Below are positions 1 through 32,601 of a DNA stretch of 32,601 bases, one piece after another (position 1 is the first letter of the stretch; each line of letters begins with the position of its first letter). The translations under genes and the position numbers were made by a program. The notes under the pieces were generated by a model. That model searched no databases. It saw only the letters and a list, made by a program, of their open reading frames with translations, and was not told the origin of the DNA. The DNA is taken from the NCBI GenBank assembly GCA_001791115.1, contig MGDZ01000043.1, positions 2,572-35,172 of the forward strand. The letters are read 5' to 3'. This DNA comes from Candidatus Uhrbacteria bacterium RIFCSPHIGHO2_02_FULL_57_19. GTDB lineage: Bacteria > Patescibacteriota > Patescibacteriia > 2-12-FULL-57-11.

Positions 1-40
1 GTGGGGAAACTCACCGCGAGTTCGAATCTCGCCCTCTCCG
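1..40 (+). tRNA. tRNA-Ser-like gene, 3' part only (window begins inside it)
   Basis: Long variable-arm hairpin gtggg-GAAA-ctcac, T arm gcgag-TTCGAAT-ctcgc (16-32), acceptor 3' strand cctctcc (33-39), discriminator G40. The anticodon lies outside the window. The Ser assignment rests on the class II variable arm plus a ggagagg/cctctcc-type acceptor. Confidence 0.5.
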
Positions 41-60
41 CTCTTGGTACGGGGCTTGGA

Positions 61-80
61 CCTGCCTGCCGGCAGGCAGG
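61..80. repeat. 20-nt perfect palindrome cctgcctgcc/ggcaggcagg (copy 1 of 4 in window)
   Basis: Read directly. The same 20-mer, or one-change variants, recurs at 16708-16727, 19207-19227 and 26538-26557. Confidence 0.9.
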
Positions 81-86
81 AAGCGC

Positions 87-128
87 GTATACCGCAAGGT
101 ATCGCGAGTTCGAATCTCGCCCTCTCCG
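87..128 (+). pseudogene. tRNA-Ser 3' fragment (variable arm + T arm + acceptor 3' strand), no 5' half
   Basis: 103-128 is identical to 15-40 (26 nt: cgcgagttcgaatctcgccctctccg). A different variable-arm hairpin atacc-gcaa-ggtat (89-102) precedes it. No ggagagg acceptor 5' strand, D arm or anticodon arm occurs in 41-86; the palindrome 61-80 sits there instead. Confidence 0.45.
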
Positions 129-160
129 TTCTGGGTGGATAATCAAAACGGGTCGCACCA

Positions 161-220
161 CCGCCTTTGGCGGGGTCCCGTCGTAGGCGGGATAGTGGCC
201 TAGCGCCCCGCCAAAGGCGG
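161..220. repeat. 15-bp perfect inverted repeat ccgcctttggcgggg / ccccgccaaaggcgg with 30-nt spacer
   Basis: Arms at 161-175 and 206-220 are exact reverse complements. Each arm is also a small hairpin on its own (ccgcc-ttt-ggcgg). Lies between the tRNA-Ser fragments and the first CDS. Confidence 0.8.
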
Positions 221-270
221 GGTATACTGCGATTTCCTGTTTGCAGCCGGAAGCGTGAAATTGCAGTAGA

Positions 271-1899
271 ATGCGGGTTTTGCAGAGGTTCCGTATGTTC
301 AAAAAAATTTTAAAGTATGGCGTCATAATATTCTTAATTTTTATAGTGTTCAGCGCGATTGGAAAAAATATTTCAAAAAATGAAAGAACAGAAGACAAAA
401 CGTCCTATCCCGAATCATCAGAAAAACCTGTTCAATATCCAACGCAGTCAACGGGAATTATTATCGGGATAGAATACGCCGTCGAGGGACAGGACGCGTC
501 CGCCTTTGGAAAGCTGGGTATTCCGGCGATTAAACCGTTACCGGAAGCTATAAACTGGTCGAAAATGCAGCCAAAACTTGATGGACCGATTAATTACGAC
601 GTTGCCGACCAATTTGTCAGGGATTATCAAAATGCCGGATTTAGAGAACTGATAATGGGCTTGCGCGCGCTTTCTCATGCCGAAGACAACAAGGCGACAT
701 ACGGTAAGAATCGCCCGGTGCCAAAACCAGAATACGAAAACAAATACGCTGATTGGGTCAAGGGTTTTGTTGAACGTTACGACGGTGATGGGATCAGCGA
801 CATGCCCGGATTGAAATATCCGATACGCTATTACGAAATCGAGGTGGAATTTTCTTCATACACACCGGAGCCGGTTGACGAATATTTGAAAAAATTAGAA
901 ATCGCCTATAAGGCGGCTCATGAAGCGTATCCCGATGTGCTCATCGCTCACTCGGCGTTTCTTGCCTTGACTGCCTTTGATTCAAATCCGCTGGCAAACC
1001 AATATGAGAAAGCATTTGCCTCAATGTACATTCCGGACAAACACCACAATCTTACCGACATGCGCAAAGTGCTTGATCGTCCGGAATTGTTCGATCGCTT
1101 GAATTTTCACGAGCTTGGCGATCCGCTAATGATTGAGCGGACGGTGCGATGGCTAAAATATGAAACCGACCGGCGCGGCTATTCAAAGCCAATCATCATC
1201 AGTGACACTTCTCCCTCGCCGTTTGTGAGCTATGGTCGTGCTACTGGCTGCACTGGACTGTTTTTGGGAATCACTATTTGGCCGGCGAAAGAATCGGATC
1301 GCTGTCGAGTCGCTGATTACTTTAACAAAATTTTGGATAACGACGCGGCTACAGTTGCTTGGAAAAATTGGTTTATCGCCGGAGACATGGTTAAAAAAAC
1401 GATCATTGCCGCGGCCAGCGGCGTGGAGTTGATTGATACGGCATTTACCGGCGATCTGCCGATATTGAGCACCAGACTTGGATTTGCCGGCGCTGGAAAC
1501 GGTGGTTTTGCCGGCGTAGTTTCCGAGAAATATAATATTTTCACGAAAAAATACTCGGTAACCGAATATCGACCGGCATTTTTCGCCTTGCGCCAGCTTG
1601 CCCTGAAACTAGCGGGAACGCGCAGCATTGTTCGGGAGCAAAGCGATGATGACGTGCGATTATACAAATTAGAAAATTCAAGTGGAAAGTTTTGGATCGG
1701 CTGGATTCATCCTGATTATCTGGTTTTGCCCGGCGATCCTGATCCAAATAAATCAGTTTCCTTAAACCTTCCGTCAGGAGCGAAAGTAATCAGCATGGCA
1801 ACGGCAGAAACGGCGGAAGATGTTTCAGTTATTGATTCGATCAACGGAAAAGTGAGCATTAATTTAACAATGACGCCGGTTTATATCTTTAAGCAGTAA
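271..1899 (+). CDS. hypothetical membrane-anchored/secreted protein, possibly glycosidase-like TIM barrel
   Basis: 542-aa ORF with an N-terminal hydrophobic helix (ILKYGVIIFLIFIVFSAIG). An alternative ATG at 295 is preceded by agagg. AT-rich relative to dnaG/rpoD. No motif I can name with confidence, so the function is a guess. Confidence 0.6.
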   Translation: MRVLQRFRMFKKILKYGVIIFLIFIVFSAIGKNISKNERTEDKTSYPESSEKPVQYPTQSTGIIIGIEYAVEGQDASAFGKLGIPAIKPLPEAINWSKMQPKLDGPINYDVADQFVRDYQNAGFRELIMGLRALSHAEDNKATYGKNRPVPKPEYENKYADWVKGFVERYDGDGISDMPGLKYPIRYYEIEVEFSSYTPEPVDEYLKKLEIAYKAAHEAYPDVLIAHSAFLALTAFDSNPLANQYEKAFASMYIPDKHHNLTDMRKVLDRPELFDRLNFHELGDPLMIERTVRWLKYETDRRGYSKPIIISDTSPSPFVSYGRATGCTGLFLGITIWPAKESDRCRVADYFNKILDNDAATVAWKNWFIAGDMVKKTIIAAASGVELIDTAFTGDLPILSTRLGFAGAGNGGFAGVVSEKYNIFTKKYSVTEYRPAFFALRQLALKLAGTRSIVREQSDDDVRLYKLENSSGKFWIGWIHPDYLVLPGDPDPNKSVSLNLPSGAKVISMATAETAEDVSVIDSINGKVSINLTMTPVYIFKQ

Positions 1900-1932
1900 A
1901 CCTGACAAATAATCCAATTTATCGTATTATTT

Positions 1933-1951
1933 AGTTCGAACCTCTCCTTCT
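1933..1951 (+). repeat. degenerate copy of the tRNA-Ser 3' end (agttcgaa-cctctcc-ttct)
   Basis: Matches agttcgaa[tctcgc]cctctcc[g]ttct of 107-132 if a 6-nt and a 1-nt deletion are allowed. Sits in the spacer after the first CDS. Confidence 0.3.
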
Positions 1952-1969
1952 CACCAGGAATTAATCGCG

Positions 1970-2842
1970 ATGAATGAAATTGAAAAGATGGCGGAAGACA
2001 TAAAGGCCAAACCATCTTGGTATAAGGATCTTAAATGGGTCTTTGGTTTAGTATTTTTCTTCTCGTTCGGGCTGACACAACTGGCTTATAATTTTGTTTG
2101 GATTACCGAGGAGGAGCGGGCTATTGAAGTCAACGCCGCGTTGATGGCCGCATCACTAAGTCGCGGGGGATTAGATGATACTAGCGACATCGAGGAGGTG
2201 CGCCGAATGCTGGTCCAATCGGGTGAGGACAGATTCCAGCCGATCCCCGGGGTTGATTTGTTTGTCACCAAAGATGAAATTGACGCAGTTTTAAAGTCTT
2301 CATCGCCGCGCCAGGCACGAATTGATTTTTTCAAAAACTTCAGCCGTCCGCTGTACAAGGAAGGAGCCGAGGGGCTGGCCAGTTTGAGCGACGATCCAAA
2401 ACTCAAACAACAGATTCTTGAGGGCGCCGGCCCGCTGGCTGTATTGTCTTATCGAAACCACCTGCTGGCCCGGAAGATTTTTGCAGTTTTGGCCGTGGTC
2501 TCAGCGATATCCCTGTTCTTCCTGGTTTTTTTCTCTCGTCGATTTGGACGCTTATCTGTCCCGGGCGTGATAATTTTAATTTCAACCCTGCCCTGGTTTG
2601 CGTTGACCGCCTTGCTTTCGTTTGGCTTCGCGAAAAAAGTAACTGAAGCCAAACCGATCTCTGAAGAGACCGAATCGATGAACGTGGTCATGAACGTCGC
2701 TGCCAATGTCTTGGCCGACCCTATGAAAACAATCAGCGGGAGATATCTGGCGGTTACTTTAGTTGGTATCGGACTGATTGCTATGGCTATATTCGGACGC
2801 GCTACGCTAGCCATTGTCAGAAAGATTAGGCGAACGCCATAA
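1970..2842 (+). CDS. hypothetical multi-pass membrane protein
   Basis: 290-aa ATG ORF with several hydrophobic segments (WVFGLVFFFSFGL, IFAVLAVVSAISLFFLVFF, VIILISTLPWFALTALLSFGF, AVTLVGIGLIAMAIF). Confidence 0.6.
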   Translation: MNEIEKMAEDIKAKPSWYKDLKWVFGLVFFFSFGLTQLAYNFVWITEEERAIEVNAALMAASLSRGGLDDTSDIEEVRRMLVQSGEDRFQPIPGVDLFVTKDEIDAVLKSSSPRQARIDFFKNFSRPLYKEGAEGLASLSDDPKLKQQILEGAGPLAVLSYRNHLLARKIFAVLAVVSAISLFFLVFFSRRFGRLSVPGVIILISTLPWFALTALLSFGFAKKVTEAKPISEETESMNVVMNVAANVLADPMKTISGRYLAVTLVGIGLIAMAIFGRATLAIVRKIRRTP

Positions 2843-3152
2843 TTTTGTGGACCCGAAATTCGTCAAGCTACTCTTGGGTGTCGTAACTGTCGCCGTAACG
2901 ATAGTCGGAATTCTGGCCATTGGATGGATTTTGTTAGTTACTCCTCGTCCCTGCGTTCAGTTCACCGCCTACGGCTACGACACCAATCGGTGCGCGCGCG
3001 AGGAACAGTGTTACGAACACACCGACCAATCCAGGGTTCAATGTTACGCGGCGGTAGCGGCCAAACGCAAAGATCAAAAAATCTGCGACAACCTCCTACT
3101 CATCCGGGACCGCAAGAAATGCCGGCAAAAGGCTTCGGAAATTTATCCATAA
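2814..3152 (+). CDS. small membrane-anchored Cys-rich hypothetical protein
   Basis: The ORF begins with TTG at 2814. An in-frame GTG at 2847, directly after the upstream stop, is an equally plausible start. One TM helix (LLLGVVTVAVTIVGILAIGWILLV) followed by a Cys-rich tail. Confidence 0.45.
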   Translation: MSERLGERHNFVDPKFVKLLLGVVTVAVTIVGILAIGWILLVTPRPCVQFTAYGYDTNRCAREEQCYEHTDQSRVQCYAAVAAKRKDQKICDNLLLIRDRKKCRQKASEIYP

Positions 3153-3154
3153 AA

Positions 3155-3526
3155 ATGGACATCACTGTAGAAAACATGGGAGGATTGCAGGCGCGGACGC
3201 TTATCCGCCGCGCCGGTTACGCCGAACATGTTGATCGTCGAAGCGGGGAGACTTCATACGTTCGCCGTCTGTCTCCGTCCGGATTTTATCCTCGATTTCA
3301 CGCCTATCTGCATCCGCGTGAGGATGGATCGCTCATGATTCGTCTGCACATCGACCAAAAACAGCCCTCTTACGGCGTCGGCCATGCTCATAGCGGAGAG
3401 TACGACGGCCCGCTTCTTGAAGGCGAGAAAGTCAGAATAATGGAATTCATTAATAAAGAAATCGCTGCTGCCAAAGAATCAAAAAAAGAAGACGTTGGTT
3501 TTTTTAAAAGACTTTTTAAACATTAA
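3155..3526 (+). CDS. hypothetical protein (123 aa)
   Basis: In-frame ATG at 3155 within track ORF 2924-3526. The upstream part of that ORF overlaps the 2814 ORF in another frame. Soluble, His-rich motifs (PRFHAYLHP, LHIDQK, GHAHSGEYDG). Family not recognised. Confidence 0.55.
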   Translation: MDITVENMGGLQARTLIRRAGYAEHVDRRSGETSYVRRLSPSGFYPRFHAYLHPREDGSLMIRLHIDQKQPSYGVGHAHSGEYDGPLLEGEKVRIMEFINKEIAAAKESKKEDVGFFKRLFKH

Positions 3527-3534
3527 CAATCATG

Positions 3535-3556
3535 GGCCTATTCGTACGAATAGGCC
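3535..3556. terminator. 22-nt perfect palindrome ggcctattcgta/tacgaataggcc
   Basis: Lies 9 nt after the stop at 3526 and just before the next start. No T tract follows, so the terminator function is tentative. Confidence 0.4.
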
Positions 3557-3562
3557 TAATCA

Positions 3563-4372
3563 ATGTTGTTTATGAAGAAGCTGATCACTCATGTAAGACC
3601 TCATTTGGATGACATTTGCGGCATGTGGCTTTTGAAAAAATATGTCCCCGCGTTTCGTACTGCAGGGTTGTCATTTGTGTCGGCGACAATGAAAGATCCT
3701 GGAGACCCGAACCGCGTATTCGTCGGACTCGGACGGCGGCGGTTCGATGAACACAAAGGCGACATAGGCGAATCCGCCGCGTCACTAGTGTGGATATTTG
3801 TCCGTCCCAAGGTGAAGGATCGCGTCACTCGCGCCGCGCTTGACAGGTTGGTACTCTGGGTGCGAGATGAGGACAGGGGGATGCATGATCTTGAGCCGAA
3901 TCAGGAGCTCCTTCCGACGACCCAGATCAGGGCGTACTTTGATCGGCACGGCAGAAACTCTGCAACACTGGCTTCGTTCGGCTTTGAACTCCTTGAGGGA
4001 ATGTATTCGTCTTTTGAGAATTCCGTTCGGCTTGATCAGGCGTGGAAGAAACGGAAGGAGTTCAGAACCAGGTGGGGGAGGGGCGTGGCGTTGAAGACAG
4101 CGGCATCGGATGTCGATCAATACTCCTACAAGAAGGGTGCGGTTCTCCTCGTGCTTCACGACACCAGGGCGGGATTCCGTCACTACCGGGCCAGCGCGAA
4201 AAGCAGGGTGAATCTCACATCCACCTACCGCCTGCTTCGCGAGATCGATCCCCGTGCCGACTGGTATCTCCATCACTCAAAGAAACTCCTCCTCTCCGGC
4301 AGCGACGTAGCGCCTGACACAAGCATTTCAAAACTGCCGCTCCGTCGACTGATTGATTTGGTACGCGCATAG
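3563..4372 (+). CDS. hypothetical protein, weak resemblance to MYG1/UPF0160-type metal-dependent hydrolases
   Basis: 269-aa ORF. The N-terminal ITHVRPHLDDICGMWLL resembles the THxxxxHxDE motif of that family. I see no other support. Confidence 0.5.
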   Translation: MLFMKKLITHVRPHLDDICGMWLLKKYVPAFRTAGLSFVSATMKDPGDPNRVFVGLGRRRFDEHKGDIGESAASLVWIFVRPKVKDRVTRAALDRLVLWVRDEDRGMHDLEPNQELLPTTQIRAYFDRHGRNSATLASFGFELLEGMYSSFENSVRLDQAWKKRKEFRTRWGRGVALKTAASDVDQYSYKKGAVLLVLHDTRAGFRHYRASAKSRVNLTSTYRLLREIDPRADWYLHHSKKLLLSGSDVAPDTSISKLPLRRLIDLVRA

Positions 4373-4373
4373 T

Positions 4374-4438
4374 GTCATCCTCGCGAACGCGGGGATCCAG
4401 ACTATTTTCGTCTGGATTCCCGTTTCCACGGGAATGAC
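4374..4438. repeat. composite imperfect inverted repeat (27-nt arms, 11-nt spacer)
   Basis: Left arm gtcatcctcgcgaacgcggggatccag (4374-4400). Right arm ctggattcccgtttccacgggaatgac (4412-4438). Arms match 20/27 as reverse complements and each arm also folds on itself. Fills the spacer before dnaG. Confidence 0.75.
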
Positions 4439-4446
4439 ACAGGATT

Positions 4447-6203
4447 ATGCCCGGCGACGCTGACAAGGTGAAGGAACGGCTCGATCTCGTGGAGCTTATC
4501 GGCGAGTACATTCAGCTCCTGCGCGCCGGTTCCGCGAATTTCAAGACGCGGTGTCCGTTTCACAACGAAAAGACGCCGTCTTTTTACGTTTCAAAAGAAC
4601 GGCAGATGTGGCACTGCTTTGGCTGCGGCGAAGGCGGAGATCATTTCACCTTTGTTCAAAAAATGGAGGGCATGGATTTTCCCGAGGCCCTGAAACTTCT
4701 CGCGGGCAAGGCGGGAATCGAACTCGAGCGCTACGATGCCAAACTCGAATCCGAGAGGACGCGACTGTTGGGTCTTCTTGATCTGGCCGCGAAATTTTAT
4801 GAAAAGGTTCTGCTGGAACATCCGGGGGCGCAAATCGCTCGCGACTACGTAAAAACAAGAGAGATTCCCGAAACCACAGCGCGAGCTTTCCGACTGGGAT
4901 TCGCCCTTGATTCTTGGGATTCGCTTTCAACATTCCTTTCCGGACGCGGCCACACCCAAGATGAAATTCTGCGCGCTGGATTGGCCAGCCGACGCGAAGG
5001 GGCGCGGGGAATCTATGACCGGTTTCGCGGCCGCTTGATGTTTCCCATATCCAATGTCCACGGGCACATTGTCGGCTTTACCGGTCGGGTGCTGGATCCC
5101 AACGCAAAAGAAGCCAAATACGTCAACTCTCCGGAGACCGCGCTCTACAAGAAAGGAGCCATCCTTTATGCCCTGGATCGCGCCAGACAAGCGATCAAGC
5201 GCGCCGGATACGTTATTGTCGTCGAAGGCAACATGGACGCCGTCTCCTGCCACAAAATCGGCATGGAGCAAACCGTGGCTTCTTCCGGAACCGCGCTCAC
5301 TAGAGATCAACTTAATTTATTAAAGCGCTTCACGTCGAATATCCTTATCTCTTTTGACGCCGATATGGCCGGAGAGTCGGCGGCCAAACGGGGGATTGAT
5401 TTGGCGCTGTCCGAGGGATTTTCCGTGAAGATTATTCGTTTGCCATCAGGCGTCGGCAAAGATCCCGATGACTGTATCCGAACCAATCCCGAGGTCTGGA
5501 AGAAGGCGGTGGGGGGCGCGGTTTCCATCATGGAATATCTTTTCGAGATCATTCCTGCCGGAAAGGATTTGTCCACCGCGGAAGGAAAAAAAGATGTTGG
5601 AAACGCGCTTTTGCGGGAGATCATTAAACTTCCTGATCAAATCGAACAGACCCACTGGCTTGGGCGGCTGGCTTCAATGATTCAGGTGCCAGAGTCGGTC
5701 TTGCGTGAGCGACTGCCGAGCGGAAAGGAAAAGCCGGAAAGGCGGGAAGATCCTTCTCGGGCGCCGGCCGTCACGAGCAGAAGCCAGCGGTTGTTTGAAG
5801 GTTTTATTTCTCTTTTGCTTACTTTTCCCGAGCACGCGCCAGCGGCCATCGAGTTAGTTAGACCGGAAATGCTTCCCGATGAGGAAATCAGACGGTTGTA
5901 TACCCACCTGATTATACGCTATACTGGTGTCTCCGGTCGCGCTTATGCCGGCGATTTTGGGCTTGAAATCGAGTTGTCACCGCTGGAGCGGCGTCTGTTG
6001 CTGCAAGGGGAGCGGGATTTTGAAGGGATGGCCCAGGCGGCCGAAAGCGAGATCCGAAAATATGCCAGGGAAGTGCGCCGTGATTTCATTGTTCGGGAAC
6101 TGGCTCGCTTGCAGTCGGACATGGCCGCGGCCGAACGCTCCGGCGACAGGGGACGCGCTGATGATTTGTCCAGAAAATATCACGAATTGATGCAAACGCA
6201 GTG

Positions 6204-6204
<1 letters not shown>
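4447..6204 (+). CDS. dnaG: DNA primase
   Basis: Zinc-ribbon [30 protein letters not shown], a TOPRIM region ([12 protein letters not shown] ... [13 protein letters not shown]) and the conserved position upstream of rpoD. Confidence 0.95.
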
Positions 6205-7433
<1,229 letters not shown>

Positions 7434-7464
7434 GTGGTCCCCTTTTGGGGTCACAAAAAGTGTT

Positions 7465-7503
7465 CGCTGTCGAAAGTTATCCACGCGGAATAACTTGACA
7501 GCG
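7465..7503 (+). terminator. stem-loop downstream of rpoD (cgctgtc-ga-aagttat ... ataacttgacagcg)
   Basis: A 14-bp stem with a 2-nt bulge and a 9-nt loop. No T tract follows, so the function is uncertain. Confidence 0.3.
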
Positions 7504-7555
7504 CGGGCGGCGGCCGTTACGCTTCTTCTTAGATCATTCAAATTGTCATCTCTAT

Positions 7556-7925
7556 TCCGGGGTAGCTCAGTGGTAGAGCAGTTGGCTGTGCCATTTTAGA
7601 AGCCACAAGCGCAGCCCTCGATGGAAACATCGGGGTGTCCTCGAGGTGAATTGCTGGAAGCCTACATCCCGAGTTTCAGAGGGACACGGTAATCAGCAGC
7701 CAAGCCTGCTCAGGTTTTTTTCGCGAAAAACTTGCGCAGGAAGGTTCAGAGACTAGGGCTTAGCCCGTACCCCCACACCTTTGGCATAAAAGGTGTGGGG
7801 GGAAGCGCCTCGCACCCAAGGTCTCCGGCAACGGAGAATCCGGGTGAAGATATAGTCCATGCCCCATGGAAACATGGGGGTACCGTGTAACCAATTGGTC
7901 GTGGGTTCGAATCCCACCCCCGGAG
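7556..7925 (+). tRNA. tRNA-Asn(GUU) interrupted by a group I intron in the anticodon loop
   Basis: Joining exon 1 (7556-7589, 34 nt) to exon 2 (7888-7925, 38 nt) gives a 72-nt cloverleaf: TCCGGGG TA GCTC AGTGGTA GAGC A GTTGG CTGTTAA CCAAT TGGTC GTGGG TTCGAAT CCCAC CCCCGGA G. U1-A72 and G73 fit bacterial tRNA-Asn. CCA is not encoded. Confidence 0.8.
7590..7887 (+). ncRNA. group I intron (IC3-like core), no internal ORF
   Basis: Exon 1 ends in U and pairs ggctgU (7584-7589) with Gcagcc (7611-7616), giving the U.G pair of P1. The intron ends in G (7887). Core strings cagaGACUAggg (7751-7755) and aagatatAGUC (7853-7857) can form P7. ccaagc is present. GAAA-capped hairpins lie at 7619-7632 and 7862-7879. 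These strings match my memory of the Azoarcus and Tetrahymena cores. Confidence 0.8.
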
Positions 7926-7926
7926 C

Positions 7927-7957
7927 AAAAAGATCCACCTACGCGTGGATCTTTTTG
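7927..7957 (+). terminator. intrinsic terminator after tRNA-Asn
   Basis: aaaaagatccac-ctacgc-gtggatcttttt. Confidence 0.7.
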
Positions 7958-8094
7958 CGTAGGGGAGCCCCGCAACTGCTTGCGGGGCGTGTGGGATGAG
8001 AAGGCCGGAGCCATGTCCGCCGAGCGATGCTGGCGAGGCGGACGGCGAGGCGCGGCCTGCGACCGAGGAGGCGGAAGCCGACGAGAGTTGTAGG

Positions 8095-8113
8095 CGAATC
8101 CCACCCCCGGAGC
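8095..8113 (+). repeat. direct repeat of tRNA-Asn 3' end (19/19 identical to 7908-7926)
   Basis: cgaatcccacccccggagc, read directly. Confidence 0.9.
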
Positions 8114-8114
8114 T

Positions 8115-8149
8115 GAAAAGCGGACTGCCTTCACGGTGGTCCGCTTTTC
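8115..8149 (+). terminator. hairpin following the repeat copy
   Basis: gaaaagcggac - 13-nt loop - gtccgcttttc. Same layout as the terminator behind the real tRNA. Confidence 0.55.
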
Positions 8150-8425
8150 AGTTTCAGGCAGAGTGGGATTCGAACGGGAAGGGGAGGGAGTCGAAACGGA
8201 GCGAGAACACAATTGTTTGTGCTCGAGCCGTTGAGACCAGCGAGGCGATGTTTTGATAGAACCGCCGAGCTGTCGGGAGTCTCCCGTGGCAGTTCGAGGG
8301 GCCGGAGAGCATACAACCCGCGTTGTGTGCGTGCCCCGAGAACGGGTTGAGCGATGTGCGATAGCACCGCGAGACCCTTCAACACTAAAACCGAGGGGTT
8401 TTAGAAGCGAGCGGAGCGAGCGCGT

Positions 8426-8447
8426 GAGATTCCCACGCCCGGAGCCA
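8426..8447 (+). repeat. diverged tRNA-Asn-like 3' end that carries an encoded CCA
   Basis: gagattcccacgcccggagCCA against tRNA cgaatcccacccccggagCAA. Lies about 110 nt upstream of the 8560 start. Confidence 0.6.
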
Positions 8448-8559
8448 TGAGTGGACGTGTGTGGCGCCCATATGCGTCTGACCAAAGACCCATCAGGAAA
8501 GTGTTGGTTTTTACAGGGGGCTGGTTATCAGTGTCATTTTCAGCTAAAATGTCTTCACT

Positions 8560-11500
8560 ATGATCAAGCTGCAGGAAAATCCAAATAGCATCGATTTCAT
8601 CCGCGATGTTGCGGTGTATTTTATGGATTTCCTTGAAACGGATTTCCATAAAAGAAAACTTCCAAAGCGATCCATCAAGACCCGTAATAGTGACAACCTT
8701 CTTGTGGGCCTAAGCCTACAGAAGTACCCGTCATTTAAACGTATCGTTTTTGGTTTGATTAAGGATGGTTTTAAGAAAGACATGAAGATCACTATCGAGA
8801 AAGGGGTCCACAAGACCAGCCTGCCCAAGAGCCTCTTGGAACTGATCAAATTACAGGTTGGAAAAATCAACTCCGCGGAGTTGAGCGCCACGCTGGAAAA
8901 AATATCCAAAGAAGTTGAAAAACTCGGAACGCTCCATGCTGAGGAATACGATGTTGCGCTGACCAAGTCGATCGAGGTGGCAACAACACTCGTTCGAGGT
9001 GGTCTGGTACAACCGTTCGTAAATCAGATTGAGAAGCCACTACTAAACTTGGAACTAGGAAATGAAGAAAACTTGTTTTCGGTCGAAGAAGAATTATCGG
9101 CGGTCTTGATTCGACAGCTAGAGAACAAGATTTCTGAAGTGCTAAACCTTTTCCTAGCAAAGGAAAAGGTTAATATCCTCAAAGAACTCAAGTCTGTATT
9201 TCCGTTATCGGACATTAAAAGTAGTATCCTCACTTTTTTCGAAAATCTTAAAGTTGCAGACCTTTTCTCTGAGATTTTTGAAATGGACAGGAATAAAGAC
9301 ATTTTAGACAAACAAGAGTTTTATCTGTATTTCGGAGAGATTTCTTACGCTGGAAACAAATATCCAATTTTCTACCTGCCGTTTTCGGTGATGCGGCACG
9401 AAGAGGTGTTTGATATTGATTTTGATTCCCAAATCTACGTAAACAAAAAAGCCATAGAGTTCATCGTTCAGGAATATAATGTACAAAAAGGGACAAAGGG
9501 CAACCTCAAAACTGTTTCGGAAAGAATCATTTACCTCGGAAGTGGAAAAGATGGGATTCAGGATTATTTCCATTCAGTCCTCAGCGAATTAACCAACTTC
9601 TTTGATTTGAGCGGCGAGGTCGATTTTTTGAGCAAGGATCACAAAATCGCGAAAGGTCAGCTGGTGCGCATAACAAACGCGACTTTTGTAAACTTATTCG
9701 ATAAATCCGACGAGGCCCTGGTGAATGACTATGAGGAGATTTTACAGCAGTTAGCCCAAGGCGAAGGACCGCTTGCTGGGATTTTCAGGATATTCATCGA
9801 TGATTTCATCGAGAAAAATCCGATACCATTCAATCCTGAGGTGGAGGACGAGTGGGACAACACACAAACGTCGGATCGCCTCGTGCCATCAAGCCCCATT
9901 CCCTTGAACAGCGAGCAGCTTCAGATTTTGTCCGCGATGAGAAAGGATGAATGTAAGTACATCATCGTTCAAGGTCCGCCAGGGACCGGAAAAAGTCACA
10001 CGATCACAGCCATCGTCTTTGACGCGATCTTGAAGAATCGTTCAGTTTTAGTGCTCTCGGACAAGAAGGAGGCTCTCGATGTCGTTGAGGAAAAAATTAC
10101 TCAGACGATGAACAAAGTACGTTTCGATCAGAATTTCCAAAATCCAATCCTCCGTCTCGGTAAAACAGGTAGTACATACGGCTCCATCCTCGCCAAGAAC
10201 ACAATTGAGAATATCAAGGTTCACTTTAGGGCTACTAAAAAGGACTACGACGCGATCGAACAGAACATTGAGAAGCTGAAAAACTCGCTTAAAGAAGACT
10301 TGGAAGCGGAAATCCTCTCTTACGACGACGTTGATATCAATGAAATTCACGAGCTGTTTGATTTGGAGCCGGGTATCGCGCGATTTGAGGGGGCCGTCGA
10401 TATCGTCGAACTTTTAGGGAGACCCGATGGAGCCACTGAGTTGGCAAGTATTAGAGAGCTAACCTCATCAATTACCAGCACGCTTTCTGCGCCGCGAATC
10501 CAGGAGGTTTTTGGCATCTTCGGACAGGAAACCTATGCCCCAACCGATATCACAAAGCTGCGGAAAGTTTTTGGATCAATATCCAGCGTCCCCCTAATCA
10601 TGGAGAAGGTTCGTAGTGTCTACCCATCGGCAGATCATCGGCTGAGATCGTTTAGGAAATTATCGTCTAGTGATATTACGAAGCTGGATACCTTTCTCGG
10701 GGACTATCAAGCATTAAAATCGTGGTTGTTTGGATATTTCTTTAGCAAGAAAGGCATTGAAGAATTGAACTTGCGATTTAATAAATCCTTTCCTCTCAAC
10801 GGATTTAGCGAGCCACACGAACAGCTTCACGATATCCAGGTTGTTCGCGACATACTCGCATATATCACGCAGCTTGGTGCCGATTTCGACCTCGCCACGA
10901 GAAATAAAATTGATTTTGTCACCATCTGCCATCGTTCGCTTGTCGATAATGAATTTGCAGAGGGTGTTCAGCAAGCGCATTCTATGGGCGAGAACGTTGA
11001 ATTTTTGATCGAAGCACTGAACCCGATTCCTCTCACCGCCGGGAAGGCCGGTATTTCATTACAACGACCTAGCTCCTTTACAAAAAACAAGATATTAGAG
11101 ATTAACGATGATGATTTTGATAAACTACTTCGCTATATCGGACTGAAGCAAAAGCTGGACACTGCTTTCGAAAATATTCCAGAACTGAATTATGCCGCCC
11201 GAAAAAAGAATTTGGAGGATCTTATTACGGCTCAGGCAACATACCTGCTCGATGGACGCCTCATCGATTTCTACGAGCACAGCCGCAATGACGCAGAAGC
11301 ACTCCGAAATATTATTAGAACAAAACAGCGCTTCCCGAAAAACGAGTTTCGAAAATTAAAAGAAGCGTTTCCTTGTATACTCGCGGGTATCAGGGACTAT
11401 GCAGAGTACATTCCATTGGAGCCGGAGGTCTTTGATCTCGTTATTATTGACGAGGCTTCACAGGTCAGCGTCGCACAAGCCTTTCCGGCACTGCTCCGCG

Positions 11501-13119
11501 CCAAGAAGGTCCTCATTTTGGGTGACAAAAAACAGTTTAGCAACATTAAGGCCGCACAGGCACGTTCTGACACTAACCGTGAATACCTGAACAGCCTCAG
11601 CGAATCGTTTAGACGCAACATATCTACGGATACGACGAAAATGGTCCGGCTCGGTAAGTTCAATATCAAAACTTCGATCTTGGAATTCTTCGAGTTCATC
11701 AGCAATTACAATATCCCGCTGCTGAAGCACTTCCGTGGCTACAAAGAAATAATCTCTTATTCGAATAAGTTTTTCTATGAGGGAAGTCTTCAGGTGATGA
11801 AGATTCGTGGGAAATCCGTCGATGAAGTAATTAAGTTCACAATCACCGAACCAGACGACAACAATGTTCCATATCAAAACACGAACATCGGTGAAGTTAA
11901 TTTCATCATCTCGGAGTTACGGCACCTCCGTGACGCAGACAGGGCTGATTCGGTTGGTATTATTACGCCTCACACCAACCAGCAAAAATTGCTGATGGAA
12001 AGGATCGCCAAGCTTCCAGAGAGGGATTACTATTTTGAAAAGTTGAAACTTAAAATAATGACGTTCGACACCTGCCAAGGTGAAGAGCGCGACATCATCT
12101 ACTATTCGATGGTTGCGTCTGCGCAATCGGACCGATTGTGGGGTGTATTCATAAGGAATCTGAATGACGTTGATGTCGAGGAGGATGGGCAGATCAAAGC
12201 TCAGCGTCTCAACGTCGGTTTCAGCCGTGCAAGGGAGACAATGCACTTTGTCCTGAGCAAACCAATTGATGATTTCACGGGCTCGATTGGTGATGCGTTG
12301 CGGCATTATCATTTCATTCTTGGCGAAGCGAAAAAAGAACATGGCATCGAGGAGGTTGATGCCAAGTCAAAGATGGAACCCGTGGTGATGAATTGGTTCT
12401 ATCAAACGAGGTTTTGGAACGAGCATAAAGATTCAGATTCAATCGTGTTCCAACCGCAGTTTGAACTTGGAAAGTATTTACGGCAATTAGATCACACATA
12501 CAGCCACCCTGCGTACAAGGTCGATTTTTTGTTGATCTATCGCGATGAATCCCATCGAGAACACAAGATTATTATTGAATACGACGGCTTCCGTGAACAC
12601 TTTAAAGACATTGATGAGATTAACGAGTTCAATTATCAGCACTATTACTCCGACGGGGACGTGTATCGACAGAAAGTGCTTGAAAGTTACGGGTACAAAT
12701 TCCTTAGAATAAACAAGTTCAACGCAGGCGAGCATCCCGTCGCAACATTGGATAAAAGGCTAGGCGACCTCGTGAAGGTTTATCCTAGTGGGAATCCGCT
12801 GCTCATGAATATTCATGAGACCGTCTCGAGTCTCCAAAATGGGGAAATGAAGGAATGTCCGAAGTGCAAAGAAGTCAGGCACTTGGCTGAGTTTAAGGAT
12901 TCAGCTCTGCTCACGGGTTATGGTAGATTTTGCAGCTTCTGTAAGGGCATCAAGTTCCAAGCTGCGCGCGACGGCCAGAAGACGCCACCGATATTGAGTG
13001 ATCAAGCTTGTCCAAGCTGTGGAGCAAAGATGGTGCTTCGGAGTGGAAGGCGTGAAAAATTCTATGGTTGCTCTAAGTTTCCGTATTGCAAGGGAACAAG
13101 AGATCACAAGGGTGTCTGA
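8560..13119 (+). CDS. 1519-aa fusion: DUF4011-like N-terminus, SF1 (Upf1/DNA2-like, AAA_11/AAA_12) helicase, DUF559/REase_MTES_1575-like PD-(D/E)xK nuclease, two C-terminal zinc ribbons
   Basis: EFYLYFGEISYAGNKYPIFYLPFSV (about aa 253). Walker A GPPGTGKS (nt 9973-9996). Walker B VIIDEASQV (DEAS nt 11449-11460). ILGDKKQF, LLKHFRGYKEIISYSNKFFYEGSL, VGIITPHTNQ, TFDTCQGEERDIIYYS, RLNVGFSRAR. Nuclease VDFLLIY...IIIEYDGFREH...YRQKVLESYGYKFLRINKF (nt about 12480-12730). CPKC...CSFC and the topoisomerase-type finger CPSCGAKMVLRSGRREKFYGCSKFPYCKG. Confidence 0.85.
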   Translation: MIKLQENPNSIDFIRDVAVYFMDFLETDFHKRKLPKRSIKTRNSDNLLVGLSLQKYPSFKRIVFGLIKDGFKKDMKITIEKGVHKTSLPKSLLELIKLQVGKINSAELSATLEKISKEVEKLGTLHAEEYDVALTKSIEVATTLVRGGLVQPFVNQIEKPLLNLELGNEENLFSVEEELSAVLIRQLENKISEVLNLFLAKEKVNILKELKSVFPLSDIKSSILTFFENLKVADLFSEIFEMDRNKDILDKQEFYLYFGEISYAGNKYPIFYLPFSVMRHEEVFDIDFDSQIYVNKKAIEFIVQEYNVQKGTKGNLKTVSERIIYLGSGKDGIQDYFHSVLSELTNFFDLSGEVDFLSKDHKIAKGQLVRITNATFVNLFDKSDEALVNDYEEILQQLAQGEGPLAGIFRIFIDDFIEKNPIPFNPEVEDEWDNTQTSDRLVPSSPIPLNSEQLQILSAMRKDECKYIIVQGPPGTGKSHTITAIVFDAILKNRSVLVLSDKKEALDVVEEKITQTMNKVRFDQNFQNPILRLGKTGSTYGSILAKNTIENIKVHFRATKKDYDAIEQNIEKLKNSLKEDLEAEILSYDDVDINEIHELFDLEPGIARFEGAVDIVELLGRPDGATELASIRELTSSITSTLSAPRIQEVFGIFGQETYAPTDITKLRKVFGSISSVPLIMEKVRSVYPSADHRLRSFRKLSSSDITKLDTFLGDYQALKSWLFGYFFSKKGIEELNLRFNKSFPLNGFSEPHEQLHDIQVVRDILAYITQLGADFDLATRNKIDFVTICHRSLVDNEFAEGVQQAHSMGENVEFLIEALNPIPLTAGKAGISLQRPSSFTKNKILEINDDDFDKLLRYIGLKQKLDTAFENIPELNYAARKKNLEDLITAQATYLLDGRLIDFYEHSRNDAEALRNIIRTKQRFPKNEFRKLKEAFPCILAGIRDYAEYIPLEPEVFDLVIIDEASQVSVAQAFPALLRAKKVLILGDKKQFSNIKAAQARSDTNREYLNSLSESFRRNISTDTTKMVRLGKFNIKTSILEFFEFISNYNIPLLKHFRGYKEIISYSNKFFYEGSLQVMKIRGKSVDEVIKFTITEPDDNNVPYQNTNIGEVNFIISELRHLRDADRADSVGIITPHTNQQKLLMERIAKLPERDYYFEKLKLKIMTFDTCQGEERDIIYYSMVASAQSDRLWGVFIRNLNDVDVEEDGQIKAQRLNVGFSRARETMHFVLSKPIDDFTGSIGDALRHYHFILGEAKKEHGIEEVDAKSKMEPVVMNWFYQTRFWNEHKDSDSIVFQPQFELGKYLRQLDHTYSHPAYKVDFLLIYRDESHREHKIIIEYDGFREHFKDIDEINEFNYQHYYSDGDVYRQKVLESYGYKFLRINKFNAGEHPVATLDKRLGDLVKVYPSGNPLLMNIHETVSSLQNGEMKECPKCKEVRHLAEFKDSALLTGYGRFCSFCKGIKFQAARDGQKTPPILSDQACPSCGAKMVLRSGRREKFYGCSKFPYCKGTRDHKGV

Positions 13120-13232
13120 CCATTGTCAGATTTGTCTCGATCTCGCCTTAAAGAACTTGAGACCCGCATTCGTCGGACTGTCCCGAAGGTGCTCCCGAAA
13201 AGCCCCCTAAGATATACACGAACTGGGGAACC

Positions 13233-13254
13233 AATCCCACCCCCGGAGCAAAAG
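13233..13254 (+). repeat. direct repeat of tRNA-Asn 3' end plus its trailing A-run
   Basis: aatcccacccccggagcaaaag. The first 21 nt are identical to 7910-7930. An imperfect hairpin and a T run follow (13250-13285). Confidence 0.9.
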
Positions 13255-13383
13255 GGGCGACTGCCTGTAGGCGGTCACCTCTTTTACTTTTGTGGTAGTC
13301 GGACTCTAGGGGCGCGAGAGGAACCAAGCAGCGCAGGTTCCGGTGCGTAGCGCCTAGGATCGAGTCGGAGCGAGAGAAGAGCC

Positions 13384-13396
13384 AACCCCAGAGCCA
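13384..13396 (+). repeat. weak tRNA-3'-end-like remnant with CCA (aaccccagagCCA)
   Basis: Part of a roughly 50-nt stretch (13366-13416) that aligns with 8412-8464: cggagcgag ... cc.gagccatga.tgg..gtgtgtg.gcc. Confidence 0.35.
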
Positions 13397-13488
13397 TGAA
13401 TGGGTGTGTGTGTGCCAACTCAGAAGTAAAGGGAGCGTACGGCGCGTGTTGACCGCCTTGTGGATTAAGAGTATTCTTTTCGCCGTAT

Positions 13489-14400
13489 ATGAAGCGTCTT
13501 TCGCCGCGATCAATTGATTTCCTGGCTGTGACCATTACGGGAGGAGCATGGCCGCCGGACGAAGCCACCCCATGGCCATACCGTCCGGGCTGGAAGATCG
13601 AAAAGTTTTTCCGCCAATGCAACTACGATTATTCGCTTAACGGTTCTTCGCGCGTACCGTGGACGGAGAGCGTGCTTCAGGACATCAATACGAAGGAGGG
13701 TGTCGATGGGGTGAAAAAGATCGTCGAGTATCTTCTCGACCCGCGGGACTGGGTGGGGAACGAGGAAAAACATGCCCTCCTTATTTCCGAGCTCAACGAT
13801 TATTTATTTCACGACGGGTACGAAGTTGTATACGAGGCTTCGCTTCGAAGGTACGTGATGAGAGAATTGGGTGGTGAGCCCGTGATGCTTCGCGAGGCGC
13901 ACAAGAGCTACTTTTTCAAACCAGCCGCGCTCGAAAAGGAGTTCGAACGTATCCTCGGTTCAATCGAGACGGACCCGCCCGACGCCGTCACATCGGCTTG
14001 CTCCCTCGTTGAGAGCGTTTGCAAGCATATTCTTGACAGGCTTGGTTTGCCACACCCGTCGCAGAAAACGATTTCACATCTCGTAAAATCCGTGATGGAA
14101 CACCTGCGCATCTTGCCGGAGGGTCAGACCGACGAAGGATTCCGTCGACTTGTCGGCGGACTTCGGACCGTTGTTCACGAGATCGGCAATATGCGAAATG
14201 AGTTTGGCGATGCCCATGGACACACCGACGGCCCACAACATCTCACTCGAACGCATGCCAAGCTTGCCGTCGGGTCGGCGGCGACGATTGCGACCTTTCT
14301 CGTAGAGACGTTCGAGACGCAAATGCCGAGAGAGGAGGCAAGGGGGCCGGGGCCGGATACCATCGTCCAAGGTATCAGGGCCAAGGATATTACTTTTTGA
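13489..14400 (+). CDS. AbiJ-like abortive-infection protein with C-terminal Abi_C/HEPN domain
   Basis: C-terminal IGNMRNEFGDAHGH (R at nt 14194, H at 14215) fits the RN..G.aHG motif of Abi_C and the Rx4-6H signature of HEPN. The N-terminal YRPGWKIEKFFRQCNYDY...SSRVPWTESVLQDIN...IVEYLLDPRDW resembles AbiJ N-terminal domains. Confidence 0.7.
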   Translation: MKRLSPRSIDFLAVTITGGAWPPDEATPWPYRPGWKIEKFFRQCNYDYSLNGSSRVPWTESVLQDINTKEGVDGVKKIVEYLLDPRDWVGNEEKHALLISELNDYLFHDGYEVVYEASLRRYVMRELGGEPVMLREAHKSYFFKPAALEKEFERILGSIETDPPDAVTSACSLVESVCKHILDRLGLPHPSQKTISHLVKSVMEHLRILPEGQTDEGFRRLVGGLRTVVHEIGNMRNEFGDAHGHTDGPQHLTRTHAKLAVGSAATIATFLVETFETQMPREEARGPGPDTIVQGIRAKDITF

Positions 14401-14446
14401 TCGCCTGTGTCTCAAACCCCCTTGAGCCTCGGATAAACGCAACTAG

Positions 14447-14455
14447 CCCCGGAGC
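14447..14455 (+). repeat. short remnant of the tRNA-Asn 3' end (ccccggagc) directly before a terminator
   Basis: Only 9 nt are identical. The context mirrors the real tRNA end: the hairpin that follows has a tacgcg centre like the one at 7927-7957. Confidence 0.4.
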
Positions 14456-14458
14456 CAA

Positions 14459-14491
14459 GAATAGCCGACGTACGCGTCGGCTATTCTTTTT
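14459..14491 (+). terminator. intrinsic terminator
   Basis: gaatagccgacg-tacg-cgtcggctattc followed by ttttt. Confidence 0.8.
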
Positions 14492-14588
14492 GTCTCGGAG
14501 GGATTTGAACGGACGCCCGAGGAGTGCGGTGATGCGCACTCCGAAGCACTTCGGCCGACCGGAAGGGAGCGAATTTCACTCACGCCTC

Positions 14589-14617
14589 TTGAGGCCACTG
14601 GAATTCCAGCGTATACT
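14589..14617 (+). promoter_or_regulatory. candidate sigma-70 promoter of the ABC-F gene
   Basis: TTGAGG (14589-14594), 17-nt spacer, TATACT (14612-14617). The ATG at 14627 is only 9 nt past the -10 box, which implies a leaderless or near-leaderless mRNA. Confidence 0.4.
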
Positions 14618-14626
14618 CGCCGGGCT

Positions 14627-16096
14627 ATGGGGAACGACAATGTCGTCCTGCGTTTCAGCGACGTCACCTTCCTCTACGGCGAACACCGGCCCATCCTTGA
14701 TGAGGCCTCCTTTTCGGTGCGAAACGGATCGAAGATCGCGCTGATGGGACAGAACGGCGCGGGCAAGACGACGCTGTTCAAGCTCATCACGGGCGAGCTG
14801 CAACCCCGCCATCGGCGGGGCATCTTTACGACGCCGAAGGAGACGACGATTGGGGTGGCGAAGCAGGTGGTCGCCCCGGAGCACAAGGATCTCACGGTCC
14901 GTGAGTTTTTTGCGACCACGTTTGCGCAGGTTCCGTACAACCTGGACAAGCGCATCGCCACGGTGCAGGACGCGGTGAACCTCAAGACGGACCTGAAAAA
15001 GAAGGTACAGGCGTACTCGGGCGGCGAGCTCGCGCGCCTCCTCCTCGCGTACGCGCTCATCCAGGATCCGGACCTCCTGCTCCTCGATGAACCCACAAAC
15101 AACCTGGACCAGGAGGGGATCGACCACCTCACGGGGTTTTTGATGATGTACGAGAAGACGGTGCTCGTCATCTCGCACGACGCCGAGTTCCTGAACGCCT
15201 TTACGGACGGCGTGCTCTACCTCGACGTCCACACGCAAAAGGTCGAACAGTACCAAGGCAACTATTGGAACGTGGTGGAGGAGATCGCCGAGCGAACTTC
15301 GCGCGAACGCATGCAGAACGCGCGCGCCGAAATGGAGATCCGCAAGAAGAAGGAGCAGGCCGAGGTCTTCGCGCACAAGGGAGGCAAACTGCGGTCGGTG
15401 GCGAAGCGCATGCGCGAGGCTGCCGAAGAGGCAGAAGAAAGCATCGTGGAGGTGCGCCGCGAGGACAGGACCATCCGGGAGTTCACTATCCCCATGCAGG
15501 AATTTCCGTATGACTTCAACGGCAAGATCCTCGACATCACGCAGGTTGGGATCATGAAGGATGGGAAGCACGTCACGAAGGAACTGAACCTCACGCTCCG
15601 CAAGGGGACGCATGCGCTGCTCGCCGGCCCGAACGGAATCGGCAAGTCAACGCTTCTTCAGCGCATCACAAACGACACGGCAGAGGGCATCACGATCGGC
15701 AAAGACGTGCGCGTCGGCTACTACAGCCAGGACTTCGCCACCCTCGACTACGGTCAAACGGCGTACGCCTGTCTCGAGGAAGTCATGGAGAAGAAGGACG
15801 AGCATATTCTGCGCGCGACTGCCGCGGGTTTCCTCTTGGACGGCAAGGCGCTTGGCAACCGGATTTCGCATCTTTCGGAAGGGCAAAAGGGACTGCTCGT
15901 CTTCGCCCACCTCGTGCTTATGAAGCCCGGACTCCTGCTCCTCGACGAGCCGACCAATCACATCAACTTCCGCCACCTGTCGACCATCGCCAAGGCCATC
16001 GACGAATTCGGGGGCGCGGTGCTGATCGTCAGCCACATCCCGGACTTCGTCGCCCAGATCCGGATCGACGCGACGATCGACCTCGGAAAACTTTGA
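14627..16096 (+). CDS. ABC-F family ATPase (two ABC domains, no TM domain)
   Basis: GQNGAGKTT / YSGGELARLLLAYAL / LLLLDEPTNNLD, then GPNGIGKST / LSEGQKGLLVFAHL / LLLLDEPTNHIN, with a charged K/E/R linker between the two domains. Confidence 0.9.
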   Translation: MGNDNVVLRFSDVTFLYGEHRPILDEASFSVRNGSKIALMGQNGAGKTTLFKLITGELQPRHRRGIFTTPKETTIGVAKQVVAPEHKDLTVREFFATTFAQVPYNLDKRIATVQDAVNLKTDLKKKVQAYSGGELARLLLAYALIQDPDLLLLDEPTNNLDQEGIDHLTGFLMMYEKTVLVISHDAEFLNAFTDGVLYLDVHTQKVEQYQGNYWNVVEEIAERTSRERMQNARAEMEIRKKKEQAEVFAHKGGKLRSVAKRMREAAEEAEESIVEVRREDRTIREFTIPMQEFPYDFNGKILDITQVGIMKDGKHVTKELNLTLRKGTHALLAGPNGIGKSTLLQRITNDTAEGITIGKDVRVGYYSQDFATLDYGQTAYACLEEVMEKKDEHILRATAAGFLLDGKALGNRISHLSEGQKGLLVFAHLVLMKPGLLLLDEPTNHINFRHLSTIAKAIDEFGGAVLIVSHIPDFVAQIRIDATIDLGKL

Positions 16097-16112
16097 ACCT
16101 GCTGATTCCGCG

Positions 16113-16128
16113 CCCCGAGTACTCGGGG
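16113..16128. repeat. 16-nt palindrome ccccgagtactcgggg (second palindrome family)
   Basis: Read directly. An identical copy lies at 31497-31512 and a degenerate version forms the csp terminator stem (16521-16542). Confidence 0.85.
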
Positions 16129-16278
16129 CTGCGCGGAGGTTCAGTCGCGCTTCTGCGTGCAATCCCGCCCCTGCTCGACGTTTCCATTCGAAGAGTGTAT
16201 CCTATCCGGGAAATCGGTGTGAGGCGTGGATAAAGGTCGAGTGCATGCCAAAGCCGATACACCAGGATTATTCAACCA

Positions 16279-16491
16279 ATGACATACAATCGTATGAACG
16301 GAACAATCAAGAGCCTGACCGAAAAGGGGTTCGGGTTCATCAGTCAGGAAGGACAGGAGAAAGATGTCTTTTTCCACTCGTCCTCCCTCGTCGGCGTGAC
16401 CTTTCCCGAGCTCCACGTGGGGGACGCGGTCTCCTTCGAAGTGGAGTCGTCCGAAAAGGGTCCTCGCGCCGTCAACGTCAAGCGGGTCTGA
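16279..16491 (+). CDS. cold-shock domain protein (CspA family)
   Basis: KGFGFI (RNP1) and DVFFHSS (RNP2-like). 65-70 aa. The start is either ATG 16279 or ATG 16294 (MNGTIK). A roughly 180-nt upstream untranslated region is typical of csp genes. Confidence 0.9.
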   Translation: MTYNRMNGTIKSLTEKGFGFISQEGQEKDVFFHSSSLVGVTFPELHVGDAVSFEVESSEKGPRAVNVKRV

Positions 16492-16516
16492 TTCGGACCC
16501 GGTAATCCAATGGAGC

Positions 16517-16548
16517 AAAAGCGTCCCGAGTACTCTGGACGCTTTTTT
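16517..16548 (+). terminator. intrinsic terminator of csp
   Basis: aaaa-gcgtcccgag-tac-tctggacgc-tttttt. Confidence 0.8.
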
Positions 16549-16707
16549 CGTCCGGCGTGAAGCAGACAGCGGTGACTGCGAAGGGATTGGTACTTGCGGT
16601 GCCGTTCGGATCAATACCACGATCGACCTCGGGAAACTTTGAGGCAATCTGGTATACTGGGTGTAGGGACCTCTGCAAAGGTCCATTTCTACTGCGCATC
16701 TCAAATT

Positions 16708-16727
16708 CCTGCCTGCCGGCAGGCAGG
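16708..16727. repeat. 20-nt palindrome cctgcctgccggcaggcagg (copy 2)
   Basis: Identical to 61-80. Intergenic, upstream of the glycosyltransferase gene. Confidence 0.9.
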
Positions 16728-16849
16728 TCGGCTGCAAAATCGCAACTGCTCCTCCGCTTATCTTCCAGATAAACATCGTCGCATTTGTGATTTTTCGCTT
16801 CGAAATTTGAAATGCTCGTGACGAAAGCGACTTTTGTAGAGGCCCCTGT

Positions 16850-17992
16850 ATGAAAATCGCAACGAACGTTCACCGTGACGCCTTTGGAGGAATAACGATC
16901 TCCAACCTGGCTCTTTTCAACTGGCTGGAGGAGAAACATGACGTGATTGTCGGCATCGAGGTGCTGATTTCCCGGCATATTCTCGGCGCGGTAATTTTTC
17001 GCCATTACGATCCGTCCTTTTTCCATCATCACATGATCAATGCCATCGACATCGTCCCCCAGAAGCCCTGGGAACGGGCCTGGGGGATGGCCAGTGCCCG
17101 CAATCGCTGGCGCGTCCTTATCGAGACCACGAAAAGGATCCTGCTCCAGGAAGCGCCGGACGTCGTGCTCTTGAATGGAACGTACTACGCGCCGTGGATT
17201 CTGGCCGTGGCGGCGCATGAGCTTGGCATCCCGACGGTCCTGCGTTATGCCGGCGTGTTGAAGCGCGAGGTCACTGGCATGGGCTACTTCGCCCGGCATC
17301 AGTTGCTCAACTACGAGCGTTGGCAGGCGTCAACCGCGGACGCCATCATTTTCCCGTCATCGCTTTGCCGAAAGGTAGTGGAGGAGGAGATTCTGGGCGC
17401 GCCGGCCAAGCACGGCGTTGTCATCCCGAACCCCGTGGATGCCGGAACACCCATACTTCGCCGCCGTGACGGGCGGTATGTGATCGCCGCCGTGGGCCGC
17501 TGGTCGCGGGTCAAGAATTTTCAGGCGTTCATCGCGCTGCACGAGGAGCTTCTCGCCGATCGCTGGCTTCACCGCGCTGTCGTGGTGACCTCCTATCACG
17601 ACAAGAAATTTCCGATTCCGGAAACCATCGTGCGGCGCGATCCGATGAGCCACGACGACCTGCAGAAGTTTTTCCGTACGATCAACCTGCTGGTCGTGCC
17701 GTCTCATTTCGAGACGTTCTGCAACGTCGCCGCCGAGGCGGTGATCCTGGGGACGCCGGTCCTGATTTCTGAAAACGTCGGGTTCTCGGAAATTCTTCGG
17801 AAGGCCGGTCTTGGACGGATGGTCATTGCCAATTTCGATGATCCGGTGAAGGTCGCGGGCGCGGTGAAGCGGCTTGCCCTAACGCACATCCTCAAAAAGG
17901 AACATGCCGCCCTCGCCGCCCTGCTTGATTCCCATCGGATTCATGAGCGCATGATCAAGGTGCTCAACGGCGTACTCCGCGTGAAGCAGTGA
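16850..17992 (+). CDS. GT-B fold glycosyltransferase, family 4-like
   Basis: C-terminal VVPSHFETFCNVAAEAVILGTPVLISENVG contains the E-x7-E motif of GT4 enzymes. gtagagg lies upstream of the ATG. Confidence 0.8.
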   Translation: MKIATNVHRDAFGGITISNLALFNWLEEKHDVIVGIEVLISRHILGAVIFRHYDPSFFHHHMINAIDIVPQKPWERAWGMASARNRWRVLIETTKRILLQEAPDVVLLNGTYYAPWILAVAAHELGIPTVLRYAGVLKREVTGMGYFARHQLLNYERWQASTADAIIFPSSLCRKVVEEEILGAPAKHGVVIPNPVDAGTPILRRRDGRYVIAAVGRWSRVKNFQAFIALHEELLADRWLHRAVVVTSYHDKKFPIPETIVRRDPMSHDDLQKFFRTINLLVVPSHFETFCNVAAEAVILGTPVLISENVGFSEILRKAGLGRMVIANFDDPVKVAGAVKRLALTHILKKEHAALAALLDSHRIHERMIKVLNGVLRVKQ

Positions 17993-17998
17993 GGTGTC

Positions 17999-18541
17999 CT
18001 AGCGCACCTCCACAATTTTGTAGACAACATCTTGACCGTTAATGGTATGAAGGACGCTGTCGCCGGCCTTGTGGCCGAGCAGGGTGGCGCCGACGGGGGA
18101 GAAATGCGAGATTCGACCGCGGGAGGGATTCGTTTCCTGCGAGCCGAGAATCTCATAGGTCCGCTCTTCGCCGTTCACGCGCAGTACGACGATCGAACCG
18201 ATGGCAATCCTGGCCGACACGCTTGCGCCCGACGTAATGACGATGGCGCGTTTGAGGCGTTCCTTGATGGAGAAAATGCTGTCGTTGATGCGCCGCAGGT
18301 GGAACTTGGCCTCGGTGTAAGCGGCGTTCTCGGAGAGGTCGCCCATTTCTTTGGTGCGCGCCACCTCGTCGGCCGCCTTGGACCGCTCGTGTTTCAGAAG
18401 CCGTTCCAGCTCATCCTGAAGACGGGCAATGGCCGCAGCCGTGAGATGAGCGTCAGTGTCGCTCGGGCGCTGGTACTTGCGGTGCTGTTCGGACCTCCGC
18501 CGGGGAACTTGCATACCCGGGAATGATAGCGCCTGCCGCAC
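17999..18541 (-). CDS. greA: transcription elongation factor GreA
   Basis: LTAAAIARLQDELERL...GDLSENAAYTEAKFHLRRINDSIFSIKERL and the C-terminal ISHFSPVGATLLGHKAGDSV. The annotated start is GTG. An in-frame ATG at 18514 is an alternative start. Confidence 0.9.
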   Translation of the reverse strand: MRQALSFPGMQVPRRRSEQHRKYQRPSDTDAHLTAAAIARLQDELERLLKHERSKAADEVARTKEMGDLSENAAYTEAKFHLRRINDSIFSIKERLKRAIVITSGASVSARIAIGSIVVLRVNGEERTYEILGSQETNPSRGRISHFSPVGATLLGHKAGDSVLHTINGQDVVYKIVEVR

Positions 18542-18609
18542 ATTGCTGCTATACCACCGCTTTGCCCAGTGTCTATTCCAATCAATAAAATGTGCTAAAA
18601 TACAGTTGC

Positions 18610-19314
18610 ATGAATAGACTTTTAATTACAACTTTTATTTTGGGATCAATTCTTGTTGCTGACTCGGTGAATGCCCAAACGATGGGCGGATTTTCCAATA
18701 CCCAGGTTGATTGGGATGAAGTCGTTGAACACACGATCCGGGAAGAACAAGAAGGCAAAGAACTTTGGGACAAACTGCAGGCAAAGGAAATTGCGTGCGC
18801 CGATCTAAACGATGAGCAGTATGGAGTGCTTGGCGAATACTTTATGGGCCAAATGGCCGGAGATTCGCACGCCGCCATGAACGCCATGATGATCCAAGTG
18901 CACGGCGAAGACGGCGAGGAGCAGATTCACATTGTAATGGGTAAACGTCTTTCCGGTTGCGACACGTCGGCGGCACTTCCAGCGGGAAGTCTCGGCTGGA
19001 TGCCTATGATGAATATGATGTGGGGAGGGTGGTCATCTCCTTTTAATAATAATTCAACAAACAATATGATGAATTTTGGATTCGGGCCTCTTGGCGGCTT
19101 TGGCTGGATATTTATGATTCTCTGGTGGGTCTTGATAATCGCCGGCATTGTCGCGATTATCAAATGGCTCATCAGCCAATCTCGCGGTACTCACCATAAC
19201 GAAAAACCTGCCTTGCCGGCAGGCAGGTCCGCGCTTGAGATTTTGCAGGAACGATACGCTAATAGTGAGATGGATAAAAAAGAGTTTATGGAAAAGAAAA
19301 AGGATTTAAGTTAG
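18610..19314 (+). CDS. secreted/membrane protein with C-terminal SHOCT domain
   Basis: The ATG at 18610 gives a signal-like MNRLLITTFILGSILVADSVNAQ (the track ORF begins at an upstream GTG). Met/Gly/Trp-rich segment, a TM helix WIFMILWWVLIIAGIVAIIKWLI, and a SHOCT-like LEILQERYANSEMDKKEFMEKKKDL. Confidence 0.7.
   Translation: MNRLLITTFILGSILVADSVNAQTMGGFSNTQVDWDEVVEHTIREEQEGKELWDKLQAKEIACADLNDEQYGVLGEYFMGQMAGDSHAAMNAMMIQVHGEDGEEQIHIVMGKRLSGCDTSAALPAGSLGWMPMMNMMWGGWSSPFNNNSTNNMMNFGFGPLGGFGWIFMILWWVLIIAGIVAIIKWLISQSRGTHHNEKPALPAGRSALEILQERYANSEMDKKEFMEKKKDLS
19207..19227. repeat. palindrome family copy 3 (cctgccTtgccggcaggcagg, one extra T) inside a CDS
   Basis: 21 nt, in frame. Encodes PALPAGR in the linker between the TM helix and the SHOCT domain. 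Confidence 0.85.
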
Positions 19315-19320
19315 ACTGCT

Positions 19321-19647
19321 ATGAAAATCGGCATTATCCTGCAATCCAATAATCCGGAACACATTTGGAACACGTTCCGTTTTGGCATTACCGCACTCAA
19401 AGAAGGTCATGCCGTTAAAATTAACCTCATGAACGAGGGAGTTGAGACGGAAGATATTCTTGATACCGAACAGTTTGATGTTTCCAAAAAGGTCCAGGAA
19501 TTCAAAGACCTGAAGGGCGCGCTTTTGGCTTGCGAAACCTGCCTGAAAGTCCGCTCGAAATCGGAAAGTAAAGTTTGTCCGACAACTACCATGAAGGACT
19601 TGGTAAAGATGGTTGAAGAATCGGATAAAGTGCTCGTGTTCGGATAA
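19321..19647 (+). CDS. DsrE/DsrF-like family protein
   Basis: 108 aa. MKIGIIL...start, conserved ACETCLKVR cysteine region and the size typical of the family. Confidence 0.6.
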   Translation: MKIGIILQSNNPEHIWNTFRFGITALKEGHAVKINLMNEGVETEDILDTEQFDVSKKVQEFKDLKGALLACETCLKVRSKSESKVCPTTTMKDLVKMVEESDKVLVFG

Positions 19648-19672
19648 GGAGTTTTGTTAAGCAAACGGAGTC

Positions 19673-19706
19673 AAAAAAGACGATCGCTCCCGCGATCGTC
19701 TTTTTT
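19673..19706. terminator. bidirectional intrinsic terminator between convergent genes
   Basis: aaaaaagacgatcgc-tccc-gcgatcgtctttttt. Confidence 0.85.
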
Positions 19707-19771
19707 GACGTCTCGATTGCTTTACGCATCGTGCACGTTTGATTTCATATTCGTGTTTTTTCATGCGGCGT

Positions 19772-21361
19772 TCACCTTGTCACGCTGATGCTCTCGCCCA
19801 GTTCGGCGCCGCAGGCGATGACCTCAGCTCGTCCGCTAGCTCGGCTTCTTATGGCGTAATACGTCTTAGTATCGTCACCAAACCTTTCGTCAACGGGCAT
19901 CTGCGATAAGTAGTCGTCAACCAAACTGCTTCGCAGATCCAGACAAACGTCGTTGGTGGCGGCGCCCCCGCTATATCCGACAGTAACGCTTTTTAATTCA
20001 GGAGAAAGCGAAACGTTATCTGTTTCAAAAAACGCTTTGTACTGGAAATATTGCGTACTGGAAACATTGATCAAAGCCATAGTCGGAGGATTGACCGAGG
20101 TGCTTGCGAGTTCGGAGTAATAAGTGGAGGTTGCGCCGTTTGGTCCGATAAAAGACTCTCCGACGCAGGCCGAATCGTCACAAGATCGAACCTGAAGATT
20201 TAGCCGCAAGGCGCCGCGCTTGTAAAGATCGGATATTTCCGTGGCCGAAAGGGCGCGGTTGTAAACCGCGACTTCGTCGATTCTGCCGTCCCAAAGTTCC
20301 GCGAATCCGGGGTTACGGCCAATAGTTAAAACAGTGTCGCTGGTGTCGTATCCCGGCCCGGAACCCAGACTGGTTGAAACGCCGTTTTTGTAGAAATAAA
20401 TGTTACTAGCGTCCCAAACGCCACAAACATGCTGCCAAGTGCTGGCATCAACCGAAACACCAGTTGACCAATAAGCGCTGCCGGTCGCCAACCGCCAGGT
20501 AGATACCAGACGATCGATGGACCAGTCATAACCGCCATTATCGGTTGAGATCAGATCATGATCGCCGGCGCTGGTGCTGGCCGGGTAAGCCCAGGCGCAA
20601 ATTGTCAGCAGTTGGCCGGATGATTGATCGACGTTCAATCCTGTAGTGATGGCGTCGTTGACGCCATCAAATGAAGTGGCGGTATTTAATTTCCCGCTGA
20701 CTCCCGCAGTCGGACAGGTAGCGCCGGCGCACGAGCCGTTATTGCCATTGCCGGAAGTGTCGGCAAAACTGGTTGAACTGACAACATCATTTAAATGCAT
20801 CAGTAACTGGTTGCCGGTCAGATTGGCATTGCCCGTCGGATAGCCGGATTCAGATTGGCTGCTGTTAGGCAGTTCTTTATACAACGGCCGTTGCGGCAGC
20901 CAAGAGATAACGTTCCAGTCAATGATTGAACCGGCATCCTTGACGTTAGATGAAAAATCGCCGGAACCTAAAGCTTGACCGGCAGCGGTCAGCTCCAGCC
21001 AGTTGTTGCCGCTGTCCCACTGAGTATTGTTCATCGTGCCGGCCGCGAACTCCGCTGATTCATCGTCTATGAATGTCAATCCGCCGCAGGCGATAGTGCA
21101 GCCGCCTGTAGCCGTTCCCAGCATTCGGAGCGTGGTGTCAATGCCTGATGGCAGAACGCTGTTATCCGTCGCGTATTCCAAAACCGCTTCGAGAATGGAT
21201 CTTACTTCCGACCAGCGCGAGGAGTTTCTGGCCTCAGCCAGCCGCCTTACCGGATCAACGGCGACAAAAATCACCGCCGCCAAGACGGAAATGATAGTCA
21301 TGACTATCAACAGTTCAATCAATGTAAACCCAGCGTCATTATTGAATTTTTTTGGTTTCAT
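19772..21361 (-). CDS. type IV pilin-like protein (prepilin N-terminal methylation motif) with LamG/concanavalin-type domain
   Basis: GFTLIELLIVMTIISVLAAV near the N-terminus. LamG_3-like WQHVCGVWDASNIYFYKNG ... GRIDEVAVYNRALSATEISDLY. Confidence 0.8.
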   Translation of the reverse strand: MKPKKFNNDAGFTLIELLIVMTIISVLAAVIFVAVDPVRRLAEARNSSRWSEVRSILEAVLEYATDNSVLPSGIDTTLRMLGTATGGCTIACGGLTFIDDESAEFAAGTMNNTQWDSGNNWLELTAAGQALGSGDFSSNVKDAGSIIDWNVISWLPQRPLYKELPNSSQSESGYPTGNANLTGNQLLMHLNDVVSSTSFADTSGNGNNGSCAGATCPTAGVSGKLNTATSFDGVNDAITTGLNVDQSSGQLLTICAWAYPASTSAGDHDLISTDNGGYDWSIDRLVSTWRLATGSAYWSTGVSVDASTWQHVCGVWDASNIYFYKNGVSTSLGSGPGYDTSDTVLTIGRNPGFAELWDGRIDEVAVYNRALSATEISDLYKRGALRLNLQVRSCDDSACVGESFIGPNGATSTYYSELASTSVNPPTMALINVSSTQYFQYKAFFETDNVSLSPELKSVTVGYSGGAATNDVCLDLRSSLVDDYLSQMPVDERFGDDTKTYYAIRSRASGRAEVIACGAELGESISVTR

Positions 21362-21368
21362 GCGGCGT

Positions 21369-22973
21369 TTATCTCGTCACGCTGATGATCTCGCCCAGTT
21401 CGGCGCCGCAGGCGGTAACCTGCACCCGTCCGCTAATCCGGCTTCTTATGGCGTAGTATGTTTTGGTATCGTCGCCCCATCTTTCGTCAACGGGCATCTG
21501 TGACAGATACCCATCAACCAAACTGTTTCGCAGATCCAGACAGGCGTCGTTGGTAGTGCTGGTGGCTCCGCCGCCGTATCCGATGGTCGCGCTTAAAAGT
21601 TCCGGTGAAAATGACGAGTTGTCCGTTTCGAAAAACGTCTTGTACTGGAAATATCTCGTGCTGGAAACATTGGTAAGAGCAAAGGAGGGGAGACTTGGTG
21701 ATGAACTGTTCAACTCGGAATAGAAAGTGGAGGTCGTTCCGTCCGGACCGATCAAAGTGTCTCCGGCGCAGAGCGAGTCGTCACAGGCCCGGACATGGAA
21801 CTTGAGACGCACGGCGCCGCGCTTGTAGTGGTCGGAGACCTCGGTGGGCGACAGAACGCGATTAAAGACGGCGTATTCGTCCAGGGTTCCGCCCAGGGCT
21901 TGGGTGGAATCGAAACTTCCTCCAACCGAATCCTGGTCCTGCGCGATTACCAGTGAACCGGCTCCTCCGATCGAGGTGCCGGTGGCCAAGGTTCCGGAAA
22001 AAGACGAAACGCCGTCCTTGTAAACCCTGACGTTTCCGTCTGAACTCTGCCAGGTAACGGCCACATGGTGCCAGACGTTATCGTTAACCGCGACACCGCT
22101 GGCCGTGGACACCGCGCCTCTGTAAATGGTCAGGTTAGAGCTGTTGAAAACCAGCCAGGTGTTATCGGACGAAGTCGTGGCATAGGATGAAATTCCGTCG
22201 CTGCTGTCACTGGTTTTGATCCAAAATTCCGTGGTGATGGAGGTAGTAGGGAAACTGACCGCGGGATTTTTGATGACATAATCAGTGATCGTCCCACCCG
22301 GGAAGCTCCTGCCTCGGTTGAGTTTGGCGGTGACAATTGAGCTGCCGGTTGCCGTGCCGCCATTGCCGGTTCCTGATGAGTCAGCCGCCGCTGTTCCTGC
22401 TGATTCATCCAGATGCCAAAGCACTCTATTGCCGGTCATGTTGGCGTTGCCAGTCGCGTAATCCGTCTCCGACAGCGCGCTTCCGGGCAGATTCTTGTAG
22501 AGCGGCCTCTGTGGTACCCAAGAGATAACATCCCAAGAAACAACGCTGCCTGCGTCTTTTATTGTCGAAGTAAAATCTCCGGACCCCGCGATTTGACCTG
22601 CCGCGGTTAGTTCCAACCAGTTATTGGCACTGTCCCACTGCGTGGCGTTCATTGTGCCGGCGGTAAACTCTGACGACTCGTCGTCTACGAGGGTTACTCC
22701 TCCGCAGGCGACGGTGCAGCCGCTTCCGGCGGTTCCCAGCATCCGAAGCGTGGTATCAATGCCCGTTGGTAAAAAGTCGTTGTCCGTGGCGTATTCCAAA
22801 ACCGCCTCGAGAATGGATCTTGCCTCGGCCCAGCGCGAGGCATTTCTGGCTTCAGCCCGCCGTCGTATCGGATCCACGGCAACCAAAATCACTGCTGCCA
22901 AGATGGAAATAACTCCGATAATGATCAGCAGTTCGATCAGGGTGAACCCGTTCCTTGATTTTTTGATCAGCAT
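21369..22973 (-). CDS. type IV pilin-like protein with LamG domain, tandem paralog
   Basis: GFTLIELLIIIGVISILAAV. WHHVAVTWQSSDGNVRVYKDG ... GTLDEYAVFNRVLSPTEVSDHY. The N- and C-terminal thirds are near-identical to the 19772-21361 product. Confidence 0.8.
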   Translation of the reverse strand: MLIKKSRNGFTLIELLIIIGVISILAAVILVAVDPIRRRAEARNASRWAEARSILEAVLEYATDNDFLPTGIDTTLRMLGTAGSGCTVACGGVTLVDDESSEFTAGTMNATQWDSANNWLELTAAGQIAGSGDFTSTIKDAGSVVSWDVISWVPQRPLYKNLPGSALSETDYATGNANMTGNRVLWHLDESAGTAAADSSGTGNGGTATGSSIVTAKLNRGRSFPGGTITDYVIKNPAVSFPTTSITTEFWIKTSDSSDGISSYATTSSDNTWLVFNSSNLTIYRGAVSTASGVAVNDNVWHHVAVTWQSSDGNVRVYKDGVSSFSGTLATGTSIGGAGSLVIAQDQDSVGGSFDSTQALGGTLDEYAVFNRVLSPTEVSDHYKRGAVRLKFHVRACDDSLCAGDTLIGPDGTTSTFYSELNSSSPSLPSFALTNVSSTRYFQYKTFFETDNSSFSPELLSATIGYGGGATSTTNDACLDLRNSLVDGYLSQMPVDERWGDDTKTYYAIRSRISGRVQVTACGAELGEIISVTR

Positions 22974-23038
22974 ATCCAGCGATCAAATGATACCTCAATT
23001 TGACATTTTTCTCACGAGGGTATTTGATATATACAATT

Positions 23039-23413
23039 ATGCGAAAGGGGATTGCCTTGATTATTTCACTTCTTCTGATCTTTTCCGGCGCCGTTTTTGT
23101 CCGTGGCGCGGCTGGATTGGCGCACGATGCTCACGCCGGTTCAATGGCCGCCGACGCTTGCGGTGACCAAGGATGCGGAAGTTCATCGCAAGATGCCGGG
23201 CAATCCTGCGCCAGGCACTGTCTTTCAATGGGCATAACCGAAGCCGCCGGCGCTTTACCAGTCGCCTCCGTTGTCCTGGGAACGGCTTTGGTCTTCGTAC
23301 TGGCGCTGGTTGCGCCTTTTGGTACGAGTGGAGGCCTTCATCAAAAATTCAGGGGTCATTTAGAAAAAATCCTCCTGCGTCGCCGTTTGGCGTCAGTTAT
23401 TTTGATCAATTAA
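23039..23413 (+). CDS. small secreted/membrane Cys/His-rich protein (possible metal binding)
   Basis: The ATG at 23039 (the track ORF starts at TTG 23000) gives MRKGIALIISLLLIFSGAVFV. Followed by HDAHAGSMAADACGDQGCGSS...CARHC and a second TM helix. First gene of the copper cluster. Confidence 0.55.
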   Translation: MRKGIALIISLLLIFSGAVFVRGAAGLAHDAHAGSMAADACGDQGCGSSSQDAGQSCARHCLSMGITEAAGALPVASVVLGTALVFVLALVAPFGTSGGLHQKFRGHLEKILLRRRLASVILIN

Positions 23414-23476
23414 ACCGGGCTGTCAGCCGCTAAATTACGGTTGTGCTCGGTTTTTCTATTATCTTTAAATAAACCT

Positions 23477-25081
23477 ATGCCAGAATTGCGACTGTCGGTC
23501 GCTGAATTGAACAAAGAGAACGCCCAACGCTTCGAAGAAGCCATCGGTTCCGTTCCCGGTGTGGAGCGCGTGGATACCTGGAGAGGCGGAGCGTTAATTG
23601 TAGCTTCCGATGACTCCGCGCTTGTCGCGTCCTTAAAAACGGCGCAAGCCGCCGACTTTAAGGCGCGTCTCGACGGAGACGGCGTGCCAAGCGGCGAATC
23701 CACGGAAGTACGTCATCTCAAAGTTGACGGGATGACTTGCCATGCCTGCGAAATCAACATTGAACGCGGTCTGCGGAAAATTGACGGAATACTCAAAGTT
23801 GACGCCGACGCGGCCCGCGGGATGGTGAGAATCGTCTGCCAGAGCGAGCGTCTAGCGGACTTGGATCCGATCAAGAATGTTCTTAAAGAGAAAGGGTATT
23901 CGTTGCGAGATGTACGAAATGTAAATGACCGCGAATCCTCAATCACGATGGAACGGCCGTCAATGCTTCGGTTGCTCTGGCTTTTCGCGGTCGTGCTTGT
24001 GGCCGGCGCGGCTCTGACCAGACTGGGCCTGTTGGGGACAAGCCCGGAAATCGGCCAGAAGGCCGGATTTCTGGCGGCATTGTTTGTCGGACTGGTGGCC
24101 GGGACGTCATCTTGCTTGGCGGTATCCGGCGGACTTCTGCTCTCATCGGCCGCGAAATTCAACGCCCGCTGCGCCAACGCCTCGCCGGCGGTCCGCATGC
24201 GTCCGGTTTTCCTTTTCGTCGCCGGAAGGGTCGCTTCCTACGGCCTTTTGGGAGGGATTATTGGGGCGGCCGGAAAGGCGCTTTCTCCGTCTCCGGCCAT
24301 GACCGGCATCATTACCGCCTTGGCCGCCGTCTACATGCTCGTCATGGGGTTGGATATGCTGGGAATGGCCCCGGGTTGGCTAAAACGCCTGCTGCCGCGT
24401 CTGCCGAAATCATGGAGTCACCGGATCATGGACGCCGAAGGGAAAACTCACCCGGCTGCGCCGTTTCTCCTCGGAGCCGCCACCTTCTTCATTCCTTGCG
24501 GTTTTACTCAGGCCTTCCAGCTCTACGCACTGGCCTCTGGAAATTTCCTCGCCGGCGCCTCCACTTTGGCTGGATTCGCCCTAGGCACGGCGCCGGCCTT
24601 GCTGGCTCTGGGTTGGGCCTCGAGTTCGTTCAAGGGAAAACTGGGTAAGATCTTCTTCCAATTCTCGGGCGCCACGGTGATCATGCTGGGCCTGTGGAAC
24701 ATTGGGAACGGACTCACGGTTGCCGGTTATCCATTGCCGAGACTGACGCTGGGAGGAGGAGAGAATGCCGCCGCCGCCGAAGCAGACGGGGCGCCGCCGA
24801 TCATTGACGGCAAACAGGTGATCAAGATGACTGTCGGCGGAACAGAGGCGGCTTACGATCCTGATAATTTCACGGTCCGCGCCGGAGTTCCGGTGCGCTG
24901 GGAAATCACCGCGGTTCGGGCCGGCGGGTGCTTGTCGTCGCTCATCGCTCCGAAGTTCGGAGTACGCACTCTTCTTAAGAAGGGGAGCAATGTCGTTACC
25001 TTCACTCCGGAACAGCCCGGAAACTATTCGTTTAGTTGCGGCATGGGCATGTTCAGAGGAACGATCGCGGTGGTTCAGTAA
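23477..25081 (+). CDS. fusion protein: two HMA-like domains, TauE/SafE (DsbD_2-like) membrane domain, C-terminal cupredoxin-like domain
   Basis: ATG at 23477 (the track ORF starts at TTG 23441). HMA motif VDGMTCHACEINIERGL. Membrane core GLVAGTSSCLAVSGGLLLS ... FFIPCGFTQAFQLYAL. C-terminal FTVRAGVPVRWEI...GCLSS...NYSFSCGMGMFRGTIAVV. Confidence 0.75.
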   Translation: MPELRLSVAELNKENAQRFEEAIGSVPGVERVDTWRGGALIVASDDSALVASLKTAQAADFKARLDGDGVPSGESTEVRHLKVDGMTCHACEINIERGLRKIDGILKVDADAARGMVRIVCQSERLADLDPIKNVLKEKGYSLRDVRNVNDRESSITMERPSMLRLLWLFAVVLVAGAALTRLGLLGTSPEIGQKAGFLAALFVGLVAGTSSCLAVSGGLLLSSAAKFNARCANASPAVRMRPVFLFVAGRVASYGLLGGIIGAAGKALSPSPAMTGIITALAAVYMLVMGLDMLGMAPGWLKRLLPRLPKSWSHRIMDAEGKTHPAAPFLLGAATFFIPCGFTQAFQLYALASGNFLAGASTLAGFALGTAPALLALGWASSSFKGKLGKIFFQFSGATVIMLGLWNIGNGLTVAGYPLPRLTLGGGENAAAAEADGAPPIIDGKQVIKMTVGGTEAAYDPDNFTVRAGVPVRWEITAVRAGGCLSSLIAPKFGVRTLLKKGSNVVTFTPEQPGNYSFSCGMGMFRGTIAVVQ

Positions 25082-25091
25082 TCGAATCATT

Positions 25092-25580
25092 ATGAAACTC
25101 AACAAACGAATCAAACAAGTCATGATGGCGGCCGGTGCCGTGGCCGTCGGCTGGGGAGCCGTTACCTTGATGACACCCGCCACGGAAAACAGTCCTAACG
25201 GGGATTCAACGCCGATTCAGGCGATTGTTTACCGTTCGCCTACTTGCGGCTGTTGCGGTAATTATTTCTCCTACCTCAAGAAAAGCGGCTTCGAGGTCGA
25301 GACAGAGTGGGCCCAAGACAATGAGGAAAGGCGGACGCGTTTCGGCATTCCCAATGACCTGGCCTCCTGCCACACGACGGTGGTCGGCGATTACGTCATT
25401 GAGGGCCATGTGCCGGTGGAAGCCATCCGCAAACTGCTGGAGGAGAAACCGGCTCTGCGGGGCATTGCCATGCCGGGAATGCCGTCTGGTTCGCCGGGCA
25501 TGCCTGGAGCAAAACGCGGAGAATTCGTGATCTACGCCATAAACAAGGAAGGCGCCGAAGATGTGTTCATGAAGATATGA
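25092..25580 (+). CDS. DUF411 (CopG-like) metal-binding protein
   Basis: In-frame ATG at 25092. Signal/TM segment, then YRSPTCGCCGNY...SCHTTVVGDYVIEGHVPVEAIRKLL...GIAMPGMPSGSPGMPG, the hallmark string of DUF411 proteins found in cop/cus loci. Confidence 0.8.
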   Translation: MKLNKRIKQVMMAAGAVAVGWGAVTLMTPATENSPNGDSTPIQAIVYRSPTCGCCGNYFSYLKKSGFEVETEWAQDNEERRTRFGIPNDLASCHTTVVGDYVIEGHVPVEAIRKLLEEKPALRGIAMPGMPSGSPGMPGAKRGEFVIYAINKEGAEDVFMKI

Positions 25581-26104
25581 TCAAACGAATTGCCGCGGTT
25601 ATCGCCGCTGTCTTCATCACGGTAGTTCCCAGACAGGCGCTGGCTCACTGTCCTTTGTGCACTGCCGGCGCCGGCGTTGCCGCGGTGGCTGCTGTCTATC
25701 TGGGAGTCAATCCGCCGACTGTCGGGTTGTTCATCGGCGCCTTTGCCGCGGCCTTGGGTTTGTGGATCGGGCGTCTCGTCAAGCGCTCATACTTTCCGCA
25801 TCAGACCAAAGCCATCGCCGCCTTCTCTTGGGTGACCACCGTCTTTCCCTTGGCACGCCTCATACCCGACTACTCGTCGGTGTATCTTACGCTTGCCGGC
25901 GATTACGGTTCGCTTCTCAATCGCACCTACGTGTATAATCGTTTCACGCTGGGCGGATTATTGGGCGGACTATTGGTCCTCTTGGCCCCCGCGACGAGCC
26001 GCGCCTTGACGCGAATTCGCGGAAAGAATTTCCCTTTTCAGGGAATGATTCTGACCTTGGGCTTGCTTCTGGCAGCGGCCGCCATGATTGAATTGTCAAT
26101 ATGA
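25577..26104 (+). CDS. hypothetical membrane protein with HCPLC motif
   Basis: ATGA overlap with the upstream stop. Signal-like N-terminus ending ALAHCPLCTAG, then 3-4 hydrophobic helices. Confidence 0.6.
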   Translation: MIKRIAAVIAAVFITVVPRQALAHCPLCTAGAGVAAVAAVYLGVNPPTVGLFIGAFAAALGLWIGRLVKRSYFPHQTKAIAAFSWVTTVFPLARLIPDYSSVYLTLAGDYGSLLNRTYVYNRFTLGGLLGGLLVLLAPATSRALTRIRGKNFPFQGMILTLGLLLAAAAMIELSI

Positions 26105-26574
26105 TGACTCTAACTCTGACGGTGTTATTGTCGGTGACGTCACTCTTTGCCGTTTTCTTGGCTGCAAAATCGCTCTTGAAGATAAAGATCTGCCCGCTCT
26201 GTGCCGGGGTCTTTATCACCTGGACGGCTTTATTAGTTATGAGCTGGCTGGGATATGCCGTCGACCGGACGATTGTCGCCGTGCTCGTCGGGGAGAGCGT
26301 TGTCGGCCTCTATCATCTGGCTGAAAAGAAATTCAAAGAGGAATGGGGAGTGTTTCGCCTGCCGTTTCTGCTGTCACTGACCTTGGCCGCGATTTTTTTG
26401 CTCGATGCGGAACGGCGGCCACTCTCGGCGATTGTTTTTCTCGCCATCCTGTGGCTCTTGCTGGCCTTGGTCCACGCTTGGCGGAATTATCCCGCAGGGC
26501 GCGGCTTGGTCAAAAAATTAATTGCCTGCTGTCGCGACCTGCCTGCCGACAGGCAGGCTGGTAACGGCGGCTAA
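26101..26574 (+). CDS. hypothetical membrane protein with ICPLC motif
   Basis: ATGA overlap with the upstream stop. TM1, then KICPLCAGVFITW, and four predicted helices. The C-terminal tail is encoded by palindrome copy 4. Confidence 0.6.
   Translation: MMTLTLTVLLSVTSLFAVFLAAKSLLKIKICPLCAGVFITWTALLVMSWLGYAVDRTIVAVLVGESVVGLYHLAEKKFKEEWGVFRLPFLLSLTLAAIFLLDAERRPLSAIVFLAILWLLLALVHAWRNYPAGRGLVKKLIACCRDLPADRQAGNGG
26538..26557. repeat. palindrome family copy 4 (cctgcctgccGAcaggcagg, one central change) inside a CDS 3' end
   Basis: Encodes LPADRQA, 5 codons before the stop of 26101-26574. Confidence 0.85.
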
Positions 26575-26589
26575 TATCAAAGAACAGAT

Positions 26590-27564
26590 ATGACCTATCA
26601 CGAAAACGAGGAAAAAAAAGAGAAGGCTGTCCAAAAAAATCTTGAATTGACCATCCCTTGGAAATGGATTGCCATCGCCGCCACTGGATTGTTCGTCGGC
26701 AACGCTTTTTTGGGGCTGGATTTCCGTTCCTTAATTAACTTCAAAAAAACGACGGCAAAAACCAATACTCCGGTGCAAACGGCGGCGGCACCCAAAACCG
26801 AAGAAGTGTCAATTGATCAAAATCAGATCCTGCCGTCACAGGGCGTTGCGCTTCCGGTTCGCTGGGGTGATCTGGGCAAGAAGCTTGTCGCCGCTGGAGC
26901 CATTGACGCGGAAAAATTCGAAGCGCTTTACGCCGCGCGCGGCGGTTTGGGAGAGGAGGGAAAAGCCCTGCTCAATGGCGAGGATAACGGCAATCTGACC
27001 ATCAATTCCAAGAATTCCGGTCTCTTGCTTAATTTGCTGTGGGCTTTTGGTCTGGCCAACAAAAATGCCGTCCTTGATGAAGGGCCGATGCAGGATCCTA
27101 AGTACGGCGGCGCTGGAAAATTCGCCTCCACCGGAGGTTGGAGATTGGCCAAGGGTGACGCCATGGAGCATTACAGTAAGCACGCTTTGATCGCGCTCAC
27201 CACCGAAGAGCAGGACCTGGTCAATCGCGTCTCGCTCAACATTTACCGCCCTTGCTGCAACAATCCCACCTACTTCCCGGACTGCAACCACGGAATGGCC
27301 ATGTTGGGACTCCTTGAACTTATGGCCAGCCAAGGGATCGGCGAAACGGACATGTACAAGATCGCCCTCAAGGTCAATTCCTTCTGGTTCCCTGACACAT
27401 ATCTGACTATGGCCAAATACTTCAAGACCAAGGGAATTGATTGGACAAATGTCGATCCGTTGGAAGCCCTCGGTCCCAAATACTCCAGCGCTTCGGGATT
27501 CCGCGACATACTGGCCGAGGTTGAGCCGGTTTCCGGGAGCGGCGGCCAGGGTTGCGGGGCGTGA
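26590..27564 (+). CDS. membrane-anchored hypothetical protein with Cys cluster
   Basis: 324 aa, one N-terminal TM helix, C-terminal YRPCCNNPTYFPDCNHGMAMLGLLE. Family not recognised (possibly PCYCGC-like, unverified). Confidence 0.55.
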   Translation: MTYHENEEKKEKAVQKNLELTIPWKWIAIAATGLFVGNAFLGLDFRSLINFKKTTAKTNTPVQTAAAPKTEEVSIDQNQILPSQGVALPVRWGDLGKKLVAAGAIDAEKFEALYAARGGLGEEGKALLNGEDNGNLTINSKNSGLLLNLLWAFGLANKNAVLDEGPMQDPKYGGAGKFASTGGWRLAKGDAMEHYSKHALIALTTEEQDLVNRVSLNIYRPCCNNPTYFPDCNHGMAMLGLLELMASQGIGETDMYKIALKVNSFWFPDTYLTMAKYFKTKGIDWTNVDPLEALGPKYSSASGFRDILAEVEPVSGSGGQGCGA

Positions 27565-27595
27565 AGACGGAGCTCCGCGGTGATATACTTGGGCG

Positions 27596-28594
27596 GTGAA
27601 AAGACACAAAAATTATCACGTCTTCAAAGCGCCCGACCATTACCGATTGGGACTCGCTCTGGGCCGGGAGCTCGGGCTTTATCTGCGACAGACACTGCGC
27701 CGGGAATCCCGGAAAGGCAGTTGGAAGGAAAAGGTTGAAAGAGCAGTCAAATATCTTCCTTACGCCCGCAAATTCCTGCCACGGTACATTGACGAATATC
27801 AGGGTTATGCCCGGGGCGCCGGCGTGGCTTTCCTTGATATGTGGACAGTGGCTCTGGACGACGAGCTCGGAGGTGGACGCGAAAAGTGCACCACAATCAT
27901 CACCAACAGCGGACGGCTGATTAGCCATAATGAGGATTGGGAGGCGGGGTCGGAAGATCGTCTCTGCGTTGTTCGAAAAACAGTCGGCCGGCTGACCACT
28001 TTGGAACTGTTCTACAAAAACACAGTCGGCGGAAACGCCGTGGGCATCAATTCTCGGGGTTTTGTCCATGCGGTAAACGAAATGCACGCGGAAAAACGAT
28101 TAGGCGTTCCTCGAGACCTGATTGCCCGCTGGTTGGCTGATTCCTCCTCGCCCGAAAAAGACTTTTGGCGGTTTGCCCGGATGAGGCGCTCGTCTGGCGA
28201 CAACCATATCTTCGTCGGTCCGGATGGAGAGATCTGGAATATCGAATCCACGGCAGGCAAACAGACGATGATTAGACCTCCGACGCCGTTTGTCCACGCC
28301 AATCATTATCTGACCGGCCTCAAAAGATTCCAGACGCTTCCGAGCGGAGGCCGAAAACCTCCCAGCACCCTCCCCAGATATTCATTCGCAAAATCGACGG
28401 CGCGCGAAAAAATGACCGTTGATCAGCTTCAATCCCTGGCTGATGATGAATCGCAAGGCATTAAAAACAGCCTGACCAATGAAACCACCATCGGAAAGAT
28501 GATTGTTGATCTTGATGGAAGGGCGGCTTGGATCTGGCTGCGGCGCGAGAAATCCAAGGGCTGGATTAAATACGAAATTGATTGGATAAAGTAA
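27596..28594 (+). CDS. C45 family peptidase / acyl-CoA:6-APA acyltransferase-like Ntn hydrolase
   Basis: GTG start. EKCTTIITNSGRLISHNEDWE fits a nucleophile Cys followed by an HNEDW-type motif. Confidence 0.6.
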   Translation: MKRHKNYHVFKAPDHYRLGLALGRELGLYLRQTLRRESRKGSWKEKVERAVKYLPYARKFLPRYIDEYQGYARGAGVAFLDMWTVALDDELGGGREKCTTIITNSGRLISHNEDWEAGSEDRLCVVRKTVGRLTTLELFYKNTVGGNAVGINSRGFVHAVNEMHAEKRLGVPRDLIARWLADSSSPEKDFWRFARMRRSSGDNHIFVGPDGEIWNIESTAGKQTMIRPPTPFVHANHYLTGLKRFQTLPSGGRKPPSTLPRYSFAKSTAREKMTVDQLQSLADDESQGIKNSLTNETTIGKMIVDLDGRAAWIWLRREKSKGWIKYEIDWIK

Positions 28595-28602
28595 AAAACA
28601 CT

Positions 28603-29136
28603 ATGCCGCGCCATTTAATGCCGGTTGGCGAATCAAAACGAAAGGAATCCTTCGCTGTCTATATTCGTAACTTCATCTTCGGGGTGGAGGACAGCCTGGT
28701 TTCCACCGTGGGTCTGCTCTCCGGAGTGGCCGTTGCCGGCATGTCGCGGGAGAATATCTTCATGGCCGGCACGGTGCTTATCTCGGTAGAGGCGTTCTCC
28801 ATGGCCGTGGGGAGCTATCTCTCGGAACACTCGGCCGAGGAATACATGAACGGCTCATCCACCGGCGTCCGACAGCCGCTGCTTGCCGGAGTGATCATGT
28901 TCTTCTCTTACTTTCTGGCTGGACTTCTGCCTCTGGCTCCCTACGCCTTCCTCGAACCGGGAGCGGCACTGCGGCTATCCATCGGAATTTCCTTGGCATC
29001 GCTTTTCGTCTTAGGAGCGGTTGGCGCCAAGGTCTTCAGGATCAGTATTTTGCGCCACGGATTGGAAATGCTGATCATCGGAGGAGTGGCCATTGCCGTC
29101 GGAGTGCTGGTGGGGAATCTGGCCGGAAGATTCTAA
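28603..29136 (+). CDS. VIT1/CCC1 family iron/manganese transporter-like protein
   Basis: ATG at 28603 (the track ORF starts at a TTG that overlaps the upstream gene). [27 protein letters not shown] ... [19 protein letters not shown], plus C-terminal TM helices. Confidence 0.75.
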
Positions 29137-29153
29137 CGAACACTACAAACTTT

Positions 29154-31394
29154 ATGGAAAAGAAAACCTTCGAAATCAAAGGAATGCACTGCGCGTCTTG
29201 TGTCAGAACCATTGAAGGCGCGCTTAGCCGACTGCCCGGCGTGGCCAAGGCCAGCGTCAACTTGGCGACGGAAAAGGCGCAGGTGGAGTTCGATCCGGTG
29301 CGGGTGACCTTGGAACAAATGACCAAGTCGGTCAAGGATGTGGGCTATGATCTCCGACCTCCGGCAGCCGAAAAAGTCAACCCGCCCATGGGCGCGTCCG
29401 GACACGACCATGCCTCCATGCTGCGCGAGATGGAGCAGGCGGGGATGAAACGTAAGCTTTGGACGGGGATTCTGCTTTCCGTTTTGATTGTTCTTGGAAG
29501 CTATCCCGAGTACTTGACGTTCATCCCCAAAGCGTTGACCGATCCTTTCGTCCTTCTTCTCCTGACGATCCCCGTTCAGTTCTGGGTTGGGAGCACCTTC
29601 TATTCCGGACTCAAACTGCTCGTTCGTTATAGAAAGGCGGACATGAACACGCTGGTGGCCGTGGGCACGCTGGCGGCCTTCGGCTACAGCGTCGTGGCCA
29701 CCCTTGCGCCGCAATTCCTGACCCAAGGCGGGATGAAAGCGGGACTTTATTACGACACCTCGGCGGTGATCATCACCCTCATTCTTCTCGGCCGGTACTT
29801 GGAATCGATCGCGCGAAAGCGGGCCAGCGAGGCCATCAGGAAACTTCTTGGTTTGCAGGCCAAGATCGCCCACCGCGTCGTTGACGGAAAAGAGGAAGAT
29901 GTTCCCATCGAGGAAATCAAGGTTGGGGATATTCTGCGCGTCAGACCGGGTGAGAAGATGCCTGTTGACGGACACATCATCGAGGGCGCCTCGGCCATTG
30001 ACGAATCGCTGGTTACCGGAGAATCGCTTCCGGTGGACAAGACAGTCGGCGATTCGGTCATCGGCTCGACTGTTAACCAGCAGGGCGCATTAACCATGAA
30101 GGCCTCCAAGGTCGGCAGTGACACCGTTTTGGCGCAGATCGTCCGTCTGGTCGAGCAGGCGCAAGGCAGCAAGGCGCCCATCCAAAGGCTGGCCGACTAC
30201 ATCGCTTCGATTTTCGTGCCGATCGTCTTTGTCATCGCCGCCCTGACCTTCATCGTCTGGATGGTTTTCGGACCGGCGCCGGCCTTCACCTTCGCGCTCA
30301 TCAACACGGTGGCCGTGCTCATCATTGCCTGTCCTTGCGCCATGGGTTTGGCCACCCCCATCGCCATCATTGTTGGAACTGGAAAAGGGGCGGAGATGGG
30401 AGTGCTCATTAAGGACGCGGCGGCTCTGGAGACGGCCCGCAAGCTGAAGGTTATCGTTTTCGATAAAACCGGAACGATTACCAGGGGCAAGCCGGCGGTA
30501 ACCGATGTCCTCGATGGGGATTCGGACGAAATACTCCGGCTGGCCGCCTCGGCCGAACAGAGGAGCGAACATCCGCTGGCCCGCGCTGTTGTGGACGCCG
30601 CCCGAGAGCGCAAGTTGACTCTGACCGATCCCAGCGCCTTTGAGGCCGTAACCGGAGCCGGCATTCGAGCGACAGTCGAAGGATCGCCGATACTCATCGG
30701 AACGCGAAAACTGATGCTGGAGAGCGGGATCGCCGACACCGGCTGGGATGAAAAACTTAAACCGCTTGAAGAGCAGGGCAAGACTTCAATTCTTGTCGCC
30801 AGGGACGGACGGGTGATCGGCATCATTGCCATTGCCGACACCATCAAGGAAACATCAAAAGACGCCGTTCTGCGGCTCAAGCGCCGCGGGCTCCGGCTGG
30901 TGATGCTTACTGGAGATCACGAGCGCGTGGCCCGAGCCATTGCCGGACAGGTGGGAATCGAGGAATTTCACGCCGAGGTTTTGCCGGCCGACAAGGTTCA
31001 GGTCATTAAAGATCTGCAAGTCATGGGTCTTAAGGTGGGCATGGTCGGGGATGGGGTGAATGACGCCCCGGCGCTGGCGCAGTCTGACGTCGGATTCGCC
31101 ATCGGCACCGGTTCGGACATCGCCATGGAGGCTGGGGACGTGACGCTAATGCGCGGCGATCTGCGGGCCGTGGCTGATGCCATCAGTCTCTCGGCCGCCA
31201 CCATCAAAAACGCCAAGCAGAATCTGGTATGGGCTTTCGGCTACAACGTCGTGCTTATCCCGGTTGCCGCCGGCGTTCTTTACCCCCTAGCCGGAATTTT
31301 ATTAAATCCGATCCTGGCGGCCGCGGCCATGGCCTTCTCGTCGCTCTCCGTGGTCGGAAACGCGCTTCGACTAAAGAAATATCGTCCTCGTTAG
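29154..31394 (+). CDS. copA: copper-translocating P1B-type ATPase
   Basis: [22 protein letters not shown], the CPC motif [21 protein letters not shown] (SEHPLA), [15 protein letters not shown]. Confidence 0.95.
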
Positions 31395-31395
31395 C

Positions 31396-31425
31396 GAAAA
31401 GCCCGGGTCAGTCCCGGGTCTTTTC
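31396..31425 (+). terminator. intrinsic terminator of copA
   Basis: gaaaagcccggg-tcagt-cccggg(t)cttttc. Confidence 0.7.
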
Positions 31426-31466
31426 AAAATGTCGGAAATGAGGTAGGATTCCAACTCAATATTCTT

Positions 31467-31522
31467 CGAGCGAAGTCGAGAAGTTCTCGACTCGTCCCCC
31501 GAGTACTCGGGGTCCTCGCTCG
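31467..31522 (+). other. nested three-stem palindromic structure upstream of pepA
   Basis: The outer stem cgagcga/tcgctcg encloses the hairpin gtcgagaa-g-ttctcgac (31475-31491) and the palindrome ccccgagtactcgggg (31497-31512). Confidence 0.6.
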
Positions 31523-31540
31523 AACAATAAATACAATGCT

Positions 31541-32601
31541 ATGGAAATCCTTCTTATTAAAGAAGACATTCTTAAAGTTCCGGCCGATATCTTGGTAGTC
31601 AATCTCTTTGAGGGAGTAGAAAAGCCGAGTTCCGCCTACGGCGGGATTGGTCGCGCTTTGGGAGGCATCATCAGCCAAGAAATAAAAGACATCCATTTTC
31701 AAGGCAAAGAAGGAGAAATGTTTACAATTTCCACCGGTGGAAAGATTAAAGCCAAGCGCGTGTTGGTGGTTGGTCTTGGAGACCAAAAATCGTTTTCGGA
31801 TGAAACAATCCGTCGCGTTTATGGAACCGTGATTAAAAATCTTCGTGGAAAGGAAGTGAAGACCGTTGCGGCGATTCTATACGGCGCTGGTATCGGAGGG
31901 CGGTCAGCTAAAGATGTTGCTTCCGCGTTGATCGAAGGGGCATTACTGGGCTCGTACGATTTTTCAAAATATCGGGGCAAGGAATCAAAGAAGTCCGAGG
32001 ATAAGAACATCCGCGAACTCATCATCATCGAGAATGACGCGGTAAAAGCGCGTGCCGTCGCCCAGGGTGTTGGTGATGCGAAACTGGCGGCCGCGGCGAC
32101 GATCTATGCCCGCGACCTAGTCAATGAACCGGCATCAGTCTGCGTGCCCAGTCACCTGGTTGAGCACGCTCGGGCCATCGCTAAAGGCAGCCAGGGCAAG
32201 GTGCGCGTCAAGATTTTTGATCGTGAGGAGATACAGCGCCGGGGAATGGGAGCATTCTTGGCCGTAGCCCAGGGCACCAGTGAAGCGCCGTACTTCATCC
32301 ATCTCACCTACGCTCCACGCGGGGCCAAGAAGCGGATTGCTTTGGTCGGCAAGGGAATTACCTTTGACTCGGGCGGACTGCAGATTAAGCCAGGCGATTC
32401 GATGGCCACCATGAAACTCGATATGTCGGGGGCCGCGGCGGTTTTGGGGGTGTTTTCAAAAATTACAGAGCTCGCTCCGCGGGCCGAAGTGCACGGGATT
32501 ATTGCCGCCACGGAAAACATGCCCGGACCCGGGGCTTACAAGCCGGGTGACATCTGCCGAGCATTGAACGGTAAAACCATTGAGATCGGACACACCGACG
32601 C
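31541..32601 (+). CDS. pepA: leucyl aminopeptidase, M17 family (3' end outside the window)
   Basis: Frame translated by hand, open from ATG 31541 to the window end (not in the ORF track because there is no stop). ARDLVNEPAS, VGKGITFDSGGLQIKPGDSMATMKLDMSGAAAV, and the sequence ends at EIGHTD (the NTDAEGRL region). Confidence 0.85.
   Translation, partial: MEILLIKEDILKVPADILVVNLFEGVEKPSSAYGGIGRALGGIISQEIKDIHFQGKEGEMFTISTGGKIKAKRVLVVGLGDQKSFSDETIRRVYGTVIKNLRGKEVKTVAAILYGAGIGGRSAKDVASALIEGALLGSYDFSKYRGKESKKSEDKNIRELIIIENDAVKARAVAQGVGDAKLAAAATIYARDLVNEPASVCVPSHLVEHARAIAKGSQGKVRVKIFDREEIQRRGMGAFLAVAQGTSEAPYFIHLTYAPRGAKKRIALVGKGITFDSGGLQIKPGDSMATMKLDMSGAAAVLGVFSKITELAPRAEVHGIIAATENMPGPGAYKPGDICRALNGKTIEIGHTD

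Follow-up and report, generated by a model that had tools for sequence, protein, structure and literature searches.

Cis-mobilizable elements formed by accretion (CIMEs), in which integrase-less attL/attR modules lie in tandem arrays, are an established category (PMC5704250). In the ICESt1 family and in the streptococcal tRNA-Lys arrays the direct repeats reproduce the 3′ end of the target, integration and transfer genes are absent, and the modules are stacked in tandem at an intact target that is regenerated by the newest insertion (PMC5704250). To judge by sequence, these properties are shared by the locus described here, placed behind the tRNA-Asn gene of Candidatus Uhrbacteria bacterium RIFCSPHIGHO2_02_FULL_57_19, an uncultivated groundwater bacterium of the Patescibacteria/CPR. 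The window, that is, the whole stretch of DNA that was analysed, comprises 32,601 nt of one strand (GCA_001791115.1 MGDZ01000043.1:2572-35172). A CIME derives by deletion from an ICE or IME and can be mobilized once such an element accretes beside it. The locus differs from the CIMEs in that no ICE or IME partner is visible within the window, the host belongs to the CPR, conjugation genes are absent from the window and mobility is at most predicted; moreover, the modules measure 0.13-5.1 kb, hold no gene or one gene, and each includes an inverted T-loop copy besides a terminator.

The ssrA islands of Dehalococcoides (PMC3146451) resemble the locus in their tandem arrangement at a small-RNA gene and in the direct repeat of about 20 bp of its 3′ end. 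Some of them have no integration module and were read as cis-mobilizable or fixed, and, as in our host, the genome is streamlined and cultivation is difficult or has not been achieved. They differ in using the tmRNA as target, in mostly carrying a serine-recombinase module, in falling within the typical phage-genome size range and in bearing dehalogenase instead of defence genes. The preliminary description of the locus had stated that its architecture is not a standard one for an island; integrase-less attL/attR tandem arrays are, on the contrary, established (PMC5704250; PMC3146451), and by analogy the structure is of a known kind, here in an unusual lineage.

The Islander tDNA islands (PMC4383910) and the tRNA islands, or tycheposons, of Prochlorococcus (bioRxiv 10.1101/2020.12.28.424599) likewise combine an intact tDNA with displaced 3′ fragments in direct orientation, an attachment site in the T-stem region, older elements pushed outward, degenerate remnants and extra partial tRNAs. 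The tycheposons, unlike the window, carry integrase and replication modules, and Islander needs an integrase in each island whereas the window has none; in lacking integration and transfer genes it agrees with the CIMEs. The other traits of the Islander definition are present: an intact tRNA at one end, interrupted only by a group I intron, displaced direct-orientation 3′ fragments at 8095, 8427, 13231, 13382 and 14446, and foreign content, expressed as a deviant GC and as two cargo genes that are both missing at the locus in the relatives L132, L121 and L115.

Acinetobacter pdif modules and Xer-exploiting elements (IMEX) such as the CTX and TLC phages (PMC7399989, PMC4246890, PMC3442271) are, as the units of the window, small, often single-gene, bounded by sites and devoid of their own recombinase, and their insertion in tandem arrays restores the target. 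The attP of CTX is a hairpin, folded from two partial sites in inverted orientation with a spacer between them (PMC7399989, PMC4246890, PMC3442271). The window, however, has the T-arm and 3′ end of a tRNA as target instead of dif and its repeats are direct, whereas pdif borders are inverted; the link with Xer is only an analogy. Integron cassettes are also single-gene units at one site; an integron was rejected, since intI, attI and attC are lacking, the borders are direct repeats of the tRNA end, and promoters and terminators are predicted for the units themselves.

The tRNA-Asn gene follows rpoD, a linkage also present in relatives L016, L021, L032, L121 and L132. ARAGORN did not detect the unspliced gene in the window because a group I intron of 298 nt splits the anticodon loop (RF00028 match at 7580-7879; score 70.4 bits, gathering threshold 50; E 4e-16). 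When the exons 7556-7589 and 7888-7926 are joined they give a clean 73-nt cloverleaf with anticodon GTT. Hence, the tRNA-Asn assignment made previously stands, while the intron had been overlooked. The catalytic core match, the anticodon-loop site and the valid spliced tRNA are those of a group I intron in a bacterial tRNA gene. The CCA is not encoded in the host gene. The features of the locus are collected in Table 1.

Table 1. Features of the tRNA-Asn locus and its flanks (positions in the window; M, gene-less module; O, repeated tRNA-end segment)
Feature	Position	Strand	Details
rpoD, primary sigma factor, left chromosomal flank (dnaG-rpoD operon)	6201..7433	+	Pfam Sigma70 r1.1-r4
tRNA-Asn(GUU) exon 1	7556..7589	+	ARAGORN on exons joined with 7888-7926
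Group I intron, anticodon loop, between anticodon positions 2 and 3	7590..7887	+	Rfam RF00028
tRNA-Asn exon 2	7888..7926	+	last 19 nt (7908-7926) = repeated segment O
Terminator hairpin 1 and T-run	7925..7958	+	dG -22.1 kcal/mol, z -7.6
M1, gene-less	7927..8094	+	terminator 1, second hairpin, weak inverted T-arm motif, tRNA-end remnant
O copy B	8095..8113	+	19/19, no CCA
Terminator hairpin 2	8112..8152	+	dG -30.5 kcal/mol, z -6.0
M2, gene-less	8114..8426	+	terminator 2, inverted 13-mer, variable core, hairpin AAAACCGAGGGGTTTT, right motif GAGCGGAGCGAGCGCGTGAG
O copy C and tRNA-Asn trailer ATGAGTGGACGTGTGTGG...	8427..8512	+	16/19, CCA at 8445-8447
Cargo 1, 1519-aa Upf1-like SF1 helicase, C-terminal Zn-ribbon	8560..13119	+	Pfam AAA_11, AAA_12, Zn_ribbon_Top1
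O copy D	13231..13249	+	18/19, no CCA
M3, gene-less	13250..13381	+	terminator 3, weak inverted T-arm motif 13292-13304, right motif GGAGCGAGAGAAGAG 13367-13381
Terminator hairpin 3	13250..13285	+	dG -22.6 kcal/mol, z -5.9
O copy E and trailer start TGAATGGGTGTGTGTGTG	13382..13418	+	decayed, CCA at 13394-13396; 26/31, z 11.4
Cargo 2, 303-aa AbiJ-like protein (Abi_C domain)	13489..14400	+	Pfam Abi_C, PADLOC AbiJ
O copy F, acceptor part only, GCCCCGGAGCCA, with CCA	14446..14457	+	13/14, z 4.9
Terminator hairpin 4	14457..14488	+	dG -22.5 kcal/mol, z -7.3; also found by terminator scan
M4, partial, and ABC-F gene promoter region	14489..14626	+	GAGGGATTTGAAC 14498-14510, GGGAGCGAA ~14566
ABC-F type ATPase, right chromosomal flank	14627..16096	+	Pfam ABC_tran x2, ABC_tran_Xtn

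The repeated segment O, CGAATCCCACCCCCGGAGC, has 19 nt and spans from the T-loop to the discriminator plus 1. On the + strand it is found at 7908-7926 and 8095-8113 without mismatches, at 13231-13249 with one and at 8427-8445 with three, when 0.01 long copies are expected by chance in the window; there are no others elsewhere in its 32.6 kb. Weaker copies were scored against the host tRNA end followed by CCA and the trailer of relative L121. The stretch 8415-8520 gave a z of 29, 13370-13440 one of 11.4 (26/31 identical), 14435-14500 one of 4.9 (13/14 match) and 7990-8050 one of 4.4 (11/11; 1/1000 shuffles as good), with two control stretches at 1.4 and -2.2; the significant short remnants are located at 8003-8013, 13382-13396 and 14446-14457. 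Including the tRNA itself, seven tRNA-end copies are present, all on one strand and no more than 6.6 kb downstream of the tRNA, which bears out the earlier proposal that the repeats are tRNA-derived att-type scars and not a dispersed repeat. The four long copies (tRNA, B, C and D) start in the T-loop, within 1-3 nt of one another, and therefore match the "T-stem region" attP class, the crossover class in 1836 of the 3919 mapped tDNA islands (PMC4383910). To their left, a T-stem-like half-site is kept at B (GTAGG) and C (GTGAG), with GGGG at the same place in D, which fits the expected imperfect inverted-repeat core.

Two kinds of copies alternate along the region: those without CCA, followed by a strong terminator hairpin, and those with CCA, followed by a trailer (ATGARTGG..GTGTGTG) that is the tRNA-Asn trailer of related CPR genomes. 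Copy C with its trailer aligns with the tRNA-Asn end and trailer of L121 (blastn 78% over 87 nt, E 7e-12) and of L117 (74%, E 1e-8). Since C and 67 nt of trailer are homologous to these genuine tRNA-Asn ends, C is a former tRNA end, either displaced or imported. Neither the alternation nor the homology of 8427-8512 to other CPR tRNA-Asn ends had been noted before. As attL/attR-type sequences, B is exact and D conserves 18/19 positions, while decay is visible in those with CCA (8003-8013, C, E and F), no more than 10-12 nt of O being left in F. A hairpin and T-run comes, as had been claimed, after each of the copies that end at 7926, 8113, 13249 and 14457 (dG -22.1 to -30.5 kcal/mol; z -5.9 to -7.6). 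Hairpin 2 is homologous, with compensatory changes, to hairpin 3 and to the hairpin of L132; copies B and D, each taken with its hairpin, are 82% identical over 34 nt, and the loop TACGCG is common to hairpins 1 and 4.

The tRNA-end copies split the region into gene-less, helicase and AbiJ-like modules, in agreement with the division proposed previously. From their sequence, the gene-less spacers look like one family of mini-modules, composed of a terminator and an inverted T-loop copy, which is new and unexplained. In M2 the T-loop/T-stem copy is an exact inverted 13-mer (8163-8175); in M4, which has no right-hand O copy, the T-arm motif GAGGGATTTGAAC has two mismatches. The motif of M1 is weak (GTGGGATGAGAAG, 7991-8003) and is followed by a decayed CCA-bearing remnant (CCGGAGCCATG, 8003-8013); the ORFs overlapping M1 have no Pfam match. 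The preliminary description had seen, to the right of two tRNA-end copies, a second motif, gggattYgaacgg, then ggagcga, and suggested a flank duplication. The first motif is indeed shared and corresponds to these inverted tRNA copies (8163-8175 and 14498-14510); ggagcga alone is weak in the window (three matches against 0.9 expected), and, compared pairwise within the window, the stretches between copies have no significant similarity beyond short motifs, which mark a recurrent mini-module rather than a duplicated flank.

Two further CPR genomes have mini-module-like spacers behind tRNA-Ser and tRNA-Asn genes. In L023, M-type modules with the same two end motifs are placed after tRNA-Ser and after an intron-bearing tRNA-Asn, and the inverted T-loop motif matches the sequence of each local tRNA. 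M2 matches the L023 modules at 8384-8434 (nhmmer E 0.021), with a co-linear weak match at 8165-8218, the similarity of M modules across genomes being marginal by score (nhmmer E 0.02-0.14) and resting partly on the agreement in position and orientation. The succession of O, terminator and inverted O can fold as one long hairpin (-36 to -66 kcal/mol; -55 kcal/mol for 8088-8185), resembling the folded attP of Xer-exploiting phages.

A role in phage defence is probable for both cargo genes, of which one encodes the Upf1-like helicase, combined with a putative nuclease, and the other the AbiJ-like protein; a separate promoter is predicted for each. The helicase, with PDB matches to Upf1 and Smubp-2, contains a weakly supported Vsr/PD-(D/E)XK-like region, with weak MTES_1575 and DUF559 matches. 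With the PADLOC models PDC-S37, MkoA/C and Hhe the match is confined to the helicase core (residues ~930-1230); the identities Hhe, ProA and Mokosh MkoA-C were rejected, since the core alone aligns (NCBIfam ProA 141 bits against a cut-off of 1500, Hhe 100 against 2000). The family has >1400 homologues, the best 120 at 58-65% identity, in CPR, Bacteroidota, archaea and others. Homologues were met in mobile contexts linked to tRNA genes: directly after tRNA-Asn beside a large serine recombinase in L117 and L125, in a tRNA-Trp-bounded island without integrase in L118-120, and in the vicinity of tRNA-Ala in L124, where an HTH_17 protein and a tyrosine integrase are also present; furthermore, a recombinase-XRE-helicase-DUF2779 unit of ~7.9 kb is found, identical, between several different flanks, and the samples concerned include some with the organism of the window. 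Cargo 2 presents, by sequence, the Abi_C domain together with the overall AbiJ-type profile that an AbiJ protein should have (Pfam Abi_C 3e-18, 66 bits against a cut-off of 24; PADLOC AbiJ 1.4e-21 over residues 98-276); the search yielded only 19 homologues, none nearer than 45% identity. An accessory nature of the cargo is supported by the GC of the helicase stretch, 37-46% versus ~55% in the flanks, and by the lack of both genes at the site in the relatives found.

Some 25 conspecific contigs from many samples, 99.5-100% identical, have one layout. No polymorphism in module number or content, no circular junction and no empty-site allele was found among them, and they give no sign of present mobility; the empty-site or variable-cargo alleles sought following the preliminary description do not appear among these contigs. 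Of the relatives, the closest ones found lack both genes at tRNA-Asn. In L132, one of the two closest (RpoD 81%), an intron-less tRNA-Asn with the same 3′ end as that of the host is followed by a terminator, a gene-less module of 180 nt and an exact tRNA-end copy, with neither cargo nor integrase; judged by its sequence, it represents the same type of site in a nearly empty state. L121 has the trailer seen in the window and another downstream gene, and in L115 the tRNA-Asn is absent at the locus. As the databases hold no close sister species (RpoD identity falls from 100% to 81% or less), the "empty site" evidence comes from fairly distant relatives whose synteny is partly different. Free or alternative-context copies of the window modules were not found.

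Regarding the enzyme, neither Pfam searches of the large ORFs scanned nor the contig annotations gave an integrase, excisionase or transposase (PF00589 and PF00239 included), in agreement with the preliminary description, and tblastn with serine and tyrosine recombinases of related elements detected no pseudogene or remnant in the window. A matching attP was not found in IMG/VR, and no candidate for the recombinase acting on the array was identified.

We propose that the region is probably a tandem array originated by repeated site-specific integration into O of the tRNA-Asn gene, either fossil or cis-mobilizable in the manner of CIMEs. In the model, circular DNAs would integrate repeatedly in the 19-nt segment from the T-loop to the 3′ end. 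Each incoming element would supply its own O, followed by its own terminator or trailer, so that the tRNA stays intact, and the old tRNA end with whatever followed it would be pushed downstream; hence, every O copy with its right flank would be a fossil of an earlier tRNA 3′ end. The agent may have been a tyrosine-type recombinase of the T-stem class, and the newest unit would be that adjoining the tRNA. Each unit could have come as a single piece composed of terminator, M, old tRNA end and cargo, which makes three events, or there could have been up to six separate insertions. The recombinase gene would have been either deleted, as in decayed islands, or never present on the modules, as in cis- or trans-mobilizable CIME-like elements. 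The remains would be the attP-sized gene-less M1, M2 and M3, the partial M4 and two single-gene cargo segments, in an array that is now fixed in the sampled population. Against the model count the uniform layout of the contigs, in which no recombinase, circular junction or empty site was seen, the distance of the relatives compared, the shortness of copy F, the marginal scores between M modules of different genomes and the failure to find an attP in IMG/VR. Moreover, the left flanks of D and F, situated after the cargo genes, share no motif with the right ends of the M modules, so that the cargo segments may have come by another route, and the strict alternation of copy kinds is not predicted by random serial insertion.

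The array could instead be a live system of non-autonomous cassettes, unlikely though this seems to us, in which mini-modules, each running from O through the terminator and the inverted T-loop copy to the right motif and a second O, and also the single-gene units would be moved in trans, in analogy to CIMEs, Acinetobacter pdif modules and Xer-exploiting elements; the gene of the recombinase would be located at another place of the genome or belong to a co-resident element. The long hairpin of O, terminator and inverted O copy might then be the recognized site. The conservation of B and D, the common build of the modules and the recurrence of M-type ones at different CPR tRNA genes, each inverted T-loop fitting the local tRNA, agree with it; active recombinases exist in that community, as the identical helicase-bearing serine-recombinase element in different flanks indicates, and integrase-less modules using host or helper recombinases are known (PMC5704250, PMC7399989, PMC4246890). 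It is opposed by the uniformity of the ~25 contigs, the decay of the CCA-type copies and the failure to find a candidate recombinase or modules free or in other contexts. A further and rather doubtful extension is that the spacers constitute an undescribed Patescibacteria family of miniature non-autonomous elements that insert in the T-loop-to-3′-end segment of various tRNAs, moved by a host or helper recombinase. Each would bring a new tRNA end to replace the old one, a strong terminator and the T-loop of the target in inverted copy, which makes the long hairpin possible, and their accretion would lead to stacks of single defence genes in genomes devoid of an integrase at the site.

Still less probable, in our opinion, is an origin without site-specific recombinase, in which blocks of tRNA-Asn 3′ end, trailer and downstream gene were imported by transformation or transduction and inserted through homologous or homology-facilitated illegitimate recombination at the conserved tRNA end, with subsequent unequal crossing-over between the copies. 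Such an import would suit the arrangement in L117, whose helicase homologue comes after a genuine tRNA-Asn and which is co-linear with the window from C and its trailer to the beginning of the helicase; it would also suit copy F, whose junction, as only the acceptor part remains, is at a different position, and the absence of a common motif left of D and F. However, an anchor of 17-19 nt is very short for RecA-dependent exchange, junctions would be expected anywhere in the 73-nt tRNA and not at the coincident T-loop starts of four copies, and M modules with the same ends exist at tRNA-Ser, where the O sequence is different. A last reading, disfavoured and hardly credible, is that the activity of the intron or of a homing endonuclease gave rise to the copies, double-strand-break repair duplicating parts of the tRNA. 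In its favour, the host tRNA has a group I intron, the intron of L121 holds an HNH ORF, and a GIY-YIG ORF lies between duplicated tRNA 5′ halves in L116, as also at a tRNA-Ser at the left edge of the window, but the anticodon-loop intron is ~20 nt of exon upstream of the copy start, the anticodon-stem/variable-loop sequence expected from co-conversion is in no copy, the endonuclease-linked duplications are 5′ halves and not 3′ ends, and the intron-less tRNA-Asn of L132 has the same 3′-end copy.

Patescibacteria genomes are tiny, and little is known on how accessory genes are acquired and shuffled in them. The locus suggests that a tRNA gene serves as landing pad in Patescibacteria too, the survivors being single defence-type genes and att scars. 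While its practical value is modest, the order tRNA end, terminator, inverted T-loop copy and second tRNA-end copy provides a signature for accessory DNA in CPR genomes. Moreover, tRNA finders miss intron-bearing tRNAs, so that islands attached to such tRNAs are missed as well. If the mini-modules are mobile in trans, they would represent a new class of miniature integrative element.

The 3′-end of tRNA-Asn is repeated downstream of its own gene. The 19-mer CGAATCCCACCCCCGGAGC, running from the T-loop through one base beyond the discriminator, recurs exactly at copy B, with one mismatch at copy D and with three at copy C (table). The long copies all lie on the + strand, and a chance or dispersed repeat was ruled out, since 0.01 matches are expected and every copy falls within one 6.6-kb stretch and on a single strand. 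Scored against a composite of the host tRNA end, CCA and the trailer of a relative, the C region gave z 29, copy E z 11.4 (26 of 31 positions identical), copy F z 4.9 and a remnant between O and B z 4.4; two control stretches gave 1.4 and −2.2. A strong hairpin plus T-run, described previously for four of the copies, was confirmed directly 3′ of those ending at 7926, 8113, 13249 and 14457 (−22 to −30 kcal/mol, z −6 to −7.6). The trailer hairpin behind C was rejected as a terminator (−7 kcal/mol, z +1.2).

Coordinates of the features (window numbering unless a locus is named)
Feature	Position	Remarks
dnaG	4447-6204	left of rpoD
rpoD	6201-7433	between dnaG and tRNA-Asn
tRNA-Asn(GUU) exon 1	7556-7589	by sequence reading
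Group I intron	7590-7887	298 nt, anticodon loop
tRNA-Asn(GUU) exon 2	7888-7926	CCA not encoded
O, last 19 nt of tRNA-Asn	7908-7926	
Long hairpin	7898-8010, 8088-8185	also in L132 and L023
M1	7927-8094	gene-less
Remnant	8003-8013	
Copy B	8095-8113	
M2	8114-8426	gene-less
Copy C	8427-8445	
Cargo 1, helicase	8560-13119	
Copy D	13231-13249	
M3	13250-13381	gene-less
Copy E	13382-13418	
Cargo 2, AbiJ-like	13489-14400	
Copy F	14446-14457	
M4	14489-14626	gene-less, partial
ABC-F ATPase	14627-16096	right of the array
tRNA-Trp island	L118 6408-14654	8.2 kb; helicase homologue 65% identical to that of the window

Two kinds of copy alternate along the array. In the tRNA-Asn itself, B and D, the terminator comes directly next without CCA; in the remnant, C and E, CCA is present and followed by ATG(A/T).., the trailer of C and E running on as ATGARTGG..GTGTGTG; in F, CCA precedes the terminator. 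The genuine tRNA-Asn end and trailer of L121 match copy C with 67 nt of trailer at 78% identity over 87 nt (E 7e-12). On L121, a contig from CPR, rpoD is followed by tRNA-Asn (its intron bearing an HNH ORF), the trailer and an unrelated gene. Copy C with its trailer aligns also with contig L117 (74% identity). Because of these matches, and because a helicase homologue lies behind the same trailer in L117 and L125, C and its trailer are an earlier (or imported) 3′-end of tRNA-Asn pushed downstream.

The long copies (that of the tRNA, B, C and D) begin 1-3 nt apart inside the T-loop, with a T-stem-like half-site to the left of B (GTAGG) and C (GTGAG) and GGGG in that place at D. An inverted-repeat core, imperfect and with its centre in the T-loop, would give a common left boundary of this kind, which corresponds to the 'T-stem region' attP class, to which 1836 of 3919 mapped tDNA islands belong (PMC4383910). 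The copies are genuine, and their earlier interpretation as att-type scars was correct. We infer a tyrosine-type recombinase at the O copies, which fits a T-loop site; serine recombinases, however, lie beside helicase homologues in three settings, and serine recombinases are the agents of ssrA integration in Dehalococcoides (PMC3146451).

Serial site-specific integration at a tDNA leaves a classical scar, and the anatomy of the array is probably of that kind. Following the displacement principle established for such integration (PMC4383910), an incoming element would bring a new tRNA end while the old end and its flank would shift outward, so that each copy with its right flank would be what survives of an earlier tRNA end. 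Prochlorococcus islands are likewise described as containing partial tRNAs that date from older integrations (bioRxiv 10.1101/2020.12.28.424599).

The absence of integrase, excisionase or transposase ORFs, asserted in the preliminary description, was borne out within the window: no such domains were found in the large ORFs scanned or annotated in contig look-ups, tblastn with serine and tyrosine recombinases from related elements gave no pseudogenes, and two spurious ORFs spanning spacers were negative against Pfam. The 17-mer had 11 matches in IMG/VR, but none was accepted as a phage attP, all being coding-sequence coincidences without tRNA context; IMG/VR gave no match for the helicase protein, the right-end motif of the M modules or the tRNA end with its trailer. 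A live cassette system mobilized in trans would be a possible but unlikely explanation, to which the population data lend no support. The source population, Patescibacteria (CPR) of the Rifle aquifer, is represented by near-identical contigs in GCA_001791225.1 (MGEG01000047), GCA_001779685.1 (MFKW01000024) and ~25 more metagenome contigs, and exact-protein look-ups of AbiJ, ABC-F and RpoD returned the same layout at 99.5-100% identity, with no empty-site or other-cargo alleles within the species. Gene-content differences downstream of the ABC-F gene were discarded as gene-calling differences over the same DNA. The array is invariant within the species and the population nearly clonal; for the latter reason the invariance is uninformative on the age of the array, and SNP density allows no inference of a selective sweep of the island. 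Most strain-level SNPs of this population fall within two tandem paralogues encoding N_methyl (pilin-type) and Laminin_G_3 proteins (19772-22973, ~80% identical in a 5′ stretch), with a hot spot at 18.9-20 kb.

The comparison includes no sister species, RpoD identity dropping from 100% to 81% or less; a search of genome contigs with RpoD gave only relatives of ≤70% identity, dominated by Firmicutes, and a metagenome search for the tRNA end with its trailer turned up L121 and L122, the latter from the same assembly as L117. Among the relatives, L132, one of the two closest found (RpoD 81%), has a near-empty site, and L121 has the same trailer with a different downstream gene. In L115, rpoD is not followed by tRNA-Asn. 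The contigs of three relatives (L016, L017 and L021) stop at tRNA-Asn or ≤150 nt beyond, a hint that assemblies break here because the content behind this gene varies.

The gene-less spacers share a build, in which a terminator is followed by the T-loop and 3′ T-stem sequence in inverted form, a variable core, a GGAGCGAG-type motif and the next tRNA-end copy. The inverted copy is the exact 13-mer GTGGGATTCGAAC at 8163-8175, with two mismatches at 14498-14510 and weaker forms at 7991 and 13292. Within the window, all-pairs local alignment of the inter-copy segments gave no significant similarity, and the flank duplication suggested previously is not upheld; comparison with Rfam gave nothing above noise. 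Homology, with compensatory changes, links the terminator behind B with the one behind D and with that of L132. The tRNA-Asn of L132 shares the 3′-end of the one in the window and is followed by a terminator, GTGGTTCGAAC, ~180 nt, GGAGCGAAGCGACGAGG and an exact tRNA-end copy, with neither gene nor integrase between the two copies. Locus L023 carries the build twice, behind tRNA-Ser (119 nt, the bounding copy having one mismatch) and behind an intron-bearing tRNA-Asn; its two modules match each other at E 5e-4, and their profile, run against the window, gives a match of E 0.021 at 8384-8434 and a weak co-linear one at 8165-8218. The inverted motif tracks the T-loop of the local tRNA, TTCGAAT pairing with ATTCGAA and TTCGAGC with ACTCGAA; consequently, the tRNA end (or copy), terminator and inverted T-loop copy form a single long hairpin (−36 to −66 kcal/mol), which might act as a recombination site or a reinforced terminator, or have no function. 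An inverted 13-mer with ≤2 mismatches lies ≤200 nt downstream of three of the 21 ARAGORN-detected tRNAs of CPR loci, and upstream of none. On sequence grounds these mini-modules likely represent a family across CPR genomes, with cross-genome similarity that is marginal by score. A 20-nt perfect palindrome, CCTGCCTGCCGGCAGGCAGG, is dispersed at 61-80 and ~16708-16727 of the window, at 3695-3714 of L096 (a locus of the same genome overlapping the left edge of the window) and, inside the mini-module, at 12205-12224 of L132, with a variant in a module of L023. Resembling a REP-type insertion in its behaviour, the palindrome explains part of the length variation among modules.

Serial integration could have followed two histories. 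Three composite units, each with terminator, M module, old tRNA end with trailer and cargo, would have arrived whole, as the strict alternation of copy types favours; or up to six simple insertions would have occurred, which the solo M modules of L132 and L023 would allow.

Cargo 1 encodes a 1519-aa Upf1/Smubp-2-like SF1 helicase (AAA_11 and AAA_12, PDB matches to Upf1) with a C-terminal topoisomerase-type Zn-ribbon and weak hints only of a Vsr/PD-(D/E)XK nuclease; its resemblance to the anti-phage proteins ProA, Hhe and MkoA/C is confined to the helicase core and far under the family cut-offs. Its coding DNA has 37-46% GC, against ~55% in the surroundings. Of the >1400 homologues found for the family, the best 120 listed, from CPR, Bacteroidota, archaea and others, have 58-65% identity. 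Homologues recur in mobile surroundings linked to tRNA genes. The tRNA-Asn of L117 and L125, intact, intron-less and with a C-type trailer, leads directly to the best homologue (64% identity), past which come a large serine recombinase in convergent orientation and phage-like genes. In L118-120, tRNA-Trp and a repeat of its last 15-17 nt enclose the helicase island, which has no detectable integrase and contains also a DnaJ-domain protein and a SocA/Panacea protein; L118 offers a second example of a tRNA-bounded island that has this cargo family and no integrase. Another homologue, in L124, lies near tRNA-Ala, where an HTH_17 protein and a tyrosine integrase are also encoded. An identical ~7.9-kb unit of large serine recombinase, XRE regulator, helicase (63% to that of the window) and DUF2779 recurs in L126-L131, within several different flanks, some adjoining tRNA-Arg(CCT), in either orientation, and in samples some of which also hold the organism of the window; it looks like an active serine-recombinase element. 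Cargo 2, of 303 aa, is AbiJ-like (Abi_C above cut-off, PADLOC AbiJ 1e-21); its relatives are few, and the nearest is 45% identical. In two distant AbiJ-like homologues (P0257 and P0258), Abi_C is fused to a tyrosine-recombinase domain (PF00589). The two cargo genes were not found together elsewhere and are therefore independent.

Import by homologous or illegitimate recombination, a rather improbable alternative, would account for the odd junction at F and for the co-linearity with L117, but it leaves unexplained the common T-loop boundary and the tRNA-Ser copy of the M module.

ARAGORN reported no tRNA over the window; the Rfam match to a group I intron spans 7580-7879 (70 bits), and the spliced exons adopt a canonical tRNA-Asn fold. 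CPR tRNAs with group I introns have been mentioned before (PMC8172020). Among relatives the intron is sporadic, being present in L023 and L121 (with its HNH endonuclease ORF) and absent from L016, L017, L021, L032, L117 and L132. Repair linked to the intron or to a homing endonuclease is a most improbable origin of the copies, since they lack the sequences adjoining the intron site and since L132, whose tRNA is without an intron, shows the same duplication. At 11980-12437 of L116 (RpoD 75%), the 5′ half of tRNA-Asn occurs twice around a small GIY-YIG endonuclease ORF, the contig stopping inside the second copy. The window itself starts inside tRNA-Ser(GGA), and a 25-30-nt copy of the 3′ part of this gene, with the full T-arm, lies 88 nt downstream (99-128); upstream of the window, at 3560-3690 of L096, a GIY-YIG ORF lies between two tRNA-Ser 5′-end copies (CCAGAGCGGAGAGGT). 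This tRNA-Ser(GGA), in the region L096 3480-3930, is a second tRNA of the genome with partial duplications.

The recombinase-less remains fit both the cis-mobilizable elements, products of decay and accretion (PMC5704250), and the island arrays at ssrA of Dehalococcoides, some members of which have no integration module (PMC3146451). The array belongs to a known class and is not the non-standard architecture initially supposed; the mini-module with its inverted T-loop copy may be the sole new feature.

Follow-up and report, generated by a model that had tools for sequence, protein, structure and literature searches.

A group I intron in a tRNA-Asn(GUU) gene of the CPR/Patescibacteria and a family of relatives inserted at the same anticodon site

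The window, by which we mean the whole stretch of DNA analysed (32,601 nucleotides), very probably contains a CPR/Patescibacteria tRNA-Asn(GUU) gene, its source an uncultivated groundwater bacterium that is probably Uhrbacteria-like, and this gene is interrupted between anticodon bases U35 and U36 by a 298-nt, ORF-less group I intron; the intron would belong to a widespread family found at the same site and leave its transcript by the standard group I pathway. An initial annotation of the sequence had proposed a group I intron that interrupts this gene within its anticodon. The proposal is borne out by a covariance-model match, by complete P1-P9 pairing, by covariation among relatives and by syntenic intron-less genes in which the sequences ending at 7589 and starting at 7888 abut.

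The interrupted tRNA gene and the boundaries of its intron

When 7590-7887 is removed, as the initial annotation had suggested, ARAGORN reads the joined exons (7556-7589 and 7888-7925) as a canonical tRNA-Asn(GUU) with the anticodon loop CUGUUAA. CCA is not encoded at the 3' end of the gene, and a simple scan found no sigma-70 consensus promoter upstream on the plus strand. Rfam model RF00028 matches 7580-7879 over its entire length (model positions 1-253 of 253) at 70.4 bits (E 4.1e-16), above its gathering score of 50 bits, and the group I assignment is thereby upheld. The features of gene and intron are as follows.

7556-7589, plus strand, 34 nt: 5' exon of tRNA-Asn(GUU), comprising the acceptor 5' strand, the D arm, the anticodon stem 5' strand and loop bases C32, U33, G34 and U35 (ARAGORN on joined exons)
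7590-7887, plus strand, 298 nt: group I intron, no ORF, omega-G at 7887 (RF00028; empty-site alignment to locus L131)
7584-7616, plus strand: P1, 7584-7591 with the internal guide sequence 7609-7616 (GCGCAGCC), 8/8 pairs
7617-7634, plus strand: P2 hairpin with GAAA tetraloop, 7617-7623 with 7628-7634, 7/7 pairs
7642-7648 with 7806-7812, plus strand: P3, 7/7 pairs
7652-7698, plus strand: P4-P5-P5a region, with P4 (7652-7657 with 7693-7698), P5 (7660-7662 with 7688-7690) and distal P5a (7667-7670 with 7681-7684), pairs complete
7699-7745, plus strand: paired P6 (7699-7700 with 7744-7745) and P6a (7705-7709 with 7736-7740), with a distal U/A-rich extension
7749-7755, plus strand: P7 5' strand (G7749, bulged A7750, GACUA 7751-7755), 6/6 pairs with 7853-7858
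7756-7759 with 7763-7766, plus strand: P7.1-like hairpin (pairing, covariation)
7770-7782 with 7789-7801, plus strand: P7.2-like hairpin, 13 bp (pairing, covariation)
7813-7846, plus strand: P8, made up of a proximal helix (7813-7817 with 7842-7846), a middle one (7820-7821 with 7840-7841) and a distal one (7823-7827 with 7832-7836) closed by a GCAA tetraloop
7847-7858, plus strand: J8/7 (AAGAUA) and P7 3' strand (UAGUCC), the invariant core string GAAGATATAGTCC
7862-7879, plus strand: P9 hairpin with GAAA tetraloop, 7862-7868 with 7873-7879, 7/7 pairs
7888-7925, plus strand, 38 nt: 3' exon of tRNA-Asn(GUU), comprising U36, A37 and A38, the anticodon stem 3' strand, the variable loop, the T arm, the acceptor 3' strand and discriminator G73 (ARAGORN on joined exons; empty-site alignment)

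The P1-P9 structure was drawn by hand from the window sequence, and every one of its pairs is formed in the window intron. P1 is built from six exon pairs (G30-U35) and two intron pairs (G1 and C2) and encloses a loop, L1, of 17 nt; a GCAGC(Y) guide sequence near the 5' end is present in most short relatives. Beyond P9, an 8-nt tail ends at the omega-G. All the hallmarks listed by the initial annotation are in place: the U.G wobble at the 5' splice site within P1 (U7589 opposite G7611), the terminal G (G7887), the GACUA/UAGUC P7 (7751-7755 with 7853-7857), the GAAA tetraloops (7624-7627 in P2, 7869-7872 in P9) and the core strings. For the relatives the omega-G was a requirement of the search pattern and is thus informative in the window copy only.

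The identity of the interrupted tRNA requires some care. Default ARAGORN makes no tRNA call in the window. In its intron-tolerant mode the program reports an intron of the same length (298 nt) at 7588-7885, shifted by 2 nt, which would turn the gene into a tRNA-Thr(UGU) with the loop CUUGUAA. This excision formally satisfies the rules of a U before the intron (U7587) and a G at its end (G7885). In P1, however, U7587 faces an A in a Watson-Crick pair, and it is U7589 that faces G in the splice-site wobble; the G that the threonine excision requires at position -3 is absent in 25 of the 104 complete relatives among the matches listed. The pair U1-A72 and discriminator G73, features of the bacterial tRNA-Asn body, occur in the window tRNA and in all 104 of these relatives, and the syntenic intron-less orthologues carry CUGUUAA. 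On the strength of P1 geometry, tRNA identity elements and syntenic empty sites we dropped the threonine reading, to which we assign next to no probability, in favour of tRNA-Asn. After intron removal the 104 listed loci likewise yield a cloverleaf with a 7-nt anticodon loop and the anticodon GUU, and the first exon ends in CTGT in 104 of 104, a stretch that lies outside the search pattern used for finding them.

The boundaries of the intron are fixed by an empty site. In the window the tRNA-Asn gene follows dnaG and rpoD, an arrangement kept across CPR MAGs, and an intron-less tRNA-Asn(GUU) stands directly after rpoD in 10 related metagenome loci. In one of them, L131, whose RpoD is 83% identical, abutting segments align to window positions 7561-7589 and 7888-7926; the intron-less tRNA-Asn of another, L132, is identical to the joined exons at 66 of 72 positions. 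As to the neighbouring genes, RpoD has 409 aa in the public gene call and 410 aa in the ORF, a start one codon downstream being probable, and an exact-match search with DnaG returned identical copies only.

Covariation and the predicted splicing pathway

The hand-drawn structure was compared across 17 members of the window's subfamily, and 97.0% of the cells pair, as against 34-44% with slid partners; the former figure is somewhat inflated because the sequences were picked for motifs common with the window intron and the structure came from the window sequence, which does not affect the count of compensatory changes. Such changes occur in 41 of the 59 pairs, with 196 cells changed on both sides, and none of 500 shuffled controls attains any of the observed covariation measures. 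Helix by helix, compensatory changes are present in all seven pairs of P2, covariation in six of the seven pairs of P9 and in all five of P6a; P4/P5, the proximal helix of P8 and both the P7.1-like and P7.2-like hairpins covary as well. P3 has three covarying pairs and 99.2% of its cells paired, and P7 is invariant in 17 of 17 relatives. None of the family's invariant columns has changed in the window copy, and the MFE z-score of the intron is -5.9. Judged from these patterns, the intron looks like a ribozyme under selection rather than a decayed insert.

Covariation between exon and guide in P1 was tried as a further measure and rejected: the guide was expected to follow host differences at tRNA positions 30-31 and does not. 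Since GCAGC(Y) pairs with the invariant C32-U35, covariation on the exon side is impossible to test.

The predicted course of splicing follows from the fold. The precursor would pair the guide (7609-7616) with the end of the first exon and place U7589 in the U.G wobble of P1, while the P3-P8 and P4-P6 domains would form the catalytic core around the guanosine pocket of P7 (G7751-C7857). A free guanosine would attack the 7589/7590 bond; G7887 would then enter the same pocket, the 3'-OH of U35 would attack the 7887/7888 bond, and ligation of the exons would give a tRNA with the anticodon loop CUGUUAA. No convincing P10 could be drawn, so the 3' exon is probably held by the anticodon-stem pairing between the exons. 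The identity of the gene, the intron's boundaries and fold, purifying selection on that fold and the distribution of the family are shown directly; that the window intron is actually spliced, with or without the help of a protein, we infer.

Many group I introns need a protein cofactor or chaperone, and the intron may be genuinely removed in vivo with such help instead of splicing autonomously. We consider this unlikely. The P1 of many relatives has just 4 exon pairs, the lack of a drawable P10 points in the same direction, and the 13-bp P7.2 hairpin together with the U/A-rich extension of P6 could promote misfolding; the MFE fold contains neither P3 nor P7. Against a cofactor speak the compactness of the intron and its GNRA tetraloops on P2, P8 and P9, peripheral contacts of this kind being known to stabilise small tRNA introns such as that of Azoarcus; small CPR genomes, moreover, would be expected to encode few splicing factors.

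The locus could also be a dead tRNA pseudogene that is not spliced, its role taken over by an intact tRNA-Asn elsewhere in the genome. One relative, L048, indeed carries a second, different, intron-less tRNA-Asn copy nearby. The RNA data gave no evidence of splicing: four metatranscriptome runs yielded contigs over intron parts from relatives and one exact 7589-to-7888 joint, none of them distinguishable from intron-less tRNA-Asn of other organisms or from DNA carry-over. Still, a pseudogene appears very improbable. All core helices are intact and the family-invariant columns retained, the compensatory changes across relatives bespeak selection on the fold, and the gene occupies the conserved dnaG-rpoD-tRNA-Asn position where relatives retain tRNA-Asn. 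The intron sequence is identical in six independent assemblies from different samples. When CPR genomes were finished, moreover, the set of 20 tRNAs was complete only once those with introns were included (PMC8172020). In the unitigs of four DNA runs the intron is found at 13-29x with zero differences, and these runs contain no intron-less allele of the same population at 95% likeness or more. An ambiguous 7590-to-7884 joint came up during this check for an intron-less allele.

Public gene calls annotate across the region a minus-strand ORF of 241 aa (7760-8485), which has no Pfam match. If this were the real gene, the RNA features would be coincidental; alternatively, the signal could be an assembly artefact. 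We give hardly any credence to either explanation. The six assemblies and the unitigs of the four runs agree on the sequence, at least 115 genomes have homologous introns at this position of the tRNA, and a region that codes for protein would not be expected to covary at the RNA level. The frame also crosses the tRNA 3' exon and an att-like repeat, and no conservation of it with synonymous-site bias was seen in relatives, whose downstream sequence differs.

The Asn-site family and other group I introns

Group I introns of bacterial tRNA genes are, according to reviews, hosted by tRNA-Leu, tRNA-fMet, tRNA-Ile and tRNA-Arg, in cyanobacteria and alpha- and betaproteobacteria. No description of one in bacterial tRNA-Asn was found in the literature searched, apart from a passing remark of 2021. 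The initial annotation had called an Asn host unusual. This holds for that literature; among genomes it does not, as a genome scan detected the same U35|U36 insertion in at least 115 species-level genomes of uncultivated bacteria, and Asn-site introns make up 115 of the 120 matches listed (119 other loci and the window), 104 of them complete and 11 truncated. By label, the hosts are mainly CPR and Omnitrophota, with some Planctomycetota-labelled MAGs. The commoner core type of the family scores slightly below the Rfam threshold. The Asn-site intron may be among the more widespread bacterial tRNA introns outside cyanobacteria.

An HNH-like ORF of 78-162 aa, mostly 100-114 aa, is housed in the P1 loop of 24 of the 104 complete relatives listed. 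The two tested against Pfam PF01844 gave E values of 9e-4 and 6e-3, short of the curated cut-off, but the CxxC...HH...CANCHRE motif is clear. Together with the intron-less orthologous sites, the ORF indicates that the family probably spread by homing and was occasionally lost. The window intron contains no endonuclease ORF; it was lost or never gained, and this copy relies on the ribozyme alone. With somewhat more confidence than doubt, we regard the family as possibly the first described bacterial group I lineage in tRNA-Asn(GUU), occupying a new site (35/36) in CPR/Patescibacteria and Omnitrophota (and some Planctomycetota-labelled genomes) and spread by a homing endonuclease of HNH type whose ORF lies in the P1 loop.

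The classical set for comparison consists of the introns of cyanobacterial and plastid tRNA-Leu(UAA), Azoarcus tRNA-Ile(CAU), Agrobacterium tRNA-Arg(CCU) and cyanobacterial tRNA-fMet. Like these, the window intron is a group I ribozyme, its self-splicing predicted, that interrupts a bacterial tRNA gene in the anticodon loop. Both are compact (about 200-300 nt) and free of a P5abc extension, carry GNRA tetraloops on P2 and P9, place a U.G wobble at the 5' splice site and a G at the end, and can use exon-exon pairing of the anticodon stem to hold the 3' exon. Sporadic distribution and a homing endonuclease in some members, as in tRNA-fMet, are shared as well. The host, tRNA-Asn(GUU), and the insertion at 35/36 set the new family apart, the published introns being inserted at 34/35 (Leu) and at 36/37 (Ile(CAU)). 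It also differs in its endonuclease, which in the relatives is of HNH type and lies in the P1 loop, and in its hosts, with CPR, Omnitrophota and Planctomycetota-labelled MAGs in place of cyanobacteria and proteobacteria.

The classical anticodon-loop introns we take to belong to subgroup IC3. Of the minimal IC3 periphery, the window intron has the GAAA loops on P2 and P9 and lacks P5abc, whereas the absence of P7.1/P7.2 is not observed: unlike IC3, the window's subfamily has two covarying P7.1/P7.2-like hairpins between P7 and the 3' strand of P3 (7756-7801), a trait of subgroup IA, and these are absent from the introns labelled Omnitrophota and Planctomycetota. The core strings GAAUUGCUGGAA, GGUAAUCAGCAGCCAAG and GAAGAUAUAGUCC are nearer to the general Rfam consensus than to Azoarcus. 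The subgroup is accordingly given as IC3 or IA, Rfam providing a single group I model.

Introns of tmRNA genes resemble the family in that their tRNA-like host gene is also a frequent integration site of genomic islands, the U at -1 faces G in P1, the intron ends in omega-G and a minority only has a homing endonuclease gene (PMC11915505). They differ in sitting in the T-loop of the tmRNA gene, not in an anticodon loop, and in carrying LAGLIDADG instead of HNH endonucleases (PMC11915505). The self-splicing rRNA introns of CPR share the host lineage, are likewise inserted in essential structural RNA genes, whose annotation they make difficult, and often contain homing endonucleases; these introns, however, lie in 16S and 23S rRNA and have LAGLIDADG enzymes. 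Published descriptions and studies exist for the CPR rRNA introns, but for those of CPR tRNAs there is no more than a passing mention.

Integration at the 3' exon and biological meaning

The 3' end of the tRNA gene recurs downstream as att-like repeats.

7910-7926, plus strand: copy 1, the 17-nt tRNA 3' end (AATCCCACCCCCGGAGC)
8097-8113, plus strand: copy 2, identical 17-mer
13233-13249, plus strand: copy 3, identical 17-mer, closing a low-GC segment

The segment closed by copy 3 holds a gene for a 1519-aa SF1-type helicase (8560-13119), and GC content is 42-46% in the repeat-enclosed DNA but about 55% in the flanks, a bracketing of foreign DNA by copies of a tRNA 3' end that fits a tRNA-targeted genomic island. 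The integration hot spot that the initial annotation placed in the 3' exon draws its support only from these three identical copies flanking low-GC cargo; an integrase is missing from the window, no such domain being found in the tested ORFs of at least 100 aa downstream of the tRNA. The further claim that every integration event must preserve a splicing-dependent tRNA needs qualification: the repeat lies at least 23 nt 3' of the splice junction, so that there need be no mechanistic interaction between the two processes of integration and splicing.

The published range of bacterial tRNA group I introns covers four tRNAs in cyanobacteria and proteobacteria, to which Asn adds a fifth host tRNA, a new position and new lineages. 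Dozens of small ribozyme variants from nature (184-300 nt), rich in covariation, become available with this family, and its HNH endonuclease, with a defined tRNA-gene target, would be useful for homing studies. In many CPR and Omnitrophota genomes an essential tRNA therefore seems to be missing, given that default ARAGORN is silent in the window, that the commoner core type falls slightly short of the Rfam threshold and that gene callers put a spurious 241-aa protein over the locus. If our reading is true, the intron would systematically lead to "missing tRNA-Asn" in the annotation and completeness estimates of such genomes, most copies escaping default ARAGORN and the Rfam threshold. In genomes of about 1 Mb, where tRNAs are probably single-copy, the decoding of Asn codons would depend on a ribozyme.

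The tRNA-Asn gene and its intron boundaries

A group I intron splits the tRNA-Asn(GUU) gene of the window. Rfam model RF00028 is matched over its whole length at 7580-7879, + strand (70.4 bits, gathering score 50, E 4.1e-16), which is the sole Rfam match in the 32.6-kb window. ARAGORN with default settings finds no tRNA anywhere in the window; after removal of 7590-7887 in silico it returns a canonical tRNA-Asn(GUU), whose encoded 3' end lacks CCA. This is the arrangement that the initial annotation had proposed, and the covariance model it suggested as a check scores above the gathering threshold: the feature is real and its interpretation correct.

Genes and exons at the locus (window positions)
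4447-6204: dnaG, upstream of tRNA-Asn
6201-7433: rpoD, upstream of tRNA-Asn
7556-7589: tRNA-Asn exon 1, 34 nt
7590-7887: intron
7888-7925: tRNA-Asn exon 2, 38 nt, last base discriminator G73

Public gene calls for the contig include a 241-aa ORF on the - strand (7760-8485) that overlaps the intron 3' half, the tRNA 3' exon and an att-like repeat. It has no Pfam match and is almost certainly spurious.

Another excision, missed by the initial annotation, would remove 7588-7885 and leave anticodon UGU, that is, a tRNA-Thr. Such an intron is likewise 298 nt long, is preceded by U and ends in G, and ARAGORN prefers it in intron mode; the proposed intron-tolerant check thus does call an intron-split tRNA, but as Thr(UGU). 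Four independent lines rule this reading out. U7589 faces a G in P1, forming the wobble characteristic of group I 5' splice sites; U7587 faces an A. U1-A72 and G73, which are features of bacterial tRNA-Asn, occur in the tRNA body of the window gene and of all 104 relatives among the matches listed, and 25 of these 104 listed relatives have A or U where the alternative intron would need its terminal G. Finally, orthologous intron-less genes read CUGUUAA.

Such empty sites came from 80 metagenome loci taken by RpoD similarity, since the pattern of our genome scan finds intron-bearing genes only. In 10 of the 80, an intron-less tRNA-Asn(GUU) gene comes after rpoD, and in one (L130, 240 nt) an intron-containing one does; the others are mostly from more distant organisms, with no tRNA after rpoD. 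At metagenome locus L131 (RpoD 83% identical), window segments 7561-7589 and 7888-7926 align to the abutting segments 1121-1150 and 1151-1189, and the tRNA of another locus, L132, is identical to the joined window exons at 66 of 72 positions. Because no shifted boundary gives CUGUUAA, the empty sites fix the boundaries of the Asn intron uniquely. Their presence in close relatives shows that the intron is sporadic, as expected of a mobile element subject to gain and loss.

The window sequence is present in groundwater and soil metagenomes. Its RpoD shares 75% identity with the one from an Uhrbacteria genome (L029). Among the matches listed, Uhrbacteria also supply the introns most similar to that of the window (L078, L116, L124) and the exons that match best (L122, L029). 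From these likenesses we infer a CPR host near Uhrbacteria. Four DNA runs cover the intron-bearing allele 13-29x without any difference, and they show no allele lacking the intron at 95% likeness or more. Seven metagenome contigs that encode the very same DnaG show 100% identity over the intron and therefore supply no variation. DNA runs X1, X2, X4 and X5 all contain a contig that agrees with the window as far as 7590 and then again from 7884, the two parts being separated by unknown letters. Its depth is 0.7-1.1 times that of the window organism, and it probably comes from a co-occurring relative whose intron is different. In metatranscriptome data, contigs from close relatives span parts of the intron. 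One metatranscriptome contig joins 7589 to 7888 exactly, which is not evidence of splicing, because an intron-less tRNA-Asn of another organism would look identical.

Secondary structure and covariation

Helices P1-P9 were derived from the Rfam alignment and by hand, with every pair checked in window coordinates; standard pairs are found throughout.

Structural elements of the intron (window positions)
7584-7591 / 7609-7616: P1, 8 bp
7617-7623 / 7628-7634: P2, GAAA loop
7642-7648 / 7806-7812: P3
7652-7657 / 7693-7698: P4
7660-7662 / 7688-7690: P5
7699-7700 / 7744-7745: P6
7705-7709 / 7736-7740: P6a
7749, 7751-7755 / 7853-7858: P7, A7750 bulged
7756-7759 / 7763-7766: P7.1-like extra hairpin
7770-7782 / 7789-7801: P7.2-like extra hairpin, 13 bp
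7813-7817 / 7842-7846: P8, GCAA caps the distal stem
7862-7868 / 7873-7879: P9, GAAA loop
7887: omega-G

The predicted fold of the intron is far more stable than that of shuffled sequence (z = -5.9); the P3/P7 pseudoknot, as expected, is not representable in the minimum free energy fold. No convincing P10 can be drawn for the intron. By analogy with other tRNA introns, pairing between the exons in the anticodon stem probably takes this role, for which a review cites a precedent in Anabaena.

Seventeen introns of the window subfamily, all with P7.1/P7.2-like hairpins, were trimmed so as to begin with the guide sequence and aligned, and pairs were counted on the hand-derived structure with P7 entered as a pseudoknot. 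Standard pairs fill 97.0% of cells, against 34-44% with partners slid by 1-3 columns, a percentage favoured by taking the structure from the window sequence and picking members by shared motifs. Counts of compensatory changes are much less affected by that choice: 41 of 59 pairs are changed on both sides (shuffled mean 25.5), as are 196 cells (shuffled mean 53), and none of 500 shuffles reaches any observed measure. Compensatory changes occur in every helix, both extra hairpins included, except the invariant P7 and the 2-bp P6; P7.1 pairs, for example, are flipped to G-C in the window intron against U-A or C-G in others. The window intron has every testable defining feature of group I, and its predicted mode of action is that of known bacterial tRNA group I introns.

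Repeats and inserted DNA around the tRNA gene

Identical copies of the 17-nt tRNA 3' end (AATCCCACCCCCGGAGC) stand at 8097 and 13233 as att-like repeats, and GC content between the repeats is 42-46% against about 55% in the flanks.

Genes downstream of the tRNA (window positions)
8560-13119: SF1-type helicase, 1519 aa, C-terminal Top1-type zinc ribbon, in the low-GC segment
13489-14400: Abi_C-domain gene, after the helicase segment

Segment 8114-14400 looks like the remnant of a defence-type island. In several relatives' loci a homologue of the ABC-type ATPase encoded at 14627-16096 lies near tRNA-Asn, which is consistent with insertion of about 6.7 kb at the window gene. Integration at the 3' end of the tRNA in the past is plausible; no integrase domain was found in the tested ORFs of at least 100 aa downstream of the tRNA, and the elements look like remnants. 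The integration hot spot of the initial annotation is thus supported by three identical tRNA-end copies and low-GC cargo, but not by an integrase. Since the repeat lies well away from the splice junction, there is no sign of a functional connection between integration and splicing.

Other repeats were noted in the window. It opens within the 3' part of a further tRNA-like gene (T arm and acceptor, about 15-42), whose last ~28 nt recur at 103-136 with 94% identity, apparently a second duplication of the att type that involves a different tRNA. A GC-rich palindromic 20-22-mer, CCTGCCTGCCGGCAGGCAGG, occurs in four intergenic copies (59-80, 16706-16727, 19214-19232, 26536-26557), possibly as a REP-like element or else as a shared terminator. 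Two tandem paralogous genes on the - strand (19772-22973; 529 and 534 aa, 72-84% DNA identity in blocks) both encode an N-terminal prepilin-type methylation motif and a Laminin-G/pentraxin-like domain; they are pseudopilin-like surface proteins.

A family of tRNA-Asn introns

About 185,000 species-representative genomes were scanned for a pattern that combines the P7 3' strand, a G with UAA after it, and a T-loop spaced as in a tRNA, which gave at least 119 matching loci. Exons were joined by brute force and each product was checked with ARAGORN. Among the matches listed, 104 of 120 (window included) are tRNA-Asn(GUU) genes with an intron between U35 and U36; in 11 of the other 16 the same arrangement is truncated at a contig or chunk boundary, and the last 5 matched by chance. 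Exon 1, which lay outside the search pattern, ends in CUGU in all 104, and intron lengths range from 184 to 618 nt (median 236).

Record labels of 114 other loci, among the matches listed
CPR/Patescibacteria groups, total: 68 loci
Saccharibacteria (within CPR): 17 loci
Uhrbacteria (within CPR): 6 loci
Peregrinibacteria/Peribacteria (within CPR): 6 loci
Gracilibacteria (within CPR): 2 loci
other named CPR groups: 37 loci
Omnitrophota: 14 loci
"Planctomycetales": 5 loci
"Gammaproteobacteria", third-party assemblies: 11 loci
"Bdellovibrionales", third-party assemblies: 4 loci
unclassified: 11 loci
Desulfocicer label: one further locus

Third-party genomes labelled "uncultured Gammaproteobacteria" or "Bdellovibrionales" hold L010, L022, L031, L032, L045, L048, L060, L075, L079, L086, L095; L050, L053, L098, L107. 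These labels look doubtful or wrong: several of the genomes have CPR-like dnaG-rpoD-tRNA-Asn synteny and, where measurable, RpoD 60-69% identical to that of the window (67-69% in several contigs labelled "Gammaproteobacteria"). L048 also has a second, clearly different intron-less tRNA-Asn(GUU) (7072-7145, - strand) about 3.5 kb from the intron-bearing gene, which can thus coexist with another copy.

At least two core sequence types share the insertion site among the matches listed: GAAUUGCNGGAA, with 25 members, the window among them, and the commoner GGGAUAWCGGUGAA, or type B (55 members). Nine sampled window-type introns score 72-100 bits with RF00028, and L059, of neither type, 62.8 bits. 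Scores of 46-50 bits, significant (E about 1e-8 to 1e-9) yet below the curated gathering score of 50, were obtained for five of six sampled type-B loci (L013, L073, L122 and L050 among them) and for one window-type intron (L060); the sixth type-B locus, L017, has no match at E <= 0.01. Standard Rfam annotation would thus miss most of these introns, together with their tRNA.

All 24 complete introns of at least 503 nt (24 of 104 overall, among the matches listed) contain an ORF with the motif CxxC...HH...CANCHRE; they include those of L124, L045, L080, L115, L029, L059, L016 and 17 others. The ORF is mostly 100-114 aa long (range 78-162), starts mostly 17-45 nt into the intron, in the P1 loop upstream of the guide sequence, and occurs with both core types, in CPR and Omnitrophota. 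Two tested ORFs match Pfam HNH below the cut-off (E 9e-4 and 6e-3), with a plain motif. The protein is a candidate homing endonuclease aimed at the tRNA-Asn anticodon region. The window intron has a 17-nt P1 loop without an ORF.

Group I introns of bacterial tRNAs are listed only in tRNA-Leu(UAA), fMet, Ile(CAU) and Arg, with cyanobacteria and alpha/beta-proteobacteria as hosts, in reviews and the tRNAscan-SE 2.0 paper (PMC3984707, PMC4033280, PMC8450103). No description of a bacterial tRNA-Asn host was found in full-text searches, which covered few subscription journals. Compared with classical IC3 tRNA introns, the window intron differs in host tRNA, insertion position and host phyla, and has two extra hairpins. 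The intron has no ORF and is part of a large family for which we found no earlier description. The main value of the finding lies in the breadth of this family and in the annotation blind spot, rather than in a new mechanism.

What the first reader, a model, noticed from the sequence alone, without database searches (positions are those of the whole stretch)
8560..13119. 1519-aa DUF4011-like / SF1 helicase / PD-(D/E)xK nuclease / double zinc-ribbon fusion as candidate single-protein defence gene
One ORF combines four parts. (i) An N-terminal roughly 450 aa with a DUF4011-like G-x-hydrophobic...P-x-F/L-x-P motif. (ii) A complete Upf1/DNA2-type SF1 helicase motif set, with about 480 K/E/L-rich residues inserted between Walker A and the DEAS Walker B. 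(iii) A DUF559/Vsr-like endonuclease core (D in VDFLL, E-x-D in IIIEYDG, then RQ..L...GY.FLRI). (iv) Two C4 zinc ribbons, the last of the topoisomerase type. Hand counts of sample 60-nt lines give about 40-43% GC here, against about 52-62% in dnaG/rpoD and 60-70% in the ABC-F and GT genes. The gene sits alone between att-like repeats next to an Abi gene. Pairing a Upf1-like helicase with a nuclease is the logic of the known Mokosh and Nhi defence systems, but with different nuclease folds. I do not know a named defence system with this exact architecture.
Basis: partly seen in the sequence, partly recalled or inferred. Interest (0 to 1): 0.85.

Follow-up and report, generated by a model that had tools for sequence, protein, structure and literature searches.

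The report
Hhe-like helicase-nuclease defence gene cassette
A foreign 4.6-kb gene inserted next to a tRNA gene of a candidate-phyla-radiation bacterium encodes one giant protein that joins a Upf1-type helicase to a Vsr-type DNA nuclease and zinc ribbons; it belongs to a large, unnamed, horizontally spreading family built like the known anti-phage protein Hhe, so it is most likely a single-protein anti-phage/anti-plasmid weapon, though this is untested.

Summary
The ORF is real: 8560-13119, 1519 aa. Confirmed parts are a complete Upf1-like SF1 helicase with 485 aa between Walker A and DEASQ, a topoisomerase-type C4 zinc ribbon, low GC (44% against 55-60% in the flanks), flanking att-like repeats and an AbiJ-like neighbour. 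The Vsr/MTES_1575 nuclease is supported by alignment to genuine Hhe and by invariant D/ExD/H/R residues, but it is below Pfam's threshold. The "DUF4011-like" N-terminal domain shows only a motif-level resemblance. The insert is not K/E/L-rich.

The protein belongs to a large unnamed family. Its N-terminal domain matches 444 clusters (50% identity level), always at the N-terminus. Family members are about 60% identical across CPR bacteria, other bacterial phyla and archaea. No PADLOC, NCBIfam or Pfam model covers the family beyond the helicase and zinc-ribbon domains.

In 12 of 22 loci a large serine recombinase lies within 6 kb. Neighbours include an Hma system, a type I R-M system, a ThsB-like TIR protein, a reverse transcriptase and Cas4-like nucleases.

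My verdict is an untested, Hhe-like single-protein defence candidate: a new variant of a known kind. Interest 0.55.

The parts
8560..13119 (+). The whole 1519-aa ORF, encoding the helicase-nuclease-zinc-ribbon fusion protein.
   Evidence: More than 120 full-length homologs share 58-65% identity.
8560..9894 (+). N-terminal domain, aa 1-445. It is a helical bundle followed by a beta-sheet subdomain. It has no Pfam model and no structural match. Its motif FYLYFGEISYAGNKYPIFYLPF (aa 254-275) resembles the DUF4011 core.
   Evidence: AlphaFold2 model with pLDDT 79.1. Foldseek against PDB and BFVD finds nothing at E<=0.001. The domain matches 444 clusters (50% level) at E<=0.001, always at the N-terminus.
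9895..10329 (+). Helicase domain 1A, N-terminal part, aa 446-590. Walker A GPPGTGKS lies at aa 472-479 (nt 9973-9996).
   Evidence: Pfam AAA_11 covers aa 449-583. K478 is invariant.
10330..11379 (+). Variable insert of about 350 aa inside domain 1A, aa 591-940. It sits where Upf1 carries its 1B/1C accessory domains.
   Evidence: It is the least conserved stretch, with column identity 0.44-0.56. It has no PADLOC hit and its composition is not unusual. It was not modelled.
11380..12264 (+). Helicase domain 1A C-terminal part plus domain 2A, aa 941-1235. It carries DEASQ at aa 964 (nt 11449-11463), GDKKQ at 988, QGEERD at 1173 and RLNVGFSR at 1216.
   Evidence: Pfam AAA_12 covers aa 1053-1231. 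The PADLOC and NCBIfam helicase-only hits fall at aa 934-1238.
12427..12759 (+). Vsr-like (MTES_1575/DUF559-type) PD-(D/E)xK nuclease core, aa 1290-1400. Key residues are D1322 (in VDFLL), E1340-x-D1342 (in IIEYDG), H1347 and R1370.
12856..12942 (+). First C4 zinc ribbon, CPKC ... CSFC, aa 1433-1461.
   Evidence: Cysteine pattern. The cysteines are invariant in the 41-sequence alignment of close relatives. No Pfam model matches above threshold.
13003..13110 (+). Second C4 zinc ribbon, of the topoisomerase I type, aa 1482-1517.
   Evidence: Pfam Zn_ribbon_Top1 scores 44.5 and 48.2 bits against a cut-off of 32. It is present in 16 of 32 diverse family members.
7556..7925 (+). tRNA-Asn(GUU) gene. 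Exons are 7556-7589 and 7888-7925. A group I intron (7590-7887) splits the anticodon loop.
   Evidence: Rfam RF00028 scores 70.4 bits. Intron-less relatives join 7589 directly to 7888. ARAGORN misses the gene.
7910..7926 (+). att-like core, copy 1. This is the true 3' end of the tRNA-Asn gene.
8097..8113 (+). att-like core, copy 2. It is an exact copy and is followed by a terminator-like hairpin.
8429..8445 (+). att-like core, copy 3. It has 2 mismatches and ends 115 nt before the ATG of the helicase gene.
13233..13249 (+). att-like core, copy 4. It is an exact copy, starts 114 nt after the stop codon, and is followed by a hairpin.
13489..14400 (+). Neighbouring AbiJ-like gene (Pfam Abi_C). 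It is a second cargo gene of the same islet.
   Evidence: Pfam Abi_C at 3.3e-18. PADLOC AbiJ at 1.4e-21.

Best explanation
The gene is the cargo of a small, horizontally acquired islet inserted at the 3' end of tRNA-Asn in a Patescibacteria (CPR) genome. It encodes a stand-alone nucleic-acid surveillance enzyme built like the anti-phage protein Hhe.

Shown here:
- an intact Upf1-like SF1 ATPase/helicase core;
- a C-terminal Vsr-like PD-(D/E)xK nuclease with all candidate catalytic residues invariant across the family;
- two C4 zinc ribbons, the last of the topoisomerase I type;
- a conserved 445-aa N-terminal domain of unknown fold;
- no conserved partner gene and no methyltransferase partner.

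Inferred mechanism:
- The motor loads on single-stranded DNA (or RNA, or a DNA replication/recombination intermediate) of an invading phage or plasmid. The zinc ribbons help it bind.
- It translocates 5'->3' using ATP.
- The N-terminal domain and the variable insert keep the nuclease off until a foreign structure or a phage-encoded activity is sensed.
- The Vsr-like domain then nicks or cleaves DNA. This either destroys the invader or aborts the infection.
- Because there is no modification partner, self/non-self discrimination must come from sensing rather than from methylation. This parallels Hhe, whose apparent triggers map to T7 DNA-metabolism genes.

The gene spreads between phyla and between domains as cargo of small integrative elements that carry a large serine recombinase, and as gene-only cassettes at tRNA genes.
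For: Anatomy:
- Domains and motifs.
- The nuclease aligns with that of a genuine Hhe.
- In Hhe, mutation E1731A in the Vsr domain abolishes defence, and Hhe restricts lambda, T3, T7 and PhiV-1 (bioRxiv 10.1101/2022.06.16.496414).
- Hhe is classed as an SF1 Upf1-type helicase (PMC10925250).
- Hhe triggers lie among T7 class II genes and Bas63 g40 (bioRxiv 10.1101/2024.10.10.617714).

Accessory, foreign nature:
- GC is 44% against 55-60% in the flanks.
- Gene GC is below flank GC in most loci, for example 0.28 against 0.43 in Methanoperedens.
- The family is about 55-60% identical across CPR lineages, Pedobacter, Elusimicrobia, Gammaproteobacteria, an actinobacterium, Methanoperedens and Aenigmarchaeota.
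- A 33%-identical relative sits on a Priestia plasmid.
- The closest relative's contig (ABC-F 82.6% nt identity) has neither the helicase nor the AbiJ-like gene.
- tRNA-derived direct repeats bracket the gene here. They also bracket it independently at tRNA-Ala in L017: 27 of 29 nt match, spaced 4673 nt apart around a 4560-nt gene.

Defence-type neighbours:
- an AbiJ-like gene in the window; a ThsB-like TIR protein (L022); a PDC-M30A-like protein (L023); Cas4-like nucleases (L015, L024);
- an Hma trio (DUF3883 helicase, DUF1156, DUF499) directly upstream in L152; a type I R-M system (HsdM/S/R) in L153; a reverse transcriptase in L151.

Not a phage gene: only 3-4 family members appear among 2.9 million viral contigs, and there are no family members among deposited phage genomes.
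Against: - There is no experimental evidence for any member of this family.
- No curated defence model recognises anything beyond the helicase core. PADLOC PDC-S37 scores 141.8 bits, MkoC 125.7 and Hhe 64.5. NCBIfam ProA scores 141 bits against a cut-off of 1500, and Hhe 100 against 2000. The N-terminal domain, the insert and the C-terminus alone give no PADLOC hit at E<=1.
- The neighbourhood sample is small: 22 loci, of which 14 were annotated. It was not compared with a background rate.
- Several loci (L013, L017) sit among housekeeping genes with no defence neighbour.
- A large serine recombinase lies within 6 kb in 12 of 22 loci. This fits a function for the mobile element as well as it fits defence cargo.
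- The nuclease assignment rests on sub-threshold profile scores and weak fold matches.
- Substrate (DNA or RNA), polarity and trigger are all inferred.
Confidence: 0.6

Rival explanations
1. The protein works for the mobile element rather than for the host. It would be the working enzyme of a family of minimal integrative elements made of a large serine recombinase plus this helicase-nuclease. Possible roles are replicating or processing the excised element, or excluding competing elements. Any benefit to the host would be incidental.
For: - A large serine recombinase lies within 6 kb in 12 of 22 loci. It is directly adjacent in L005 and L151 and about 0.6 kb away in L007 and L008.
- In L008 the arrangement is tRNA-Ser, then the helicase gene, then the recombinase, with little else.
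- About 60% protein identity across phyla and domains points to sustained mobility.
Against: - The gene also occurs with no recombinase within the stored flanks: in the window, L001, L003, L006, L013, L017, L021, L024, L152 and L153.
- It sits in defence-type contexts next to Hma and type I R-M systems.
- The other cargo of the recombinase elements varies and looks defence-like: a TIR protein, Cas4-like nucleases, Fic, and a PDC-M30A-like protein next to a radical SAM protein.
- A Upf1-like SF1 helicase fused to a Vsr nuclease is not a known replication module of any element (my own knowledge).
- Carrying defence cargo on small integrative elements is commonplace (my own knowledge).
Confidence: 0.2
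2. The protein is an RNA-targeting surveillance enzyme. Upf1-like motors are often RNA helicases, as proposed for Mokosh and CoCoNuT. On this reading the motor tracks phage transcripts or R-loops, and the nuclease then acts on the RNA/DNA hybrid or on nearby DNA.
For: - The best matches among solved structures are the RNA helicases UPF1, IGHMBP2 and Sen1.
- The helicase core scores as high against Mokosh MkoA/MkoC as against the Hhe-like models.
- Mokosh and CoCoNuT type III-B (which has a Vsr fused to a Upf1-like CnuH helicase) are both predicted to sense RNA.
Against: - Vsr/MTES_1575 domains are described as DNases (PMC3710099).
- Topoisomerase I-type zinc ribbons are annotated as DNA-binding (Pfam name; JGI labels them ssDNA-binding).
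- Upf1-family enzymes also act on ssDNA.
- This is a variant of the best explanation rather than a true alternative to it.
Confidence: 0.1
3. The gene is a housekeeping DNA repair or recombination helicase-nuclease, with a Dna2- or AddAB-like role, serving reduced CPR and DPANN genomes.
For: - The helicase-plus-nuclease architecture resembles Dna2.
- The family is common in CPR metagenome-assembled genomes.
- In L013 and L017 it lies among housekeeping genes.
Against: - There is no synteny between loci.
- The gene is absent from the nearest relative's locus.
- Its GC differs from the host's.
- It is bracketed by att-like repeats.
- Its distribution across domains is inconsistent with vertical descent.
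- It occurs next to recombinases and defence systems.
Confidence: 0.04
4. The gene is a self-mobilising single-gene cassette. Its own nuclease and helicase would cut tRNA 3' ends and insert the gene, producing the flanking duplications.
For: - Two independent gene-only units are bounded by direct repeats of different tRNA 3' ends: the window at tRNA-Asn and L017 at tRNA-Ala. L025 shows a marginal third case with a similar geometry.
- There is no recombinase inside these units or elsewhere in the window.
Against: - The cassette ends share no conserved terminal sequence across loci.
- The window carries four tandem att-like copies and a second cassette (the AbiJ-like gene). This is the usual signature of repeated integrase-mediated accretion at a tRNA, followed by decay.
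- Most loci show no flanking repeats.
- Vsr-like nucleases have no known transposase activity (my own knowledge).
Confidence: 0.05

Closest known systems
Hhe, a single-gene anti-phage system; models are NCBIfam NF042953 and PADLOC PDLC02194, and the PADLOC candidate PDC-S37 is a close relative. cites its discovery to that paper's reference 25, which I take to be Gao et al. 2020.
   Same: - It is one giant protein with no partner.
- An N-terminal domain of about 440 aa precedes a Walker A at about residue 450-470.
- It has a Upf1-like SF1 helicase with a very long insertion before the DEAxQ Walker B.
- It has a C-terminal Vsr/MTES_1575 PD-(D/E)xK nuclease, and this aligns with ours.
- Its DUF4011 core motif resembles our aa 253-281.
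   Different: - There is no full-length homology. Our protein scores 64.5 bits against PADLOC Hhe and 100 against NCBIfam Hhe. The genuine Hhe used as control scores 1471 and 1203 bits against PADLOC Hhe and PDC-S37.
- Our N-terminal domain gives no DUF4011 Pfam hit.
- The insert is much shorter: about 485 aa against about 930 aa between Walker A and Walker B.
- Ours adds two C-terminal zinc ribbons.
- The host range centres on CPR and DPANN lineages rather than on Proteobacteria.
Giant SF1-helicase + Vsr-REase (MTES_1575) fusion proteins described by Anantharaman et al. 2013 (PMC3710099)
   Same: - An SF1 helicase is fused to the same Vsr-family REase domain.
- No methyltransferase is associated.
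- The authors predicted that these proteins restrict invading DNA independently of modification.
   Different: Those proteins carry HEPN, transglutaminase and C-terminal wHTH (DUF3320) domains. Ours has an orphan N-terminal domain instead, and zinc ribbons where theirs have the wHTH DNA-binding domains.
Mokosh type II (MkoC) and type I (MkoA/B), Millman et al. 2022
   Same: - The helicase is Upf1-like, and our core scores 124-126 bits against the MkoA/MkoC models.
- A helicase is paired with a nuclease, and in type II both sit in one protein.
- Walker and nuclease mutants abolish defence.
   Different: - The Mokosh nuclease is of the PLD family, not PD-(D/E)xK.
- No PLD domain was detected in our protein.
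- The flanking domains differ.
CoCoNuT type III-B CnuH (Bell et al. 2024, eLife RP94800)
   Same: It is a Upf1-like SF1 helicase with a helical insertion, fused directly to a Vsr-like PD-(D/E)xK nuclease.
   Different: - CoCoNuT systems are defined by an McrB-like GTPase (CnuB) and McrC (CnuC) encoded alongside the helicase.
- No such genes flank any of the annotated loci here.
NCBIfam 'anti-phage protein ProA' (NF058533)
   Same: It gave the best NCBIfam score, 141 bits, over the C-terminal half of the helicase.
   Different: - The score is far below the cut-off of 1500, and only aa 934-1229 match.
- I found no paper describing ProA, so its architecture could not be compared.

Membership tests
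Hhe (NCBIfam NF042953 / PADLOC PDLC02194) | A full-length match to the curated Hhe model, above its cut-off. | tested here: not met
   NCBIfam gives 100.5 bits against a cut-off of 2000, covering aa 933-1233 only. PADLOC gives 64.5 bits. A genuine Hhe run as positive control scores 1471 bits over positions 206-1898. The best of 32 diverse relatives reaches only 4.9e-25.
Hhe | An N-terminal DUF4011 domain (PF13195). | tested here: inconclusive
   There is no Pfam hit at E<=1, and none at E<=0.01 in 32 relatives. Whole-domain hhalign probability is below 7%. A local match of 29 columns does align our aa 253-281 to the DUF4011 core at an equivalent position: score 26.2, P 0.0016, against a maximum of 21.4 in 60 column shuffles.
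Hhe | A Upf1-like SF1 helicase with a long insertion between Walker A and Walker B. | tested here: met
   Hhe itself is classed as SF1_Upf1.
Hhe | A C-terminal Vsr/MTES_1575 nuclease with a catalytic glutamate. | tested here: met
   hhalign gives 99.2% probability over our aa 938-1404 against Hhe 1372-1795, which runs through the end of Hhe's MTES_1575 domain. E1340 in IIEYDG aligns with the E of GIECDG. D1322, E1340, D1342 and H1347 are invariant. The caveat is that the nuclease region alone is sub-threshold: Pfam 19.4 bits against a cut-off of 38.2, and hhalign E of 3e-4.
Hhe | Demonstrated anti-phage activity. | not testable with these tools
   This needs expression of the gene with phage challenge.
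PADLOC candidate PDC-S37 | A match over most of the 1550-position model. | tested here: not met
   The score is 141.8 bits, and the best stretch covers only model positions 928-1195. Genuine Hhe scores 1203 bits against this model, which shows that PDC-S37 is an Hhe relative.
Mokosh type II (MkoC) | A PLD-family nuclease fused to the Upf1-like helicase. | tested here: not met
   The Pfam scan finds no PLD domain. The MkoC hit covers only helicase residues 956-1227.
CoCoNuT type III-B | A conserved association with McrB-like (CnuB) and McrC-like (CnuC) genes. | tested here: not met
   No McrB or McrC families appear among the neighbours of 14 annotated loci.
Upf1-like SF1 helicases (Pfam AAA_11 + AAA_12) | Motifs I, II, III, V and VI present, with both Pfam models above threshold. 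| tested here: met
   AAA_11 scores 66.6 bits and AAA_12 63.3 bits against a cut-off of 27. The motifs are listed and are invariant. PDB sequence matches are to UPF1 and IGHMBP2.
Zn_ribbon_Top1 (PF01396) | A C4 ribbon scoring above the Pfam gathering threshold. | tested here: met
   It scores 44.5 and 48.2 bits against a cut-off of 32, at aa 1482-1517.
PD-(D/E)xK / Vsr fold | An alpha/beta core with the acidic residues on strands beta2 and beta3, and structural similarity to solved nucleases. | tested here: inconclusive
   In the AlphaFold2 model (pLDDT 72.9), D1322 lies on strand E85-93 and E1340/D1342 at the end of strand E99-106. The top Foldseek hits are all PD-(D/E)xK nucleases, but with E of 0.013-0.3 and TM-scores of about 0.2. 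Vsr itself is not among the top 50. A sequence profile search of PDB finds nothing.

The most novel reading that the evidence does not exclude
The helicase-nuclease gene is an autonomous single-gene mobile cassette. The protein's own nuclease and helicase, perhaps with its zinc ribbons recognising tRNA-gene DNA, would insert the gene at tRNA 3' ends and so create the 17-29-nt flanking duplications seen here at tRNA-Asn and in L017 at tRNA-Ala. If so, it would be a new kind of mobile element that is also a defence gene, and that would explain about 60% protein identity across bacterial phyla and archaea without any recombinase in cis.
Probability: 0.06. Interest if true: 0.88.

Novelty: new variant of a known kind. 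Interest (0 to 1): 0.55.

Why it matters
- CPR bacteria and DPANN archaea have tiny genomes and, to my knowledge, are reported to carry few recognised defence systems. Yet this family devotes a 4.5-kb gene to what looks like a stand-alone helicase-nuclease immune protein, and it moves between domains of life.
- None of the PADLOC, NCBIfam or Pfam models tested recognises the family beyond generic helicase and zinc-ribbon domains. Defence censuses that rely on such models would therefore miss it.
- The mechanism of Hhe itself is unknown. A second, very divergent branch with the same layout would show which features are essential: the motor, the Vsr nuclease and possibly one N-terminal motif. 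It would also show which are interchangeable: the insert, and the zinc ribbons against wHTH domains.
- The gene-only cassettes at tRNA genes and the tight link to large serine recombinases give a concrete model for how single-gene defence systems travel.

Tried and rejected
- ARAGORN found no tRNA in the window. The tRNA appeared only after reading the sequence and running Rfam. A brute-force splice scan with ARAGORN was ambiguous. Comparison with intron-less relatives settled the exon junction.
- Foldseek of the N-terminal model against PDB and BFVD gave only helical-bundle and other low-probability matches.
- Foldseek of the C-terminal model gave the right fold class but weak scores.
- A profile of the nuclease region against PDB sequences gave only chance hits.
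- hhalign of the N-terminal domain against a single Hhe sequence found nothing. Only a 55-sequence DUF4011 profile revealed the motif match.
- I looked for an 'empty site'. One relative's contig breaks 50 nt before ABC-F. Another (L106) lacks the island but is rearranged, so it is not a clean attB. Genes downstream of tRNA-Asn in relative L094 are ordinary or unknown.
- I looked for conserved cassette ends across loci and found none.
- I looked for further displaced tRNA 3' ends in ten loci and found none with an 18-nt probe.
- The promoter/terminator scan was at background level.
- Literature searches for PDC-S37 and ProA found nothing usable.
- Rejected: membership of Mokosh (no PLD domain), CoCoNuT (no McrBC genes) and Nhi. 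For Nhi, only 9 of 32 relatives give weak hits, and the motor is Upf1-like, whereas classes Nhi as UvrD-type.
- Rejected: a phage origin, because the family is almost absent from viral collections.
- The 241-aa ORF at 7760-8485 (-) overlaps the tRNA and its intron and is treated as spurious.

Full report
**1. What is in the sequence**

The ORF 8560-13119 (+) is the longest in the window and encodes 1519 aa. Pfam places AAA_11 at aa 449-583 with a second stretch near the Walker B. It places AAA_12 at aa 1053-1231 and Zn_ribbon_Top1 at aa 1482-1517. All three score above their curated cut-offs.

The SF1 motifs are intact: GPPGTGKS at 472, DEASQ at 964, GDKKQ at 988, QGEERD at 1173 and RLNVGFSR at 1216. 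The nearest solved proteins by sequence are IGHMBP2, UPF1 and Sen1, so the motor is of the Upf1-like SF1 class.

Walker A and Walker B are 485 aa apart. About 350 aa of this (aa 591-940) is an insertion and is the least conserved part of the family. It is not enriched in K/E/L compared with the rest of the protein.

The ORF has 44.3% GC. The neighbouring genes have 55-60%, and so does the non-coding DNA immediately flanking the ORF.

**2. The nuclease and the zinc ribbons**

MTES_1575, the Vsr-family REase domain first defined in giant SF1-helicase fusions (PMC3710099), scores only 15.5-19.4 bits against a cut-off of 38.2. Four other observations support the assignment:
- The same model hits 16 of 32 diverse relatives.
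- BLASTP and hhalign align our aa 938-1404 without a break to residues 1372-1795 of a genuine, PGAP-annotated Hhe from a Vibrio tubiashii plasmid. That stretch runs through Hhe's MTES_1575 domain. The hhalign probability is 99.2%.
- D1322, E1340, D1342, H1347 and R1370 are invariant in 32 sequences that are only 32-57% identical to the window protein.
- In the AlphaFold2 model of aa 1236-1519 (pLDDT 72.9), these residues lie on consecutive strands of an alpha/beta core. The best Foldseek hits are all PD-(D/E)xK nucleases, though weak, with E of 0.013-0.3.

A profile search of PDB sequences found nothing.

The last zinc ribbon is solid. The first (CPKC...CSFC) is conserved among close relatives but has no model. 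Only half of the wider family carries the Top1-type ribbon, so the ribbons are an accessory module.

**3. The N-terminal domain**

Residues 1-445 form a confident model (pLDDT 79.1) of a helical bundle followed by a beta-sheet subdomain. Foldseek found no match at E<=0.001 in PDB or in BFVD.

The domain has no Pfam, PADLOC or NCBIfam hit. A phmmer scan of 1.84 billion representative proteins found 444 clusters at E<=0.001 and 153 at E<=1e-30. The domain is always at the N-terminus. The full-length matches are mostly about 1300-1715 aa long, and many shorter matches look like fragments.

Whole-domain comparisons with Hhe's N-terminus are negative. Our EFYLYFGEISYAGN..KYPIFYLPFSVMRHE (aa 253-281) matches the DUF4011 core 'iLfLalGFLEw...APLllvPVsi'. 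The two motifs lie at equivalent positions, with score 26.2 and P 0.0016. Sixty column shuffles gave a mean of 12.9, an SD of 2.4 and a maximum of 21.4.

I read this as a real motif-level resemblance, and possibly very distant homology. It is not family membership.

**4. The family**

More than 120 full-length homologs of about 1520 aa share 58-65% identity with the window protein. Named sources include:
- many CPR lineages: Doudna-, Kaiser-, Levyi-, Pace- and Peribacteria, and Minisyncoccota;
- other bacteria: Pedobacter, Syntrophaceae, Elusimicrobia, Oligoflexia, Prolixibacteraceae, an actinobacterium and a gammaproteobacterium;
- archaea: Methanoperedens and Aenigmarchaeota.

A 33%-identical relative lies on a mobilizable Priestia megaterium plasmid.

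The window's own host is a Patescibacteria (CPR) bacterium. Its RpoD is 71-81% identical to proteins named Uhrbacteria, Woesebacteria, Parcubacteria and 'Patescibacteria group'.

In most loci the gene's GC is below that of its flanks.

Viral collections almost lack the family. Three or four members occur among 2.9 million IMG/VR contigs, and there are no family members among 50,697 deposited phage genomes.

**5. Is it a known defence family?**

It is not.
- PADLOC's best hits are PDC-S37 (141.8 bits), MkoC (125.7), MkoA (124.1) and Hhe (64.5). NCBIfam's best are ProA (141 bits against a cut-off of 1500) and Hhe (100 against 2000). All cover only the C-terminal half of the helicase.
- As a positive control, the genuine Hhe scores 1471 bits on the Hhe model and 1203 bits on PDC-S37.
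- Across 32 diverse relatives the best E-values stay at 4e-49 and 5e-25.
- The N-terminal domain, the insert and the C-terminus alone hit nothing.

Architecturally, Hhe is the closest named system. It is a single gene with an N-terminal domain of about 440 aa, a Upf1-like helicase with a giant insert and a Vsr nuclease. It is active against lambda, T3, T7 and PhiV-1 and is inactivated by E1731A. Mokosh has a PLD nuclease instead. CoCoNuT III-B requires McrBC partners. Both fail their defining features here.

**6. Genomic setting in the window**

Immediately after dnaG-rpoD lies a tRNA-Asn(GUU) gene (7556-7925) split by a 298-nt group I intron (7590-7887). Rfam scores the intron at 70.4 bits. 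Several relatives carry the same tRNA without the intron, which fixes the exon junction.

The tRNA's 3' end, AATCCCACCCCCGGAGC, recurs at 8097, 8429 (2 mismatches) and 13233, all on the + strand, against 0.12 copies expected. Copies 3 and 4 bracket the ORF tightly, 115 nt before the ATG and 114 nt after the stop. The exact copies at 8097 and 13233 are each followed by a hairpin.

The next unit holds an AbiJ-like gene. After it come a possible degenerate copy (CCCCGGAGC near 14447) and a strong hairpin, and then the host ABC-F gene.

The closest relative available (L106, ABC-F 82.6% nt identity) has tRNA-Asn next to ABC-F with no helicase or AbiJ-like gene on its 12-kb contig. Homology resumes at window position 14579. 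That locus is rearranged, so it is not a clean empty site.

No recombinase is encoded in the islet, and none was found among the window ORFs I scanned.

**7. Genomic setting elsewhere**

Across 22 independent loci no partner gene is conserved. Recurrent features are:

- **A large serine recombinase within 6 kb, in 12 of 22 loci.** It is directly adjacent in L005 and L151, about 0.6 kb away in L007 and L008, and often abuts a tRNA gene. tRNA-Asn is involved in L005, L015 and L019, tRNA-His in L022 and tRNA-Ser in L008.
- **A Cas4-like DUF2779/PDDEXK_1 gene.** It follows the helicase gene directly or overlaps its end in about five loci. In L024 and L151 it lies further downstream.
- **Defence-type neighbours:**
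  - an Hma trio directly upstream (L152);
  - a type I R-M system (L153);
  - a reverse transcriptase (L151);
  - a ThsB-like TIR protein (L022);
  - a PDC-M30A-like protein next to a radical SAM protein (L023);
  - Fic and an ADP-ribosylglycohydrolase (L011).

In L017 the gene alone is bounded by a 29-nt direct repeat (27 of 29 matching) that includes the 3' end of tRNA-Ala. The repeat spacing is 4673 nt for a 4560-nt gene. This is an independent second case of a gene-only cassette at a tRNA. L013 and L017 otherwise sit among housekeeping genes.

**8. Interpretation**

The most economical reading is a stand-alone, Hhe-like helicase-nuclease that defends against phages or plasmids. It would be carried as cargo by small integrative elements and as decayed or trans-mobilised cassettes at tRNA genes.

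The mechanism is inferred. ATP-driven translocation on single-stranded nucleic acid would be coupled to a Vsr-type DNase. The zinc ribbons would act as DNA anchors, and the orphan N-terminal domain plus the variable insert as sensor or auto-inhibitor. With no methyltransferase, discrimination must rely on sensing infection-specific structures or activities. This fits what a knockout screen suggests for Hhe, where T7 class II DNA-metabolism genes and Bas63 g40 behave as triggers and g40 is toxic only when Hhe is present.

The main rival is that the protein serves the recombinase elements themselves. I cannot exclude this computationally. The gene's occurrence without a recombinase, next to Hma and R-M systems, argues against it.

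**9. Verdict**

Its novelty claim is overstated, because Hhe and the 2013 SF1+Vsr fusions already embody this logic with the same nuclease fold.

The new points are:
- a large, cross-domain family centred on CPR and DPANN lineages that current defence models do not recognise;
- an N-terminal domain with no detectable relatives beyond one DUF4011-like motif;
- zinc ribbons in place of wHTH domains;
- a clear mobility context.

I rate it a new variant of a known kind, with interest 0.55.

Noticed in passing
window 7556-7925 (intron 7590-7887): A tRNA-Asn(GUU) gene is interrupted in its anticodon loop by a 298-nt group I intron (Rfam 70.4 bits). ARAGORN does not report the gene. Several relatives (L106, L041, L055, L135) carry the same tRNA without the intron, so the intron is sporadic. 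To my knowledge tRNA-Asn is not among the classic bacterial tRNA hosts of group I introns (Leu, fMet, Arg, Ile).
   Followed up: partly
window 7910-14490: There is a tandem array of tRNA-3'-end copies, each followed by a hairpin, that separates single-gene units: a 187-nt remnant, then the helicase gene, then the AbiJ-like gene. A second repeat, CCCGGAGCCATGAGTGGACGTGTGTG, occurs at 8433 and 13382. The pattern looks like repeated accretion at one att site. No integrase is present.
   Followed up: partly
window 7760-8485 (-): A 241-aa ORF is called as a gene in public assemblies (for example L026 2201-2926). It overlaps the tRNA-Asn 3' exon, part of the intron and the att repeats, and it has no Pfam hit. 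It is almost certainly a spurious gene call.
   Followed up: partly
window 271-4372 (+): Four consecutive ORFs of 542, 290, 200 and 269 aa lie upstream of dnaG. None has a Pfam hit, and their GC is lower (about 0.46-0.50) than the rest of the window. This may be another accessory segment.
   Followed up: no
L019 14584-16140; L011 15042-16154; L015 14508-15221; L024 14801-16255; L151 13026-14477: A Cas4-like DUF2779/PDDEXK_1 nuclease gene recurs downstream of the helicase gene. In L019 its ATG overlaps the helicase stop codon (TAATG). This may be an optional two-gene variant of the system.
   Followed up: partly
L005, L007, L008, L010, L011, L015, L019, L022, L023, L025, L151, L154: A large serine recombinase (Resolvase + Recombinase + Zn_ribbon_recom) lies within 6 kb of the helicase gene in 12 of 22 loci. 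In L015, L019 and L022 the 3' end of the recombinase gene overlaps a tRNA gene (Asn, Asn, His). These appear to be minimal integrative elements whose main cargo is the helicase gene.
   Followed up: partly
L152 28-9819; L153 9721-15741: Members of the family that share 46-50% identity with the window protein sit directly beside a complete Hma-type system (DUF3883 helicase, DUF1156 methyltransferase, DUF499 ATPase) and beside a type I R-M operon (HsdM/S/R).
   Followed up: partly
window 14579-18516 compared with L106: Relative to the closest related contig, the ABC-F gene is inverted with respect to tRNA-Asn and the downstream GT4/GreA genes. The DNA around this tRNA is therefore prone to rearrangement. 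Another relative's contig ends 50 nt before ABC-F (L032).
   Followed up: no
window 16850-17992 (+): The family 4 glycosyltransferase also matches Pfam 'GT4-conflict' (PF20706, 36.7 bits against a cut-off of 26). It is syntenic in relatives (L032, L106), so it is probably a host gene rather than part of the islet.
   Followed up: no
L025 7966-7986 and 12623-12643: A marginal 21-nt direct repeat (19 of 21 matching, E 0.018) brackets the helicase gene. Its geometry matches L017: it ends 15 nt before the ATG and resumes 81 nt after the stop. It is not derived from a tRNA.
   Followed up: no
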